Part shown: in pieces, positions 1 to 64,000 of the stretch
Layout: the number at the start of each line of letters is the position of its first letter
Numbering within the stretch: position 1 is the first letter of the stretch
Origin: Klebsormidium nitens
Taxonomy: Eukaryota > Plantae > Klebsormidiophyceae
Direction: 5' to 3'
Assembly: GCA_000708835.1 (NCBI GenBank)
Contig: DF237060.1
Location: 1 to 64,000 of the forward strand
DNA: 64,000 bases
Translations under genes and position numbers: made by a program
Notes under the pieces: generated by a model
Database searches by the model: none
What the model was told of the DNA's origin: nothing
Seen by the model: the letters and a program-made list of their open reading frames with translations, nothing else

Positions 1-553
1 TGGCACGATCCAGTCGCACCCAAACAGTTCTGATTGATTAAAAAAAACTCGATCCGGAAACCATCTGGGCCCGTTAAATACTAACGGGGGAACGTTTGTT
101 CACGTACTGATCATCCAGTCATGGAGCCGCTAACCGGGGTTTGGGAGATATATTTTAACGAGGTTGGTCGTGAAAGCCTTCGCAGGCTTCAGTGGTGCGA
201 TTTGCTAATCGCTCAACTTGCAACATGTACACACCAGATCTCGCTCGTATTGTCACTGACATCAGTGTCAGTGTTGACATCAATGATCAGAGGCTCTAGC
301 GTCTTCCACTTTTGCCCAGGGCCCCGTGGGGCGCTAGGTATACCGTATTTTCGAAGGTTTGAGGCTTCAGCCTGAGGACGACAAGGTCTGCAAGGTGCGT
401 TTCTGAGGCTGCAAAAACAGCTGCAACACAGCCCCTAATAGGTACAGCACTGGAGGTTCTACAGCATTGCCATGAGTTGGCTGTAGCCCTGCTATATCGA
501 GCAAAGGGTATTAAACACGCCAGCTGCAGCTTGAGCCTGAGGGTCAGGACACC

Positions 554-1613
554 ATGGCCTCGTCTCACCCAAAGAAGCGCGTGCTCTTTGTATGCAGCCA
601 CAACTCAAACCGTTCCATTGCAGCACACGCTGTCGCTAGAAAGCTCCGTCCAGACCTTGAAGTACAGAGTGCAGGCACGGCAGCAGCGGGGACTCTCAAC
701 CCTGTAATGCTCAGCGCTCTTGAATCCAGGGGGTACTCGACAGAAGGCCTCTACTCCAAGGTCAGTAGTTGCTATTCTCTCATCTTGTTTTGTTGCATTC
801 CTTACACTCTGAGCTCTGCTTGATCTCTGCTGGGAACGTCATTCTGGAAGGAGAGGCAATTGCAACGTTAATATGGAGGCGATTGTAGCTGATGATGTGA
901 GAATGCCCAATGTTTTCACTTAGGTTTGTGAGGGAGAGGCCAGGCCCGGCAGTCCAAAGTAGTTGAATGTGCAGGCACTGCTGATCTTTCAATTCATATG
1001 CCACGCCTGCCGCCGCCTGTGATTACGAAGTTGAACTCAACTATCTTAATGAAAGTTCGATTGTCTCTTCCAGTGGACATCTGATGTCCGCTGCTCAGCT
1101 CTTGTTCTCCGGAATCCAGCTCATTCTTCCAATTGCAGGGGATTGATGATGAAGCTGTTCAGGGACTGAACAACAATTGGGACACAATATGCACCATGGG
1201 CTGTCTGGTAAGTTCCATGAAACATATTGTGCTCTTGTTCCTTTACAATCAGTCCATCCGTGTGCTGCTTTGTTTTACCGGACCCAAGACAGCAGACCGT
1301 AGACACAAGAGTGGTCCTGGGGTTCTCCGTGTTCATCTTGTGAGCAGATTGGTTGAGTGCGCATTGTATGCCTGGTCAATTTCTTTCAGATCCTCACCTT
1401 TATGAGAGTTCTTGCAAGCAGGCGTTCACCAACTCTAATGACCGATCTGCTGACTGGTTGTCCATTTTTATGTGCCAGACTAAGGGCCTTCCCTACGACC
1501 CTCCCAAGTCTACGGAGGTTTATGATTGGGCACTTCCTGACCCAGCGGCACAGCCGGAGTTGCTTGACATGGTGGTGGACGAAGTCATCGAGAACGTAAA
1601 GAACATAAAGTGA
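554..1613 (+). CDS. arsC: Arsenate reductase, LMW protein-tyrosine-phosphatase (ArsC) fold, about 136 aa; exons 554-760, 1139-1207, 1479-1613
   Basis: The spliced translation has the P-loop VLFVCSHNSNRS, the SAGT motif, ICTMGC and WALPDP. Both introns are GT-AG and phase 0, and the frame is intact. It lies next to arsH. Confidence 0.85.
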
Positions 1614-2423
1614 TGGTTCTAAAAGGCCGTAGGGAGGAATAGTCGGGTTGTTGCATACAAGCCAACCAATGACACGTCGGGCGCCCTGACCACTTTAACA
1701 CACAAGCGAGTTGGTTGATGTTGGTTTATGTAGAGTTTCGGATCGTTGTCCGGTTTGGTTCATTTTTGAACTTGGAACCTTTTTCAGTCAAAGAAGCTAT
1801 GTCGAGTGCCCCAGAAAATAGACAAGTGCCCTTCGACCAGGGACACAAAGAGCTCATGTGACCTGACAATCTGAGAATCAATATATGCATGCTTTGTTTT
1901 AATTGGAGAGAGGAATTGATTATGTATGCAAGTTGAGGCTTCAAATTACCAACGTTGACTAGCACGTGCGGCCCGCAAATCACTTCCAACCACATGCACT
2001 TGACAGTACGCCTGTGCATATCACATTCATTATTATAAGCAAGTTCGAAACTCAAGTTCGATCGAAACTCAAGTTTAGCATGGGGAGACATGCAATGATG
2101 CAGCATATTCACTAATAAACATCGAAGCTATACCGTCACATTCAGTGACAACAATATATGCAGTCCGACTTATGTCGATCATCATGTGGGAGGATACGGT
2201 CCATGTCCGACAGACAACTCAGGATCCAATCATGTGGGGCGTAACGACCATGGTCTTGCAAAGTTCAATAAGTTAAAAGTCACGTCCAATGGGCCTGATC
2301 GGAATTGTGCTGCGTGCTATTAGAATCCTAATCAAAACGTTGAAGGTTTTTCACTTTGCAACCCACTATTGTACAAAGTACTCTGCTTGGTGGTTTGACG
2401 ACGAGTTAGCAGTTCCTTGATTA

Positions 2424-2633
2424 CAGCTCTTTGCGAGCAGCCTGCCGATTTGAGTTAGAGAGGGAAGCTTAAAAAGTTAGATGCGTACGTTAGTCGCAGA
2501 CCGCGACATTACATTTAGCGAGTCACGACAACTATACAACGTGAGTCCTGGCTTAGTATGTAGCTGTGTAACTTGACTAACTTTCTAAGCTTCCCTCTCT
2601 AATTCAAGTCGGCAGGTTGCTTGAAAAGAGCTG
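2424..2633. mobile_element. MITE (Tc1/mariner- or Stowaway-like), 210 bp
   Basis: Imperfect terminal inverted repeats of about 57 bp (cagctctttgcgagcagcctgccgatttgagttagagagggaagcttaaaaagttag versus the reverse complement of 2577-2633). TA flanks both ends (2422-2423 and 2634-2635), and there is no ORF. Confidence 0.75.
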
Positions 2634-2893
2634 TATCTAGCTCTGCACGTACACTGACATGATCTATCCGACGTGTAGTTCAGACAGACAGTGTGACTAC
2701 ATTCATAGCCACACGGCCGGACCCTAGAGAGGTACTGAAGGCTCATCAGTTTCATTGATGATTGTACTGCCTACAACAAGAATAAAATCTGGCCAACGCC
2801 CGGAGTAGGTCAGCCGCGCTCCACTCCCTGTTTTGATCAGTCTACAAGCTGCATACTGAGCGATGGCTGACGCACGGTTGCCAAGTGCGATGC

Positions 2894-5737
2894 TTAGGTG
2901 GATGCAACAATGGGTTGCTTGACTTTGGCCGCCTCCTTCTCCGCCTGCGATAAAAGCCGGCCCTTCTCCCGCTTCTCCTTCCGTTCACTGTATCTATCTA
3001 CCAGAAACTGCGCATGCTCTCTCGTCAGCAAAGTGAACTTGTAAAACTCTTCCGCAACGTCGACAACCCGATCTCGCAAGCCGCTCGCTTTCATACGACC
3101 CCGCTCGTCAAACTCTGTCCACGCCTTTGGAACGGAAGACTGGTTGGGGACGACAATCATGCGCATCCACCGACCGAGCACTCGAAGAATGTTGACGACG
3201 TTGAAGCTTTGGGAGCCTCCATTGACCTGAAGAGAAAAGATACCAGATTTAGTATCCGTTTTATAATCTTAAGTAAAAGTTCTCCAAAAGTTGACGTTGT
3301 TTGCACTTTCGAACCTTGAAGAGAACCGAATTCACATGAAAAGCAAGTCGGAGCGGAAAGCCTATAACTTTTATAACCGCTCTACCAATCACAGTGAGTA
3401 CAGTCCGTTCGTACTTAGGCAGCCAAGCTGAATCCATCGAGACCAGGCGACAAGCTGAAGGGTGAAGATCGAACGAGAGAATAGGTAGGTCACGTCGGTA
3501 CTATAAGGTCACGTCGTTACTATTCCACTCCTTGCTTTTGAAGTGGGCGTCGAATCCCAAACCTCCAGAGGTGCACACTCAGTGAGTCTGATTCTTCATT
3601 TGACAAAGCAGATCAAAGTTCGGCCAACTTGGGCCTCCAAAACCGTAGATCCCCTGGTGTGGACACGCGTAATCATTTCAAGAAGCTCGCACTTCATTGG
3701 AAAAGCAAGAAGCCCAGAACCGGATAGCTCAAGTGACATCAGAGCACTCGGAGCGTCTGACCAGAGCCAGTACCTGAGCGATGCAGAGCGTGCGTCCTTG
3801 GGTTGGCCGTACGGACCCCAGGTTGAGCGGGATCCAATCAATCTGATTCTTGAAGACGGCAGTGATGGTTCCGTGCTGCTCCGGAGAGACCCACACGTGG
3901 CCTTCGGACCAGACGGACAACTGCCGGATCTCCTGCACTTTGGGGTGCGCGTCCGATGTCTCGTCTTTCATTGGAAGACCTCGAGGGTCGAAGACGCGGA
4001 CGTCGCAGCCTGCGGGTTGCGAATGCATTTTCGTCTCGTGCTGGACAGTCCCAATCATCTTTTAGGACGAAGTACAAGGAAGTTGTAGAACTTGTCGTAA
4101 ACCTGGACGGCTTACGCTTCTCGAGAGCGGGGAGATGTTGGTCGTCCTCTCACCGAGAGAATGGGGGACGGCGTTCAGAAAACGATGATCTGGGCTCCTT
4201 GCTCATCACTGTGAATGAGCATGCTGGTCGAAAGCAAACGGAATATATTCTGACGCAAACGAGTGTACAAAAGGCCAATTCGTCGTGCTATACGGAAGAC
4301 TTCGCTTCCTGTTGAGATTCAGATCGCAATTAGGAAGGGAGAAGGAGTTGCCGACCCGATTTCAGAAGAGTTTAAGATTGTGCTGAGCCTACGATGGGTC
4401 AGAATACGATGGGTCAGAACACGTACTGAGACCTTTGCTAAATGTTTTGACGCTAGGATACTGATTCAACAACCAACGGACTGGCATCCTTCGTCCAGGC
4501 TCAGATCATCTTCGAGGTGACGTTTTTGAGAATGAGGAGGCAATCAACCCGTTCCTCAACATCAGCCCTGCTTTAGGGAGCTTAACAAGTTTTGGGAAGC
4601 ATCAGACAGCCTAGTTGCTTACCAAGCAGATCGAGAATGCGCGCAAACTCGTACGCCAGCAAGCGCGAGTAGGATCTCTCCCGGAGAGAGCCATACAGGA
4701 CGAGGATCTTTGGGGGCGTCGTGATGCGCTGGCCCCGCGGCTGGAAACCCTGCGCCGACTCCAATTCCAGGTCCTTGACCCAGTCCGAAGCTCTGTGCTG
4801 CTCCGACAGCCGGAACACTTTGTACGGGGATGCGGCTTCGGGGACTTCCTGCAAAAGGCTAGGGAAGGAGGTAACACTAGAGACCACACCCAAGTCATCA
4901 GTTGCTTTACAATCTTGTCCTGTTTCCTGGAAGAAGAAAATGTCTGTTCATCTCGGTTGGTTGGACATTGAGAAAAGGGCTCCAGAAACAAGAAAAGGAT
5001 GATGACTCTGGTCCCTTGTTTGAGCGCTCATCGTGCTGAGAAACAACCAATTTTAAAGCGCCCAGACAGCGTTCTGACCGGGTCAGACAGGCATCTACTT
5101 TGCCCAACCTTTTCAGGGTGCCCCGGTGTGATAGGAGGGCCGAATGGGCTGCATGATAAAGCCAAACCCAGCGCAGAGATTGGAATGCAGGGGACGAATT
5201 TTGCCCGCCCTTCTGGAGCTCTCCCCATAAGCACGCGGAATGCAACTGAAGGCCGAGGCTGACTGCAAGATTGGCGTTGTGACTGCCCCATTCCAATCCT
5301 TACTTGCAGCCCTTACACAATCCTGTTGAAAACTTGCAACAAGATCCGAAAATCAAGTACAGCTCATATGATGCAAACCCAATTTCAAACCAATCCTGCT
5401 GTACTGCTATTAGTGGTGTCTCCTTAAATTTGACCTCTAACATCCTATTTGATGTCACCCACGGAAGAAGGCCAGACGGTGCAACAAGAGTGCAGCTGTG
5501 CAAACGCACAGATGGGCTCAGAGTCAGAAGCGCAACACCCAGCTTTTTTGCTTGATTGATGGGATTGAGTGGGCACACCAATCTTTAACGCTTGGCAGCC
5601 CTGGCTTGACCTACCGGAATGGGGGCTGCATCTGATGCTCCTCTTACGTCAACCTGAGGCGCAGCACCGTTGGCCTGCGACACTCCTGGGTCAAGCGGTG
5701 CTGCCGACCCCTCTGGCCGCTCCGCGCTTCTAGTCAT
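2894..5737 (-). CDS. arsH: Arsenical resistance protein ArsH (NADPH-dependent FMN reductase / organoarsenical oxidase); exons 4848-4623, 4009-3774, 3226-2894, plus a probable first exon starting at gccATG 5737
   Basis: The spliced translation contains [91 protein letters not shown] and DRYSER. Exon phases are compatible. The first exon ([10 protein letters not shown]...) is tentative and has phase-0 donor candidates near 5650 and 5614. Confidence 0.92.
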
Positions 5738-7432
5738 GGCGAAGAGTGGGCGCAGCGAACAACTATTCTGGAGGGCAATTCTGCAAGGAGAGAGCCTCTG
5801 TCAGCTGAAGAAGCCTGCTTAAGGATGACATTATTGATTGGCTCAGAGCGGTCGCCAGGGCCCGAGTTCAAGATCATACTAAATGAGAGCCCCCAACAAA
5901 GACACAGCCTTATGCCCAGGCCTGGTATGTGATATTTGGATGGGTGGCTTCTGATCCGAAGTTTGGCTTGCGTGTATTTGGAAAGATTTGCACGCGTGTT
6001 CTGCACTTTTCCATACGTTTCCGCTTTGTGATGCGGCTTCGAAGTACAACCTTGGCAGGCAGGCGGCCACAATAAAGTGTTCCGAATACCGAAAAAACCC
6101 TATCATCCACGGACAAGCCTATGCTGGGGTCAACAGGCAGTTCTTGTAGCCCGTCCTCTTTGTTGAACACACCAGACTTTGTGCACCAGTCTCATCAGTA
6201 GGTGTGTCTCTGAAAGTTGCTAGCTTTCTACACGCTTGCTACACGCTGGCGCCATATCCAAAGTATTGATTCTTCTTGCACAGGATAGCGTTTACAAACC
6301 CAATGCACCCAATGCCGCTGCTAGAAATGGTCCTTTTGTTGTCCTCAGGAGTGACTCCCTCATGGGACTCCCTCCCACCGCGCGCGGCCGCCGGTGAGAA
6401 GGTTCAACTGATGCACTTCAAACCTTACGAATAGGAAGATCAGAAAGTCAAGTGGATTCTCAAGACAAAGATGGGTAAAATGATGAAGAGATTGCCATTG
6501 TTGCTATATGCTAGTCTTCACCGAAGAGCAGGCGGACAATAACAGTTGGCCAAGTTTTGACATGGCCTCGCTTCATGACAACATTCTCAGGGTATCCCGT
6601 CAGAAGTGCCTTCTCAATACAGTACCGCTCCAGTAACGTGCCTTTCAGAGCCCGCCGCCCCACCTTCCTCTTTCGTAACACAAGCTGCTGGAAGACGATC
6701 GTGACCGCTGTCCAATGCCAGCTACCTTGCAATCCACAAGCAACGATCTTTCCAGGGAACAAGGATTGCTTACCCTCGGATCTGACAGAGGCCAAGGTCA
6801 CTAATGTTTCTTCGCGCTGAGGCTGCTCCGATTCTCAACGACGGAAATGCAATGGCGCTGCTGGCAGTGATCGCCATTCAAACGTGTGCCTCCTGGACTC
6901 CGAGGAGTCGGAGTCTGATAAGAATCAAGATACCCAGCTATAGGCTTCAGTAACACAGGCCCAGGGTGATCCCCTTGCGCATGGAGACACTTTTTTGGGT
7001 TCGAGGGCAGTTGGCTTGACACCGTTTCCCTACTGTTATATAGACCGGCGAATCATCCCGTGCACTCTCCAGCTTGAAACCGGGGGACTTGGACACAGAG
7101 CGGTATACCGGGTTGGAAGATTTGAGGTAGTGTGTCAAGGGTCTGGGACATGGACCGGGTTTCACCAGACATCGGCCTGCCGCCTGACCAAGGCATGCAG
7201 CCTCAGGGGCAAATGTTGCCGGCCAGAAAACAAAGAATGTGGTAGGCTTCTTGAGAATTGGAGGCATTCTAATCCACCCGAAGATGAGCATCCCTGATCT
7301 CTGACTGATGTGTCACTTTTCTACAGCAGCCTCACGCAAGCCGCACCCACCTTGGTGCCAGCTTCAAATCAGCGCAGACTTGAGTATACCACTCGGGGTT
7401 TTGGTGAATACTATCGAGCCTAACATCCAGCC

Positions 7433-10400
7433 ATGGCGGAGGGCTGCGGTTGCGAGAAAGACACGTGCCACATCAGCATCCAGAACCCGCTGACGGCTCG
7501 CGACGCCCCAGGGGACCCGCACGAGGCGACCGAGCTGCAAACGGGGGTGCCCAGTCCCCATTGGTCGCGCCGTCTGATGCGCCATGCTTGCCCCAGAAAT
7601 TGGTGGCAGAGATGGTGGGCACATTCGCAATCGTCTTTGCAGGTGAGGGGCTAGGGTGAAATTATAGGGCTGTAAAGCTTGTGAAATAAGTCAGATTCTG
7701 GGGGGTTCTAGAGTTTTGGGCAGTCTTGCGTTTGTGTTCCAAGTAGAGCTGGAATATCAGTGTGAGTTCTGGGCAACATCAGTCAAAGCTGGGCGCATTT
7801 GCATTGCATCAGCAGTTGAGGGGCTTTGAGATGACCCCAGGGTTCTGAAAAGAGAGAATTTTGAGGCGACTCTGGCAGAATTTGAATGATGGGCACATCT
7901 GCTTTTGGTCTTAGGCGAGGACTAGTTTCCCAGGACGCTCAGTGGGGGTGCCGGAGTCTGAGAGTTTTATGAAGGACAAGAGTTGCGTGCGTATATATGA
8001 ATGTGTTATCAGTGAGGGCTCTGAGGGGCTCTTGCAAGAGACAAATCTGAGACTTTCCGAGGTTAGACTTACGAACTTTAAAGAAGTGGCGGAAAGTGTG
8101 TAGCGGGTTCAGGCCGTGGCCCTTCAAGCTTCTGGTTTGCTACAAATTGTGCGTCAATTGCTTTGTTTGCGTCCCTTTGCTTCTGGCTTGGTTTGAGGAG
8201 CCTATCGTTCCCAGGCTGCCAGTACATCTTCGTTAAGAGCATGGCGTCGTCCTAATACGGAACATCAAGAGGCGCAATGGGTCCTGACTTCTCAAACCAC
8301 CGAGGAACTATTATCTCTGTGTCATCAACATTGAAAAGCCATAACTCAACTGCGACGGCAACAAAGTCTCCCAACCACCGAAACATACTGGGCAAGCAAC
8401 CCTTTGTGCAGCGCTAAACTCTCCTTGCCCCTGGTCAAATAGCCACAGGGAAAACAAGTCCTCTAGCTCAACAATCATAATGGAGCGTCTCTACAAGCCC
8501 TGCCTGGCTGCCCAAGTGCTTTGTGGACTTTCCCAAACGACGATTTTGATTTCTTTGTCAGGCTGTGGGGCGGTCGTGGTCAACGCGCGCTCCCGGGCGC
8601 ACACCTCAACCCCGCAGTCACGCTGGCCTTCGCGTGCGGGCGCCATTTCAGCTGGAAGATGGTGAGCTGGGGGCTCGTTCATGTATTGGCGCAAAACCCA
8701 GTGGACACCTTCCAGTGCAAAGGAACATATTCTATAGACTAAATAATAAGGAGAGCGAAAAATAAGCCCCCAAGCTAATAAAGGTTTACGTGCTCCGCAC
8801 CCGCACCCACCCTTACCCCCTGCCTAACCCCACCCGTCCCCCCACTGTTTTCTACCGTCCACTGAGCTTATTGTGATGTTTCTACATCGCCTGGAACAAA
8901 GCATCCCGGTCTTAAGAAGTGGGTTTGTTGAAGTGAGAGGTTGCGGAAGCATGGGGTAGGTGTGTTTGTTGACGAGCGGATTCAGGACGGATCCTTCTGT
9001 GCATCCTGGGTTCCATTAGGAAAGAGCCTCCTGCGCAAAAGAGTATCATAGATTTCGCTGTTGACGTCTCTGGGGAAACTCGTTTGCCTTTGAGGTACCG
9101 CTTTTCCAAAGCAACTTCACAAACGGACAGGTTGTTCGTCACCATGTCTTTTGCTTCTTGTGTGTCCTTTGCTATTGGAGTCTGTGCAGGTCTTTCGTTG
9201 TTCCCCTGTATGCTCCTCGAAGTTCCGTCCTTGCACTGAACTCAGCACTCTCAGGTTTTGAACAAAGAATCGACGAGCCTCGAGATCAAAACCCCATTTC
9301 GAAGGAGTCTGTTTCTTGATTCAATCTGTTTCTCGTGCTGAAGGCCGTACTCGTCCAACTGACTGAAACAGAGTACGATTTGAAGTTCAAACGCCATTCA
9401 CTTTCCCCCCTCGACCCCAGGTCCCTTTCTACTGGACGGCTCAGTTCGTATCTGCCGTCGCGGGCGCAGCCCTGATCCGCGGGATTCTGGGCTCGGAGAA
9501 AGCGCTCGGGGCGACGGTCCCAGCCGGCGCGGACTGGGAGTCGCTCCTACTGGAGATTGTCCTCACGTTCTTTTTGATGTTCGTGATCGCTGCGGTGGCT
9601 ACGGACACGAGAGCCGTTGGAATGATGGCCGGAATTGCGGTAGGCTTAGTTTCTTTCCGCTCTTTGTGCTCTGGTCTGAACAACGAGCTACCTCAAACCT
9701 TTGAAGATATGGCTTAGTATTTCGAGAAGTGGTGACTGCACGAGAATGCCCGGGAACAACCATTGGACCATGGGTTAGTCGCACAGAGTAAATCTGAAAA
9801 TCGGGTTCGATTTTCGAGGCTTTTTATCTTAATTCCAGAAACTATTTCTTTCTAGATCATTGAGGTGTCAGGGCTTGGGCAAGTCAGGTTGTGGAGGGTG
9901 AGGGCACTTGCTTGATTGTCTCCTTAATCTAGGTACAGTAAGCTTTAGGCATAGTGAGCTCCTACCCTAACACCAAAATCCGAGCCCTTAAAATCACCTG
10001 CTTCGCAACTCGGATCCACCCCAAACCTCCAGAGTAACCGCACCCGTCCCAGCCTGGTTAGCGTAGTACACCTAAAGCTTACCATACCTCAAATGTGAAG
10101 GTTTATGGCAATCGAGCTCAGGGATTCGGGCCTTCCGCATGCACAGCTCTGATATCAAAGCGTGTCTGCAAATGAGAAAGCTCGGCCGCTTTGACGGCTG
10201 ATCTGAGGAACGGATCTTTCTTGGTTTGTCGTCGATCTTCACAGTTGGTTTTTAGTATAGTCGTTGGTTCTTAAGTGCAGCCGCACAGTGCTGAGCTTTC
10301 TTGTCTCTCCATTCCATGCTGGCTTTCTTCCCTCGGCCTTCTTTCGCTCGTCCTCTTCGCTTGTAGTCCAAACGCTTCAGGCTCTGGTTTCGACCTGTCG

Positions 10401-11833
10401 TTTCTAATCGATCTTCAAACCCAGTTTTCCTCTGGCCTCGCACCACTGATAAGCATTTCTCCTTGCAGATTGCCACTTTGTTTTGGGTGGCTTGGAGGGC
10501 CGAGAGGTTTTCTACTTCTCCGCTTTGCCATTTTGATTCCTGGCCTTTCCTTGTCTCTCTACCCCACTCGATGCACACTCCTGATCACCGCCCGCGCAAA
10601 CGAGAAACACACTCTTCTTCACCACCCGCTCAGACGAGAATCGTAAGGCTTTCCTCTGGAAAACCGCTTCTTTTGGCGCTTCAACAGATCGGAGGGACGG
10701 TGGCCTTAGACGCTCTGTTCGGAGGCCCTGTGAGCGGCGCCTCTATGAATCCGGCCAGGTCGTTTGGCCCGGCTCTTGTAGCGCTGGTGAGAAAACAGGG
10801 CCCTCTGCTTTACACATAAATCCGGCCATATGTCAAAACCGTCCGGTCAATCTACTACCGGACCGTTCAGATTCTTTCGGCTTGCTTGGTAGGAGACATG
10901 GAGCACTTGAGACACGTGAGAAAAATTGCAGTTAACCAAAGCTTGGTCAATTTCAGGTTAAGTGGTTTTTACCGTCGAAAACCATACTTGAAGGGCAGGC
11001 AACGAAGTTGATTAGGAACAGAAGTTTCCTGTGAGATGGTCCTCTACGTTTTGGCGTTGCCGGGAAAGCAAGAACACAGAAGTTGGCAAGCGAGTCTGGC
11101 TGGGTTGCAAATAGCTGGCAATTGAGGAGTGCTGATTGGTTAAGAGCTTCCAAAGTTCGATGTTGACTGGGTGTTGCATCTTCCGGGTGCAAGTCGCCAG
11201 GTTCATCTACGTAATTAGCACTGTTGGGAGTCGTTGTGAGATTAAAGTCTTTGCTTGGCAGCCCTCTAGCTCGCATTACACAAATTATTTGCTCTTAACC
11301 ATCTTTGCTTGAGAGCTCCTTAACCAGCGTTTCTATGGTAGAAGACCAGTTAACCAGAGGTTGACCAAGGTTGGTTTATTGCAAAGTGTCCCTGCGATCC
11401 GTTTCATTTGCTCGTCCGAAGGTCACCTGAATAGAACAGTAGCAATCAGCATTCGATTCCTTGTTTGTTTCCTGTCGTCTACGATCATCGTATAGTTGCA
11501 AATAACCGAAAAACGCCGAGCACTTTCCTTGGTCTGCGGGTCGGCATTATTTCTACGATTTCAACTTCCTTGAGGAATATCCGTCTGACGCTTGACGCAC
11601 CATGTGCAACCATAGGTCGTTCGGCTCCATTTGTCGAGCTCTCGCTTGTTCACTTCACTTATGACAACTCCATTATTTCTCAAACCCGGTTTCTCTTTCA
11701 ACCAGGAGTTCCGTGGCCTGTGGGTGTATTTGTGGGCCCGGCGGTGGGCGCAGTGTCCGCCATTTTTGTATACGGTTTTGTGCACCCAAAGGGAATGGAG
11801 GTGGCCAAAGGAGGGCACGGGTGTTGCGAGTGA
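7433..11833 (+). pseudogene. NIP: NIP (nodulin-26-like, AqpN-type) aquaglyceroporin, frame-disrupted in this assembly; exons 7433-7642, 8562-8661, 9421-9639, 10688-10786, 11706-11833
   Basis: Motifs seen: QKLVAEMVGTFAIVFAG-CGAVVVN, GAHLNPAVTLAFA, VPFYWTAQ, LEIVLTFFLMFVIAAVATDTRAVG, GGPVSGASMNPARSFGPALV and LWVY(F)VGP. There are frameshifts at about 7591-7594 and 11729-11731, and TM2 is missing at about 8594. Family identity is secure; pseudogene versus assembly error is not. Confidence 0.85.
8790..8845 (+). repeat. Short dispersed repeat (gctccgcacccgcacccac...ctaaccc(c/t)acccgtccc)
   Basis: Near-identical copy at about 61510-61560 and a weaker inverted copy at about 15070-15115. Confidence 0.55.
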
Positions 11834-13014
11834 AGAACCTCTCCACATGCAATGGAGCAAATGAGCTGGTTTTGTTCCACATATGTCGATCTATGAAGCG
11901 CTGTATAGATGTTGAGATTGATTATTCGAGAGAATGCGCAAACTGTCAGCACCTTGCTGTCAATCGCTATCTTGCGGAAAAGTCAAATTGGGTTTGGGTC
12001 AAGATAAGACGACAAGGTTAGATAGTGTGAAAGGGACGCGGGAGTTAGGATCGTTGCTGCTTGGCAGTGGGCCCCAGTCTAAGTAACATCGCCTCACACG
12101 GTTTATAACCATTTACATCTCTTTCTGGACGTCATCACCATTGACGAGATTCTTGGTAACTTTTATCAATGAGCATTCAAGTTCAAAGCGGCTTGCTGAG
12201 TCAAGTTCCAATACAAGGTACAATCTCTTTGCGAATGGTATGCTGCAGACAAGTTTATACATGCATGGTGCTAAGATAGCTAGTCGGCAAACTGCATATC
12301 ATACATGCATGGCATGGCCGCCGGACTATACTTAATTTGCTTCCATTGGTGCATGTTGCAACACCTTGCACTTGGGTGCACGTTGAGCCACATGGGGACT
12401 CGAGTTCAACTTGTGTCACGGTGGGGCCTGTCATTATGCCAGGTCTGATATAATCTCTCATTTTAGTAAAGCTGGCGCATTAAACTTGCATACGGTTGCC
12501 ATTAGATTGATGGAACATCGCGCCGCGGCCATGCAGGCAATTCCGCGCGTGTGAATATAAACTTGACGTACCTCCTGCGGCTGAGGCCTCGAAGGGGGAC
12601 TCACCGTCATCTACTATACCGGGAATGTTGAACATGCTGGCACAATTGCAACCAGATGCATGTACGTTGACCTTTTATGTACTGATTCCAAACAAATTCG
12701 GAGGGGTTGTGTTGTTTTAGGTGGCCTCGATCGGTTATGCAGGGGGCTCAGGCTCCACGTCGACTGAGGACCGTGCCAGCGGAGGAACGCCTTATGTCAA
12801 AGTCAATGCTTAAAATCCCAACATCCCAATGAAAAGAAACAATAGGACTACACCTTATACGTGTCTGAGAGTGCGCAGCAAAGAAGCATTCAATGACCAC
12901 CACCTACTGCCTCTCATGATAATTGAAAAATCACTAGATTATGCTACAGAATATCAGCTCCATCAAAATAGCAATTGTCCCTATCTTACAAAGCACTTAG
13001 CATTAATCGAGTGC

Positions 13015-16000
13015 CTACACGCGGCCAATTGCCTCCTGCAACGAAACTGCTCGCGGGCACACATGAAGCTTCTTGCAAATCAGCCTAGGGTCCATTACCG
13101 CGTCAAGACTCTGGAAGATGACAGGAGCGTACTCTGCAATCGACTCGGTGCACTGCAAGGGGAGACTTACAGAGTCAGCATGTATGCAGTGGACACCTAT
13201 TGGCATTGACAAGCTGAAAAAGCAAGCTAGTTGAGACCTCGTCTGCCACTTTCGCCAACATACCGTTGAAGGCCTCAGTTGCACCAGGGCAAGCGGAGTG
13301 CACCAACTCAAACGAGGGTGACAACAAGGCTCTGAGAAGATGCTGATACAGGTGTTGGAATTTCAAGAAGGGTGACGCGGTCCATTTCGGACGATTTTAG
13401 ATTCGGACGCGCAGATTCAATTTCAAATTCAAAAGATCTGATCACGTATATGGCTGTGCGAGCGCCTGTGAATCATGTGTCGCGCGCCCGTGCTACTCTC
13501 AATGCGACATCGAAAAGCCACGCTCGGAGGGCTGCAGACCTACTTATGAAAGTACAAAATCGGATCTCAAGTCAGAAACCAGGTTCGTCATGATTGAGCG
13601 CACCAGTCTTCCAAACATCCAGAATACCGGGCCTTTTTCGTCTTTGATGAGCAAAAATTTGGAAATCAGCAGCAATGGAGTGATTCGCACCTGCGCAGCC
13701 AGGTTGGGCATGCGGTTGCAGGTCTCCTCCAGGAACTGAATCACCTTCGCCTGCACATAGTCAACGACGAGGTTAAGCACGTGACTGTCTTCGTTGCCCG
13801 TCCTTTTGGGTCGAAAAACTGAATTGAGAAGCGTTCAGCGAGGAGATACCCGCTGACAACGGGCCAGTGTACTGGAATACTCAAATGGGTCCAGAACGGG
13901 TCTGAACGGGCGCTTAACAAACTGAGCAAACGCTCCCTATGTCCAGAGCAGGTCCCGGCTGAATCTTTACACTTCTGACAAATCCTGGATAGGTGTTTTT
14001 GGACCTAATTCCGCACCACAAGCTCCCTATCAACGTCTGAAATTTTTAACCGGCCTTAAGATCCAACATTTTCAAAAATGTTCGACGGCACCTTGATGAC
14101 AATCCAGATCACCAAGCGCCAATCGCACCTCTCAGCAAACCACATCTAAGAACCCACCTCAAGTCACATCACGCCTCCTCAACTGGAGCTTAAACTGCTC
14201 CAACGTGAGGGTTCCAGCAACACAAGAGAATACTCAAGTAGGAGCATTCCCATAACGTTCTCAAGAAAGCAATAGCACTCCAACGCCCCACTAACGCTCG
14301 CTCAAAGGAAACGTTTGCGAGAAAACCTCGAAAGAAGTTCGAGGAATCACAAGCACCCGAAAGCTGCATCAAACTTTCACCTGCCTCTCAGGCTGCTCCA
14401 ATTGAACGTGGCCTCAGCAAAACTTGCGGGGATTCGAAGGAGAACTATTTCCAGGACTGACATTCGAAACGACAAGCACCCGAAAGCCTCGGCTGACTCT
14501 GACCTGCGTCTCGGGCTGCTCCAGCGTAAACCACCACTGCACAACGGTCAGCAACATACAGAAAGGAACCAAAGCCGAATGATTCCGAGAACAATCTCGA
14601 CGGCACGAAATAAAGCGGTAACACCCAGCTAAGACAAGCACCCAGATGCTGCACCGATTTCTAACCTGTGTCTCGGGTTGCTCCAGCTTAAATCTGACCT
14701 CCAGTACCGGCCCCAACAACACTCAGCACAACCCAAAGCAAACAAAAACGAATAAAAGCGTCCAAATCTCCGAACAGATTCAAAAACGACAACTACCGGA
14801 TGCCCTGCTAAGACTCACCTGCGTCTCGGGCTGCTCCAGCTTGAACCTGAGCTCGAGCACCAGGAAATGGCACATGAGGCACTCGTCCTTGTTCGCAACG
14901 GGACCGCCCAGCTCGAAGGGGCAGAACGACAAGATGTGGCACAGCTCCGCGGGGGTGATTGTCTGCATGACCGCCAACAGCTGCGGCACGTACTCGTCGA
15001 CGGCGGTGTCGCACTGGGGGAAAAATGGAGGGAAGAGGGTTTGAAAGCGAGTTTTACTGATAAGGAGGTGGACGGGTGGGGTTAGCATGGGGTTAACGTG
15101 GATTAGGGTGCGGGGCAAGTCATGTTATCTCTGAGAACCTCCTCGACAGTAGATCCATGAAAGATCCATTCTCCATGGTCACGCGTGTTGGGCCGCTGTT
15201 ACAAGGCAAAAGGGCTGTGACGCACTACCTGGTTCAGAGAGTTTGCATGCCCAAAAGTCATCCAGTATAACCGGTCTGTCTCCGCCCTTTCTCTCTCTCT
15301 CCGCACTTTCAACATTGAAGTTAGCCGAGCAAGGTGCAGATGACCGCTTTTGAACCTCATCGCTGGTTACATCTCACTTGCAAAACGTGGTTTTTCCAAA
15401 CTGTTCGAGACAATACGCCCCCCCTCAGTATACGGCAAAAAACACCTTGCCACAAATGATCTTGTGGCAAGTCAAGTGCAGCTCACCCAAGGCTATTATG
15501 CAATCACAGGTTGTGAAACAACCATTCTATCTCAAACCCTGTCGATCGAGGCAACACCAAGCAAGCAACGAAAACAAGGCAGAGACTGGTGGACTGTGTG
15601 GACTCACCTGCGCCCTAAGTTCCGGCTTCTTCACATGCAAGCAGGCCGTATGTGCGACCGTCATAATCTGGACCTGAGTCTGCAAAGGGACCGGAATGAC
15701 GTCAGGATGTCTCTAGTACAAAGAGGCACTTTTACCAACTGAAACGGATGCACGGCCGTCCTCTTATACATAGGTCGGTTCACATATGCCTCAAAAAAAT
15801 AACTCGTATGCACTGGGCGCAGTGCTGTAGATGAGCGGCACACACAATACGAGGATGGTGGAGCGAATGACGAACAACACTGCATGCTCGAGAACGAAGC
15901 TTGCAGCCTCAATTTGGCAAATCTTTGTTGTAGACCCCACTTTTGAAGCCCAGACAGCCCCAGAAATCAACATACCTCCCACAAAAACAGCGACAACAAG

Positions 16001-17669
16001 AACATATGTATGCAGATAGGCATCCCCTATCACCCTGCTGTGTTGAGCGAAGACATATATTTATTGCGAATTTTCTCCAATCAGGGAGAGAGAGGCCAAA
16101 CGGACCTGGTTCGAGGCGAGGTATGCGATGAGCGAGGTGGCGGCGTATTGGCACAGCTGGCACTCCTCCTTGCCCGCCAGCACGTGCTTGGCAAGCGCAA
16201 AGAGGGGGGGCACCGGGCATACAGCGCCGCAGACTTTAGCGGGGGTGATCTCTGTGGCCATGATCTGGAAGAGCGCGGGAATGTACTCCTCCACTAGTTC
16301 GCGGCACTGTAGACAAGGATGAAAAGATGAAGCAACAGTTGCCGGAAGCCATGACTCTGGGATTGTTGAGCGCCTTCTTGACAGGGCCTTTCAGAGAGGC
16401 CTTTTTTCCGAGAGAGAAGACAAATATGACTTAGGTAATGAAACGGCAGGAACGAATATAAGGCAGTGCCAGTGGATCCCAGGGCAGTGCTCCTTGAGTA
16501 GAAGCAGCTTGGCATGGAAAGAGATATGGACGCTAGGTGCACTTAATCCAAGCAATTGGAGGCACCCACAAGGTGACACTCGGACGTCAAATGAAAGCTG
16601 CGGTGGCTGAAACAGCATCCAAAACTTCTGATAATATCATTCAAAAACCTGACGGGCAACGTCTCAACTGAAACCAAGACTTTGATGCAACCTACACAAG
16701 GACTTATGAATATCAAAACGTGTCCGATCAAAGCCAGCGTGGACCCACAACAAATCCAGGACACCCATCAACCTGTCACCTTACTGGTAAGCGAAAGATA
16801 TTGCTTACCTTGGACACGAGCTGGGGATCGACGAGCTTGAGGCAGAGCTGACTTTCAGCAAGCGACACCACAGCGTTGATGTTGTCGGGGTCTGTCAGAA
16901 CCACCTGAGCCTCCAGGATCAGCGTCTCACACGCCTCGCAGAGCTCAGTGCCCTCTAGGGGCGCTGATTGGATGGTCGCAGGGCGGAATCCTGCAGATTC
17001 AAACAGGATAAGGCAATCAGGTGACAGAAGCGCGGCATATCAGGAGCGCTTTGGTATCGTAGGCTCTTGCAACAGTTTCTTAAAGAGTTTGACAAGCGAG
17101 AGTTGGAAAATTGGCGCAGACTGATTCGAGCCGACTGACCATGACAACCACACGGGCAAAAAAATCTACTTGATCGACTCAAAGTTGAGCCGTAAAAGGA
17201 CGCCTAAGATGAATGCTTTGGAATCGATCAGGCTTCAAACCACGATGGTTGTTTCAATCAGTTCCCCACCGAAATACGTGTGGGGCACTCCCATAGCTGC
17301 TGTCGATACTATTGACACCAAGGCCCTTCACAGATTCGGCACAACAGGAAAAGGGGCCAATCTAGAGGAGACTACATCAATTTTCTAACTTCAAGATGAT
17401 TTATCTAATTGCAAACAGATTCAAAAAGGTGGTTCCTAATTGTGGTCGTCAGCTGCCACAAGGTGCTCCAATGACTGCCCTTTTGCCCTCAGCAGCCAGA
17501 AATCACGACCTTCAAGACCGCACCCCTAGAGACGGAACATTGCACAACTTGCAGACCATAGTTGAGATTACTCACCTGGTCCAACCATGTGCCTGCCCTC
17601 AGCAACTCCGCCCAACAAGACGATGCAGGTAAGAGCCAAGGCCATAAGGAGGCCAATCTTTGCAGCCAT
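13015..17669 (-). CDS. Secreted prosaposin-like protein with three saposin-B domains; exons 17669-17576, 16990-16809, 16306-16106, 15679-15608, 15013-14819, 13750-13691, 13152-13015
   Basis: Signal peptide MAAKIGLLMALALTCIVLLGGVAEG, then three units of CxxC ... C ... C-x-x-x-V/I-x-x-Y-x-P ... C ... C (CEACE, CQLCQ, CLMCH). GT-AG junctions are in phase. Confidence 0.85.
14350..14714 (-). repeat. Degenerate tandem copies of the saposin exon-5 3' end plus donor site inside the following intron
   Basis: ctg(c/t)gtctcggg(c/t)tgctccag-like copies at about 14376-14413, 14499-14532 and 14661-14714, versus the true exon end at 14819. Confidence 0.8.
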
Positions 17670-18211
17670 CCTGATGCAGATATGTACGGAGCTGACGATG
17701 TTTCCTTCCCTCTCCCTTCTTGGAGGTGGTAAAAGCCTACCGGTATTAGGCGCAAGCAAAAGCAGAAGCAAATGTCAAGAACAGCGCTGCACAACGGAGG
17801 AGCTCAGCTGGTTTTGACAACGGAACTGACACTCAGAAACATCTCGTGCTTAAGGACGGAGTATCCCATTCCACTTGTGTCAATCCAGCCCGGGTGGCAG
17901 CAGGAGAAGCTTGAAAGTTTTGCCGTGCAAAGCGCACCACCTTCACTGGCTTCAAGTTCAGTCACCTTCACTGTCTGTGTCACAAAGTGGAACGCACGCG
18001 CACAGCAGTGCATGGCCGTCTCTCTTCTGTCGCAAGTAGGTATTGAACATTCTCACAACATTGCATGAGAAGCTGCTATTTCATCCAGACGTGCTGTTCT
18101 GGCATTAAAATCTCTGCTTTCTGGAGGTGCAAGCATTGCTTGTGCTCACCGCCTGTAGTGCCACCTTCTGGGCATGGTTGCGGATGCGTAAACGCCTTTC
18201 CTGACGGCAAC

Positions 18212-20082
18212 ATGGCGGCATCTGGTGCCTGCCTCTTGAGAAGTTCAACGCTGCAAGGGCTGAGCAGCTGCAGATACAAACGTGTAAGCCCTCATGGTTC
18301 AGCCAACCCACAGCAGAGTCTTTTCCACATAGAGCGATTGAATAGCCTTCCTTACACCAAGTGCCAGGGACTCATATCAAAGCGATGGGGAGTGGATACA
18401 ACTTCGTTTGGCAAGGAGCAGCTGCGGTTGAGGAGGGGGGGCCGCAGTGTAGTGGGGTGTCGAGCAGCTGCTGATGTGGAATATGCTCCCTCTGAGGTAT
18501 GCGCACAATTCTGTTTCTCATAGCTTGAAGTCTGTCATCCCTGACGGAGTTTGTGCTGTCTTTCTCATGCTGTCCGATTGTATGTAACTTTTGCGATGCC
18601 ACAAGGCGCGGGCCACAGTCTCGTCAGGCTTTCAAACATGAAGGGGCTTTGTAACGGCACAGCATTCAAGCTCCAACAAGTGAAGTGGCAGAGTCACCTG
18701 CTGCTCCGCTGGTTCCTGGAGAAAATGACCAGGCTCTTGGTGTTGCAATCTGTGGCGGTACTACTCAACCTGTTGACACACAGAAAGGCGTGGACACTCT
18801 GGGTCCCATATCGCTTACACGAAGAGCATCCGTTTGGCTTTCTCGGCCAGCGCGCGATGGTGTTTGGTGGTTGATTGCAAGCTTTACTGAGAAAAGAGTC
18901 AATGCTTGCAAACAAAATATCTACTTACCCGTTCTGGATTTTGTGACGCGGGGTGCCTTATGAATACTGGATCCCTGTATCATTAGTGCCACCATTTGTC
19001 ACCCTCTATCGACCACTGAACAGGATAAAAATATTCACGTTTGGAGACAAGCCCCCATATTGATAAGCTGATTGGTGTCAAAGCCAACGTGTACCATAGA
19101 CGCACGGAAGACTGCGAGCGCCTCAGGCTGGTTTTGAGATGGAGCCAGCAATTCTCACAGTCGCTAGTCCGCGCTGACTTGATTCTGAAAATAGTGGTAT
19201 GTGCCGAGCTGATTCACATTCTCTCTGTCCTCACAGGAGCGGGCCCGAATTGCGCCATGCGAACAGGCCCCAACCCGTGAGGACCTCGTGAGCGGAAACT
19301 GGCTGGACAAAGCAGACCAGCAGGGGATGCTAGTCGCGGAACGGTTGGCGCTTGGGGCGCAAGACATCGAGGACGAGCTTCTCGCGCCGGAGCGGCTCAC
19401 AGAAGACGAGATCGCGGAGTTCCACGAGGATCCGAACGTGGCGCTCATTCTGAACCCGGGGGGCGACCTGGTTGGGACGTACATAGGTTCGGAGCAAGCA
19501 GTTGCGTGGGTGAAGAGCCTCGACTCCGAGGCAGCGGTCACGTGGTTTTGGAACCGCTTAGAGGAGGACAACTACCGGCGGTTCATGGCGAAAGGGGGGG
19601 ACTGGTGGAGGGGCGACGAGTGGGAAGAGAGACCCCCCCATTGGTACGAGTACCGGCGGAAGGATGGGAAGAGGGTGGTGTGGGGGCAAAAGAGACGGAT
19701 AGAATCCCATTCAGTCGAAGAGTTTACCACGGATACACTGGAGCGAGTGGCACGATTTCTGGTGTTCCACGAAGAGGGGAAGGGATCGCTCGCGAGCCAA
19801 CCGGAGGGCTCGGTGGGGCGGTATTTGCGGGACCGGATACTGGAGAGCAAGGCGTGTTGGCTCGTGGATGGGACGATAAGCCCGCCCGTGTCCGAACTAG
19901 AGGCGGGGGATGAAAAATGGCCTGAGTACATGCAGCGGAAGTGGAAGGAGTTCAAGGAGGGATTCATGGAGAACAAGTATGATGCGTGGAGGCAGGGGGT
20001 TGCGATTGATGATAGGATCGGGCAGCAGTACTATGTGCCAAAGAAGTTTGGCTGGAAGGGGCCGGTGCACAGGACCATGTAA
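18212..20082 (+). CDS. Unknown protein with a probable plastid transit peptide; exons 18212-18496 and 19237-20082 (a middle exon is possible)
   Basis: Ser/Arg-rich N-terminus MAASGACLLRSS...GCRAAA with donor gag|gtatgc at 18497. The acceptor tcacag at 19236 opens a long, intact, Trp/Glu-rich ORF. No domain recognised. Confidence 0.65.
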
Positions 20083-20848
20083 TTGTTTTTATATAAGATG
20101 CCAAGCGGAAGCAGGGACAGCAGGACCTGCTTAATATCGATAACACCAATCCTTGTAATGGTAGGTGAAGAGTGGTTGCGGTCTCCTTTAATCCGCCCGC
20201 CTGCTTGAGTCTGCACACGGGCTGGAATTGGATCAGCGTTTGCCATCTCGTGCAGATTGTCATGCTTTGCACCAAGGCTGAGCTCGATCCAATGATGAAC
20301 GCATAAGTCTACTTCGATCAAATTCAGAATTATTAAAGCGGCCACGCCAAAGAACAGCAATGTGATGCATCATACAACTGGTGGCAAGCTGCAGCTCAAC
20401 GTATGCTGCTCGATGATACACACGCTTAGCATATACGCGCAGATTCATGCAAATGCAAACTGTTTGAGTAGTGTAAACATTTATAAGCATGTGCAACAAG
20501 CCTTGAGTCGCCATGCAGACCTACAATTCAGAATCATGAGAGCTCAACACTGCCAGCAATGGTCATTATCAGTGTTGATTACACAGAGGAGTCATGATCG
20601 AATGCACTTGCGGATATGATATATACGTGCTTCTTAAGTGACCTCCAGCGTAAGCCATGTATGGTTACCATGCAAGGGGTAAGCGCGAGTGCTTCCATGA
20701 TCGTGAATGGTACAAGTTTGGAGCCATGGCATTTGACCTTGATTATTTCGGAAGCTGCCCGAAGGGCCAAGTCTTGCAACTGCGACCCAATCGCGGCTGA
20801 CAAAAAAACGTGGACCGACAGCAACCGACTCCAACCTTTCTTCCGCGT

Positions 20849-23800
20849 CTAATACTCACTTAACACCTCTCCAATTCTACTTCGCCTTTCCACCGCTTTC
20901 GGGTCTTCCTGGAAACCTAGCGCTTCCATCAGCTTAACTACCGTGGTTATGCCTAGTTCGTAGTTTTCCCTCCGACTCCGCCGTAGTAACCCGTCTAGAA
21001 CCGCCTTGTCCGGAACAAAACCCCTGTTCACCATATCTTGAAGCGTCACCAGGGCTTTGGCGGGATTCCGGTTGATGACGTGGGCTGACACCAGCAACTC
21101 CCAGGAGCGCTTGTTGGAAGTTACGCCGGACGCCTCCATCAACTCAAACGTGCGAACGGTCGCAGCGACCTGGATCAAGAGAGACGACGATAAATGTGAG
21201 GGAAAAGTTTTGAAATTTAGCTAACGTCCGTGTGACCTGAAACCCGAGACGAACCGTCTAAGGGACAGGCGGGTTACCTTGATGAACTAAAGAAGTAAGA
21301 GGCCGACGCCTGGGTCGCATTTTGTTTGTATTGTGCTGTTTGAGAGAGGATTCTGCGCCAATTACACAGGTTATCTCAGAAGTAGCATCAGCACCCGAAG
21401 GAAGAAACGTCAGCTCCAGCGGGTTTCAGAATGCTCGCAAGTCAGGAGCCATCAGCTTTTCAGTATCACAAGATTGGCTCAAACAACTTCCACAGGTTCC
21501 CGTTTCCGCGCCAACACAGTATATATCTTTCAAGCTCAGACGCCTCACAATATCAAACCTTCTAGCCACTCGAGTACCTCGCCCAGAGTTTTCCCTGCTC
21601 GAAAAAGCCCGCTAAGCTTCCCGGTCTCAACTGGCGCGCCTGGTCACATCCGTCCAGAAGCAATCTGTAGAACTACGTGCTTGACTTCACAAGCACTTAG
21701 CCAACACATTAACTCGCTAAGGATCCCCCAGCCCGAAAGCCCCGCTAAGCTTCCCCAACCTCACCTGGCGCGCCTGCCCACATCCATCCAGAAGCGCTCT
21801 GTGAACCTATGTGCTTGACTCCACACCCACTTAGCCAAGACAGCATCTCGCTAACACTCTCTCCGTCCAGAAAGCCCGCTAAGCTTCCCCGCCTCACCTG
21901 GCGCGCCTGCCCGCAGCCGTCCAGGATCGCGTTGTACGAGTGCACGTCCGGCTCTAGTTTGAACGTCCGCTGGATCTCGTCGAAGGTCTGGAAAGCCCGG
22001 CTCATGTCGCGCACGTTGACGCAGCCCTGGATGATGCAGTTGAGGCCCAGGAGGGGCACCCGCTGACCCGCGTCGTGCATCACGGTCAGCACGTAGTACG
22101 CCTGAAGGGTTAAGAATTGGGTTTAGCGTCCGACAGCAACTGCGCATTGTGAATAACCCGTAACAAGCTATTTGAGTAGGCCTGTAGACAAGCGGGAATT
22201 AGGACCAAATCTTAAAAGCTGCAACCCCATGAAAGGCACCCGCTGCCCCGCCTCATGCATCACGGTCAGCACGTAGTACGCCTGCAAGAATTTACTGCGG
22301 GTTAAGCGCAAGGTTAAGGAGCAGGAATTTGGTGTCAGCTTCTCAGAAGTGGAGGCCCAGGAGAGGAACCCGCTGCCCAGCGTCGTGCATCACGGTCAGC
22401 ACGTAGTGCGCCTGCAAGGGTTAGGGATGCCTTTAGCGTCGACAAAGAGGGGTTTTGTTGTCGAGAAAGAATTCAGGCTTTGCCAACTCTGAGGCGTCCT
22501 GGAAGAGGCGCGCGGTGATTAAGCCCAAGGTTACACGTCAGATTAAGCGTATGGTTGTAAAGCTGAAGATCTGGCTTTCAGCGTCTCAGTGGTGAGCCCA
22601 AACGAGGCCTGCCTTGCCTCGAATGCACGCAACCTGGCAACGCACGCCCAGCGATACCAGCACGAACATTGCCCACGTAGGTGATTCCGAAGTGCAGTGA
22701 AGTTGGGAAAGGCTTGGAAAGTGTCGGGGTGAATTAAGAAATACATGGTGAAATGCGAACATGAGGCCCAGAGGGGCACTGGCTGGCCCGCCCCGGCGTG
22801 GGAAGCAGCCTGCGATCCGCCTGGCTCGCCCGAAGCAAACGGAACCGGCAGCTCGAGTAGCACGAGATCGTTGTATCAGGGATGGCACACGAAACGCCTC
22901 CAAACGGGAACGCAGGGCCTACTGATGCGTCTGACCAGGAAATGTCTACAGCCGCACGTTTGACCGGCCCTTTCAAGAACAGGCTTATACGACCCCAAGA
23001 AAGAGCCTGATTGCCGCAGCTCGGGCTGCTTTAAAAGACTCTCACGCATGTGCGTACAATCACTGCTAGTGCGAGACGCAGTCGGTTTGTGGGAAGACGC
23101 TGGACGCGTGCACCCGAAACGGAAGCAGGGACTCAATTCCTCCGGGGAGGGCGGGTATGCAGAATAGGGACCAAGATTCCTGACCTCCGGAAACTTTCTC
23201 GATCTGGGGAGCGATGACGGGCCCGAACATAGAATCTGAGCCCTCAGTTTGCATCGAACGACGCTCGGCTGCCTACTAAAGAACCATTGGTCGCCTCGGG
23301 GGGCATTTCAAAGACAGGCTCAAACCCCCTACCGCAAGTTCCTGAGATCACGTTGACTTGTACCGGGCGCACTGAGATTTGACGCAGCCTTCAAGAAGGG
23401 GTACGGCACAGGTAAACTACTACCCCCTACAGTAGCTTCCTGAGATCAGGAACGTCCCGAGATCCGGAACCTGAGATCCAGTTCTGGTCCCTATTCTCCA
23501 TACCCGCCCTCCCGGGGTCGGTTCTTGCACTCCGTGCGTCAAAAACGGGCCAAACACCAGCGGAACGAGGCACGGTAACGATTAGTGCAAGGCGGAAAGG
23601 TGGAATGCGCGCGCACCTTGTCCAGGGCTTTGAGCCGCCGGCTGAGCCTGGCAATGAGCCACTTGTACGACTTAGCGGGGTCCAAAACCAGGTCCGCCTC
23701 CTCGGGATCCATCTCTGCTAGCCGGGGCCCCAAACTTTCCTGCAAGGGAAGCATAGGAGACTCTGGATTGTCCGTCGAAACTGGCAACTCCTAGGTATTT

Positions 23801-26800
23801 TCAGAGCGTAGCGGTCTAAAGCAGGCACCCAAAAGACAGGCGGGGTTGGAATGATGGTAGAAGAGGGTATGGATACAGAGCGTGCACACTCTGATCGAAA
23901 GTTCTTGTGCCTGGCAACTCAACCTTCGAAAGTTCGTTCACTCAGCAACAATGAAGCCAATCAGTTTTGCCCTTTTTTCTTCCTTTCTAACTTCATCGAT
24001 ACTCCTTTACCTGCTTCTGTTTGTTGGTACAGTCCTCCGCCTTCTGAACCTGACTTGCAATCTGCCCCCAACCTGCGTGGATCTCTGAACGCAATGCCTT
24101 GTCTTCGATAGACATTTCTCGTACCAACCTGTACTCAAACCGAACCTTTCCTCCTCACCTCTAGTTGCGCCAGTTCCTGAAACAGGCGCTCCAGAGGAAT
24201 CCCCCCCTGCGACGGCCTCGGCACCGTAAGCGCGTGCAGCCGCGCCAGGTGCGCCGCGGGGCTCGGCTCGCCCACCGCCTTCAAGAGTCCCGCCCATGCT
24301 AGTTGCATCAGGTCGACGTCCCCGCGCCGCGCAGCCGTGTGCAGTGCCGCCGTGAGAGTGCCCTCGTCCAACACGTGGCTGCGCTTGTGGAGCAGGTTTA
24401 TACACAGGGCGGCGGTCTTGGCGTCGTCCTGGTCGATGCACGCCGTTAGCACCTGGAAGGACAAAAGTTGTTAGATTCCTCGGTTAAGTGTTTCAGACTC
24501 TGGGTTTTGGTAAGACTGTGCTTGTGGAGCGGTTTATACAGAGGGAGACGGTCTTGGCGGCGCCTGGTTGATGCACGCCGTTAAGACCTGCAAAGACAAG
24601 CAAACCCTTCGACTCTGTTTTTCACACCAAGCCCTCGGACTTCGCAGTTTGGCTGCGCTTGTGGAGCAAGCTATGGACAGAGAGAGGAGGTCTTGGCGCT
24701 GTCCTGATCGATGCACGCCTTTACTACCTGCGAACAAATTTCACCAGGTTTGGATACAGGGTTTCAGGGACCAAAATCTGGGATTTCTAGTTTTCAGCGC
24801 GTGTGGAGCAAACTCAAACCGAGAGAGCGGTCTTGACCTCGTCCTGGTCGGTGCACGCCGTTCGAAACTGCAGAAGCGTATTGAGGCTAAAATATCCTTG
24901 ATTGACTATGTTCGGGGTCCCTGCCCCAAATTCAGACTGCAGCGCCTTTCACCTCCCGCACCATAAACGCCTAGAACGTCAAGCAAGGTTTCTTTCTGAG
25001 CGAAGACACGGGCTCATACTTAGCTCCCACAAAGAGTTCCAAAGTTTTCCGACCCCGAAATCTAGGTAGAACCAATCCTGAATTTCCTCACCTCCTGCAT
25101 CACAAAGGTCTTGATCTTGACGTCCTAGGGACGCATCACTTTGAGCAGCCAGCCAGGTAATCCACTTTGCTCCCTTCGGAGCCCCGAACACTCATGGCCC
25201 ATAACTCACAATAGGCAAATCGCCAGATGCGCAATAACGAGAACAGTCAAACGCAGAAGCGCGTGAGGCCCCTCACCTCTTGCACCATGAACGTCTTGAT
25301 GGCGATGTCCTGCGCGAGCATCACTTTGAGCAGCGCCCCCGCCTCCTCTGTCCGCTTGGACCCCTCCCCGATCGACCGGATGTGAGATATAAGCACTTCC
25401 TGCAGCGTGCGCGGGGGCGGCATCAACCTGCATGGAGCAGATTAACGGTTCGAGTGGCGCATTTTCCACGTCCGGCGACGCACGATTTGTACTTGGGCGG
25501 CGCCTGGACCGCGCTTTCGAGTGGACTTATGGCTTGACCGTTTCCAGGTTGCACGATGATCTAGCGCCGTCACATACCACCTAGTGCCGACCAGAGGCTT
25601 TGGTGATGCATTCGCCCACCTGAACTTTGTAAATGGAAAGACACGAACCGGCAAAAAAGTGCACAAGGGTGCGCTTGCGTTTTCTTGCAGCGTCCAGGGG
25701 CCCTCCGCATCAGCCTGCACCAACCGGCGCATGCCAAAGACCACCAGCGTCTCATATGCTTGGAAGATCGTGCGCTTCTGAGCCACACAGGGCGCCTCAA
25801 CCCCCAAACGGACGACATTCGGAAAAGCGCAATAAGCCCAAAGAGTATTCAACGGAAGATTCAAGTCCGCTTATGTACGAAAAAGATGACCGACTTTCGT
25901 GTGGCAGATCGGATGCCTGCATGACACAATGAAGCGTTTCTCCACTATCGAAGCGAATAATAGACGATATTGTCCTCACCCCTTGGCAAGCATCTCGGTG
26001 ACGTAGCGGTGCGCAGTCATCGAGTACTTGCCCCACGAGCAAACGAGCGCCGCCGTGTTATATGTGTCGTGGTCCGGCGCCACCCCTAGTTCTTGCATCT
26101 CGTCCACCAACTGCAACGAATGAGAAGTCAATGTGAGGACAAGTCTCGATGAAGCCGTTTGAACATATCCCGGAATGACTGCTTCTACATCACAAATAAT
26201 CCGGAAGCTCGGCAAGGATTCTAAACAACCGGACTCCGAGAACGTCTTGAGGAAAAAAGGTTTTAGAGACTGATAGTTAAACGACAATTTTGAGCAATCG
26301 GCTCTGACAGAGATACAGGCAGAGGAATCTTCAAAAATGGGGACCCAAGAGGTAAGGGGCTCGAAACGCAATTGTGATTGCAGGACGATTTTTTTCACAA
26401 TCTGCGAATCCAGTATGAACAACAACTGCTGCCATCAGGCAACAAAGCTGCGGACAACAAAGTCCAAATGCTGATGTCACCTCAGTTGCCGCCTTGGCGT
26501 TGGCGAACTCGTCTTGGAGGGCAACCTTCAGGAGGGTGTTGTAATGAAGGCAACTGGGGACGATGCCATGCTTGCGCATCTCTTCGTGCAGTCGCAGGCA
26601 CCGGTTTAGGTCAGCCTGGTGTCAACAGAGAACAACTAGGTTAAATATAACAGAAGGTGACACAGACCCTCGTTGGGCAGCCGCGAGAACCAGTCATGTC
26701 TGCTTGGCATTAACAAGAAACAATTTGGCACCACACACTCCCAGAGGTGTCTTGCGAACCGATTGTCACGATGCCCAACCGCCAGTCTACCTTTTGTCAA

Positions 26801-27989
26801 GAGTCTGCTGAGGCTGATGGCCTTGTCACGAACCTTGTTGCAAACTTACCTTCGAGTGCAAAAACGCCAGGAGTACCGACGTGTACATTTTCCCAGTCAG
26901 CCGGTCCGAAACCTTTTCGTACTCGGACTGGCACCAGTACTTGTACGTGCTGAACTCCTTTGGCACCTCCTCGTACTGCCCCATCGCGAGCAGCTTCTCC
27001 AAGTAATCCTCCACCATCGAAACCGTCCGGAACTTTGGCGAGGGCGCACTGTTTTTGGGCTTCACACCCCCCTTTGCCGCCGGTGTCTCCGGCCGCCACG
27101 GGCTCGTGAACTTCTCCCCCGCTTCGGCCGCCGCCGCCACTTGGAACTTATCAGGCCACCGATACTCCGCTAGAAACGGGGCACCGTTGTGTCCCGCGTT
27201 GCGGCGTTCCGCCAGCTCCCGCAGACGGTACGCCTCTAGTTCTTCCCGCGAGGTCTCCAGAAACTTGTCCAAGCGCGGGTCTACTTGCGTCCCGTAGCAA
27301 TCCCTTGCCTTGAGCCCATCGTTCGCGTCGATCTCGACCCAATGAACCTTCCCCCGCCGAGCCTCCGCTTTTGATGACATTCGGGGCTCTTCTGCATGTC
27401 GGTGAGCTGCCGCGTCACCAGACGAGCTCGCAAAGCTGTGGCTTTCCTTCCGAGACTTGGCGAAATATTCTTCCGAAGTGATGGGACTAGGAGGGGCGCT
27501 CGGAGCGTCATCAAGCCCAGTCCACCCCGCACCATTACCAGCTGTTGGTGGCTGAACCCCAAACCTTTTCGGCTTTTCCGCAAGCGCAGCTTTCGCCCAA
27601 CTCCTACCACCCCCGCCATCAACCGCACTGCCGCGACTCCTTGTCCTGCCATCAATGCTGCCGTTCTCAAACGTGTCGCTGTTCTCGGAGGTCGCGTACG
27701 CATACTCCTGACAAGCGGGTGCTGTCGCTGCAAGCCCCGTGAACTGCCGAACTTGAGAAAGAGCTGAAGGTCGTGGCCTTGGTGCATGGAAACCAAGAAA
27801 TGAAAGACTCCCGTTCGCGGGGTGTGAAGTGGCGCCAGTGTGGCCATGTGCAAAGTCCTCCGAAATGGAGCCCTGATTTAACGGTCCTAAGGAGCTGAAA
27901 ACCTGTGGCAGCAGTTGGGAAAGGACCCTCAGGCTGTGCTCTTGCAGGGCGAGGGAGCGCCTCGCGAGCTCCGCGCTGGGCCCCGCCAT
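20849..27989 (-). CDS. P-class pentatricopeptide-repeat protein, probably mitochondrial, about 8 exons (first 27989-26850, last ending at 20849)
   Basis: PPR motifs: MRKHGIVPSCLHYNTLLK, MQELGVAPDHDTYNTAAL, LNCIIQGCVNVRDMSRAFQTFDEI, EPDVHSYNAILDGCGQARQ, WELLVSAHVINRNPAKAL. From memory the C-terminus resembles Arabidopsis At1g26460-type PPRs; this was not database-checked. Confidence 0.85.
21604..22415 (-). repeat. Degenerate intronic copies of both edges of the PPR exon 22101-21897
   Basis: Tail-plus-donor copies at about 21604-21660 and 21735-21795. Acceptor-plus-head copies (cacggtcagcacgtagt(a/g)cgcctg) at about 22236-22285 and 22367-22415. Confidence 0.8.
24525..24875 (-). repeat. Three degenerate intronic copies of the acceptor and head of the PPR exon starting at 24452
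   Basis: ggtcttg...gtcctggtcgatgcacgcc...ctg motif recurring at about 24550, 24690 and 24830. Confidence 0.8.
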
Positions 27990-28734
27990 TCTGATTGTGC
28001 CTGTTCAATTGGGCTCCTGCGAGGTACGCGACTTAAGTTAGAGCAAGACAGATCTCGCTCGCTGGATCTCAACCTTTACCGGTTCAACCGTCTTTCTCGG
28101 TGCCCTGTACCTCGATCATTACCAGATTCAGCATCAGTGCTTACTTCTAGTTGTCTCCTGTAGCCGTCAACTATCAATCATCGACGGTTCAAATCAGCGT
28201 GAGATCTGGTGTCGGTTGAAATATCTACAAATTTTAGCGCCATATTTGCAGAGTGCACTAGGTACCCAGCTTGCGAGGAAGGAAGGAGCAAGCTGCAAGG
28301 GAGGAGCACGGGAGGAAGGTGAAGGAAGGAGAAGCTTTCATCAAAACTCAAATGCGGGACGTGCTTGCTTGACAGAAGACGTCTGCGGGGCTCTTCGTAG
28401 AGGCAAATTGAAGTGCAACGGGTAGCGTGTTTTGACACCGAACGCAGTAGCAAATAGCCAAGAGGTATTGTGAGCTCAATGTGGCGGTTCGCCGTTGACC
28501 AAATCTGATTTTGATAGAAGCTCCTGTTAGCTGCTTTACATGCGTTGCAGCCATACGCTAGGGTTGCCTGCTGAGTGATTGCTAACAGGTGATCAATTTA
28601 AGAGACTCTGCATACTGTCCTTTCGCAGGAGGCCAAGCGAGGGTTACCCAAATATGCCCAGATTGATTGAAGTGCTCCTAAAGTTCCAGTCACAGGCAAG
28701 CAGGAAAGTGTGACAGAGTGATTAAGGCATCAAC

Positions 28735-31700
28735 ATGACGCTGGCAGGTGATGGGGTTTGCATTAGCCAGCGCATGAGCCAGGTGCAACTGGAAACCCCC
28801 AAGCAGAGGCAGCAAGTTGGAGGAATTGAGAGCCAGGCTGTGCAATCAAGAGAACAATCCGGCAAAGCGACCTGGGGCCTTGATGACAACAGCCAGGACC
28901 TCCTTTGTAGTCAGGACTTCTTCTGGTATGTCAGCCACCACATACATGAAAAAGCCAGATGAGGATGATGTTCTGGAAGGCGTTCCTCGGAAAACATTGT
29001 GAAGCCTTGCAGAACCCAATCAGAGTTAGCATCACTACACTGCGATGAGAAACAATCTCCCTTGACAACCTGAAAAGAAGGCGCTGGTTGCTGCTTAGCA
29101 GAAAGTCTTGTTGTGACCAGAGCAGTCAGCAACCTGCAATCAACGCACTGCAACAAGGGCAGAATGATTCAATTGATCCGCTGATTCCCAGCTCAAATGC
29201 AAGTACAATCATTTGATAGGCAGATATAGCAGCCCAAACTGAGAGCGGCAATCTGACCGGGCATCTGGACGCAAGTTCTGGACCGGTACCTTCCTAACAG
29301 CAAGGGCTTTTACTATGCAGCACTCCTGACTTCATCACCCCCGTCGAGCAGCAGTTCAACATAGACCTGAGCAGCAAGAAGGAGAACAAGGTCAGCTGCC
29401 CCTACATCGATAGCAGGACCGAAAATGTCAATCAGCATGCATTTGACGCCTAAATTTCATGAACATACGCATCCAACGGGGTTTTTTGCTGAGTACATCA
29501 TAAACAAGGAGAAGCCTCTGATGTTATATCAACTGAAATACAATCACTGGGTTGTTTTAAACAGAGAATCCCCTCAAACTATGCGGATGCACGACGTAAC
29601 TCTTAAGTCCCAAAAGCCACATGTGTTTTGTATTTCCTCAACAGGAGAATGTACGGCCACAAAGGTCGCCAGTCCAGTTCTCCCCTATGCGGAGCAAGCG
29701 GCCTCGGCCAGGTAAGTCGTGAATACAAGCAAAAGTGATTCCGCCTTGCGCAAAGGGATGCTCGGTTACATCCTCACGATTCCACTCCCATCTTCTTACA
29801 GCTTGGTGACTAGGTTGACTATCATTTTGGGTATGTCTCAATGGGTATGGTTTTAATCACCACAAAGCCAGCCCTGTGGTCCCTTCAACATCGGTCACCT
29901 GCACTCCGACGGCTTTGTCTGATGAAAGAATAAGTGCCAAATTAAGCCTGGTTTTGACGAGCGCGCGACTGCGCTTCAGCCCTCACTCGCGAGCCGTGGT
30001 TTCAATGAACGGTCCAAACTGTGGCTGAAACTCTGACAAACCCATTGCACTTTGCTCACCGCGCCCCCATTCTTTGCAGATCTGCCCCCTCGCGTCCCCT
30101 CTTCCTGGTCCCAACCAGAGCCCGAAACCAGCTCCCAACCTCTCCCCTCTGAGACCAATGACATGAGCCAAGACCCCCCTCCTGAGAGCCAGGACAATGA
30201 AATGGAACACTCATTTCACTTCGACCTGGGGGGGTCCAGTCAAGGGCTCCCAGGACCCCCCGACGACGCCACCTCGGGCGACAAAATGGTCACCTCGTCT
30301 GCGGGGGGGAGGGCGGACTTCGCCGGCTTGACTGCGGAGTTGCAGGCTCGGGAAAAGGAAAGGGTTTTGGGAGGGGCTGAACCTGGGTCAGAGAAACTGA
30401 GCCAAGAAGGGTTTAGAATATCGAAGCCAAGCAAGCCCCCCGCACAGCGGCAGCCTCTTTTCCATGCTGGAAGTGTGGGGGTGGCAAAGGCAGCCCCCAC
30501 TCCAAAATTCAACAGTGGGGGGAGCACTCAATTCAGCCAGCCCCGCCCAAGCCCATTCACTCCAAGTGCAAGCGCTTTCCGAGGGGGGGCGCCCCGCCCT
30601 GGGGGGTCTACGGGGCGGCTGAACCAAGCGTCAGCAAAAGCACGGTTAGGGTCTCAGTTGATAACCAATAACCCAGCGGCGGATAGGAACAAAAAGGCGC
30701 CGCTTACGCTCTGGGGGGGCAGCCAGGCTGCGAACCGAGCCCCGACGGCTCCCCCTGCGGAAGAAGTCAGGGTCCCAAATGCAAGCCAGTTTATTCCAAA
30801 CGGGGCGACAAAATCCTCGAGGATCTCGCAGCTGGCGGTGATGAAGAACAAGGTTCAGTCCCAGCCGTGTGTGCGGAACCCTTTCTTAGTGGAGGCGGGC
30901 GAAACGGAGCCGGGAAGCAACAAGACTAAGTTTACTGGTGAGTCTATCTGATAATGGGAATTTGCTGGCTGCTCGAGATTGCTGATTGCTAAACAGTTGT
31001 GCTTCTGGGGCGAAGCCCAAACCTTCAACCGGACAAGAAGCATATCCGAATTGCTGCAGGACACAGCGTGTGCTTTCTTCAAGGCCGCTGTTCTCCTCTT
31101 TGCAGATGTCCCAATGAGCAGCCCCGCCTCCAGATATAAGGAGGACTTTCACGAGATCAAGGTGGGCATCGACTTGTACTAAATTGTCCCCGATTGCGCT
31201 TCGAGAAACAAGCCAGATCCTTGATGAAAACCCGTTGCAACGCAAAAAGGTTTCTGATTGGGGTATTTGTCGTTGAAGCTGGGAGCTTTGGAAGAAATAG
31301 GGCATCTGTTTAGCATACGCCACTCAATTGCTTATGCCTTGGGGTGAGAGGTTCAGAACAAAGCACGAAGTGTGCAGCTCAAGCCGGGCTTCTGATCTCG
31401 TCGTCTTTGATGAATCTGCTCAATGATTTCATAAAAGGTCGGTTTCCTCTCTCTGTCCTTGACTCTTATGCCTGGGCTTGCAACCCGTGCAGGAGATAGG
31501 CCGGGGCAACTTCAGCCGCGTTTACAAGGTGCGGAGGCGCCTTGACGGCTGCCTGTACGCTATGAAGCGGTCCATGAAGCCAATTTACCAGGACTCAGAG
31601 AAGTAAGGCCGCCCGCCCTCCAGTTCAGGGCACGCATTCTGTTGGCTCGTATCAAAATCCAACCAGGGATCCCTTACAACGGCAAGGCCGTTTATTACTG

Positions 31701-33849
31701 TAGGAGGCCAACGTCGATCAGTCCTTCCGGGCGTTTGTTGAAAGGATTGAACAGATTATGAACAATCAAGGCAACGTAGTACGTGCATGGTGCGACTTTT
31801 CTCTCCGAGGAATTGCTTGTAAAAAAGGAACCTTGCAGAGCTTGACTCGTCATCTTTGACATTGCAGGAAGGTGGCGCTTATGGAGGTGCAGGGCCTTGC
31901 TGCAGCAGGTAAGCAGACCTTCGTTTCTGCGTGCTTTCTACTGTATCTCGACGCCCTCTCTGCAAATGTCATTGTTCCAAATCTTCTGCAGCACGGATAT
32001 GATCAAGTCTATGCATTTTGAACGGAGCGAAGCAGGAAACTTGCTAATCCATGATCGATTCCGGCAGTCCAAAGTCTCCAGCACTTCGGTAATCATGTTT
32101 GTGGCACACGGAACTGATCACAAGGTTGGAGCAGATCACGAGATCGCGTTGTAGATGCGAAGGATACTCCGGACAGGTTCTTATACTCGTCATCGTCTAC
32201 AATCTGTACTCTTTTCAAGGTTTTGTAAATGCTGAAGCGAGACTACATTTTGACTTTGAGTCTCCATCCAAGCCGTTCAAAATCTGTTGCGTTCCTACAG
32301 GGAGCCATCCCCACATCGTGCGCTACTACAACGCCTGGTTCGAGAGCGACTACCTGTACATACAAACGGAGCTCTGCGAGCGGAGCCTTGAGGTCAAAGA
32401 GGGCGACACGCAGCCCATGGCAGAGCTCGAGTTGGTCGCCGTGATGCAGCAGGTAAAGCGGTGGACTCCGTAGCTTTCTTCAGAAGGTGTAGGATTGACC
32501 TTGCTTTCCTGTCGTGAATCTTAGCGCTCGCTTTAGGAGATGACACTTCCTTATGCGACATGGGGTTCCGTATTAACTTATTAGCTCGTCTTATCGTCAA
32601 TTGCTGGGTCTGGCTTTAACGAAGAGAAGTGTGTGGTTCAGTCGGCGATGGTATTACTCACCGCTTGCTTACCACGTCTAAAAAGTTGCCACGTGTCACA
32701 TAGCGGAAGGCTTGCAGCGCCAGCACACGCGGGGAAACAGTCCGCTTAGCAAGCTCACTGCGTTGTGCCACGTGGCAGATGGCGGAAGCACTACAACACC
32801 TCCACGCGCGCGGCATCGCCCACTTGGACCTGAAGCCGGACAACATCTACGTGTCGGACGGTTCGTACAAGCTGGGCGACTTCGGACGGGCGGTGCGGGC
32901 CGACTCGGTCGGGGTCGAAGAAGGGGACAGTAGGTGAGCGCTTGTGCTCAGCACTGACAGCTTCAAGATACTTGTTGGCTTTCATAGAACTGTTGAGGGG
33001 AGCCGAAGTTGTTACTTGAGTTGAGCACTGTGTTCAGCTGGATGTGGGGTCACATGAAGCCGGCTTGTTGGGTATGATTTGCAGAATGTCCCTCCCTTTT
33101 GGTGTTGCTTTGTGCTGGGCGACGGTAATGAGCCCGGACTTCGTCTTGGACTCGGAACAGAGGAGCCAAGCGAGCAAACTCGCGCTAGCTAGCGAACCGC
33201 AATCACAACGTTCTGCGCTTGAGGCTATTGCCAACTTGAGCTGACGCCCTTTCCTTACCGCCCAGGTACATGCCTCAGGAGATTCTGAACAGCGCCTCGA
33301 AGTGCGACCTCACGAAGGTTGATCTTTTCTCGCTTGGCGCGACCTTGTACGAGCTCGCGCGCGCAGAGCCGTTGCCGAAAGCAGGGAGCGAGTACCACCA
33401 GATCCGACACGGCGATCTGGCGCCAATGCCGCTTGTCTCCCCGCATTTCACGGATCTTGTCAGGGTGAGAACGCCCCACAAAATAAGAATTGAACGTGGG
33501 ACGGGATCTATTTGCTATCCTTCTGACGTGCCTTCTAAAACAAGACGGGATGCGGACTTTTGTCAATATACTCTGCAAGTCGTTGCGTCATTCTTGTTGG
33601 GCTGTCGCGTGTCAGGGCTCTCACGCATGACTTCGTCGCGCTTGTCAAATATACGGTAGAGGTGCGTCACATCTGTTCCGTTTTCAATCACAATGAGTGC
33701 ACGCACGATTCCGGTGCTGCACGACCTGTCTCAAACCAATGACCCCCGTCTCTCTGCAGTCGTTACTGCATATAGACCCAGCCGCACGACCAAGCGCCGC
33801 AAGCATTCTGGAGCACGCTTCGCATCTGCGAAAGTCAACTTATACTTGA
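28735..33849 (+). CDS. WEE1: Plant-type WEE1 kinase, about 11 exons
   Basis: SQDFF-CTPDFITP, SRYKEDFHEIK, EIGRGNFSRVYKVRRRLDGCLYAMKRS, ALMEVQGLAA, HPHIVRYYNAWFE, HLDLKPDNIYV, YKLGDFG, EEGDSRYMPQEIL and KVDLFSLGATLYE, each on GT-AG bounded exons. Confidence 0.93.
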
Positions 33850-35134
33850 GGAATACAACACTGAGATTCTCTTGTAGCAAGGTGTCTGTCCGTCGAGTTG
33901 GAGAATAGGTCTTTGGTTCTTACGTTGTACGTTCAGGGCTGTTGGGGGACAAAACCGGTCCATAACACCTTCTGCCGGGACACGTCCCGGCGGCCTGCTT
34001 CCGGCAAGGCTGCAAGAGTGAGATGATGTGCAGCCGCTTGCTGCACGCTTCTAACCTGTTTCTTTAGCATGGAAGCCAATCCGATCATCACGTCTGCCCA
34101 CGCATCTTGCTTGCAAGGTCTTTGCCGCTCTTTGACAGACGAGCATGGCACCTTGTGTGACAGATTGAGCGTTGATCGTCTGGAACGCTTGCGACAGTCC
34201 ATTGCATTGGGAGATTCACTATATTTCGTACATCTGTGCCCTACATTGGTACGCTAAGCCGTATTTGCAAGTGGACAAGCACCGCAGCCAAGTTGCGGAT
34301 CCATGTTTTATTTCGCGATCGTTGCAAAGCTGGCATGGGTTGTTCACAAAGCTTGGCCGTGACCAAACAATTTTTTGGCCTATAAAGGATATGTATGGAC
34401 ATACCATTGGTCGGATCTTATTCACGCCGGGCACTCCGACTCTATGATGGCACCTAATAATCGCCAATAAGATGATCAGATCTGCAGGAAATAACGAGCC
34501 AACGGTGCGCCTGCTAGAGCGGAGAAGGCATGGAGTTCCCAAATCCCGCGCCGGTCGATCAAATTGTAGTGCATGATTCGCTACCGCACCAACCTCCAAG
34601 GAGGATTATATGAGATTCTGTCAATCTTTAATTTCGAGCATGCATGCCAGCTAGTCAGATCTCATGATCCACCCGGCGTCATACCTCGCGCGTGACACTT
34701 GAAGGTGCAGGCGTGCCCTACAAAGATTGTCAAGCTACCATGCCCTGTATTAGGTATACGTTGCGTGCCACAGCCTGCATAACGAGCCAGGCCGAATTGC
34801 AAATGTGCCTCTAGGAATGCTGATGCCTCTTACAGATGTAAACGGCGCGATCCAACAGTTATTTCGTCGATCCGCAACCCTAAGCTTTGACACTGCCCTA
34901 CTCTGACAAACTACGTCAGTCCATCTATCAACCGAGTAACTTTCGGCTCGTCATTTAGATAGCTGCACTCTCCTACCAATCTTGAGAAGATTGCGTGCGT
35001 CCTTTTATGAGGCCTAATTCTGAGCGGGGTCCGCCTTACAATGGACTTTGTGGGTTGCCCAATGGAGCTTCTGGTGCTCGTTGCTGCAGGGAAAAGCCTA
35101 GGGTCACGTGCCCGGTTGCAACAAGGATCTGTCG

Positions 35135-36438
35135 GTTCATCTCTCTTGCAAGCTGTTGGTGAGCTCCTCCGCAGAGACTGTGGGTATCCGGATAGCAAAG
35201 CGTGATGCCAAGCATTTGCAATAGGTTTGATGCCCTTGAAACGTCTTTGTAAGACTGTCAAAGATCTCTAAGTACGAGAAGAATGAAGATCCATTCATTC
35301 AGAGCTCGTCAAGATCAGAGATTCAGAAATCAAATGATCCTGAGAGGTAATAGACGATCTCATTCTTTCGATTGACGGCTCTTTGGTTGATTCGAAAAGA
35401 AAAGTAAAGCGGAGCTGATACAAGATGCTGCCTATCAAACACTAGTAATTGTTTCAGGATCTTGCGGATCAAGCAGCATCGAAGGCGCAGAGATCAACTG
35501 CTTGGTCAGCTCAACGCAGCCAGAATAGAGCAGCGAAGCCATGGCGCAAGCGAATCTTGCCTGCAATAGCGCGCCACGTGGCAGCGCTCGCACCTGCTAA
35601 AACGCTTCCCAACGACGGGCTCGCGGCCGGCCGCGCACAGTGTCCAAGAACACACAACAGGGATCCAGAACCTGCCATCATAACGGTCTCCTGTCATCTT
35701 CCAGTTTTCGAAGTACTCGTTAGCAACCGGTATAACGACACCTTGCAATCTCTTCACAAAACCAGACCAGGGGTGCACTTCCGCGCTGTTGATCTTCTGG
35801 TTGTGGGGCCGGAATCCTTCAAGCGCGTTGTGGGCGCGGAGCTTCTCCGCTGTCGGCTCGAAGGCCAGCAAGCTGAACAGAACCAGGTTGCAGCGGAACG
35901 CCGGGGAATCGCCCCGCTGCGACGCTTTTGAGAACTCTCCGAGGGATGATTGTTTGTAAGGAGCTGCCAGCAATGTCAAGAGGCCCCGTTCAATCGCCCA
36001 GATCTGGCTATCCGTAAGCGAGACTGCCAGACTCGCCAGGTAGAGCCGGAGTTTTTGTGCAAGATCAGTCTCAATCGCGGCGAGAAAGGCGGGCCGAAGC
36101 AGGGCTTGGGAATCGCTGGAATAAGTCCGGCTGCGTTGGGAAGTCTCTAATGCTGTCCCGGGACGCCTTGGACGCGCGCGCAAAGTTGCCAGGCATCCTA
36201 GAGAGGCGACGGCGACCATCTTCGAGATCTCCAAGTCTTCGTGTCGCCCACTTCCCGGCAGGCGGCGTGCAGCCAGAACGGCCTGACGGTACAATCTGCA
36301 AAAGACAAAGTGGGCACCGCTCTCCCTCAAGCAGCCCTCAGAAAAGACTTTGCTCGAGCTGAGAACCGACAGGGCGTCGATGCTTCGGCGATAGAGATAG
36401 GATCCGGGACTCGCTAAGGTCCTATCCGAAATATCCAA
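35135..36438 (-). CDS. MYND-type zinc-finger protein (5' extent uncertain; further coding-like segments up to about 37400)
   Basis: 310-aa ORF ending in CSWTLC...FSRCERCHVARYC. A downstream segment GHQTYC could supply the last ligands, but the spacing is non-canonical. Confidence 0.55.
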
Positions 36439-37742
36439 ACCCTGCTTTCGGATCCGCCAACAAATAGGAGCCTCCTTGTTGCTTGTCTAACGAAGTTCCG
36501 CCTTTCCGAAATAGTTGAATAGTTCCAAGAAGCTGTCAAGTGCAGCGGGAGTCTGCTTCGCACATGAGAACCGAAAGTTGCTGTCAACATTGTTTTCTAA
36601 GTAGTTCAAGTACGGGCCGGGGCGGAAAGACTCGTTGCAAAGCTTGCCCATATTGCATCTTCTTCTGACGTTCGCTACTCATCGTTCCATCATCAGCTCG
36701 TGCGGCTGTCAATCACGCACCCGACAGAAGGATATCTGCAGGCCAAGATTGGGCAGGTGAAGTTCTCTTCCCGGCAGCACGTTACCGGCCGGGGCCGCGC
36801 CGGCGTCGGACGTGCATGCCAGGTGTCAACACATTTTCGACGCGGCTTTCCGCCTGGCTCCCTGAAGCGCCGGTACGAGGGCTGCCCTGACCCTCGTTAT
36901 AGGGCTTCTCGAAGGTGAAGACAGCCCTGACCGATAAGAAACACAGGAAGGTTTGGCCGCTACCCCGGTTTGATAACCAGACATTGGTGTACTTCCGTGA
37001 CCGATAACCGCGTTATAGCCATGCTAAAAACGCGGTTACTGCTCGATTCTGGTTATTGGACATTTAACCAGCTTCAAACCAGCCCGTGTCCGACTACGAT
37101 TAACCGCCAAAAATCCTCTGTGAATGTAACGAGGGCGTCCAATACAGGCCCGTCAACGGCCGCGAGGGCCTTGGCGTTCGCTTGCTTCAGGTCGACTCTC
37201 AATGATTCTCTCTTCGTCTTTTTCTCTCCACGAAGTGCTCGTGAGCGAAGTCTGCAGCCACGTGGCATTTTGCCCCGCGCTGCCTTGAATTCAGCGTGCC
37301 TTGGGCTAGCCTCGGCGCTAACCTCGGAGCCTGTCCTCGACGGCGCTGTTCTCGAAGGTCGAACGTGCGGCCAACCTGTCTAGGTTGGACGGCCTGCTCA
37401 CCGCTCCTACAATGCCGCCAAACGAGGCTGGTTGAATCCTTCGAAACGGCAAAGCCTGTTGGAGGGATTTTGCAGAACAGGAAACAGCTTCTGCTTTAAC
37501 CTTTAACGACGGAGTCGAGTGTGAGTCTGCGGTGCACACGGACTCGAAGATGCAGTAGACTCGGCTACGTAAGGCTCTTGGCAGACCGTTAGGCTCAGCG
37601 TTACTCAGGACTCGGGGTTGCTGAGACTTTGTTTACAGCATGCTTCCACAAACTCTTAGTCTCACTGTTTCACTTTCGCTCTGTCAAGCTCCGATCACGC
37701 TTCTCGAAGCGCACCGCAAAGCAACCATCTTTTGCTGTGACT

Positions 37743-40700
37743 ATGGCGCCGATCACAGGCCGTTCGGCCCCAACAGCCGGCCCTTTCGTCATCTTCTTCT
37801 TGATGGTGACGACGCTCGGTCTGGCGGCTGCTCAGCCGTACACGTATATCGTCCAGCCAGGCGTGGTAAGTAGATAAACACCGCTTTGCATCTGCTGTTC
37901 ATAAACATGTGGACGCGCACCCAAAAATGCTCTTGGATGTGTGAGAAGCGTTCTACTGCCCACGCTGAGCCAAGAGGAAAAGTGAAAGGTAGCTTTGCTC
38001 ACCTCGAATCCAAGGGGAAGCTATCGTGGGCTGCTGGCATCCTCTTACCTCAAGGAACTTGAATTGATCAACAACTCTCAATGCTGCAAGACGGGTTAGC
38101 TGGTTACGAGAGGATTTGTAATCGAGTTGTTGGCGCCTACTTGTGATCTGTCATCACTACAGCGAGGTCGCTTCTTGGACTAGGAGAGAACCGATCAGAA
38201 ACTATAGTACCTCCTCTTGTTCGAGATGTGAGATTCTTCAAAAGCAGCCACTGATTCATATTTCATCGGTTTTAGATTGCATTTCGTCTGAAGTTGACGC
38301 GAGAAACTGAAGTCCCTCGATGACCTTTCCTTTCAAAGCTGGTCGAGACGTTGTGACTATCGAAGGTCAGAACTAAAATCGCCACTTGCCAGAAAATAAT
38401 GAATCGGCATTGGCTTGCTTTTTCCCAACTTCACTAAGTCATACAAAAACCCGAGCGTCCTTCGCCAGACTTGTTCCAAGGCCTCTTTCGAGACCTTCTT
38501 CGGCCAAAGATGGAAGGCCTTCAAGCACAGGGAGGATTGGCAGTCTCCCCCCCCTTCTCCCCCCCCTCTCTCCCCCCCGGGAAGGGAGACTATATTCTCC
38601 TCCGNNNNNNNNNNNNNNNNNNNNNNNNNNNNNNNNNNNNNNNNNNNNNNNNNNNNNNNNNNNNNNNNNNNNACATCGGTGAAGTCCTCAGCAAGGCTGC
38701 TTCCTTGATTCAAACGGATCAGAACAACCAAAGGTGCTTCAATATAGTTCCTGAAGAACCTCTGAAGATGAAGAACGGGCTTACGGAAGCGTAACGCGCT
38801 CTGCAATTCAGGAAACCTCGAAAATGGTTTCTGTGATAACGGTATATATGTTTTAAGCTGCCCCTCAGGAGTGCACACATATGAGATAGCACAGGTGGTT
38901 AAGGAGGCAGACCTAATGGCAGAAGGACGCCGGTTCGAGCCCGGCAGGTGACAAAACGTCAGATTTTTGCAGGAAACCATTCTTTTTTCCCGTTTGAGCA
39001 CTCAGAACCGTTCATGTTGACCTCAGCAAACATACCCCGGTCCGTGTATTTACAATCTCCAAGCACTTCTGAAGGAGCGAAGATTTTTGGAGTAGGGGAG
39101 AATCATGGGGGGAGAATTCTCCTCCACCGGGGGAGAGGGGGTGGATAGTGACGGTTCTCCTCCCCCCGGGGAGAAGTGGGGGAGACAGGTGGGGAGACAT
39201 GTCTCCCCCGGTTCTCCCCCTCTCTTCCCCCCCGGGAGGAGACGACCAATCCTCCCTGTGGTGCCTGAATTCGGAGCTGCATAAGACGTTGTACTCGACG
39301 TGCTATCTCGTTGTCAGAGCCTCAATTACGTTACAAGAGAACGGGTCGTCTAGCCTGGTCTCTCGTAATTAAATTGTACCGTGTAAAAGCTTCAAACGCA
39401 ACGAAGCTTGGATCAGCAGTGTTGGCCCATCCGCATTCAACCGGCCGGCCTATGACGCGACCAGAGTTACCCTTGGTACGTGTCACCAGATCCCTCTGTT
39501 GCTCCCTGAACACACCTGGCGCAAACGTCGTCTCTGCTCTGTACTGCGCAGGACTACCCTGGCTTCGACTTTTTGCCGTTTGCCGGTCCCACCTTTAACC
39601 CGGCTGTTTGCGGGAACAATGCTTACTACGTAAGCGAGGGACTCTGCCAACTTCTCTGCAACGCGGCGGATGCTTGTGTTGGTCACGTGCATTACGCTGC
39701 TTTCAACTGCTGCTACCTCAAAAGCGCTCTTGCGAACGCGACCTCCCTTGCCACCGTCGTCTCGCACGTCAAAACGGGTAAGTTTCACTTTCGAATATAA
39801 GAAGCTTGTCGACGTATAATTGATTGTTTGCCCTTGTGATGCATCCCTTGATCACTACGGCGTTGAATTCAGGCGGCACTTCGGATGCTGACGTCAGGTT
39901 GACGTCTTTTTCAACGAATCATGCAAAGGCGGTAGTGCTGTCGCCTTGACTTCTAAGCATTATCCCTGCTAATGAACTGCGCTTACACGCAAGAAGTCCG
40001 TCTGACATGAGCTCCGCTTTTTGAGGATTTTTCAATCTCATTCTGTCATGCAGGCTACCTTACGTACTCGATCGAAAATAACATGGTAAGTCACAGCCAA
40101 ATGACTCTGTGCTTGTCCATTTCGCTCTCTCCATTGGTTCTATTCAGTGGTGTACACGTAAGAAGCTGGTCAAAGAATTGCCTAGCCCATAAGCTTCGTG
40201 GAAACACCCGATTCCTTTGCGTCGAAGATCGATCACGAAGTCATGCTCTTGAGGCCGTGTACACGATCGAGTCGGCATCGATTAACACATTGAAGGTTGC
40301 CTGGCGTGGATGCAGGATTACGAAGGCATACCAATAGTCGTGCCCGGAGCTCCAACTTCGAGCGCTTGTGCTTTACCCGACGTCGGCACTAACTTCAACT
40401 TGCAACCGGCAACGTTGGCGGCGGCAATATTGGCGGGGGCCATATTCAACGAAAATCTTTACGCGTGCGTGGCTCCCTGCGACAACACTCCGGGATGTAT
40501 CGCAGTCTCGTACTACGCTGGACCGAACTGCTGCCTCCTGCAAAGCGCGGTTGGTCGCGCGGGTGCTAAGCTCGGGGCTGCTTTCTACTCTAAGAGGACT
40601 CGTGAGTCTCTTTAGACAGTGCCCAGTAAACTTCCGGGTCGACCAGCAGAGTCTCTCCCGTCTTCCAACTTCTTGCATATGCTTCTTGTTGGATTGCTTT

Positions 40701-41830
40701 TCCATGACGGGCTTCGCGGGCAAGGAAGAGTCTTGCTCAAGCTGCTTGACTCAGAGATCAGTTCGATCCAGGCTGCTAACCAGGCTGATTACCAACCTTG
40801 AGCGCCGCAGCTTGTGAGATTCGCTGCAACGCGTTGGATGCGTGTGTTGGTTTCGTCCACAACCCCACTGTCAACTGCTGCTTTCTGAAATACGCGCTCG
40901 GGACTTCATCCCCAAACGGCGCCACCAGCTCGCTCCTCAAAACGGGTAAGCTCTAGATTCGCGAAAGGTTTGAAATCGAAAGGATGAAACGATCCGGTTG
41001 AGCATGCGGGACGGATCGGATCCAATCGTTTCAGGGCTTGCAAACTCGGAACTAACGTTTGGATTTAAAGTTGCTCTTATGATGAATCCACCAGCTAGTG
41101 CGGTGTTGAAATGCAAAGGATGCCGGATATCAACGTGTTTATGGTATGTAGTTCTGGGCATGAGTGCTGAGGTAACAAATCTCCGTTGGAACTCGGATAG
41201 TACACGCCTCGATTGTTAAGCGCTACTAGCATCCTTGATTGAGTGTGTATGCATCCTCATGATGGTCTTTCCGGCAAAGTTGATATCTGAGGTTTGCCAA
41301 TACCCATCCCTTGTTTTGGTCCGGGCTGGTTTTGTATCTCAGTTTCGTCATTTCAACCTTCATGCAGGCTATCTTGGGTATCACTTCGAAGGTAATACGG
41401 TGAGTCACCAACTGGTTCAGCCTGCACTGATTGTTTGCGGCCTTCTGGGGTGCACGATCGATAATGCAGAGCGACTTTCCAAATGATTGCACCCACCGTC
41501 TTGAGCTCGCCCGATGAACACGTACAGAGCTTGGGCTTGCAGGAGTATCTCGGCGTTGCAATCCCTGTCCCAGCGGGAGTCGCCACATCGAATGTTGGCG
41601 TGTATCCCGGGAACACTGGCATCCTTACTGTTGCCCAAACACCGGCGATAATCGAGAATGCTGTCGCGTGCATGGCTCGTTGCAACAGCACTCCCGGGTG
41701 CATCGCAGTTTCCCACCACGCGGACAACAACTATTGCTTCCTGAAGAGCACAGTTTCGCCGCTCTACCCGCCCCAGTTGCGTATCCGGAACGCAAACTTC
41801 TACTCCAAGAGCACACATGAGTTTCGTTGA
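37743..41830 (+). CDS. Secreted PAN/Apple-domain repeat protein; exons 37743-37865, 39552-39777, 40054-40085, 40316-40601, 40811-40945, 41368-41399, 41543-41830
   Basis: Signal peptide (FVIFFLMVTTLGLAAAQ), then four repeats of (D/E)Y-x-G ... C-x3-C-(N/D)-x4-C-x-(G/A) ... C-(Y/F/L)-L-(K/Q). Splice phases are compatible. Confidence 0.75.
38605..38672. other. Assembly gap (68 N)
   Basis: Run of N in the sequence. Confidence 1.
38880..38953 (+). pseudogene. tRNA-derived (SINE-head-like) sequence
   Basis: A-box-like tagcacaggtgg, B-box ggttcgagccc and T-stem gccgg/ccggc. The acceptor and anticodon stems do not pair, so it is not a functional tRNA. Confidence 0.6.
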
Positions 41831-43197
41831 GACTGTGCTAGATCACTCAGATGCATTTTCGGCGATTGGCTGATTCTGGAGCCATGCAACTGCTGCTTCC
41901 AATTGCTAACCTCACACCTCTTCGTTATTGTAGACTCAACTCTTGAATTTCTTCCCGCATAATCGTCCGTGTGCTTCCTGTAGGACTGCTGCCTATCGAA
42001 AGAAAATTCGGGCCTCGGTCCAAACCGTCGAAGCGATGAACTTGACTCAAGAAAGATTTACCAATGCAAGAGGCGGGGCCTACTCAAATGTCTATGTCTC
42101 AAATGTTCAATCTCATTCCTACTTGGAATCCGCCGTGCGTATTGCCGCCTGACATAACGGTAGTCGTTTATTGAAAAGAAGAAGGTGGTTAAGAAACCCG
42201 GCAATCTCACATGCTGGATCCAATATAGAAACGGTCGGATCATGAGCTACTAGGGCCGTCGCTAATGCATGCACGTTCGCTTTTCTGGTAACATCCACGG
42301 AAATGGTTCTCACGGAAATGAGATTTGGCAAACCGTCCCTAGATTTTAGATTCCCTAACCTTCATGTGATTCAGCTTGGCCTCTTGCATGCAAACAACGC
42401 CAAGAGGACAAGCTCGAGTAATTATGGACATGCATGCTTACCTTCGCACAGATGTCTCTATGGGCGTGATCCTACTTCGAGAGCGCTCTTGAGGAATCAC
42501 CGTAAAGTGGCAACACGGACAAATTATATTTTCGCAAGCCCATGCAGCCTTGTCACTTGGAAGCGGTGTGCCGCAATCTAATGAGCATGCATGCAATGTT
42601 GCACGGGCACGGACAATGGCTACTTCCAGTAATAGCGGAAATCGTATCCTTGAGACGCCGCGCATGCGCATTGCAATCCATACTCGAATGATCGATCCAT
42701 ATTGCGATTATTGAAGCGGTTATAAAGTGATCACTGCCTAGCATCCTTAGTGAAATCGATTTAGTGTGGTGCGTCTACAAGTCAGAAGGGGTTGAATTGC
42801 GTCAAAAAAATTCTGAATCCTTCTAAACGTATCTTCGATTGTACCAATGATGGTCAGTTTGACCAGAAAGGTCCGACATTGAGAGCGAATGTCATTAAGC
42901 CAACGCCCTAGTAACCATTACCTCGACCTCGACCTCGAGAATGCATTTGCGAGATGTGGTTGGAGCTACCTCTGAATTGCGCAATGGCGCCAACTACAAC
43001 TTTACATCGGATGCGAGCAATCTACGACAAGATTCTCAATTTGCGGAAGAGAAACCTGCGTTGCCATCCTAAACGTCTATTTACGAGCCGTCCCATCCCT
43101 CCATGATGTTAACCTGCACGGAGCGGCCCGTGTACTAAGCGTGCAAAAACATGTCATCAGCAGTCTTGACGATACCCTTAACAGCCAGCGCTCTCTG

Positions 43198-46100
43198 TCA
43201 GTCTGGCATCCGTTTGGAATTGGAATTTACATCCTCCGATAAACACCGTTGTGACCAGATTTCAGCAGCAAAGCTCCAAATGAGATCATCAAGGGCTGCA
43301 CTAAACACGCCTTTCAAAGGAATAGCCAACGCACGCTGAGAGCCAACCATTGAAGTTGGTGAAAAGCTTGCAAACTGCGCACGATGCCATCCACCGTATG
43401 CTTTACTGCCACTGCTAACGACAGCCATCAAAAACCTTCGCGTTTGGTGTAAACCAGACGTAAAAGCCCAACTGTTAACAAAATGCGCCTCTTAGCATTC
43501 GGTTGCAGCGCACTGAACTATCGAGTAACTTACCATCGCTCGTGGGAGGAGCTCCCGCAGAGGGTCTTTGCTCCGCTTAGCTTGGAGCAACAGGATTCCG
43601 TCCTCAACGGCCGTCTTCGCTTGCTGCCACGGAGAGACGGAACAGCGGAGTCAGTGACATCAGCAAGAAAATTTCCTGCAAAAGCAGCGGCAGACACAAT
43701 GCAGAGTTTGCAATCTATACCCTATGTTCCGCTTCCGCCCCAACAGCTCTTCCGTTCCGGCGGTCACGTGTAACAAGACGCCTCGATAAACGGACCTTAT
43801 ACCTCTTGAGACAGACAGTATTCAGGAAGGAACAGACAGTCACATACAAAGGCGAGCACCAGGCTCCTGCTCCGGCAAGGTTTGCTCTTCCCTTCTGCTG
43901 ACATGAGCACCAGTGAAACTGCTGCAAGTTTTGCTCAACCTGGTCACCTGTTTGAATCTGGTGAAGAGTTTTCAAGCCGATCAATTGTCGATTGCAATCA
44001 TCGAACGGCACAGAAACTGTTCCGCAACCCGGCGCGAGCGAAGTCTGGTATTCACACCTTGTACAGCCGCGCGCACTCTTCTTTGTCCTTCAGGTCTTTT
44101 CTGGTGTAGTGGCTGGTATAGATGGGCTCCCCGAAGTTGAAGTAGAGCCGTTCCGGCCGCGGAAGGAGGTTTCCGCCCGTGGCGAGCGACGGAATGACGT
44201 CCTCCGTGAAGCCGGTCGCCTTCAGAGCGGGGCGGATCAGGTCGCCCAGCGGAGACGCCATGATCTCGCTGCATGCAGACATGGAAGGGTCAGACAGGGG
44301 CCACTTTGCGCTTCTCTTCGTTCTCGTTGTGTCCACTTTAGATGTCGCTCGGCAGTTTTTTTGAGTATCACTTGTACCTTGTTAAGTGCAGGAGGGTCTT
44401 ACTTTTTGTCAAAAGGATTTGTACTCCATGCTGAGAGGAGAGAGATGCGACGAGCACAGACCAGTTGCGCTAGCGAATCGCTGCGCTTACGAAACGGACT
44501 GCCCTTCTGTTCGAACCTTCCTCTGACCGTAGATCCAATCAGCCTTGAAAGACTGGCCCGCTCTGTCCATTCAAAACAAAGTCTATAAGGAGAACCCGGG
44601 AAACAGCAAGACAGAAGAACGCAAATCGATCCAGGCCAGACGTTTCAAACACGACCCGTATCAGCGAAGTCTGTGAGCAGCGAGGAGACGCACTAGCTCG
44701 CCCGCATCCACAAAACACACCCGTCACGAGAAGGAGCAACCTGACCTGTCGTTATTGACCTTTGCAGATGAGTATGCGCGCTCTCATAAAACGCAAAACA
44801 CGTGTTGAGGTTGATTTCTTGCATGGGCTTCCAGTGTTTTTGCAAAGTGGCATCTTCAGCCAGACAATTGTCATAGAAAGCGCACTCACTCGGGCCCCAT
44901 CGGGATAACAAACGCGTCCTCCACCCCGACCGTCGCAAAGAAAGGGAAAGTCTGGTGAAAATTTTCCACGAATTTTCCAACATTTCGCTTTTTATTTTAA
45001 TTTATATATTTCCCTTGAAAAGCAGGTGCATCCCGTCGCCCATTGATTGTCAAAACAGAAACTTGCAGGAGTCAAGCAGAAGCACTCACTCGGGCCCCAT
45101 CAGGATGTCGAACGCGTCCTCCACCCCGACCGTCGCAAACGGCACGATGGTCGCCTTGCACTTCATCGCGAGCCGCACGAAGTCGGTGTCGTCCTTCCAC
45201 AGCAGCTTGTACTTCTCGCCCTTCCGCTTGGCGACCTCGCGGCCTCCCCCAGGGTACAGCAGCACCGGCTCGCCGGCCTTGAGCAGGTTGAAACAGTTCC
45301 GGGGGGTGGCCTGCGCACAGGTTTAGGCAGTCAGCAGACCTTATAAGGACCCCCCGGAAGAAGGACCCTCAAGGTGCTAGGCACGCTTTTACATAGGGTT
45401 TTCAAAAGTTTTCAAAAAGTGGGGTGGGCCGACTTTCAGCAGATTAGTATGCTTCCGGGGGGCGGCCTGCAAAAGAATGGTGACGGTTAGCAAGCCCTGG
45501 AGTCCCCCCCCTTCGAAAAAAGCCTTGCAGAACATGCAAAGGGACGACTTTCTGAGCGTGGAGGAGTAGCGTTGAGCAGGTTGATATACAAGCGGGGGGT
45601 TGCCGGCGCGAAGAACCAAAGGGTCAGCAAGCTTTCCAGTCTTCCCCCGGATGATGTTTTTGGCAAGAAATTGCGGGGAAACTAGAGTAAGGGTGCCGCG
45701 TTGGGCAGGTTGAAAGACTTCCGGGGAGTTGCCTGCGCAAAGAACCAGGCGGTTAGAAAGCCATCAAAGTTGCCCCCCAAAAGGACACGGCGGACGGCAC
45801 GCATCCAGGATTTTCCACTATATCCTTGCAGAAAAGTGTATTTCATCGGCTTTTAGGCGTCGGGGAGGGGGCCTCGAGAAAATTGAACAAGTTGCGGGGG
45901 GTGGCCTGGAGAACCAGACAGCTCCGCTCCAAAGATACTGCGGGTTGCGCGACAGATTTCTCTAATCTTTAGCAGGAGTAAGAGGTTGCGGAGAGCCGTA
46001 AAGTATATCAGGTTTTTTGGGTCTTCGGGGTCTACCACAATCAGTGGGAAGCATGTTCCAAAGTCTTGAGCACTGCGGGGCCAGGTCTACGAAGATGGTA

Positions 46101-49100
46101 CCGGTTATAGAAATTTTGAGTTGAGACTCAAGAACAGACAACCATCCAACAACAAGGTAGGGGTCTGGCCGCCGAAGCAAGAGGTGTCTTTCATGGGTCG
46201 TCACGGAATGGTTCTTCAGAAACGGAGGGAAAAGGCCTTTGCCATCGAACCATTTTCACGCTTTTGCTGCTCAAGCGTTAGGGAAGGTTGGTCCCAGAAG
46301 GAATTATTGCCAACCAAAGAAACAGAATGCATGGATGTCACATACAAGCATCAATCACCTCTCGACCTCCACGCTTGCACGTCTTATATGCCCGGAGAGG
46401 CTGCAACGAGAAAAACCTGACGTGCGCAGTGGAAACAGTGTAATGGAGTCACAACTCAAAGAGAGCAAGGGAGGAGAAGAGCCCAGGGCTGACCTTGACG
46501 GCCCCGTATTTCTCGAAGATGTCCCCCAAAGGCGACTTCCAGTGCCACTCGTGGGCGAGCCCGCGCAGAGCAAGGCCCCGCCGCTTCCGGAGCTCGTACA
46601 TCATCAGCGGCCTGGGGGAGATGAAAAGGTCGCAGTTAGTGAAAGGTCATCAAGAATACAAGTAGAAAGGTTCGGTCAGACGCTCAAGCCCGTGTGCCGA
46701 ACCTGCCAACCAGCTGGCGAAACCGACGATGCAGAAAAAGGTACATTGAACCGCTAGGCCTCTTTTAGAACAGACCATGGCTCTGAACCTTCACTCAAAA
46801 GACTTGCGAAGAAGCAGGATGAGATACGTAAGATACGACAGAATGTAGGCTCCCCAGTCGGGCGTTTCCGGTTTAGAGACAACCTGCATTTCGGCTCCGG
46901 TTGTGGCGGAATGAACATGGTTAGTATCTTGGCAACATTGTCACCCCGCCCAGTACCAAAGTATATCTGCAGAAGACTTTCAGAAGAAACACGAAACTCT
47001 CATGAGTTGCGTACAGCATCGACATACTCATGAGTTGCTTACAGCATCGACATACTCTGTTCAACAAATGAAAGAGAGATCGAGTAGCACTCACATGTCA
47101 TAGATCCCGAACAGCGTATGATTGCCCACGAAGAGGAGCGGTGCCGCGTCCACCGGGATGTCGTCCATACCTGCGGCGAAAGAAAGCGAGGGCCAAATAA
47201 AGATTTGAAAAAGGCTTTTATCATCCCCGTTAATATGCGACATAGGACTCCTCATGCGAAAAGCAGGTCACCATTGATAACGGGACTGGCAATCAGGCCA
47301 CGCCTCGGCGCTCATCCTTGGTGCTTCGCTCTGAGAAAGGTGACTTGGAGCAAAGTACAAGCTGAACATGTCGGACACAATCTTCTACTCCGCCTAAGCT
47401 CCTGCCCTTTCCGCTTTAGTTTCACCATTCTATACTCGTATACGCTCCTAAAGGCTCGGTACTTATCAACATGCTCACCAAAGGCAGAACTTGCGCTCAA
47501 GAATCAGACCTCAGGCCTGTCATTCCAGCGCAGTAAGAACCCCTTCTCGCCAACATACCAGTACCGTGAAAGCGGGTTCGAAAAGAACTTGGGCACAACA
47601 ACAAAGTGGGCCAACAAGAAGACCAGCACAGAGAACCTGGTTGTCTATCGGAATGTAGGAAAGAAACACACCGTAGAACTCGGGACGCGTCAGCCAGTTC
47701 CACAGCCGGTACTGCGGCATATCATCCAGCATCGTGCCGAACGCTCGCCCTGCTGCCACCCCCCCAGCCTTCAGATCCGCCGGGGCCTTCTTTGCTACCG
47801 GAGGGGACGCTTCCCCTGCTCCCGCTGCGCTTACCGTACCCCCATTTTCGTTCTCGCCTTCGAAAATTGTAGTCGCTCGCTCCTCTGTCGACGAAGCGAC
47901 TACTGTTCGCGTCTCCTCAGCCGAGCTTTGAGTTGCACTGGCCGCGACCCGATCCGTGCTTCTTCCGTTTCCGCTCTCCAAGCCCTTTCCGAACTCGCTC
48001 AGCGTGCTCCTTCCGTTTTCGCTCAGCGGGCTCCTTCCGTTCCCGCTTCCCGCAGCTTTCCCGTTCTCGCTCTCACGAGCCCTAACATCTCTCTCGACGG
48101 CCCCAAGCCCGCGCAAAAAGCTCGTTCCGTTCTGAGCGCCCCTCACTCCGTTCTGTCCCTCCGCTCCGTTTTCGCTGCTCGTGCCAACCTGACCTAGCGC
48201 CCCGTTTCCTACCCCATCTTCGCTGTCCTTCCACTCCTTCGCGGACTCCGTTCCGTTCTGTTCCGCTCCGGATCCCCTACCAGGCACCCCCTCGACCTGG
48301 AGAGATCCCCCTTCTGACACCGCCCGTCCATTTCCACTAACTTCACCTCCAGAACTCCCGCTCAAACTGCTCGGCCTACTTCCGTTCTCAAGCGTATTAA
48401 CAGCCGCTGGTTGGTCCGACCTAACACCGGCAAAGGGTTTCCCAGCTGCGACGGCCCCATCCAAACTCACTTTCCCCTCAGTTCCGTTTACTGCTGCTCC
48501 TCGGTTCGTCTCTAACCGCGTGCTAAAGCTGCCTACAGTCGCCTCTCTTGCTGACGCCTCCTGCTGAGCTGGGGAGACACTTCGCTCCGCCCGACTCTCT
48601 CCCACGTTCACCCGACCGTGGTCAGCCGAAAGCTCCCCCAGAAAGCTCACGACTCGGGTTCCACTGTCAATCTCTTGCGGCAGCTCCCACGACCTTCCGT
48701 TTGTCTCGGGCAATCCGTTTTCAGCATCTAAGCTCGTTACAGGAGCAGACAACTTCGCTGCCCCTGCCGTCCCATCCAGATTTTGCAAACCGTCGCGTGC
48801 ATTTACAACCCCTGTTTCGCGCCCGCTAAAACTCGCAAAGATATTACTCACAACACCCTCTAACCACTTCAGATCATTCTCGAAAATCGGATTCGACGCC
48901 TCTGGTCTCTTCCGAGCCTTTTGACTCCTCCGCCAACGGTTCACCTCTTCAGTAGGCACCATCCGGTTTAGCTTCGTTCCGTTATCCGTTTTCCGCCCTG
49001 ATTCCGCCAGCGGACTCGACAACCCCGGCGCAACGACCATCGGGCTTTCCTGCAAACGTCCGCTTGTTGAGCTGCTCGAAGAACCGTCGTCCACTCGCCT

Positions 49101-52100
49101 GCTTCCAGAACCAATCAATGGCTTTCCCTCGCTCTCTAAACCGTCCAATGAGCTCCGCCTCCTTTCAGAACCGTTGACCCCCGTCCCGTTGCTTTCTACA
49201 ACCTCCGACGAGTTGCGCGCGCTTTCTGAGCCGTCCGATGACCGCTCCCCGCTCTCCGAGCCGTCCGATTTCCGCTCCTTCAACCCCTCTGACAGTTTTC
49301 GCGTCGTCGTTCGCAGCTGCACTGCCAGATCGTCTCTCAACTTTCTCTCTGGCGGGTTGTCCTTCAGCGCGTCGGCAAAATCCGAGTCCTCGGTTTGACG
49401 CCCCGGGTTCTCTTTCCCACCCTCTTTCTGCCCGTCACTCTCCGGTGAACCCTCATCAGGCCCCGGCTTATTCGGCCCGACGTGCATCTGAACGTTACTC
49501 CCGTCCCGAACCTTTACACCCAACCGGCCATTCTGTTCCGCGGCTACAATCGGATGGACCTCAGTTCCGTTTCCGTCCGCAGCTCGTTCCGGCTCCGTTT
49601 CTACCTTTCCAGCGGAAACGCCAACCTCCGACCCAACACTGACTTCTGTAGACCGCTCAAACCCGTCCGCCGCTGTACCGCTCCATTCCCCCAGCGAGCC
49701 TCCGTTGCGGTCACCCGCGAAACCTGCTTCGCGGAGCAGCGTGGCTAGGCAAATGCCGTCCTCCAGGAGAGCCACGTGTCCCGAGTCCGGCAACACCTTG
49801 ACGTGGCAGTCGGGGATGCGGCTCGCCAGCCAGTCCGCCTCTTCCACCGAGGGCATCAACCGGTCGCGACCACTGCAAAAAAGTACCCACTGGGAATCGG
49901 ACAGTGCGAAAAGCTGAAATACAAATGGAATGCACAATGTGCAGGCAAAAGGTACAGCAAGCAATTGTTCCAGAGCATGGAAACGAAAAGTCATCTGGTC
50001 CAGGACAGAGGTGTCAAAGGGGCAGATGGACAGTCACCCAAAACAGTTCAAGGGTAGTATAGCCTCGGCATTTCGAGAGAACGGATGAAAGTACAGAGAT
50101 AAGATGACTACTTGGGTGCAGAAACGCTTTCCGCACGAACCAGATGGAAGATTCGAGATGTATCGCAACGAAACAACCTTGAACATCCCGTATTTCTTTT
50201 GAAGCCAATTGCAGATAAACGGTGGACGATCTTTGGCACCCAAAGGCTTAGTACTGAACAAACGTCTGACAGTGCTCTGAATGTTCTTCTGCAAGTCCAT
50301 GCTTTAAAATGTAAGCTCTGCAAACCATGGCAAAACGATCCGGTAGATGCACCTCAAGCATTCAGACTTCCATCTGTAGTTGAATGATTGCCAAAATCTA
50401 TCTCCACTTGTCAATGGCCTTCAAACCGCACCTTGCGATCAGAAGCGTTGATGCTTGGATCTGGTTCAGGTCGGCCTCAGAAGGATCAAACCCGAGCATC
50501 ATTTGCGTTCGTCGGGTTACCGCGTCCGGCGTCAACACCCGAGTGCTGCAGAGAACGACGGCTTGGTCAGAGTCGCTCCATAGAGACACGAACTTTTGAG
50601 GGGATTCGACACATGGGTAAACGGATCATTATGAGACGCACAAGACACAAAAACCTTTGCGAGGAGGTCGTTCGAGACCACTTTGAAATGGGAGGTCTAT
50701 TCTGGCGGCCACTGAAGGCAGCCGTAAGCTGATTTGGGTGCGCTTATTTAATGACGACCCAGGCTGCAACGTTCATTACTGACGTCAAATGTTATCATTC
50801 AAGAACACTGTCTGCTCAGATTCCCTCCATCAAGAATCACATATGGACCTGAGAAAGCAATCAAGCCTACGGAAGGAACCCTTGCACTTAGGTGGTGTGC
50901 ATACAAAAGCCACAATTCTCAAGATATGAAGATTGACAGACAGATACAAAGGAACATCCCAAAGCAATTGCCAGTCCCAATTGCAGAAGCAGATGTTTGT
51001 ACTTGGGTCAAGTGAGCCAAATCCGTTTAACTAGTCGATAGCGACCTGAGGGGTTCAAATGGACGAGACAGAACCCAAAGTCGATTCATGTAACTCAAAG
51101 CTAGACTGGACGTAAAAGCAACACAGGGGAATCTTCATTTCGAAACCAACAGCAAGTCGCCTCTGCATCCAGAATGACATCAGAATTCTAAACCAACTGT
51201 TCTCCTTATCTGGTCCTCCAACTCAATACCAGGACACGCGATCCGTGCCATCCAGAACCCAATTTTCATAACCCAAACCTGAATCTTGAATCACTAAACG
51301 GTACTAGGACCAATCAAGTTTAATTCAAAAGACTAGAAAGCTACCTGAAGGGCGGCAGCAGCAGGAACCGGCTCTCCTCCGACATGCGCCGCCAGTCCGC
51401 CAGCAGCGGCGCGATTGCGTACGACCCCAGATCGTGCAGCCCCGCAGGCACCGACCCGAGAAACATCGAGCTCCACTTCAGCAGCGGCTGGCGCCGAAAT
51501 GCCGTGATGCTGTTCAGAACAACCAGCGAGTGGACTTCGGTGGGGTAGGCGGAAGCGAGGCAGAGCGCGATGCCGGTGCCAAAGGATTCCGCATAGACCG
51601 TGACGGGAAAGGGGGGTTTCAGGGAGGGGTTTGAATCAGAATTTAAGGAGGAGTCTGGTGAGGGGTCTGAGGGAACGGTTTGCGGAGGTTTTAGGGATGG
51701 GTCCCAAGTCGGTTCAGGGGGGAGTGTGATCCCATTGATTGAGACTTTCTGAGCATAAATGCTGCCGTTGCTTGACGCAACTGAACCCGTCCCTGTTTCA
51801 GATGAGCCGACTTCTCCAAGATTTCCTTCTCTGCCACTCGCTGGAGACATCTCCGCTGCAGACGCACTCGTCTTGCTGACATCGCCCCCAGCACCGTCTT
51901 CCTCCGCAAGCCTCTGCCGCGCCACCCTTTCATGTCTAATCAGCCCCGCCGCAGCATCCGCCAGCTCGTCGATCGACGAGGTATCCCCCGTAGGAATCAC
52001 GAAGCACCGTACATCGAACTCTTCTAGCAGCGGCCCTAACTGCTGCTTGCAGAAAAGCCCCGTGCCGTCCAACCCGGGCAGGTAAACAAACAGCGGGAGG

Positions 52101-52747
52101 TGCCGCCTCTTCCCCTGCGGGGCTAGAAAGTGGACAGTGTCCTTTGCAATCGCCTCCAAGATGAAGGCCTCGTGGTCCCCCCCCAGAACATCGCGCTCGC
52201 TGATCAGCGCCTCCATCTGAGAAAAGGTGTCGGCATGCAACTCTCCAAGGGGGGTTTGGGAGCTATCATCGCTCAAGGGGGGTTGCGGATTAATCAATGG
52301 AGTGGTGCTGGCATCAAAGAGTGGCGCTGCGGGGAAGCTCTCCTTCCATGGATCATCCAAAGCAGTCCATGTCTGTCCGTTTTTGGACGCCTGTTTCTCT
52401 GGCGCCTCCACATTGCTCCAGGCTTTGGTCGTGTCTTCGGCAAGCGAACCACGGCATGCTAGACTACTCTTAACCAGTCTCGGTGGCTGGCACCGTCCTA
52501 AGGGAACAATTGAGCGCCCAAGAAACGTGGAACTACCAGGAATGCATCCCAACTGGAGCTTTGCTGCACAGCTTGGCGGCACCAGTGATTGCCGCCAGAA
52601 AGGAAAGGGGCGTTCAGAAAAAAGGCAGTTGCTGCCGGAAGTTCCCGTCTGAGTGGTGCATCCCCCATCAAGGGAGCGCATGCGGGCCTGCATGGCCGCT
52701 GGGCGCAAGCCCTGCAGTGCGCCGCTCGCCATGCGCTGATCGTCCAC
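43198..52747 (-). CDS. Phytyl ester synthase-like (PES1/PES2 family) alpha/beta-hydrolase plus acyltransferase, probably plastid-targeted; last exon uncertain
   Basis: PLFVYLPGLDGTG, VYAESFG, SGRDRLMPS, LPDSGHVALLE, LLFVGNHTLFGIYD, LRGLAH, VLLYPGGGRE, YKLLW, IVPFATVGVED, RLYFNFGEPI and KRSKDPLRELLPR, joined by in-phase GT-AG introns. Confidence 0.88.
44880..45935 (-). repeat. Degenerate intronic copies of both edges of the PES exon at about 45312-45090
   Basis: Tail copy at about 44884-44940 (cactcactcgggccccatc...gcgtcctccaccccgaccgtcgcaaa). Head copies at about 45455, 45580, 45706 and 45885 (gcaggttgaaa...ccggggg...gcctg). Confidence 0.7.
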
Positions 52748-53431
52748 AGTTTTAATTAGCTAAACGTTACGACATACTGGTCTTGCCACTGCACAGCCCA
52801 CTCTGTACTTGCTTTCTACACCATTCTCCCAGCCTTTTACCTTCCAAATACCGTAGTCAGTGGGAACCTTGCTTCCCCCTTGCTTTTCAACCGAAGAGCA
52901 GCTACCAAACGACTTTCTCAGCCCGCAAGGAGGGAAGCACGGCCTTTCCCTAGCTGCCAATGCGGCAATGTGGGGTTTTGACGTGGAGAAGCTCGTGTGC
53001 AGCTTGCATGGCTACCGTGTTGAGCAGCGGGCTTCAAATCCAACACCGAGTGTCCAGCTGTCACAGTCTATGCAAGACCATTACCACTCAAGGCCGCGGC
53101 GCGTCCGCTCGCGCGGATCAAAACCATTACCATGCGGTGTGGCTAAGTTGCATGCACCCTTCTCCACTGCCACTGGTTCAACTTCTCGTCTTGTCTTCCT
53201 CAGCAGAGTCCTACTGTTTTTGGCGCCAGGGGAAGGCAGCAGGTTTAAGTAACTCGTATTGAGCACCTGCCAGATATCAGTCTCAGCATGATCCCTCCTT
53301 GATCCTGTTGAGTTGCTGGACCGGTTGTTCATTGCCTTGATCTATTGGACCGGCTGTCAGCAGTTCTTCTTTTATCTTCCAAGTCCTTCCCTGATTCACA
53401 TCTGATTCCCTCTAGCTATACTGCACTGAAA

Positions 53432-56400
53432 ATGGCAGAAAGCTTGACGGAACCGCATGCCACAATTGCCCATGAGCGAGATCGCCAGCGACGAGATCCG
53501 CCGGACTCAGAGCAACCCTCCACTAGTTACAATCCTGAGGCAGACGAGGATCACGATGGGCTGGGTTTTATTGAGTACATGATAGCGGGATCTGTTGCCG
53601 GCATGGTTGAGCATATGGCCATGTTTCCGGTTGACACCATCAAGACGCGGATGCAGGCCTTGGGGCCGATGGGAAGCTCCGGTGTCAGGGCGCCCCCCCA
53701 CTCGACAATCGCCAAGGCGGTTTCTTCCATCATGAGACGGGAAGGCGCGTCGGGGTTGTACCGAGGGATTGGGGCGATGGGTTTGGGGGCGGGGCCTGCG
53801 CACGCTGTATACTTTGCAGTATATGAGGCCGCGAAATCGAAACTGGGGGGGAACCGAAAAGGGCACCACCCGCTGGCGCACGGAATGGCGGGGGCGATCG
53901 CCACGGTGGCGAGCGACGCGGTTTTGACGCCGATGGACGTTGTGAAGCAGCGGTTGCAATTGCGGGACAGCCCGTACCGGGGGGTGGCCGATTGCGTGCG
54001 GCGGATTTTGAAAGAGGAGGGCGTGCGGGCGTTCTATCGGAGCTACCCGACGACGCTCGTCATGAATGTGCCTTTCACGGCCGGTAAGATATTGGTCGGT
54101 GCATTTCCTTACTAAGGTTCGCAGAGACAATGCTGTGGAGAGCACCAGTACTGAGAATGTACTGGCGCCGAGCTCAGTGTGGTGGTCTGGCATCAGTCAG
54201 CTCTTATACTAGAAGAAGATCAAGTCGCTCGATATGATTTCATGATGACTTGATTGTATGATGTCTTAACAACTCATGCGCAACCTTTCTGCAACTGATG
54301 AAAGTGAAGATTGCGTCCTTCCAACGGAATAGATACAGCTGAATGCTGCTGCTGCTCTTGTCAAAGAAAGATCAAGTATATTCATTTTGCACCAAGTTGC
54401 TGTGTTGTTCAGTCCTCTATTGCGGCAAGAAGCTCGCTCCGTCAGATCGTATGTGGCTTCCTGATGTGCAGTCCGATGTTGATTATTTTGGAGAAGATAC
54501 CACGCACACCAAGAAATGGTACTCAGGCCTTCAACTTCAAACATGAAAGTGATTTTGGAATCCAGTTGTACCACCATCTGAAGCAGTTAGTCGAGTTGCT
54601 TGAATATTTTTTATCGGCAAAAGAGCTATGTCGTCAGTTCTTTGAGTTCGAGCCCCCCCCTGCGAATTTCACGTGGTGTTATCTCTGCGGACTTTTGAGA
54701 CCACCTTTTTGAGTCTTCCTAATTCTGGTCGGCAGTTAAAGCGTCCATGGCCTAAATAACCACTATTTTGATCAAAGCTCATATTGTCAAGCTCCGAACC
54801 GTTTGCTTCTTGAATGCAAACGCCATTTGACCGCAGGTATCTCATCGGAGCCCCTCACCTTCTGCAGATCTTTCGCCGTTACGAACGCATTGGATCCTTA
54901 GGTTTCAGTTCCTCTCAGGTTCTTGACTTCAAGCGTTTCATAAGTCTTTCCCTCAGTAGTTTGTGGTGCAACTTTTTTATGACGGATCTAGACTATCGCT
55001 TCCCTCCTCGGAGTACTTCTTCTTCTTCACTCCTCTTCCACTCATTTCGAAACGAAAGTCTACCAGCCAGGATATTTCTCTTCAATTTCGGACAAGGAGT
55101 TGGTTCACGGGACTGTTTCTGCATAAACAATTGGTGCGATAAATAATAATCAGACGCCGCAGAAACGCCGCAGATTTCATCCAAATCCGGCATTAAATTT
55201 GGAGGACGAAGTTGGCTGTTGTGATTTGAAGCGCTCTCAGACTACGGCGTTCCTAAGCGAACCCTCCTGTGCAGTTCACTTCGCCACGTACGAGGCTGTC
55301 AAGCGAATGTTGGGCCAGTCGGCGGGGGAGGACCGGTTGCTGACGCACGTGATTGCGGGGGGTGCGGCGGGCGCGCTAGCGAGCGGGGTGACCACGCCCC
55401 TTGACGTCGTCAAAACTAGGTTGCAGACCCAGGTGAGAAGTGGTCCGGTGGAAGGCGCCACCTCTGGTTCTTGTGTTATCTAGCTCCCGCAGTGAAAGTC
55501 ACAATAGGTTACGTTCCAACGACAGCAACGGGTCGCAGTACCGACTGGAAGCGCTCCGGTCATTTCTTCAACCATTTGGTGTGGACGTGAGTCGCAAGCG
55601 AAGCGTTTGGCATGGGGTCGAGCCAGTCATTACGCACTTCCCTTTGACACGTTCAACTCTTGACCTGGTCTTTTGGCCCAAACAAAGCTGTCTTTATCCT
55701 GGAATCTACGGAGTCTTTCCCTTTCGGCCGTAAGCACAGGGCACGTCGGCCATTGATGTTTACCACGTTACTCCCAGCAAGCTGGAAGCCCCGGCTTCTG
55801 AACCGGTAGTCTCTCCGTGTTCTAAATCAAGACAAGATCTGTAGGCCAGTTGTGACCAGATTAAAACGCCCTTCCAGCGGTTACCCTGGTCTGAAGCTTA
55901 AATACTACCTACAGGCCCAATGTCAGATTGGTTTGGGTGCGCTTTGTTTGGATTGCGCCTAACTTCGGTGTTCTTTCAGATTCGCTCTCGTTTGTCGAGC
56001 GGGTCCAGGATGCTTTACGTCGGGCCACCCTATGATCTCTTTCTAACATGTAGGCTTTCTCTCTCCTTCGAACAGCTTGCACGGTTTGTCCTGAGACAAT
56101 TCTGGGCCTCCACCGTCTGATGGAGGAGGACCTCATTCTGCAACTTTTCGACCAGGCAGCAACTGCACTCGGTTAACCCTCACCCGCCGCTCAGCAAAAC
56201 ACTGATGGACATTCGTTAACCAACCATCAGATACATACGAAGGATCGACATCCCTACTTCGGCAGGGCGTGACGTGCTGAAAGACGGGAGCATCATTGCC
56301 GTGAAGCAGATGCTCTGAAAGAGGTTCGCATACACTGTTCTCATCACCATCGATGACGTCCGAGAAAGTGTTAAGATTAGCAAAAATAACCCTCTTCTGA

Positions 56401-57028
56401 TCTGCGCAGGGCGTGACTTGTCGGCAGTACAGATTAGCAACCTGTATAAGACGATGAGGCTGATCGTGCGCGAAGTCTTTGTCTACTAGCGAACAACCAG
56501 CAAACAGGTGCTAAATCAGTCCAGCACAAGGGTAGAAGTCAGAAGTTTTGTTGCTTTACGCAGGGCGTGACGTGTCCAAACAGTACAAGAGCAGCAACGT
56601 GTTCAAGACGATGAAGCTGACGATGAAGCTGACGATGAAGCTGACAGCGCACGAATCTACTGCCCAAAATGGTGAAGGATTGAAACGCTTCTTTCTTGTC
56701 CAGGGAGTGACGTGTCTGCAATACAAGAGCAGCAACATATTCAAGACGACGAAGCTGAATGTGCGGCCGAAAGCTAGCAGGCAAGTAACGAATTTCCTTC
56801 TCTGTGCAGGGTGTGACGTGTCGGCAGTACAAGAGCAGCAACGTGTTCAAGACGATGAAGCTGATTGTGCGCGAGGAGGGCCCGCGCGCGCTGTGGCGCG
56901 GGTGGCGGCCGCGCATCATGTTCCACACGCCGGCAGCCGCCATCTGCTGGAGCACGTACGAGGCCATGAAGGGCGTCCTCACAAAGATCGATGCGAAAAT
57001 CGATCACGTGGGCGACGGGGTTCGATAG
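53432..57028 (+). CDS. Mitochondrial carrier, mitoferrin/MRS3-4-like iron transporter; exons 53432-54083, 55275-55432, 56810-57028
   Basis: Three carrier signatures (FPVDTIKTRMQ, TPMDVVKQRLQ, TPLDVVKTRLQ) plus AGSVAGMVEH, GAGPAHAVYF, MNVPFTAVHF and PAAAICWSTYE. Confidence 0.92.
56260..56775 (+). repeat. Four degenerate intronic copies of the acceptor and head of the last mitoferrin exon
   Basis: cagggcgtgacgtgt...agtacaagagcagcaac...ttcaagacga(t/c)gaagctg at about 56263, 56406, 56560 and 56701, ahead of the true exon at 56810. Confidence 0.85.
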
Positions 57029-60000
57029 CTCCGGTGAAGTTAGACGCACGGAAGTACCTTCTATGCTTCTGTAAAAGGGCATTTACAGCAACGTTGACGC
57101 AAAAGCGGAGGAGGCAATTGACGCGCAAGTGGAGAAACGAACGGATGGGTCAGATAGCTTTGCCCATGCAAGCTGGAACAAGAGCGACACTGAATGTTGC
57201 GCCTTGCTTCAAAGGGCGTCTTTCGATGTTGGACGCGAAAGGGAGCTTGCGGCCGACGGGAGTTCAGTAGCTGCGATAAACCAAGAAACAATCAGCGACG
57301 TATGGTTGGACGTGTCAATTATTTCAGTGGGCGAAGCGCGCTCCTTGAGATTTGAGAATCTTTGTTCCTTCTGCGTGATGGATGTCACTGTTCGGGCCGT
57401 TTGATTGCACCGTCTTGCTTTTCACCTTTATGGAGACGTATTTTGGGTGTTCCTTCTTGCTCGATAAGCACATTCTCGAGCAACCTGAAGAAAAGTGCCG
57501 ATTGAGCTCCGACTGGTCGGCACTGATTGGATATGGTTCCATGGATGCACTGACATGTGGACGGGTGCATGCTAATTTGTGTTGCATATGCATGTACACT
57601 GAGTATTGGCACCGTCTGCCTGTATCCTCTTCACGTTGTATCAAAATGCATGCGCAACGCCCTCACAAAGTGGGTAGCAGTGTTAATGCGAGCTACGAGT
57701 CGACCACGCCGGAAAACGGCTGCCGACGCGTTGACTTCTAGCTTGTACTAGGATCTTCACGGCAGAATTGATTGGCGCGACTGTATCACTAGGTGACATT
57801 GCCCATAAGTCATCATACCGGCAGGATATTGACTGCCCTCTAACAATTTAGTCTAACCGGTTTGGCAGTGGCTCCGACTGCCAAGAAAGGTGGCTAGCGC
57901 AATGAAGCTAAGGTGCACACGCGCCTCGAACACGTTGCGGCTGATCTGGCCGATAAAAGCCGTTACTCAACGGCACGACTTTGCCAAAATCGAAAAACTT
58001 ACGATTGCGTCCCGCTGCACATGCATGCAAACGTCAATTATACAGTTCCTCATAGCTAGTGTTCCACTTGAGTTGTTATATTCGTTACGTGAGAAACGTC
58101 ATCCTCTCTACTGATACTTCTGTACTGATCACCCACCGGGTTGCGACTAAGCTTTCGCTAGGTCGATCAAAATATTCGCTGCCGCTGCGCAGTGTTTACA
58201 ATTCCTACATCTTCAAAAGTATAGCTCCCAAAACCCCATGCGCGCCTTGAGCTACATACACATACTGTACTAGCTCCAACTGTAAGCTCTTGGTATAGCT
58301 TCCAGCTCAAAAATGTTACAAGCCGAACAATCTTTCTTTATATAGAACAGCAATCTCTACAAGCTGGCCTGCTTAAGGTGGTCACCTAATTAAGCTAGTC
58401 TCTATACTGCCTCAGGTCCGCCTAGATTCCTTCAGAGCCGCCATGATTGGCACCTGCCACTCCTTGGCAGTGCAACAATTGTATTCTAGATGTGACCCCC
58501 TTTCCAGCTCGGCCCGCTGTCCCGTAGAAACAGCGACCAACAGAGCAGAATGCCCCAATCAGTCCTTCAAACACAGCTGCCTACTCAGGAGCTGTTCTCC
58601 AACGATTGAAAGACTGAAGCTTGCAGTTTTTAGGTACTCCTCATATCTTATTGCTTAGCCCCATACTCCAGCGAGATGCTGGGGAATCAATTGGTAGCCA
58701 TCTGGCTTCAGGAGTTTGACGCGCAAACGCTTTGACATCCTCCAGCCTATTACGCAGCATTCACCAATTGCAAGGATTCCAGCCTGCAAACGTAAAGATG
58801 GTTTAGAATATGTGAACAGTTCCCCTGGTCAAGCACTCCTCTAGTAGCTTCAATCCACCAGATGAGCTGCTGACGGCTAGCTCTCAGCTTTGACCTGTCA
58901 TATAAGCTGACAACAAACTCAAGAAACTCAAATCGAAGTCCGTTGTGGTAAGCATAACGTTGAGGGAAGACCAGCTTTGAATGTGGCCCTAAGAGTTCGT
59001 GGACAAAGATCAAACGAAGGGTTTACTCGAAAGATATCGAAGCTGAAATCTCTTAGATGCAGTGTGAGCATATTTAGAAAGACCAGCGAATCCCGTGTCA
59101 TCTTATTCATTAAGCGTCGTGCTCAGCCTAGGATTGGTTGAAGTTTCTAACGTGCATGAGAAACAATTGCAAGGCACTTTATAAATTATAGGGAAGGGTG
59201 GGACTCTCACAAATCGCCATTTGTCGACTTTGGTATGTCCGAATCTAGGAAGCACCGCAAGCTGTTCGCTCGTGTTGCAGTGGCAGCCAGACTGCAAATA
59301 TGCGATTGTGCTCCTTGAAAACATGGCACAAGGTAAGGCTAAACGGCCATGAACGGATGAAGGGGTGTTGTATGCCTGCTCAATGCTCATACCTGGTCTT
59401 TCTGAAGACTCAGAAACCCAACGATCCATATATATGTGCATGCATAAGGAAACCTGGAAGCAGCTGAAGTTGGATCCTTGATAGATATTGCCATCCATCC
59501 AAACAATCAACCTCTAGTCTGCAAAAAGCAAGTCCTCTGTCAGGGAGAGGTACAATGGTTTGGACAGGTCGAGCAGAAAGCAAGTAAGACCACTTCACCA
59601 AAGAGAGCAATCCATCAGAGTTTTCAGTTCCAGATTTAACATCATCACAGGGGCAATCTTAGTCGGTAGGGTTGATTCTCACCACGGGCAGTGGCAGAAC
59701 GGGAGGTCCAATGAAGCCCCGGTGATGTAGGAGGATCCTTGGACACAACACTTGGAGGTTGTTCGACATGTGTGCATGCTGGAAGGAACAGAACCGCGTC
59801 ACTGAAAGAAAGCTTCACAAGAAGGGGTCTGTCCTGGAAAGCACAACTTGCCTGCCCAACTTTGGCTTTGTTTTTTCCCCGCTCTGGTTGAGAATCAAGG
59901 GAACAAATGAGCGCAGGCAGGACAATGAAGTAAGTGATCTGGACTACAGAAGTGAACATAAGTTCAACAAAAAAGCAAACATTCGGGGATGTCTGCTGCA

Positions 60001-61509
60001 ATATCCAATTGATGGGCTACCGCCTTGCAGCAACTGAAACTTTGTCAGCAACCTAAACTTGACACGCCCGACTGGAGGCTCTTGTCACTTCCTCTGGTTT
60101 TGCTGCTCCTGATTCGAAGCAAATTCAGCTAGCATCTGGTCTCAAGCGTTCCTCCTCAAGCACAATGTGGGAATTGAGCTAATCAGCCAAACCATGGAAG
60201 TTGGTAGCAACTTTGTAAGCTTTAAGAAGGAAGCTGAGGGAAACCAACTCGTGTTTTTAAAATCAAAACACCGACACTCTCAGCACTATAGCTGATATCT
60301 TGTTGAGCAAGTCACACCTCCTCTTCTTAAGCACCACCAAGTCATAGAGGCCAGCTTGTTAACACTGACCAGATGAAGAAGTCAACTCACAATGTGGACT
60401 GCTCATGCTCATGTCCAGCCACCTCCCACATGCCTTGCATTCCTCGGCACTCCTGTGGCCATTCACACCACCCCGCTCCAAGTGCGCCAGCTCAGTGGGA
60501 ATAGTCTCTGAGCTGGAAGGCTCCGAGCTGACGTCTTCCTCTGAGCGCAGCGACGCAAGCGATGTTGCCACGCTGTGTGTCGCAAGGTAGTGTTTCACGT
60601 GAAGCGAGGAAGCGGAGATTCTGAGCCGGGCCATGAACGCGCAGGGAAGTGATGTCTCGCTGGCAACAACTGTTTCCTACGAGCAGGAATGGAGGCCAAA
60701 TGGAAGATAAGTAGCTGCGTTCGTTCGTTCGGAAGGAAGCTTTCCAAGTCCGTTCTCGCGATTGTGAAGACCTGCAGCTGGACGTATTGATGACGATAGT
60801 CGGAGTCGTGGTTTGCGAGCCTGCATTTGACGCTTGAACGACTTTCACAACATGCAACGTTCTGACCAGCTCCTGTGAGCTGCATCGCAATATTTCCTGT
60901 AGCTGGTCTGCTTAGATATTGGTGATACCTACCAGTGCACAAAGCTCTTGCCACGCTTCATCGGGCCTGGCTGACTCATAGTATCGCTTCTTGATGACTG
61001 ACTCCACTAGAATATCAGTCACCCAGCTGAGGGGCTGCCGCCGGATATTGACGCAGTGACGCGGCGAGCTTCCCGCAAACTGTAGACAGAGCTGCAAATA
61101 CTATCATTACTACTATTAAAAAGTAGGGATGCACAAACGGCAAAAGGACGGCACATCGGAGTTGGCAGAAAACTTGCAGCATTGAATTGGACTCGGATCC
61201 AGTAGAGTCACAGTACGTCGTTGCTGTATTTGGAGACACTGGACGGATTGCACGCCGGCATGTACGGGCCCCGCTCAAGAGTGCTTGCTGAGTCTCGTCG
61301 CTCGCACCTAGATTGTGCGCCATGTGGGCGAGCAAGCGTTATGGGGATAACGCCACAGCAATCATAATGCACCTCGTACTCTGGAGTTATATTTGGACCG
61401 GTGGCATCCGGATACCCGGTGATACTGGCAACGCTCGTTTGCCGCTTGCACTCAGATACACAAGTCCCGGGCACCCAAACTAATTAAAACCCTAACCAAA
61501 CAAATCGAG

Positions 61510-61560
61510 CGCTCCGCACCCGCACCCACCCTAACCACCAAACTAACCCTACCCGTCCCC
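61510..61560 (+). repeat. Second copy of the short dispersed repeat seen at 8790-8845
   Basis: gctccgcacccgcacccaccctaaccaccaaactaaccctacccgtcccc aligns with 8791-8842. Confidence 0.55.
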
Positions 61561-64000
61561 CGGGTGCTTATCTTAGTGCAAGCTGGTCTTGGTGCAAGCT
61601 AGCGTTGCCGGAATCACCCGGTGCGCAAGCAGCGCAACTTGACATATGGCATCTTGTACGGATGTCGAAAGCGCCGTCGACGTACCACGTGCATCGTAAA
61701 TATCTGCCGTCGCGGTCCAGCTTTATACACCGTCCGATGGCCATCGAGTGCTTCTCAACACTTGTCAGCATTAGAATGTGGCGCACGTGGCATGTAAGTG
61801 CATGTCGCGAGATCCGACAATAGGGTATGAGGTTAGGGGTACATACTACAGGATGACCATTGACGGCCGACCAATCATTTAGACAATAACAGGCGCAGCG
61901 CGCTCCGCACTGGTCCGCAGCACATGCAGTACGAAGCCTGGCATGCTTCCGAATCCCGACTGGATTCTTCCTAGCCGACAAGTCCCTCACCCCAAGTGAC
62001 CGGTACGTCCCGTTAAACCACCACCCAAGGTATAAATACTCCTGGTTACCAGGAGTGCTCATAATCAAGTTTGCAACTTGAAATTCGCGACGGGCGCACA
62101 CTGGACGCACACATACAAGGGGGTACCTTTCCTACATTAAAACAGGCCGTTTCTTCACGAATTGAGCGGCGGTTTCGATCTGGCCTTGCTGGAACTACTG
62201 AAAGAGAGCTTTAGAAAGCAAAACCGCCGAAAACCATGGAGTAATGCTTCAGTTTTTTGGATCTATAAGGTCAAAAATGCATGACTTGGAAGCGAGCGCC
62301 TTCGGACCGAAATTTGAATTCCGTTGGCCGTTGGCGCGAATGCCAGCCGGTTTGCCTCGAGTTATACCCGGGGTGGTGGTTTAAAGTTGAGCACAGCGGC
62401 AGTCGGCCCCGAGCATCGGAAGCGCCCCGCGCTCCGTGCATTTCGGACCGCCCACCTCCTCGGGCCGATCGTGTCATGAGGACAGTACGTCACGACACGC
62501 GACTCGGGCCTGGCGCAGAAGCTGATTTGGTACTAACGGCCTACGATCCTTCTGCAACCAAGGGAGTGCGCCGGAAACACTACGCAACATTGCTCCACTG
62601 ATTTGGCAGTGGGCACTGAGTCACTATGTAAGACTTACGTCAATTGATGGAGGGGCTCGCAAAAACCAGCTATCTTCGATTCTGATAGGCCTTTCACCCC
62701 TAGCCGCAGGCCAAGAAAGGGGACATATCCGACTGGCTATAAGCCATATGCAGTCGTAGCTGGCCGTGGGTAGCTGTTGAGTATACTGCGCATTGCTCGC
62801 GCGGTATCGACATTTCTGTGTCGAACTGCATGCAGAACGGAACGCTCCAACGTAATTCGAAAAAATGTCAGCTGGCTGACCAAGTGGAGTCGCTAGACAG
62901 GCTGCAGCGCTGCGAACAGCTACAACGTACTTCTATGTACGGTTAGTAACTAGCTGTACGCACAGTTCGGACTCGCCGGGTGCTTACCAGCTTTTTGCTC
63001 TGGTCGTGCTCTTGATTTAAACTGCTCGTAGAATACCAGCATCCGTGAAAGAGTACTGGGGCGCCCGCCTGTGTGAATGTGCGGCCGAACCCTACGTCGA
63101 ATCTGGTCCCTGAGCCCAGCGCCGTTGCGGGTGCGAGGCGGGCGCAGAACGGGCGCGTGGGCGGTAATTCACAATGTTGTCAGTGAGTATCCTCTGGTGT
63201 GCCGTACCCGGAAATCGTCGGGCGACGTTGCTGGTCTGCGTCGGCGCCCTAAACTAACATATCCTTTATGGGCACGTTTGTTGGCTGATGAGAACTCAAT
63301 GCAGTGTGCTGATCGAGACACGTTGAACTCAGCCGAGTTCGCTTCATGAGAAGTAATTGGTTCTCAGACAGTACTCGAAGCGGACTCAAAGCATAAATTT
63401 TGCCTTTACCACGTCCGACAAGCGCCTAGCAGATTAGCGTCCGAAGTGGCGGGAGGCACCTTATATATAGGGAGCAACCTCACAAAGCTAAAATGATACC
63501 AGATTTGCAAGGAAAAACGGAAGATCTGCGATGTCTCACCGTCTCGTGAAGCCCTAAATTGGTGTCACACGTTGGACAGGTTGATATGATCCTGGATCAC
63601 GGTCGATTTCTGCTATAGATGTTGTGTCCAAAGCAATATGCCACCGAGAGTAGCTCACTCGGCTCACAGCATAGTAGTGCGAGTTCAAAAGACATGCCAG
63701 TATGTCATTGATGCAATGAATTGTGAAAGAGTGGAGGTCTGAGTCCCTCGGATTCCTAGATGCTGTTTCGATCGGGGTCACAGCACGGCGGCCAGACCTT
63801 TCTCACATCGAAGTCGAACATCTTGATGTCGAGATGCGAACGCTCTCTGCTATTCCCGTTTCTCCGAAGCGAGTGACGTATTGTCTTTAGTGTGCTCCTT
63901 CACAGTCAAGCAGGAGGCTAGCTTACGACGGTGGACGGTAATTCGTAAACAGGCCAAGCTTCTTTGAGTGCATCCAGACCATGGCGATGCAGATGTGAAA

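Follow-up and report, generated by a model that had tools for sequence, protein, structure and literature searches.

ArsC, ArsH and a decayed NIP channel gene in a probable arsenic-tolerance neighbourhood of the alga Klebsormidium nitens

The first 12.2 kb of the 64,000-nucleotide stretch of DNA analysed here (hereafter the window) carry genes for ArsC (+), ArsH (-) and a NIP/AqpN-type MIP (+), arranged on alternating strands and expressed as separate transcripts. We consider it likely that these genes represent a eukaryotic arsenic-tolerance neighbourhood, assembled in algae, in which ArsC and ArsH were joined by a NIP lying head-to-head with ArsH and, ancestrally, by ACR3; the NIP is dead in the sequenced strain. 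From scaffold position 1 onwards, the window has the same sequence as DF237060.1 of GCA_000708835.1 (K. nitens NIES-2285). The gene models and the other features of the locus are collected in the table below.

All three genes contain GT..AG introns, seen as CT..AC on the minus strand, with joints that were covered without mismatch by RNA contigs from four runs of four studies. These comprised two joints for arsC (760/1139 and 1207/1479), four for ArsH (3226/3774, 4009/4623, 4848/5615 and 5780/6774) and four for the NIP. The coordinates given for the three genes in the earlier note proved right, and all three are spliced and transcribed. The same note had held that the genes are not bacterial contamination, and this was borne out: because the locus has spliceosomal introns, is expressed and is part of the nuclear scaffold DF237060.1, it must be regarded as nuclear and eukaryotic, and the spliced RNA contigs rule out a contamination origin.

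Table. Features of the arsenic-related locus at the start of the window
Feature	Coordinates	Strand	Details
arsC transcript	312..1930	+	CDS 554-760, 1139-1207, 1479-1613; 136 aa; LMW-PTP-fold arsenate reductase
ArsH transcript	2282..6890	-	CDS 6877-6774, 5780-5615, 4848-4623, 4009-3774, 3226-2894; 354 aa
Intergenic stretch, candidate bidirectional promoter	6891..7231	.	~340 bp between ArsH and NIP 5´ ends
NIP/AqpN-type MIP, transcribed pseudogene	7232..12188	+	exons 7232-7642, 8562-8661, 9421-9639, 10688-10786, 11706-12188
NIP ancestral ATG	7433	+	
NIP ancestral stop	11831-11833	+	
NIP lesion 1	7580..7581	+	1-nt deletion, exon 1, between N-terminal tail and helix 1
NIP lesion 2	8593..8594	+	82-nt deletion, exon 2; 27 codons plus one base gone
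NIP lesion 3	11728..11729	+	1-nt deletion, exon 5, inside helix 6 (WVYFVGP region)

The NIP gene of the sequenced strain is a transcribed pseudogene that is still correctly spliced. Nucleotide alignment with the intact ortholog from a related alga (locus L008) identified three lesions, the second of which takes out helix 2 together with the H2 filter residue. This helix is encoded in frame at both L008 and a further locus, L009, and is missing from the window copy. The MIP core of the window copy is split over frames 0, 2, 1 and 0 of the cDNA, and so over three reading frames; no intact MIP with six helices and two NPA boxes in a single frame was found there. The gene was probably inactivated recently in the sequenced strain by these deletions of 1, 82 and 1 nt. 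Given that the NIP is a transcribed pseudogene with three frame-breaking deletions, the arsenic module of this strain is incomplete, and the description of the locus as a complete module had to be abandoned for it.

It seems extremely improbable that the frame breaks are instead assembly or annotation errors, or that they are bypassed by editing or frameshifting and leave a functional channel. The three deletions do sum to 84 nt, a multiple of three, and a 250-aa ORF therefore runs uninterrupted between the native start and stop codons; the locus is also annotated as a NIP in GenBank. Between lesions 1 and 3, however, the frame of this ORF is not that of the MIP core, and the 27 codons of helix 2 are physically gone. 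Assembly error and RNA editing as sources of the frame breaks were rejected since the RNA contigs of four independent studies agree with the genome at all three lesions, being free of differences across lesions 1 and 3 and gapless over 8559-8660 at lesion 2. The public protein model, GAQ82426.1 (211 aa), corresponds to the frame-1 ORF of the pseudogene alone.

The intact ortholog at L008, in a Klebsormidium-like alga, encodes a six-helix MIP of 279 aa with two NPA boxes. Judged from a dN/dS of 0.13 over 248 codons (dS 0.34), it is under purifying selection. Its filter reads F-A-A-R; the window copy retains A-A-R, the H2 position being deleted. Control NIP2- and NIP1-type sequences were read correctly by the same procedure, as GSGR and WVAR. 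Exon 3 of the window gene matched rice NIP2;1 (7CJS) at 8e-20, with TIP as the next family at 4e-4. In a tree the protein fell beside land-plant NIPs and AqpN-like proteins, and its nearest relatives are AqpN-like proteins from metagenomes. The assignment to the NIPs made in the earlier note can thus be kept and specified, the gene being of the AqpN-like archetype with F-A-A-R in the intact ortholog. The F-A-A-R filter and the two NPA boxes are common to the L008 ortholog and a Diphasiastrum NIP of the archetypal plant type, from which the window copy differs by its lack of helix 2. The L008 ortholog is itself distinguished from the NIPs and AqpNs compared by cysteine-rich N- and C-terminal tails (CGC...C, GCC). 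Archetypal F-A-A-R NIPs are a channel type permeable to As(OH)3, and a corresponding role may be predicted for the intact protein. Neither the F-A-A-R filter nor the dN/dS of 0.13 of this ortholog was found in the literature searched. A metagenome scan for further NIP loci of the Klebsormidium type yielded AqpN-like loci that are all more distant, at 49-65% identity.

ArsH and the NIP lie head-to-head. The RNA contigs of ArsH extend to 6886-6892, and the NIP contigs start at 7232-7267. As the 5´ ends are only ~340 bp apart, the two genes would most likely be co-regulated from a common promoter region, as their geometry suggests. The same head-to-head layout is present at L008, despite the divergence of dS 0.34, with an intergenic sequence that is poorly conserved between the two. 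We found no earlier description of this divergent pairing, kept in a relative, in the literature searched. No NIP was detected within 5-10 kb of the ArsH genes at three other loci (L005, L006 and L007), so that the NIP linkage is known from only one relative. One of these, L006, is an ArsH copy from the same sample as L008 and has no NIP upstream. A tblastx comparison of the three loci with the window likewise revealed no synteny past ArsH.

These NIP-free loci would fit a NIP that came to lie beside ArsH by chance and is unrelated to arsenic, ArsC-ArsH alone forming the functional neighbourhood. Such a reading would also agree with a published neighbourhood analysis that makes no mention of the NIP (PMC7826186), and with the fact that the gene could be lost from the reference strain without obvious harm. 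We nevertheless regard it as unlikely, given that the head-to-head layout was kept at L008. The F-A-A-R NIPs and the bacterial AqpN channels are, moreover, linked to arsenic, and aqpN stands beside arsC in most bacterial loci. By a rough estimate, the chance of an ArsH-NIP adjacency is ~1 in 1000 for a genome with about 2 NIPs, about 6 ARS genes and some 16,000 genes in total. The numbers of NIPs and ARS genes in K. nitens are from published counts (preprint 10.1101/351064 and PMC7826186, respectively). An arsenic-tolerance neighbourhood that included the NIP is the reading we retain.

For arsC, the NCBI model agrees with the transcript data (554-1613, 136 aa, PF01451). Family membership was assessed with PF01451 and TIGR02691/TIGR02689, and profile and PDB searches were run on a full-length ortholog, P0002, which is 91% identical to the window protein. 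Models of ArsC matched P0002 with E values of 5.5e-11 to 3e-8, versus only 1.3e-3 for the Wzb model. The PDB matches were arsenate reductases throughout, down to E = 3e-3, with 3T38 and 2L17-2L19 at the top. Both comparisons place the protein on the side of the arsenate reductases and not among general LMW phosphatases, a grouping that the earlier note had named as a threat to its reading. The best NCBIfam score, 42.7 bits, is far under the equivalog cut-off of 157.6 (TIGR02689). By these sequence criteria, the Klebsormidium ArsC is a divergent subfamily of the LMW-PTP-fold arsenate reductases.

The catalytic elements of this fold could be located in the protein. The P-loop, C14-SHNSN-R20-S21 (C-x5-R-S), and the D-P motif containing D113 are both invariant among five algal homologs; in P0002, the latter motif occurs as LPDP and is aligned to DP in 3T38 and 2L17. 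Cys91 (in TMGC) aligns with the first resolving cysteine of known reductases and is also invariant in the algal homologs. The second resolving cysteine is lacking; at position 87, Klebsormidium has Cys and the Mesotaenium homolog has Phe. Known types have further redox cysteines, namely Cys82/Cys89 in the thioredoxin type and Cys80/Cys82 in the Synechocystis type. The algal enzyme is predicted to reduce As(V) to As(III) using the P-loop Cys14, the resolving Cys91 and Asp113.

The second gene encodes ArsH, with a core domain preceded by an N-terminal extension of ~125 aa. The NCBI model likewise has 354 aa, and the region of the start codon is conserved at L008. ArsH was scored exon by exon: three pieces matched TIGR02690 at 2e-40, 1.3e-11 and 3.9e-34 (138, 44 and 118 bits), together spanning profile positions 9-219. 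Summed piecewise, which gives a rough figure, the score comes to ~300 bits; the cut-off is 292. The structures nearest to a 78-aa exon are all ArsH (2Q62, 1.8e-32; 7PLE, 1.3e-30; 2FZV, 4.8e-26). The protein is thus a predicted NADPH/FMN enzyme, of a family whose bacterial homologs oxidise trivalent organoarsenicals. ArsC and ArsH are immediate tail-to-tail neighbours, with 3´ ends ~350 bp apart.

The ArsC-ArsH pair is not new, having been published in 2020. An algal 'ArsH-type' neighbourhood (ArsB/ACR3-ArsH-ArsC) was described in Chromochloris zofingiensis, Coccomyxa subellipsoidea and K. nitens (Foflonker and Blaby-Haas 2020, PMC7826186), where ArsC and ArsH of K. nitens are kfl00111_0010 and kfl00111_0020. 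As these open scaffold 111 (DF237060.1), the published locus and the one studied here are the same; the inferred roles also agree, and de novo assembly was argued for the algal ArsC-ArsH neighbourhood. For this part of the cluster, only the RNA-supported gene models are new beyond that paper. The published account differs from ours in giving a two-gene cluster for K. nitens, without the NIP, the 5´ region that it has in common with ArsH, or its decay. The data from relatives reported here suggest, in addition, that ACR3 too belonged to the cluster.

ACR3 adjoins ArsC in the relatives represented by L001-L004 and L007. It was not found within the 64-kb window, and the ACR3 genes of this assembly (kfl00534_0030 and kfl00804_0040) are on other scaffolds. 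Scaffold DF237060.1 ends 553 bp upstream of arsC, and a lookup of the window arsC ORF in public contigs for its upstream flank gave no match. The position of ACR3 in relatives makes it plausible that further cluster members lie upstream of arsC. Since relatives carry ACR3 beside ArsC, comparison of the loci suggests that the ancestral cluster was ACR3-ArsC-ArsH-NIP, a proposal for which we found no precedent in the literature searched. In K. nitens, we infer that ACR3 would be divergently upstream of ArsC, as it is in the relatives. With the NIP inactivated, export of As(III) in the sequenced strain would have to rely on ACR3. The ancestral cluster was probably put together within the algal lineage, its genes having been acquired separately.

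Comparison with bacteria bears on this last point. The census of aqpN context covered 80 bacterial or metagenomic loci with 49-65% identity to NIP exon 3. An LMW-PTP arsC was directly adjacent to the aqpN-like gene in 60 of the 80, and in 27 of the 33 that measure 6 kb or more. Among bacterial AqpN-like proteins the closest is P0139, whose gene has ArsR, ACR3 and methyltransferase genes around it. Bacterial relatives of ArsC adjoin ACR3 in 38 of 80 loci. ArsH was present in 0 of 160 bacterial loci, and none of them thus combined it with ArsC and aqpN. The proposal that the algal locus mirrors a bacterial ars operon therefore stands in part. The pairing of NIP and arsC does mirror bacteria, because bacterial aqpN usually adjoins an LMW-PTP arsC; the bacterial parallel does not extend to co-orientation (the algal genes run +, -, +) or to ArsH.

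A stronger version of this parallel would make the cluster the relic of a single transfer of a bacterial ars operon, consisting of aqpN and arsC and perhaps also arsH, from which the plant NIPs arose. The adjacency of aqpN and arsC in bacteria would agree with such an origin, as would the best PDB match of the algal ArsC, 3T38, which is of the same ArsC1´ type, and the bacterial F-A-A-R filter retained by the NIP. In the ArsC tree, moreover, the bacterial sequence nearest to the algal clade is an ArsC from Dehalococcoidia, and a MIP gene lies immediately upstream of it. The MIP at the Dehalococcoidia loci is, however, only ~32% identical to the NIP, and the stem of the algal ArsC clade is 1.42 substitutions per site long, its join to L083 being flagged as a possible long-branch artefact. 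The absence of ArsH from the bacterial loci and the alternating strands of the algal genes, each with a transcript of its own, also argue against a transferred operon. Other algal ACR3-ArsH-ArsC clusters lack a NIP (L007), and no similarity could be detected between their ArsC and that of Klebsormidium; published phylogenies point to different donors for each gene (PMC7826186). On balance, we consider a single-operon relic very unlikely. We attach equally little weight to the related notion that Klebsormidium keeps a eukaryotic descendant of a bacterial aqpN-arsC unit, possibly from the transfer that founded the NIPs, with an archetypal F-A-A-R NIP still placed in an arsenic cluster as a living intermediate between the arsenic efflux channels of bacteria and the nutrient NIPs of plants. 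Assembly of the cluster within algae is the origin that we favour.

The algal ArsC is at most 42% identical to bacterial ArsCs, and the meeting of long branches in the tree kept it from yielding a reliable donor. A word-based search with the ArsC ortholog returned algal relatives only and zero bacteria; the genome scan for ArsC was skewed towards Streptomyces by its peptide pattern.

Among known systems, bacterial aqpN and aqpS operons also combine an As(III)-exit channel with an arsenate reductase and, in Sinorhizobium meliloti, with ArsH, and AqpN has the F-A-A-R filter. The S. meliloti operon is arsR-aqpS-arsC-arsH, its aqpS encoding a GlpF-type channel and its ArsC belonging to a different family. 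Bacterial aqpN-arsC pairs were reportedly described by Pommerrenig and colleagues in New Phytol in 2020. Unlike these operons, the Klebsormidium genes are separate intron-containing units on alternating strands, and the channel is broken in the sequenced strain. Fungal arsenic clusters such as ACR1-ACR2-ACR3 of S. cerevisiae are similar in being eukaryotic, in having separately transcribed genes and in including a reductase and ACR3. The yeast cluster has a reductase of the Cdc25/rhodanese type and is not known to contain ArsH or a channel.

These results bear on the use of public models as well as on the history of the family. GAQ82426.1 represents only part of a pseudogene and is unsuitable as a functional algal NIP for trees or assays, and the intact ortholog of relatives is preferable. 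The origin of the plant NIPs, which are channels for boron, silicon and arsenic, from bacterial AqpN rests mainly on phylogeny and bacterial gene context. If our reading is true, a streptophyte alga with an archetypal NIP paired to ArsH, near ArsC and probably ACR3, would provide a testable eukaryotic case.

Logan contigs from four RNA runs (four studies), aligned to window positions 300-6200 and 6600-12500, supported every exon of arsC, ArsH and the MIP gene. All splice joints were canonical, a single ArsH joint having been shifted by one base to recover CT..AC, and the contigs from the four runs showed 0 mismatches to the genome. The three consecutive spliced genes described in the earlier note, encoding ArsC, ArsH and an NIP-type MIP, are therefore real, with strong RNA support. 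The arsC CDS encodes 136 aa, in agreement with the NCBI model, and an in-frame upstream ATG at 6877 gives an ArsH of 354 aa, matching the annotation, with its first codons kept in the relative L008. arsC and ArsH lie tail-to-tail (~350 bp between 3´ ends), and ArsH and the MIP gene lie head-to-head (~340 bp between 5´ ends). The window corresponds to 1-64000 of scaffold DF237060.1 (K. nitens NIES-2285, GCA_000708835.1), and 21,864 scaffold bases compared with it from position 1 were identical. Since the window begins at scaffold position 1, the arsC upstream flank ends at 553 bp, and the assembly carries no sequence beyond.

Exons of the three genes, and deletions in the window NIP located by base-level alignment to L008 (window coordinates)
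Feature	Position	Strand	Change	Effect	Evidence
arsC exons	312-760, 1139-1207, 1479-about 1930	+			RNA contigs
ArsH exons	6774-6890, 5615-5780, 4623-4848, 3774-4009, 2282-3226	-			RNA contigs
MIP exons	7232-7642, 8562-8661, 9421-9639, 10688-10786, 11706-12188	+			RNA contigs
Lesion 1	after 7580, exon 1		1 nt deletion	frame shift ahead of helix 1	
Lesion 2	after 8593, exon 2		82 nt deletion	loss of 27 helix 2 codons and one base	
Lesion 3	after 11728, exon 5		1 nt deletion	frame shift within helix 6	

Two variant forms of the ArsH transcript were also observed. An unspliced contig (window 4820-5643) covering the intron at 4849-5614 was present in all four RNA runs, with about half as much coverage as the spliced form; retention of this intron in the mRNA would end the frame soon past the exon. 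Minor contigs in three of the four runs carried a one-base deletion in the 3´ UTR, at 2445. Downstream of the cluster (13015-21864), the annotated genes encode a saposin-B-domain protein, an unnamed 376-aa protein and a PPR protein, none arsenic-related.

The ArsC family was judged through P0002, a full-length algal ortholog that shares 91% identity with the window protein over exon 1 and bears out the splice model. P0002 matched ArsC models with E values of 5.5e-11 to 3e-8, compared with 1.3e-3 for the phosphatase Wzb, and scored well under the ArsC equivalog cut-offs. Its PDB matches to E = 3e-3 were arsenate reductases without exception, with C. glutamicum ArsC1' (3T38) and Synechocystis ArsC at the top. 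Five algal homologs all share Cys14/Arg20 of the P-loop, Cys91 of TMGC and the DP motif, but not Cys87, which is replaced by Phe in the Mesotaenium homolog. From these sequence features, we read the window ArsC as a divergent two-cysteine arsenate reductase of the LMW-PTP fold and infer its activity. Relatives above 60% identity, the Mesotaenium protein among them, are algal only. For ArsH, three exon pieces matched TIGR02690 (2e-40, 1.3e-11 and 3.9e-34), spanning profile positions 9-219, and one 78-aa exon matched the S. meliloti ArsH structure 2Q62 (1.8e-32); the family assignment is unambiguous. Ahead of the bacterial-type core is an N-terminal extension of ~125 aa (5615-6877, minus strand), which begins MAITASSAIAFPSLR and, with its abundant Ala, Ser and Arg residues, resembles a transit peptide for an organelle.

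The MIP locus is named Nodulin-26-like intrinsic protein in GenBank (GAQ82426.1), and its exon 3 matched rice NIP2;1 at 8e-20 and a TIP at 4e-4. An exhaustive search with this exon returned the annotated 211-aa protein and ORF fragments of two relatives. On the spliced transcript, frame 0 holds the native ATG (7433), frame 2 helix 1, frame 1 the segment that runs from one NPA box through the other, and frame 0 once more helix 6 and the C-terminus; ~27 residues are missing between 'GCGAVVVNA' and 'GAHLNPAV'. L008 (Logan SRR23617307), a contig of a related alga, is collinear with window 4693-12306, carrying the ArsH 5´ exons (-) followed by an intact NIP (+) of 279 aa that has all six helices and both NPA boxes; helix 2 is likewise in frame in a second relative, L009. 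RNA contigs of all four runs crossed the three lesion sites with 0 differences from the genome, retaining all three deletions, which excludes both assembly error as the source of the frame breaks and repair at the RNA level. The "complete module" of the earlier note thus fails, as its channel gene is a pseudogene in this strain. GAQ82426.1 (7584-11864) corresponds solely to the ORF in frame 1 of the pseudogene mRNA, is without helices 1, 2 and 6, and could misdirect aquaporin family surveys. Over 248 codons comparable with L008, dS was 0.34, dN 0.044 and dN/dS 0.13, showing that the gene was constrained during most of the divergence and hence that its death in the NIES-2285 lineage is recent. 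The deletions sum to 84 nt, divisible by three, so that a 250-aa ORF remains open from native ATG to native stop (7433-11833, spliced), although it leaves the MIP-core frame from lesion 1 to lesion 3; this multiple of three is probably a coincidence.

The selectivity filter of the intact ortholog is F-A-A-R (controls gave GSGR for NIP2 and WVAR for an NIP1-type protein, as expected), a filter common to metagenomic AqpN-like proteins and one Diphasiastrum NIP. In a 26-sequence tree with weak deep nodes, the ortholog joined the AqpN-like proteins (94/83), beside the land-plant NIP clade (94/84). A preprint from 2018 puts the number of NIPs in K. nitens at two. The Klebsormidium NIP has Cys-rich tails, an N-terminal CGC...C and a C-terminal GCC (window 7433-7471 and 11810-11830; L008 2383-2421), which are kept in the intact ortholog but missing from the AqpN and NIP proteins compared. 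Vicinal cysteines bind As(III). In Marchantia ACR3, a Cys-rich N-terminal tail has been shown to serve as an arsenic sensor (preprint 10.1101/2025.04.13.648538).

In the bacterial loci sampled, the resemblance to an ars operon held for the channel and reductase but not for ArsH. Metagenomes supplied 80 loci whose AqpN-like gene is 49-65% identical to NIP exon 3. An LMW-PTP arsC directly adjoined the channel gene in 60 of them, and in 27 of the 33 that span 6 kb or more; at E 1e-6, neither ArsH nor ACR3 was found in any. Many of the adjoining ArsCs carry a ~75 aa N-terminal domain as in 3T38. Among full-length AqpN-like proteins, the closest is the bacterial P0139, encoded among ArsR, ACR3 and methyltransferase genes. 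The algal pairing of an AqpN-type channel with this kind of ArsC thus mirrors bacterial contexts. Around the nearest bacterial ArsC-like genes (33-39% identity; 80 loci, mostly Streptomyces owing to the search pattern), ACR3 lay within 8 kb in 38 and a MIP directly upstream in two, and ArsH was found in none, giving 0/160 overall. The stem of the algal ArsC clade (100/99) measures 1.42 substitutions per site, and the join of this clade to a Dehalococcoidia sequence was flagged as a possible long-branch artefact. Given this stem and join, the idea that the cluster is a relic of the operon that founded plant NIPs is a possible but improbable reading, with no positive phylogenetic support.

'ArsH-type' neighbourhoods (ArsB/ACR3, ArsH, ArsC) have been described in C. 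zofingiensis, C. subellipsoidea and K. nitens (Foflonker and Blaby-Haas 2020, PMC7826186). That study lists a single two-gene cluster in K. nitens, kfl00111_0010 (ArsC) and kfl00111_0020 (ArsH), and assigns ArsB to scaffolds 534 and 804; it finds algal ArsCs nearer to various bacteria than to one another and favours de novo assembly over intact-cluster transfer. This cluster is the present locus, and the ArsC-ArsH part is thus already published. No link of a NIP to the ars cluster was found in the literature searched, whose coverage did not extend to the key NIP paper, Pommerrenig 2020. Four points are new within the searches made: the conserved head-to-head pairing of ArsH with the NIP, the intact ortholog's archetypal filter and Cys-rich tails, the recent NIP decay in the reference strain, and the likely ancestral cluster of four genes.

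The 64-kb window contains no ACR3. In L001-L004, from relatives, ArsC homologs (87-94% identity) lie ~1.8-3 kb from a divergent ACR3; L004 is probably orthologous to the window locus, as it shares its source run with L008 and has introns that align with the window introns. L007, an 88-kb ENA metagenome contig, has ArsH, ArsC and ACR3 in matching relative order, as an intron-containing eukaryotic cluster (9659-14573), and no NIP within 10 kb. Its LMW-PTP gene had no BLASTP similarity to K. nitens ArsC, a mismatch that agrees with repeated, independent recruitment of reductases. No NIP was found upstream of the second ArsH copy in L006 or, from another sample, L005. Our best reading is that the Klebsormidium lineage had an ancestral ACR3-ArsC-ArsH-NIP neighbourhood, its ACR3 link drawn from the relatives, and the NIP member has decayed in this strain.

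Follow-up and report, generated by a model that had tools for sequence, protein, structure and literature searches.

The window analysed in this study is a 64,000-nucleotide stretch of a Klebsormidium nitens NIES-2285 scaffold (DF237060.1:1-64000). An arsC-like gene of the low-molecular-weight phosphatase type is located at 554-1613 on the forward strand; it is annotated, matches Pfam LMWPc and, weakly, NCBIfam arsenate reductases (E 2e-5), and its CSHNSNRS loop can be read directly. On the reverse strand, at 2894-6877, there is an annotated arsH-like gene of the NADPH-FMN reductase type (Pfam FMN_red), three exon pieces of which span positions 10-219 of TIGR02690 ArsH (43.5 + 138.2 + 152.4 bits). 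Head-to-head with this gene, at 7433-11833 on the forward strand, lies a copy of a NIP gene, annotated in GenBank as "Nodulin-26 like Intrinsic Protein". The annotated model (P0121) is 211 amino acids long, and both of its ends are out of frame. An Rfam scan of the whole window gave no matches.

The NIP copy, all features of which are on the forward strand, has five exons, and all eight of its splice sites are canonical. Exon 1 (7433-7642) encodes a Cys-rich N-terminus (MAEGCGCEKDTC...) and helix 1 (LPQKLVAEMVGTFAIVFAG), and is followed by intron 1 (7643-8561; phase 1, FAG^CG, GTGAGG...CAG). Exon 2 survives as a remnant (8562-8661) of 100 nt, compared with 182 nt in intact copies, which reads CGAVVVNARS, is interrupted by an 82-nt deletion after 8593, and continues as GAHLNPAVTLAFACGRHFSWKM; the piece at 8593-8661 matches Pfam MIP. 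Intron 2 (8662-9420; phase 0, WKM^VPFYW) precedes the intact exon 3 (9421-9639), whose 73 amino acids cover helices 3-4 (...AVATDTRAVGMMAGIA), match Pfam MIP (E 4.8e-10) and align without gaps to the rice NIP2;1 structure 7CJS (E 8e-20). Intron 3 (9640-10687; phase 0, GIA^IGG) is followed by exon 4 (10688-10786), with 33 amino acids that include H5, LE1, NPA box 2 and LE2, and then by intron 4 (10787-11705; phase 0, VAL^EFRG). Exon 5 (11706-11833) begins with EFRGLWVY, breaks, and resumes in another frame as VGPAVGAV...GGHGCCE before the stop. The two NPA boxes that characterize the MIP superfamily (Pfam PF00230), reported in the preliminary description, are both present by direct reading: HLNPAV at 8602-8619 (NPA 8608-8616) and SMNPAR at 10742-10759 (NPA 10748-10756).

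DNA alignment of the window copy with locus L081, the intact orthologue of a related alga, revealed three lesions. A 1-nt deletion in exon 1 at about 7580/7581, outside any homopolymer, was located by three-frame reading, the alignment with L081 and translation of the pieces, and owing to it the ATG and helix 1 are in separate frames. The 82 nt missing after 8593 are present in L081, L083 and L089; their loss removes helix 2 together with the H2 Phe, as had been proposed from the window alone, and shifts the frame. A 1-nt deletion inside a T run of exon 5 (11730-11731) leaves helix 6 and the Cys tail in a frame other than that of exon 4; in L081, exon 5 reads EFRGLWVYFVGPAVGAV... in a single frame. 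The letters of NPA box 1 are intact, but the frame-breaking deletions separate the box from the reading frame before it. Six transmembrane helices in one continuous frame are absent from the window copy and present in L081, L083 and L089; L083 (the locus of K. nitens protein P0122) and L089 are likewise intact, with identical exon sizes (211/205-182-219-99-126). At least in the single assembly from which they were read, these three lesions therefore make the window copy a pseudogene.

Direct reading together with alignment places Ala at H5 (LDALFGGP, 10712-10714), Ala at LE1 (GASMNPAR, 10739-10741) and Arg at LE2 (10757-10759), so that the window filter is A-A-R at H5/LE1/LE2, with the H2 position deleted. 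The filter columns were checked on control proteins, which gave their published filters: rice NIP2;1 GSGR, a Camellia NIP-I WVAR, a lycophyte NIP-II AIGR and a lycophyte NIP FAAR. The three residues assigned in the preliminary description are thereby confirmed. The complete filter F-A-A-R is found in the intact relatives L081, P0122 and L089, and FAAR also occurs in the Zygnema protein P0123. All close matches are of the AqpN type or NIPs, and not AqpZ, AqpM, GlpF, PIP or TIP; the closest solved structure is that of rice NIP2;1 (231 bits), the next MIP scoring 116 bits. Database searches used single exons within stretches free of stops, and P0122 as the full-length query; the joined translations of L081 and L089, and the window pieces with X at every break, entered the local alignments and trees. 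These results support the earlier assignment of the gene to the AqpN/NIP group, with the ancestral F-A-A-R filter in its intact relatives. FAAR has been described as the ancestral filter, found in bacterial NIPs (PMC3355642), and earlier publications already report it for both basal NIPs and K. nitens.

The nearest known relative in the same alga is P0122 (279 amino acids, "Nodulin-26 like Intrinsic Protein"), which matches the 249 readable residues of the window copy at 85.5% identity. It has the identical five-exon structure and intron phases, the N-terminal GCGCEKDxC (a motif conserved in Klebsormidium), the C-terminal HGCCE and the same H5/LE1/LE2 residues; whereas the window copy is damaged in three exons (1, 2 and 5), P0122 is undamaged and retains the H2 Phe. 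P0122 probably corresponds to the FAAR NIP of K. nitens that was assayed in Pommerrenig et al. (2020); according to the passages of PMC7709012 that cite this work, germanium did not pass through the assayed protein. Bacterial AqpN, the "bacterial NIP" of ars operons, resembles the Klebsormidium proteins in its F-A-A-R filter, two NPA boxes, 58-64% identity and a near-identical loop E (LDALFGGPxSGASMNPARS), in the C-terminal Cys cluster of one subgroup, and in the frequent adjacency of arsC, but lacks introns and the N-terminal extension of about 55 residues. Land-plant FAAR NIPs (Selaginella SmNIP5;1/5;2, Physcomitrella PpNIP5 and Diphasiastrum P0247) have F-A-A-R, a cytosolic N-terminal extension and a phase 0 intron at W-x-x^VP-x-Y as in Klebsormidium, but only 51% identity, no Cys tail, and other exon sizes and phases.

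When the exact splice sites of K. nitens P0122 and of four NIP genes from land plants were mapped onto a single alignment, the two groups proved to have one of four intron positions in common. Klebsormidium introns lie at aligned columns 113^1, 173^0, 247^0 and 280^0 at all four loci, whereas those common to the four land-plant NIPs lie at 98^0, 173^0, 239^0 and 260^2; the phases are 1,0,0,0 and 0,0,0,2, and the internal exons measure 182, 219 and 99 nt versus 225, 195/198 and 62 nt, respectively. Published Selaginella exon lengths fit the land-plant pattern (PMC3355642). Only intron 2 (WKM^VPFY, phase 0, 173^0) is shared. Land-plant intron 1, of phase 0, precedes helix 1 and lies 15 codons upstream of Klebsormidium intron 1; Klebsormidium intron 3 is 8 codons downstream of its land-plant counterpart, and intron 4 (phase 0) is 20 codons downstream of land-plant intron 4 (phase 2). 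The conserved land-plant NIP gene structure is thus absent from the Klebsormidium loci. The preliminary description, which had placed introns 1 and 2 at land-plant NIP sites and had named intron mapping as a check, gave the sites and phases correctly and was right about intron 2, but the coincidence of intron 1 did not hold, and introns 3 and 4 also differ.

A C-terminal HGCC followed by one or two residues was found in all four Klebsormidium and all four Zygnema-type proteins, although these eight streptophyte-algal proteins represent just two independent algal lineages. A terminal CC occurs in 87 of 363 bacterial-size MIPs, never with further residues behind it, and HGCC in two; RC-x9-11-GCC closes the sequence in about a quarter of the sampled bacterial AqpN. 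The bacterial tail stops exactly at ...GCC, whereas that of Klebsormidium runs one or two residues beyond. The tail with its extra residues is thus a derived character that the Klebsormidium proteins have in common with other streptophyte-algal NIPs. The Zygnema circumcarinatum MIP P0123 and the transcripts P0387, P0388 and P0391 are FAAR proteins with 63% identity to Klebsormidium and an identical GTMAGIAIGGTV stretch; their tail is AHGCC plus one or two residues, and they retain an upstream "RC" cysteine that Klebsormidium lacks. A scan of metagenomes with the Zygnema protein matched only intron-less, bacterial-type loci. In bacteria, the CC tail showed no association with arsC adjacency (Fisher p 0.52), and in the portion of the literature on AqpN and cysteine that was available to us we found no paper on AqpN tails.

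The claim that the gene is a true member of the plant NIP lineage fared unevenly. Membership in the AqpN/NIP group and the position of intron 2 agree with it, but a clade of Klebsormidium and land-plant NIPs without bacterial AqpN was not recovered in our maximum-likelihood (ML) trees, and P0122 shares 58-64% identity with bacterial AqpN, as against at most 51% with land-plant NIPs. The Klebsormidium gene might have come from bacteria independently of the transfer that gave rise to land-plant NIPs, the shared intron being a parallel insertion, and we consider this rather doubtful. Besides those identities, it would explain why, in an 86-row ML tree, Klebsormidium stands beside a small bacterial group (78/61) and away from the Zygnema-type proteins, and it accords with the three of four introns that differ from those of land plants and with an analysis dating NIPs to the ancestor of Zygnematophyceae and land plants (PMC11316224). 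However, the branches around the Klebsormidium placement are weak (78/61, 53/19), and constraining the streptophyte sequences to a single group lowers the likelihood by only 0.56 and 2.95 lnL units (p-AU 0.474 and 0.448). An intron shared exactly in codon boundary and phase would be expected by chance in about 2% of cases, a rough estimate that takes 16 pairs over about 690 sites and assumes uniform positions; the best match of exon 3 outside Klebsormidium is a Zygnema NIP; and the HGCC tail with its extra residues and the identical GTMAGIAIGGTV stretch tie Klebsormidium to the Zygnema-type NIPs. The trees are compatible with the Klebsormidium NIP being either the sister of land-plant NIPs or a member of bacterial AqpN (AU p 0.45-0.47), while the one shared intron and the tail signature shared with Zygnema-type NIPs lend moderate support to the same acquisition as that of land-plant NIPs.

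It is improbable that the living alga has an intact gene and that errors of sequencing or assembly in the 2014 draft genome account for the three lesions. The window copy shows long-standing constraint, with dN/dS of 0.126 against L081 at dS 0.35, and therefore appears to have been constrained until recently; its own branch has nine synonymous and six non-synonymous changes, compared with a neutral-drift expectation of about 1:3. Such figures, the canonical splice sites and the location of one deletion in a T run would suit sequencing error, but there are three independent frame-breaking lesions within about 750 coding bases, no homopolymer accompanies the deletion in exon 1, and an 82-nt loss that has clean flanks and takes out a whole helix is atypical of base-calling error. 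Moreover, the annotators' model has been forced into junk frames at both ends. The neighbourhood of the pseudogene raises a separate question, as the gene had been described as still lying in an arsenic-resistance context. The arsC and arsH neighbours are real, so a channel gene adjoining arsenate reductase and another ars gene is present at the window locus, and the first coding exon of arsH also lies upstream of the NIP in L081. But this copy is dead, and the intact K. nitens paralogue P0122 (scaffold DF236968.1) is flanked by genes for a GT17 glycosyltransferase, Mpv17 and ribosomal protein L12, with no ars genes. The whole arrangement of arsC, arsH and NIP is unlikely to be a direct relic, held together since the transfer, of the bacterial ars operon that gave plant NIPs. 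Of 80 bacterial aqpN loci, 30 do have an adjoining LMW-phosphatase arsC, L081 retains the linkage with arsH, and one intron is common to land plants; yet arsH was beside aqpN in none of the 80 bacterial loci, and in none of the 75 loci with complete aqpN when 80 bacterial and 80 metagenome loci were re-scanned. The genes at the window locus are also on different strands, and the second NIP locus, which has no ars genes, recurs in another species (L083/L089). Between the A (ars) and B (RPL12) loci the tree gives no clear sign of which is older, the relevant branch having a length of 0.012 and support of 86/36, and the enforced grouping of P0122 with L089 giving AU p 0.07. Furthermore, in published work on the surroundings of algal ars genes, ArsC and ArsH differed in bacterial affinity, and assembly within algae was favoured over whole-cluster transfer (PMC7826186).

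The region 7433-11833 is thus most probably, on comparison of its sequence with those of its relatives, an inactivated duplicate of the Klebsormidium "archetype" NIP (AqpN-type, F-A-A-R) that once worked beside arsH and arsC. The lesions, filter residues, gene structures, neighbours and synteny were observed directly; the detoxification logic is inferred, and so is the transport function, on the strength of publications about FAAR NIPs. The narrow F-A-A-R filter would let uncharged metalloids (arsenite and boric acid) pass, and not water or silicic acid. The ancestor shared with the L081 alga would have had a working five-exon copy, head-to-head with arsH and near arsC, in a cluster where arsenate would be reduced by ArsC, As(OH)3 would leave down its gradient through the channel, and trivalent organoarsenicals would be oxidised by ArsH. 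In the K. nitens NIES-2285 assembly the ars-adjacent copy is broken by the three lesions and can yield no six-helix channel, and the unlinked paralogue P0122 is still intact. Two linked ideas are tentative: where the ars-adjacent copy is intact (L081), there may be a working eukaryotic arsC/arsH/AqpN-type NIP cluster for arsenic detoxification, with the arsH/NIP pair on a shared head-to-head promoter; and the terminal Cys cluster may be a metalloid-binding or gating module, which land plants would have lost when NIPs became nutrient channels.

To the main story of a bacterial-type F-A-A-R channel at the base of the plant NIP family, already published with K. nitens included, the present analysis adds little. 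It does indicate that P0121, one of two NIPs annotated in K. nitens, comes from a pseudogene in this assembly; the database protein has junk ends and is unfit for alignments or for counting as a functional NIP. Intron positions, one of four being shared, tie the Klebsormidium NIPs only weakly to those of land plants. The sister taxon with the intact ars-adjacent copy (L081) would be the better subject for studying a bacterial-style ArsC/channel/ArsH pathway in an alga.

Over its first 21,864 bases the window is identical to the beginning of DF237060.1 (K. nitens NIES-2285, GCA_000708835.1), where a low-molecular-weight (LMW) phosphatase gene (arsC-like; 554-1613, + strand), an FMN-reductase gene (arsH-like; 2894-6877, − strand) and a MIP gene (7584-11864, +) are annotated. 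The product of the last, P0121, is a protein of 211 amino acids named 'Nodulin-26 like Intrinsic Protein'. Our own reading places five NIP exons on the + strand at 7433-7642, 8562-8661, 9421-9639, 10688-10786 and 11706-11833, with canonical splice sites at all eight exon-intron boundaries.

When exon 3 was used as the query of a word search, nearly identical proteins turned up on two Logan contigs, L081 (8.2 kb, about 80% DNA identity) and L082. L081 contains the same gene without interruption, in 279 codons, and is the orthologue of the window copy because the first coding exon of arsH lies upstream of its NIP. Compared with L081, the window gene has lost one nucleotide in exon 1, placing the ATG and helix 1 in different frames; 82 nucleotides in exon 2, corresponding to 27 whole codons (DGTLGHV...AVGHV) plus part of the next; and one nucleotide in a run of Ts within exon 5, which shifts helix 6 and the tail into another frame. 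The exon 2 deletion removes helix 2 and also shifts the frame. Between the two copies dN/dS is 0.126 (dS 0.35), and nine synonymous and six non-synonymous changes were counted on the window branch. These values suggest that inactivation was recent or, less probably, that the three lesions are assembly errors.

Direct reading of the window gene bore out both NPA boxes and the Ala (H5), Ala (LE1) and Arg (LE2) of the selectivity filter, and comparison with L081 agreed with the preliminary description that H2 lies within the deleted helix, the filter Phe having gone with it. The same alignment columns gave GSGR for rice NIP2;1, WVAR for Camellia NIP-I, AIGR for a lycophyte NIP-II and FAAR for a lycophyte NIP; judged by these control proteins, the filter columns are reliable. 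The intact K. nitens paralogue P0122 (279 amino acids) aligned with the solved rice structure by HMMER over 215 residues without gaps, pairing F/G, A/S, A/G and R/R at the filter. FAAR has been described as the ancestral NIP filter, one that bacterial NIPs also have (PMC3355642).

K. nitens has two NIPs (bioRxiv 10.1101/351064). P0122 is encoded at locus L083, beside genes for a GT17 glycosyltransferase, Mpv17 and ribosomal protein L12; an orthologue of this locus, with L12 downstream, occurs on the JGI metagenome contig L089, which comes from the same kind of alga as L082. L089 (3300060285, Ga0590115_0000284; 189,795 bp), from an environmental metagenome, is nuclear DNA from a Klebsormidium-like alga and shows synteny (NIP, then ribosomal protein L12) with K. 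nitens scaffold DF236968.1. The four Klebsormidium loci agree in the sizes of their exons (211/205-182-219-99-126) and in the phases of their introns (1, 0, 0, 0). The relative age of the ars-linked and L12-linked loci hinges on a branch of length 0.012, and the data do not reject the alternative (AU p 0.07).

The first two introns had been thought to fall at land-plant NIP sites. Exact exon mapping of four land-plant NIPs from their own genomic DNA (Diphasiastrum FAAR NIP and NIP-II, Camellia NIP-I and Zizania NIP-III) gave introns at 98^0, 173^0, 239^0 and 260^2 (aligned protein column^phase) in every case; the internal exons measure 225, 195/198 and 62 nt. Selaginella NIPs, including the FAAR SmNIP5s, have the same exon lengths (PMC3355642). 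The Klebsormidium introns lie at 113^1, 173^0, 247^0 and 280^0, so that the sole coincidence is WKM|VPFY (173^0): the claim holds for intron 2 and fails for intron 1, which is 15 codons downstream of the land-plant intron 1 and in another phase. One exact match among 16 possible pairs and about 690 sites has a chance of about 2% if positions are uniform, a figure that rises if insertion sites are biased. The shared position is suggestive of a link to land-plant NIPs, not proof of it.

For the trees, diverse plant NIPs were collected by running a fragment of one plant NIP through the exhaustive representative search, since the word search is bound to query length and yields near-duplicates only; the bacterial AqpN sample comprised 80 genome loci. 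The 79-row maximum-likelihood tree (LG+C20 PMSF) joins Klebsormidium and Zygnema as sister groups with weak support (54/74) and sets land plants apart by a strong split (100/92). The 86-row tree puts Klebsormidium beside a small bacterial group (78/61) and four Zygnema-type proteins elsewhere. Constraining all streptophyte sequences to a single clade lowers the log-likelihood by 0.56 and 2.95 units (p-AU 0.474 and 0.448); given this small cost and the weak branches, protein trees cannot decide the placement. Plain sequence identity puts P0122 at 58-64% with bacterial AqpN and at 63% with Zygnema; with the lycophyte FAAR NIP the figure is 51%, and with other land-plant NIPs 35-47%. That the gene truly belongs to the plant NIP lineage, still in an arsenic-resistance context, and links the bacterial and plant states, as the preliminary description proposed, is possible but unproven.

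Three arsH pieces cover positions 10-219 of the 219 in the ArsH model, nearly the whole, and together score about 334 bits, where the cut-off is 292; the match of arsC to LMW-phosphatase arsenate reductases is weak but specific. An arsC of this type adjoins aqpN in 30 of the 80 bacterial loci, and arsH in none of them. In the window arsH (−) and NIP (+) stand head-to-head, about 0.6 kb separating the annotated end of arsH from the start codon of the NIP (6877-7433), an orientation also seen in L081; this gap could be a shared bidirectional promoter. Pommerrenig and colleagues, in 2020, reportedly described aqpN genes in ars operons, and algal and basal plant FAAR NIPs that pass arsenic and boron and little water or silicon. 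PMC7826186, a study of algal ars gene neighbourhoods which favours their assembly within algae, mentions no aquaporin. According to PMC7709012, citing Pommerrenig et al. 2020, a FAAR NIP of K. nitens did not pass germanium when assayed.

A C-terminal Cys-x9-11-Gly-Cys-Cys stands at the very end of 87 of the 363 bacterial-size MIPs gathered. A three-cysteine cluster of this kind binds As(III) in ArsR, ArsD and ArsA. In all eight streptophyte-algal NIPs the C-terminus is HGCC followed by one or two residues (window 11816-11830; L081 6563-6577; also P0122, the Zygnema circumcarinatum MIP P0123 and the Zygnema-type transcripts P0387, P0388 and P0391), and the motif is absent from land-plant NIPs. 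In bacteria the tail showed no association with arsC adjacency (p 0.52), and no paper on it in AqpN was found in the literature searched. At the N-terminus, MA-x-GCGCEKD-x-C is conserved in all four Klebsormidium NIP loci (window 7433-7468; L081 2383-2418; L083 10001-10036; L089 7909-7944), the remaining extension being variable; the motif could serve for metal(loid) binding or for lipidation. Elsewhere in the window, an 824-aa open frame (47520-49994, −) had no match in a Pfam search, and a 468-aa frame (51341-52747, −) had only a weak alpha/beta-hydrolase match (E 5e-4, below cut-off).

As assembled, the window NIP is a dead copy of a gene type that was known before. P0121 conceals the lesions because its start, an internal ATG, and its end were both taken from wrong frames, different ones; some 32 N-terminal and 44 C-terminal residues are affected. 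P0121 also represents its 50% cluster in the representative library, so alignments and counts of aquaporins that draw on it can be misled.
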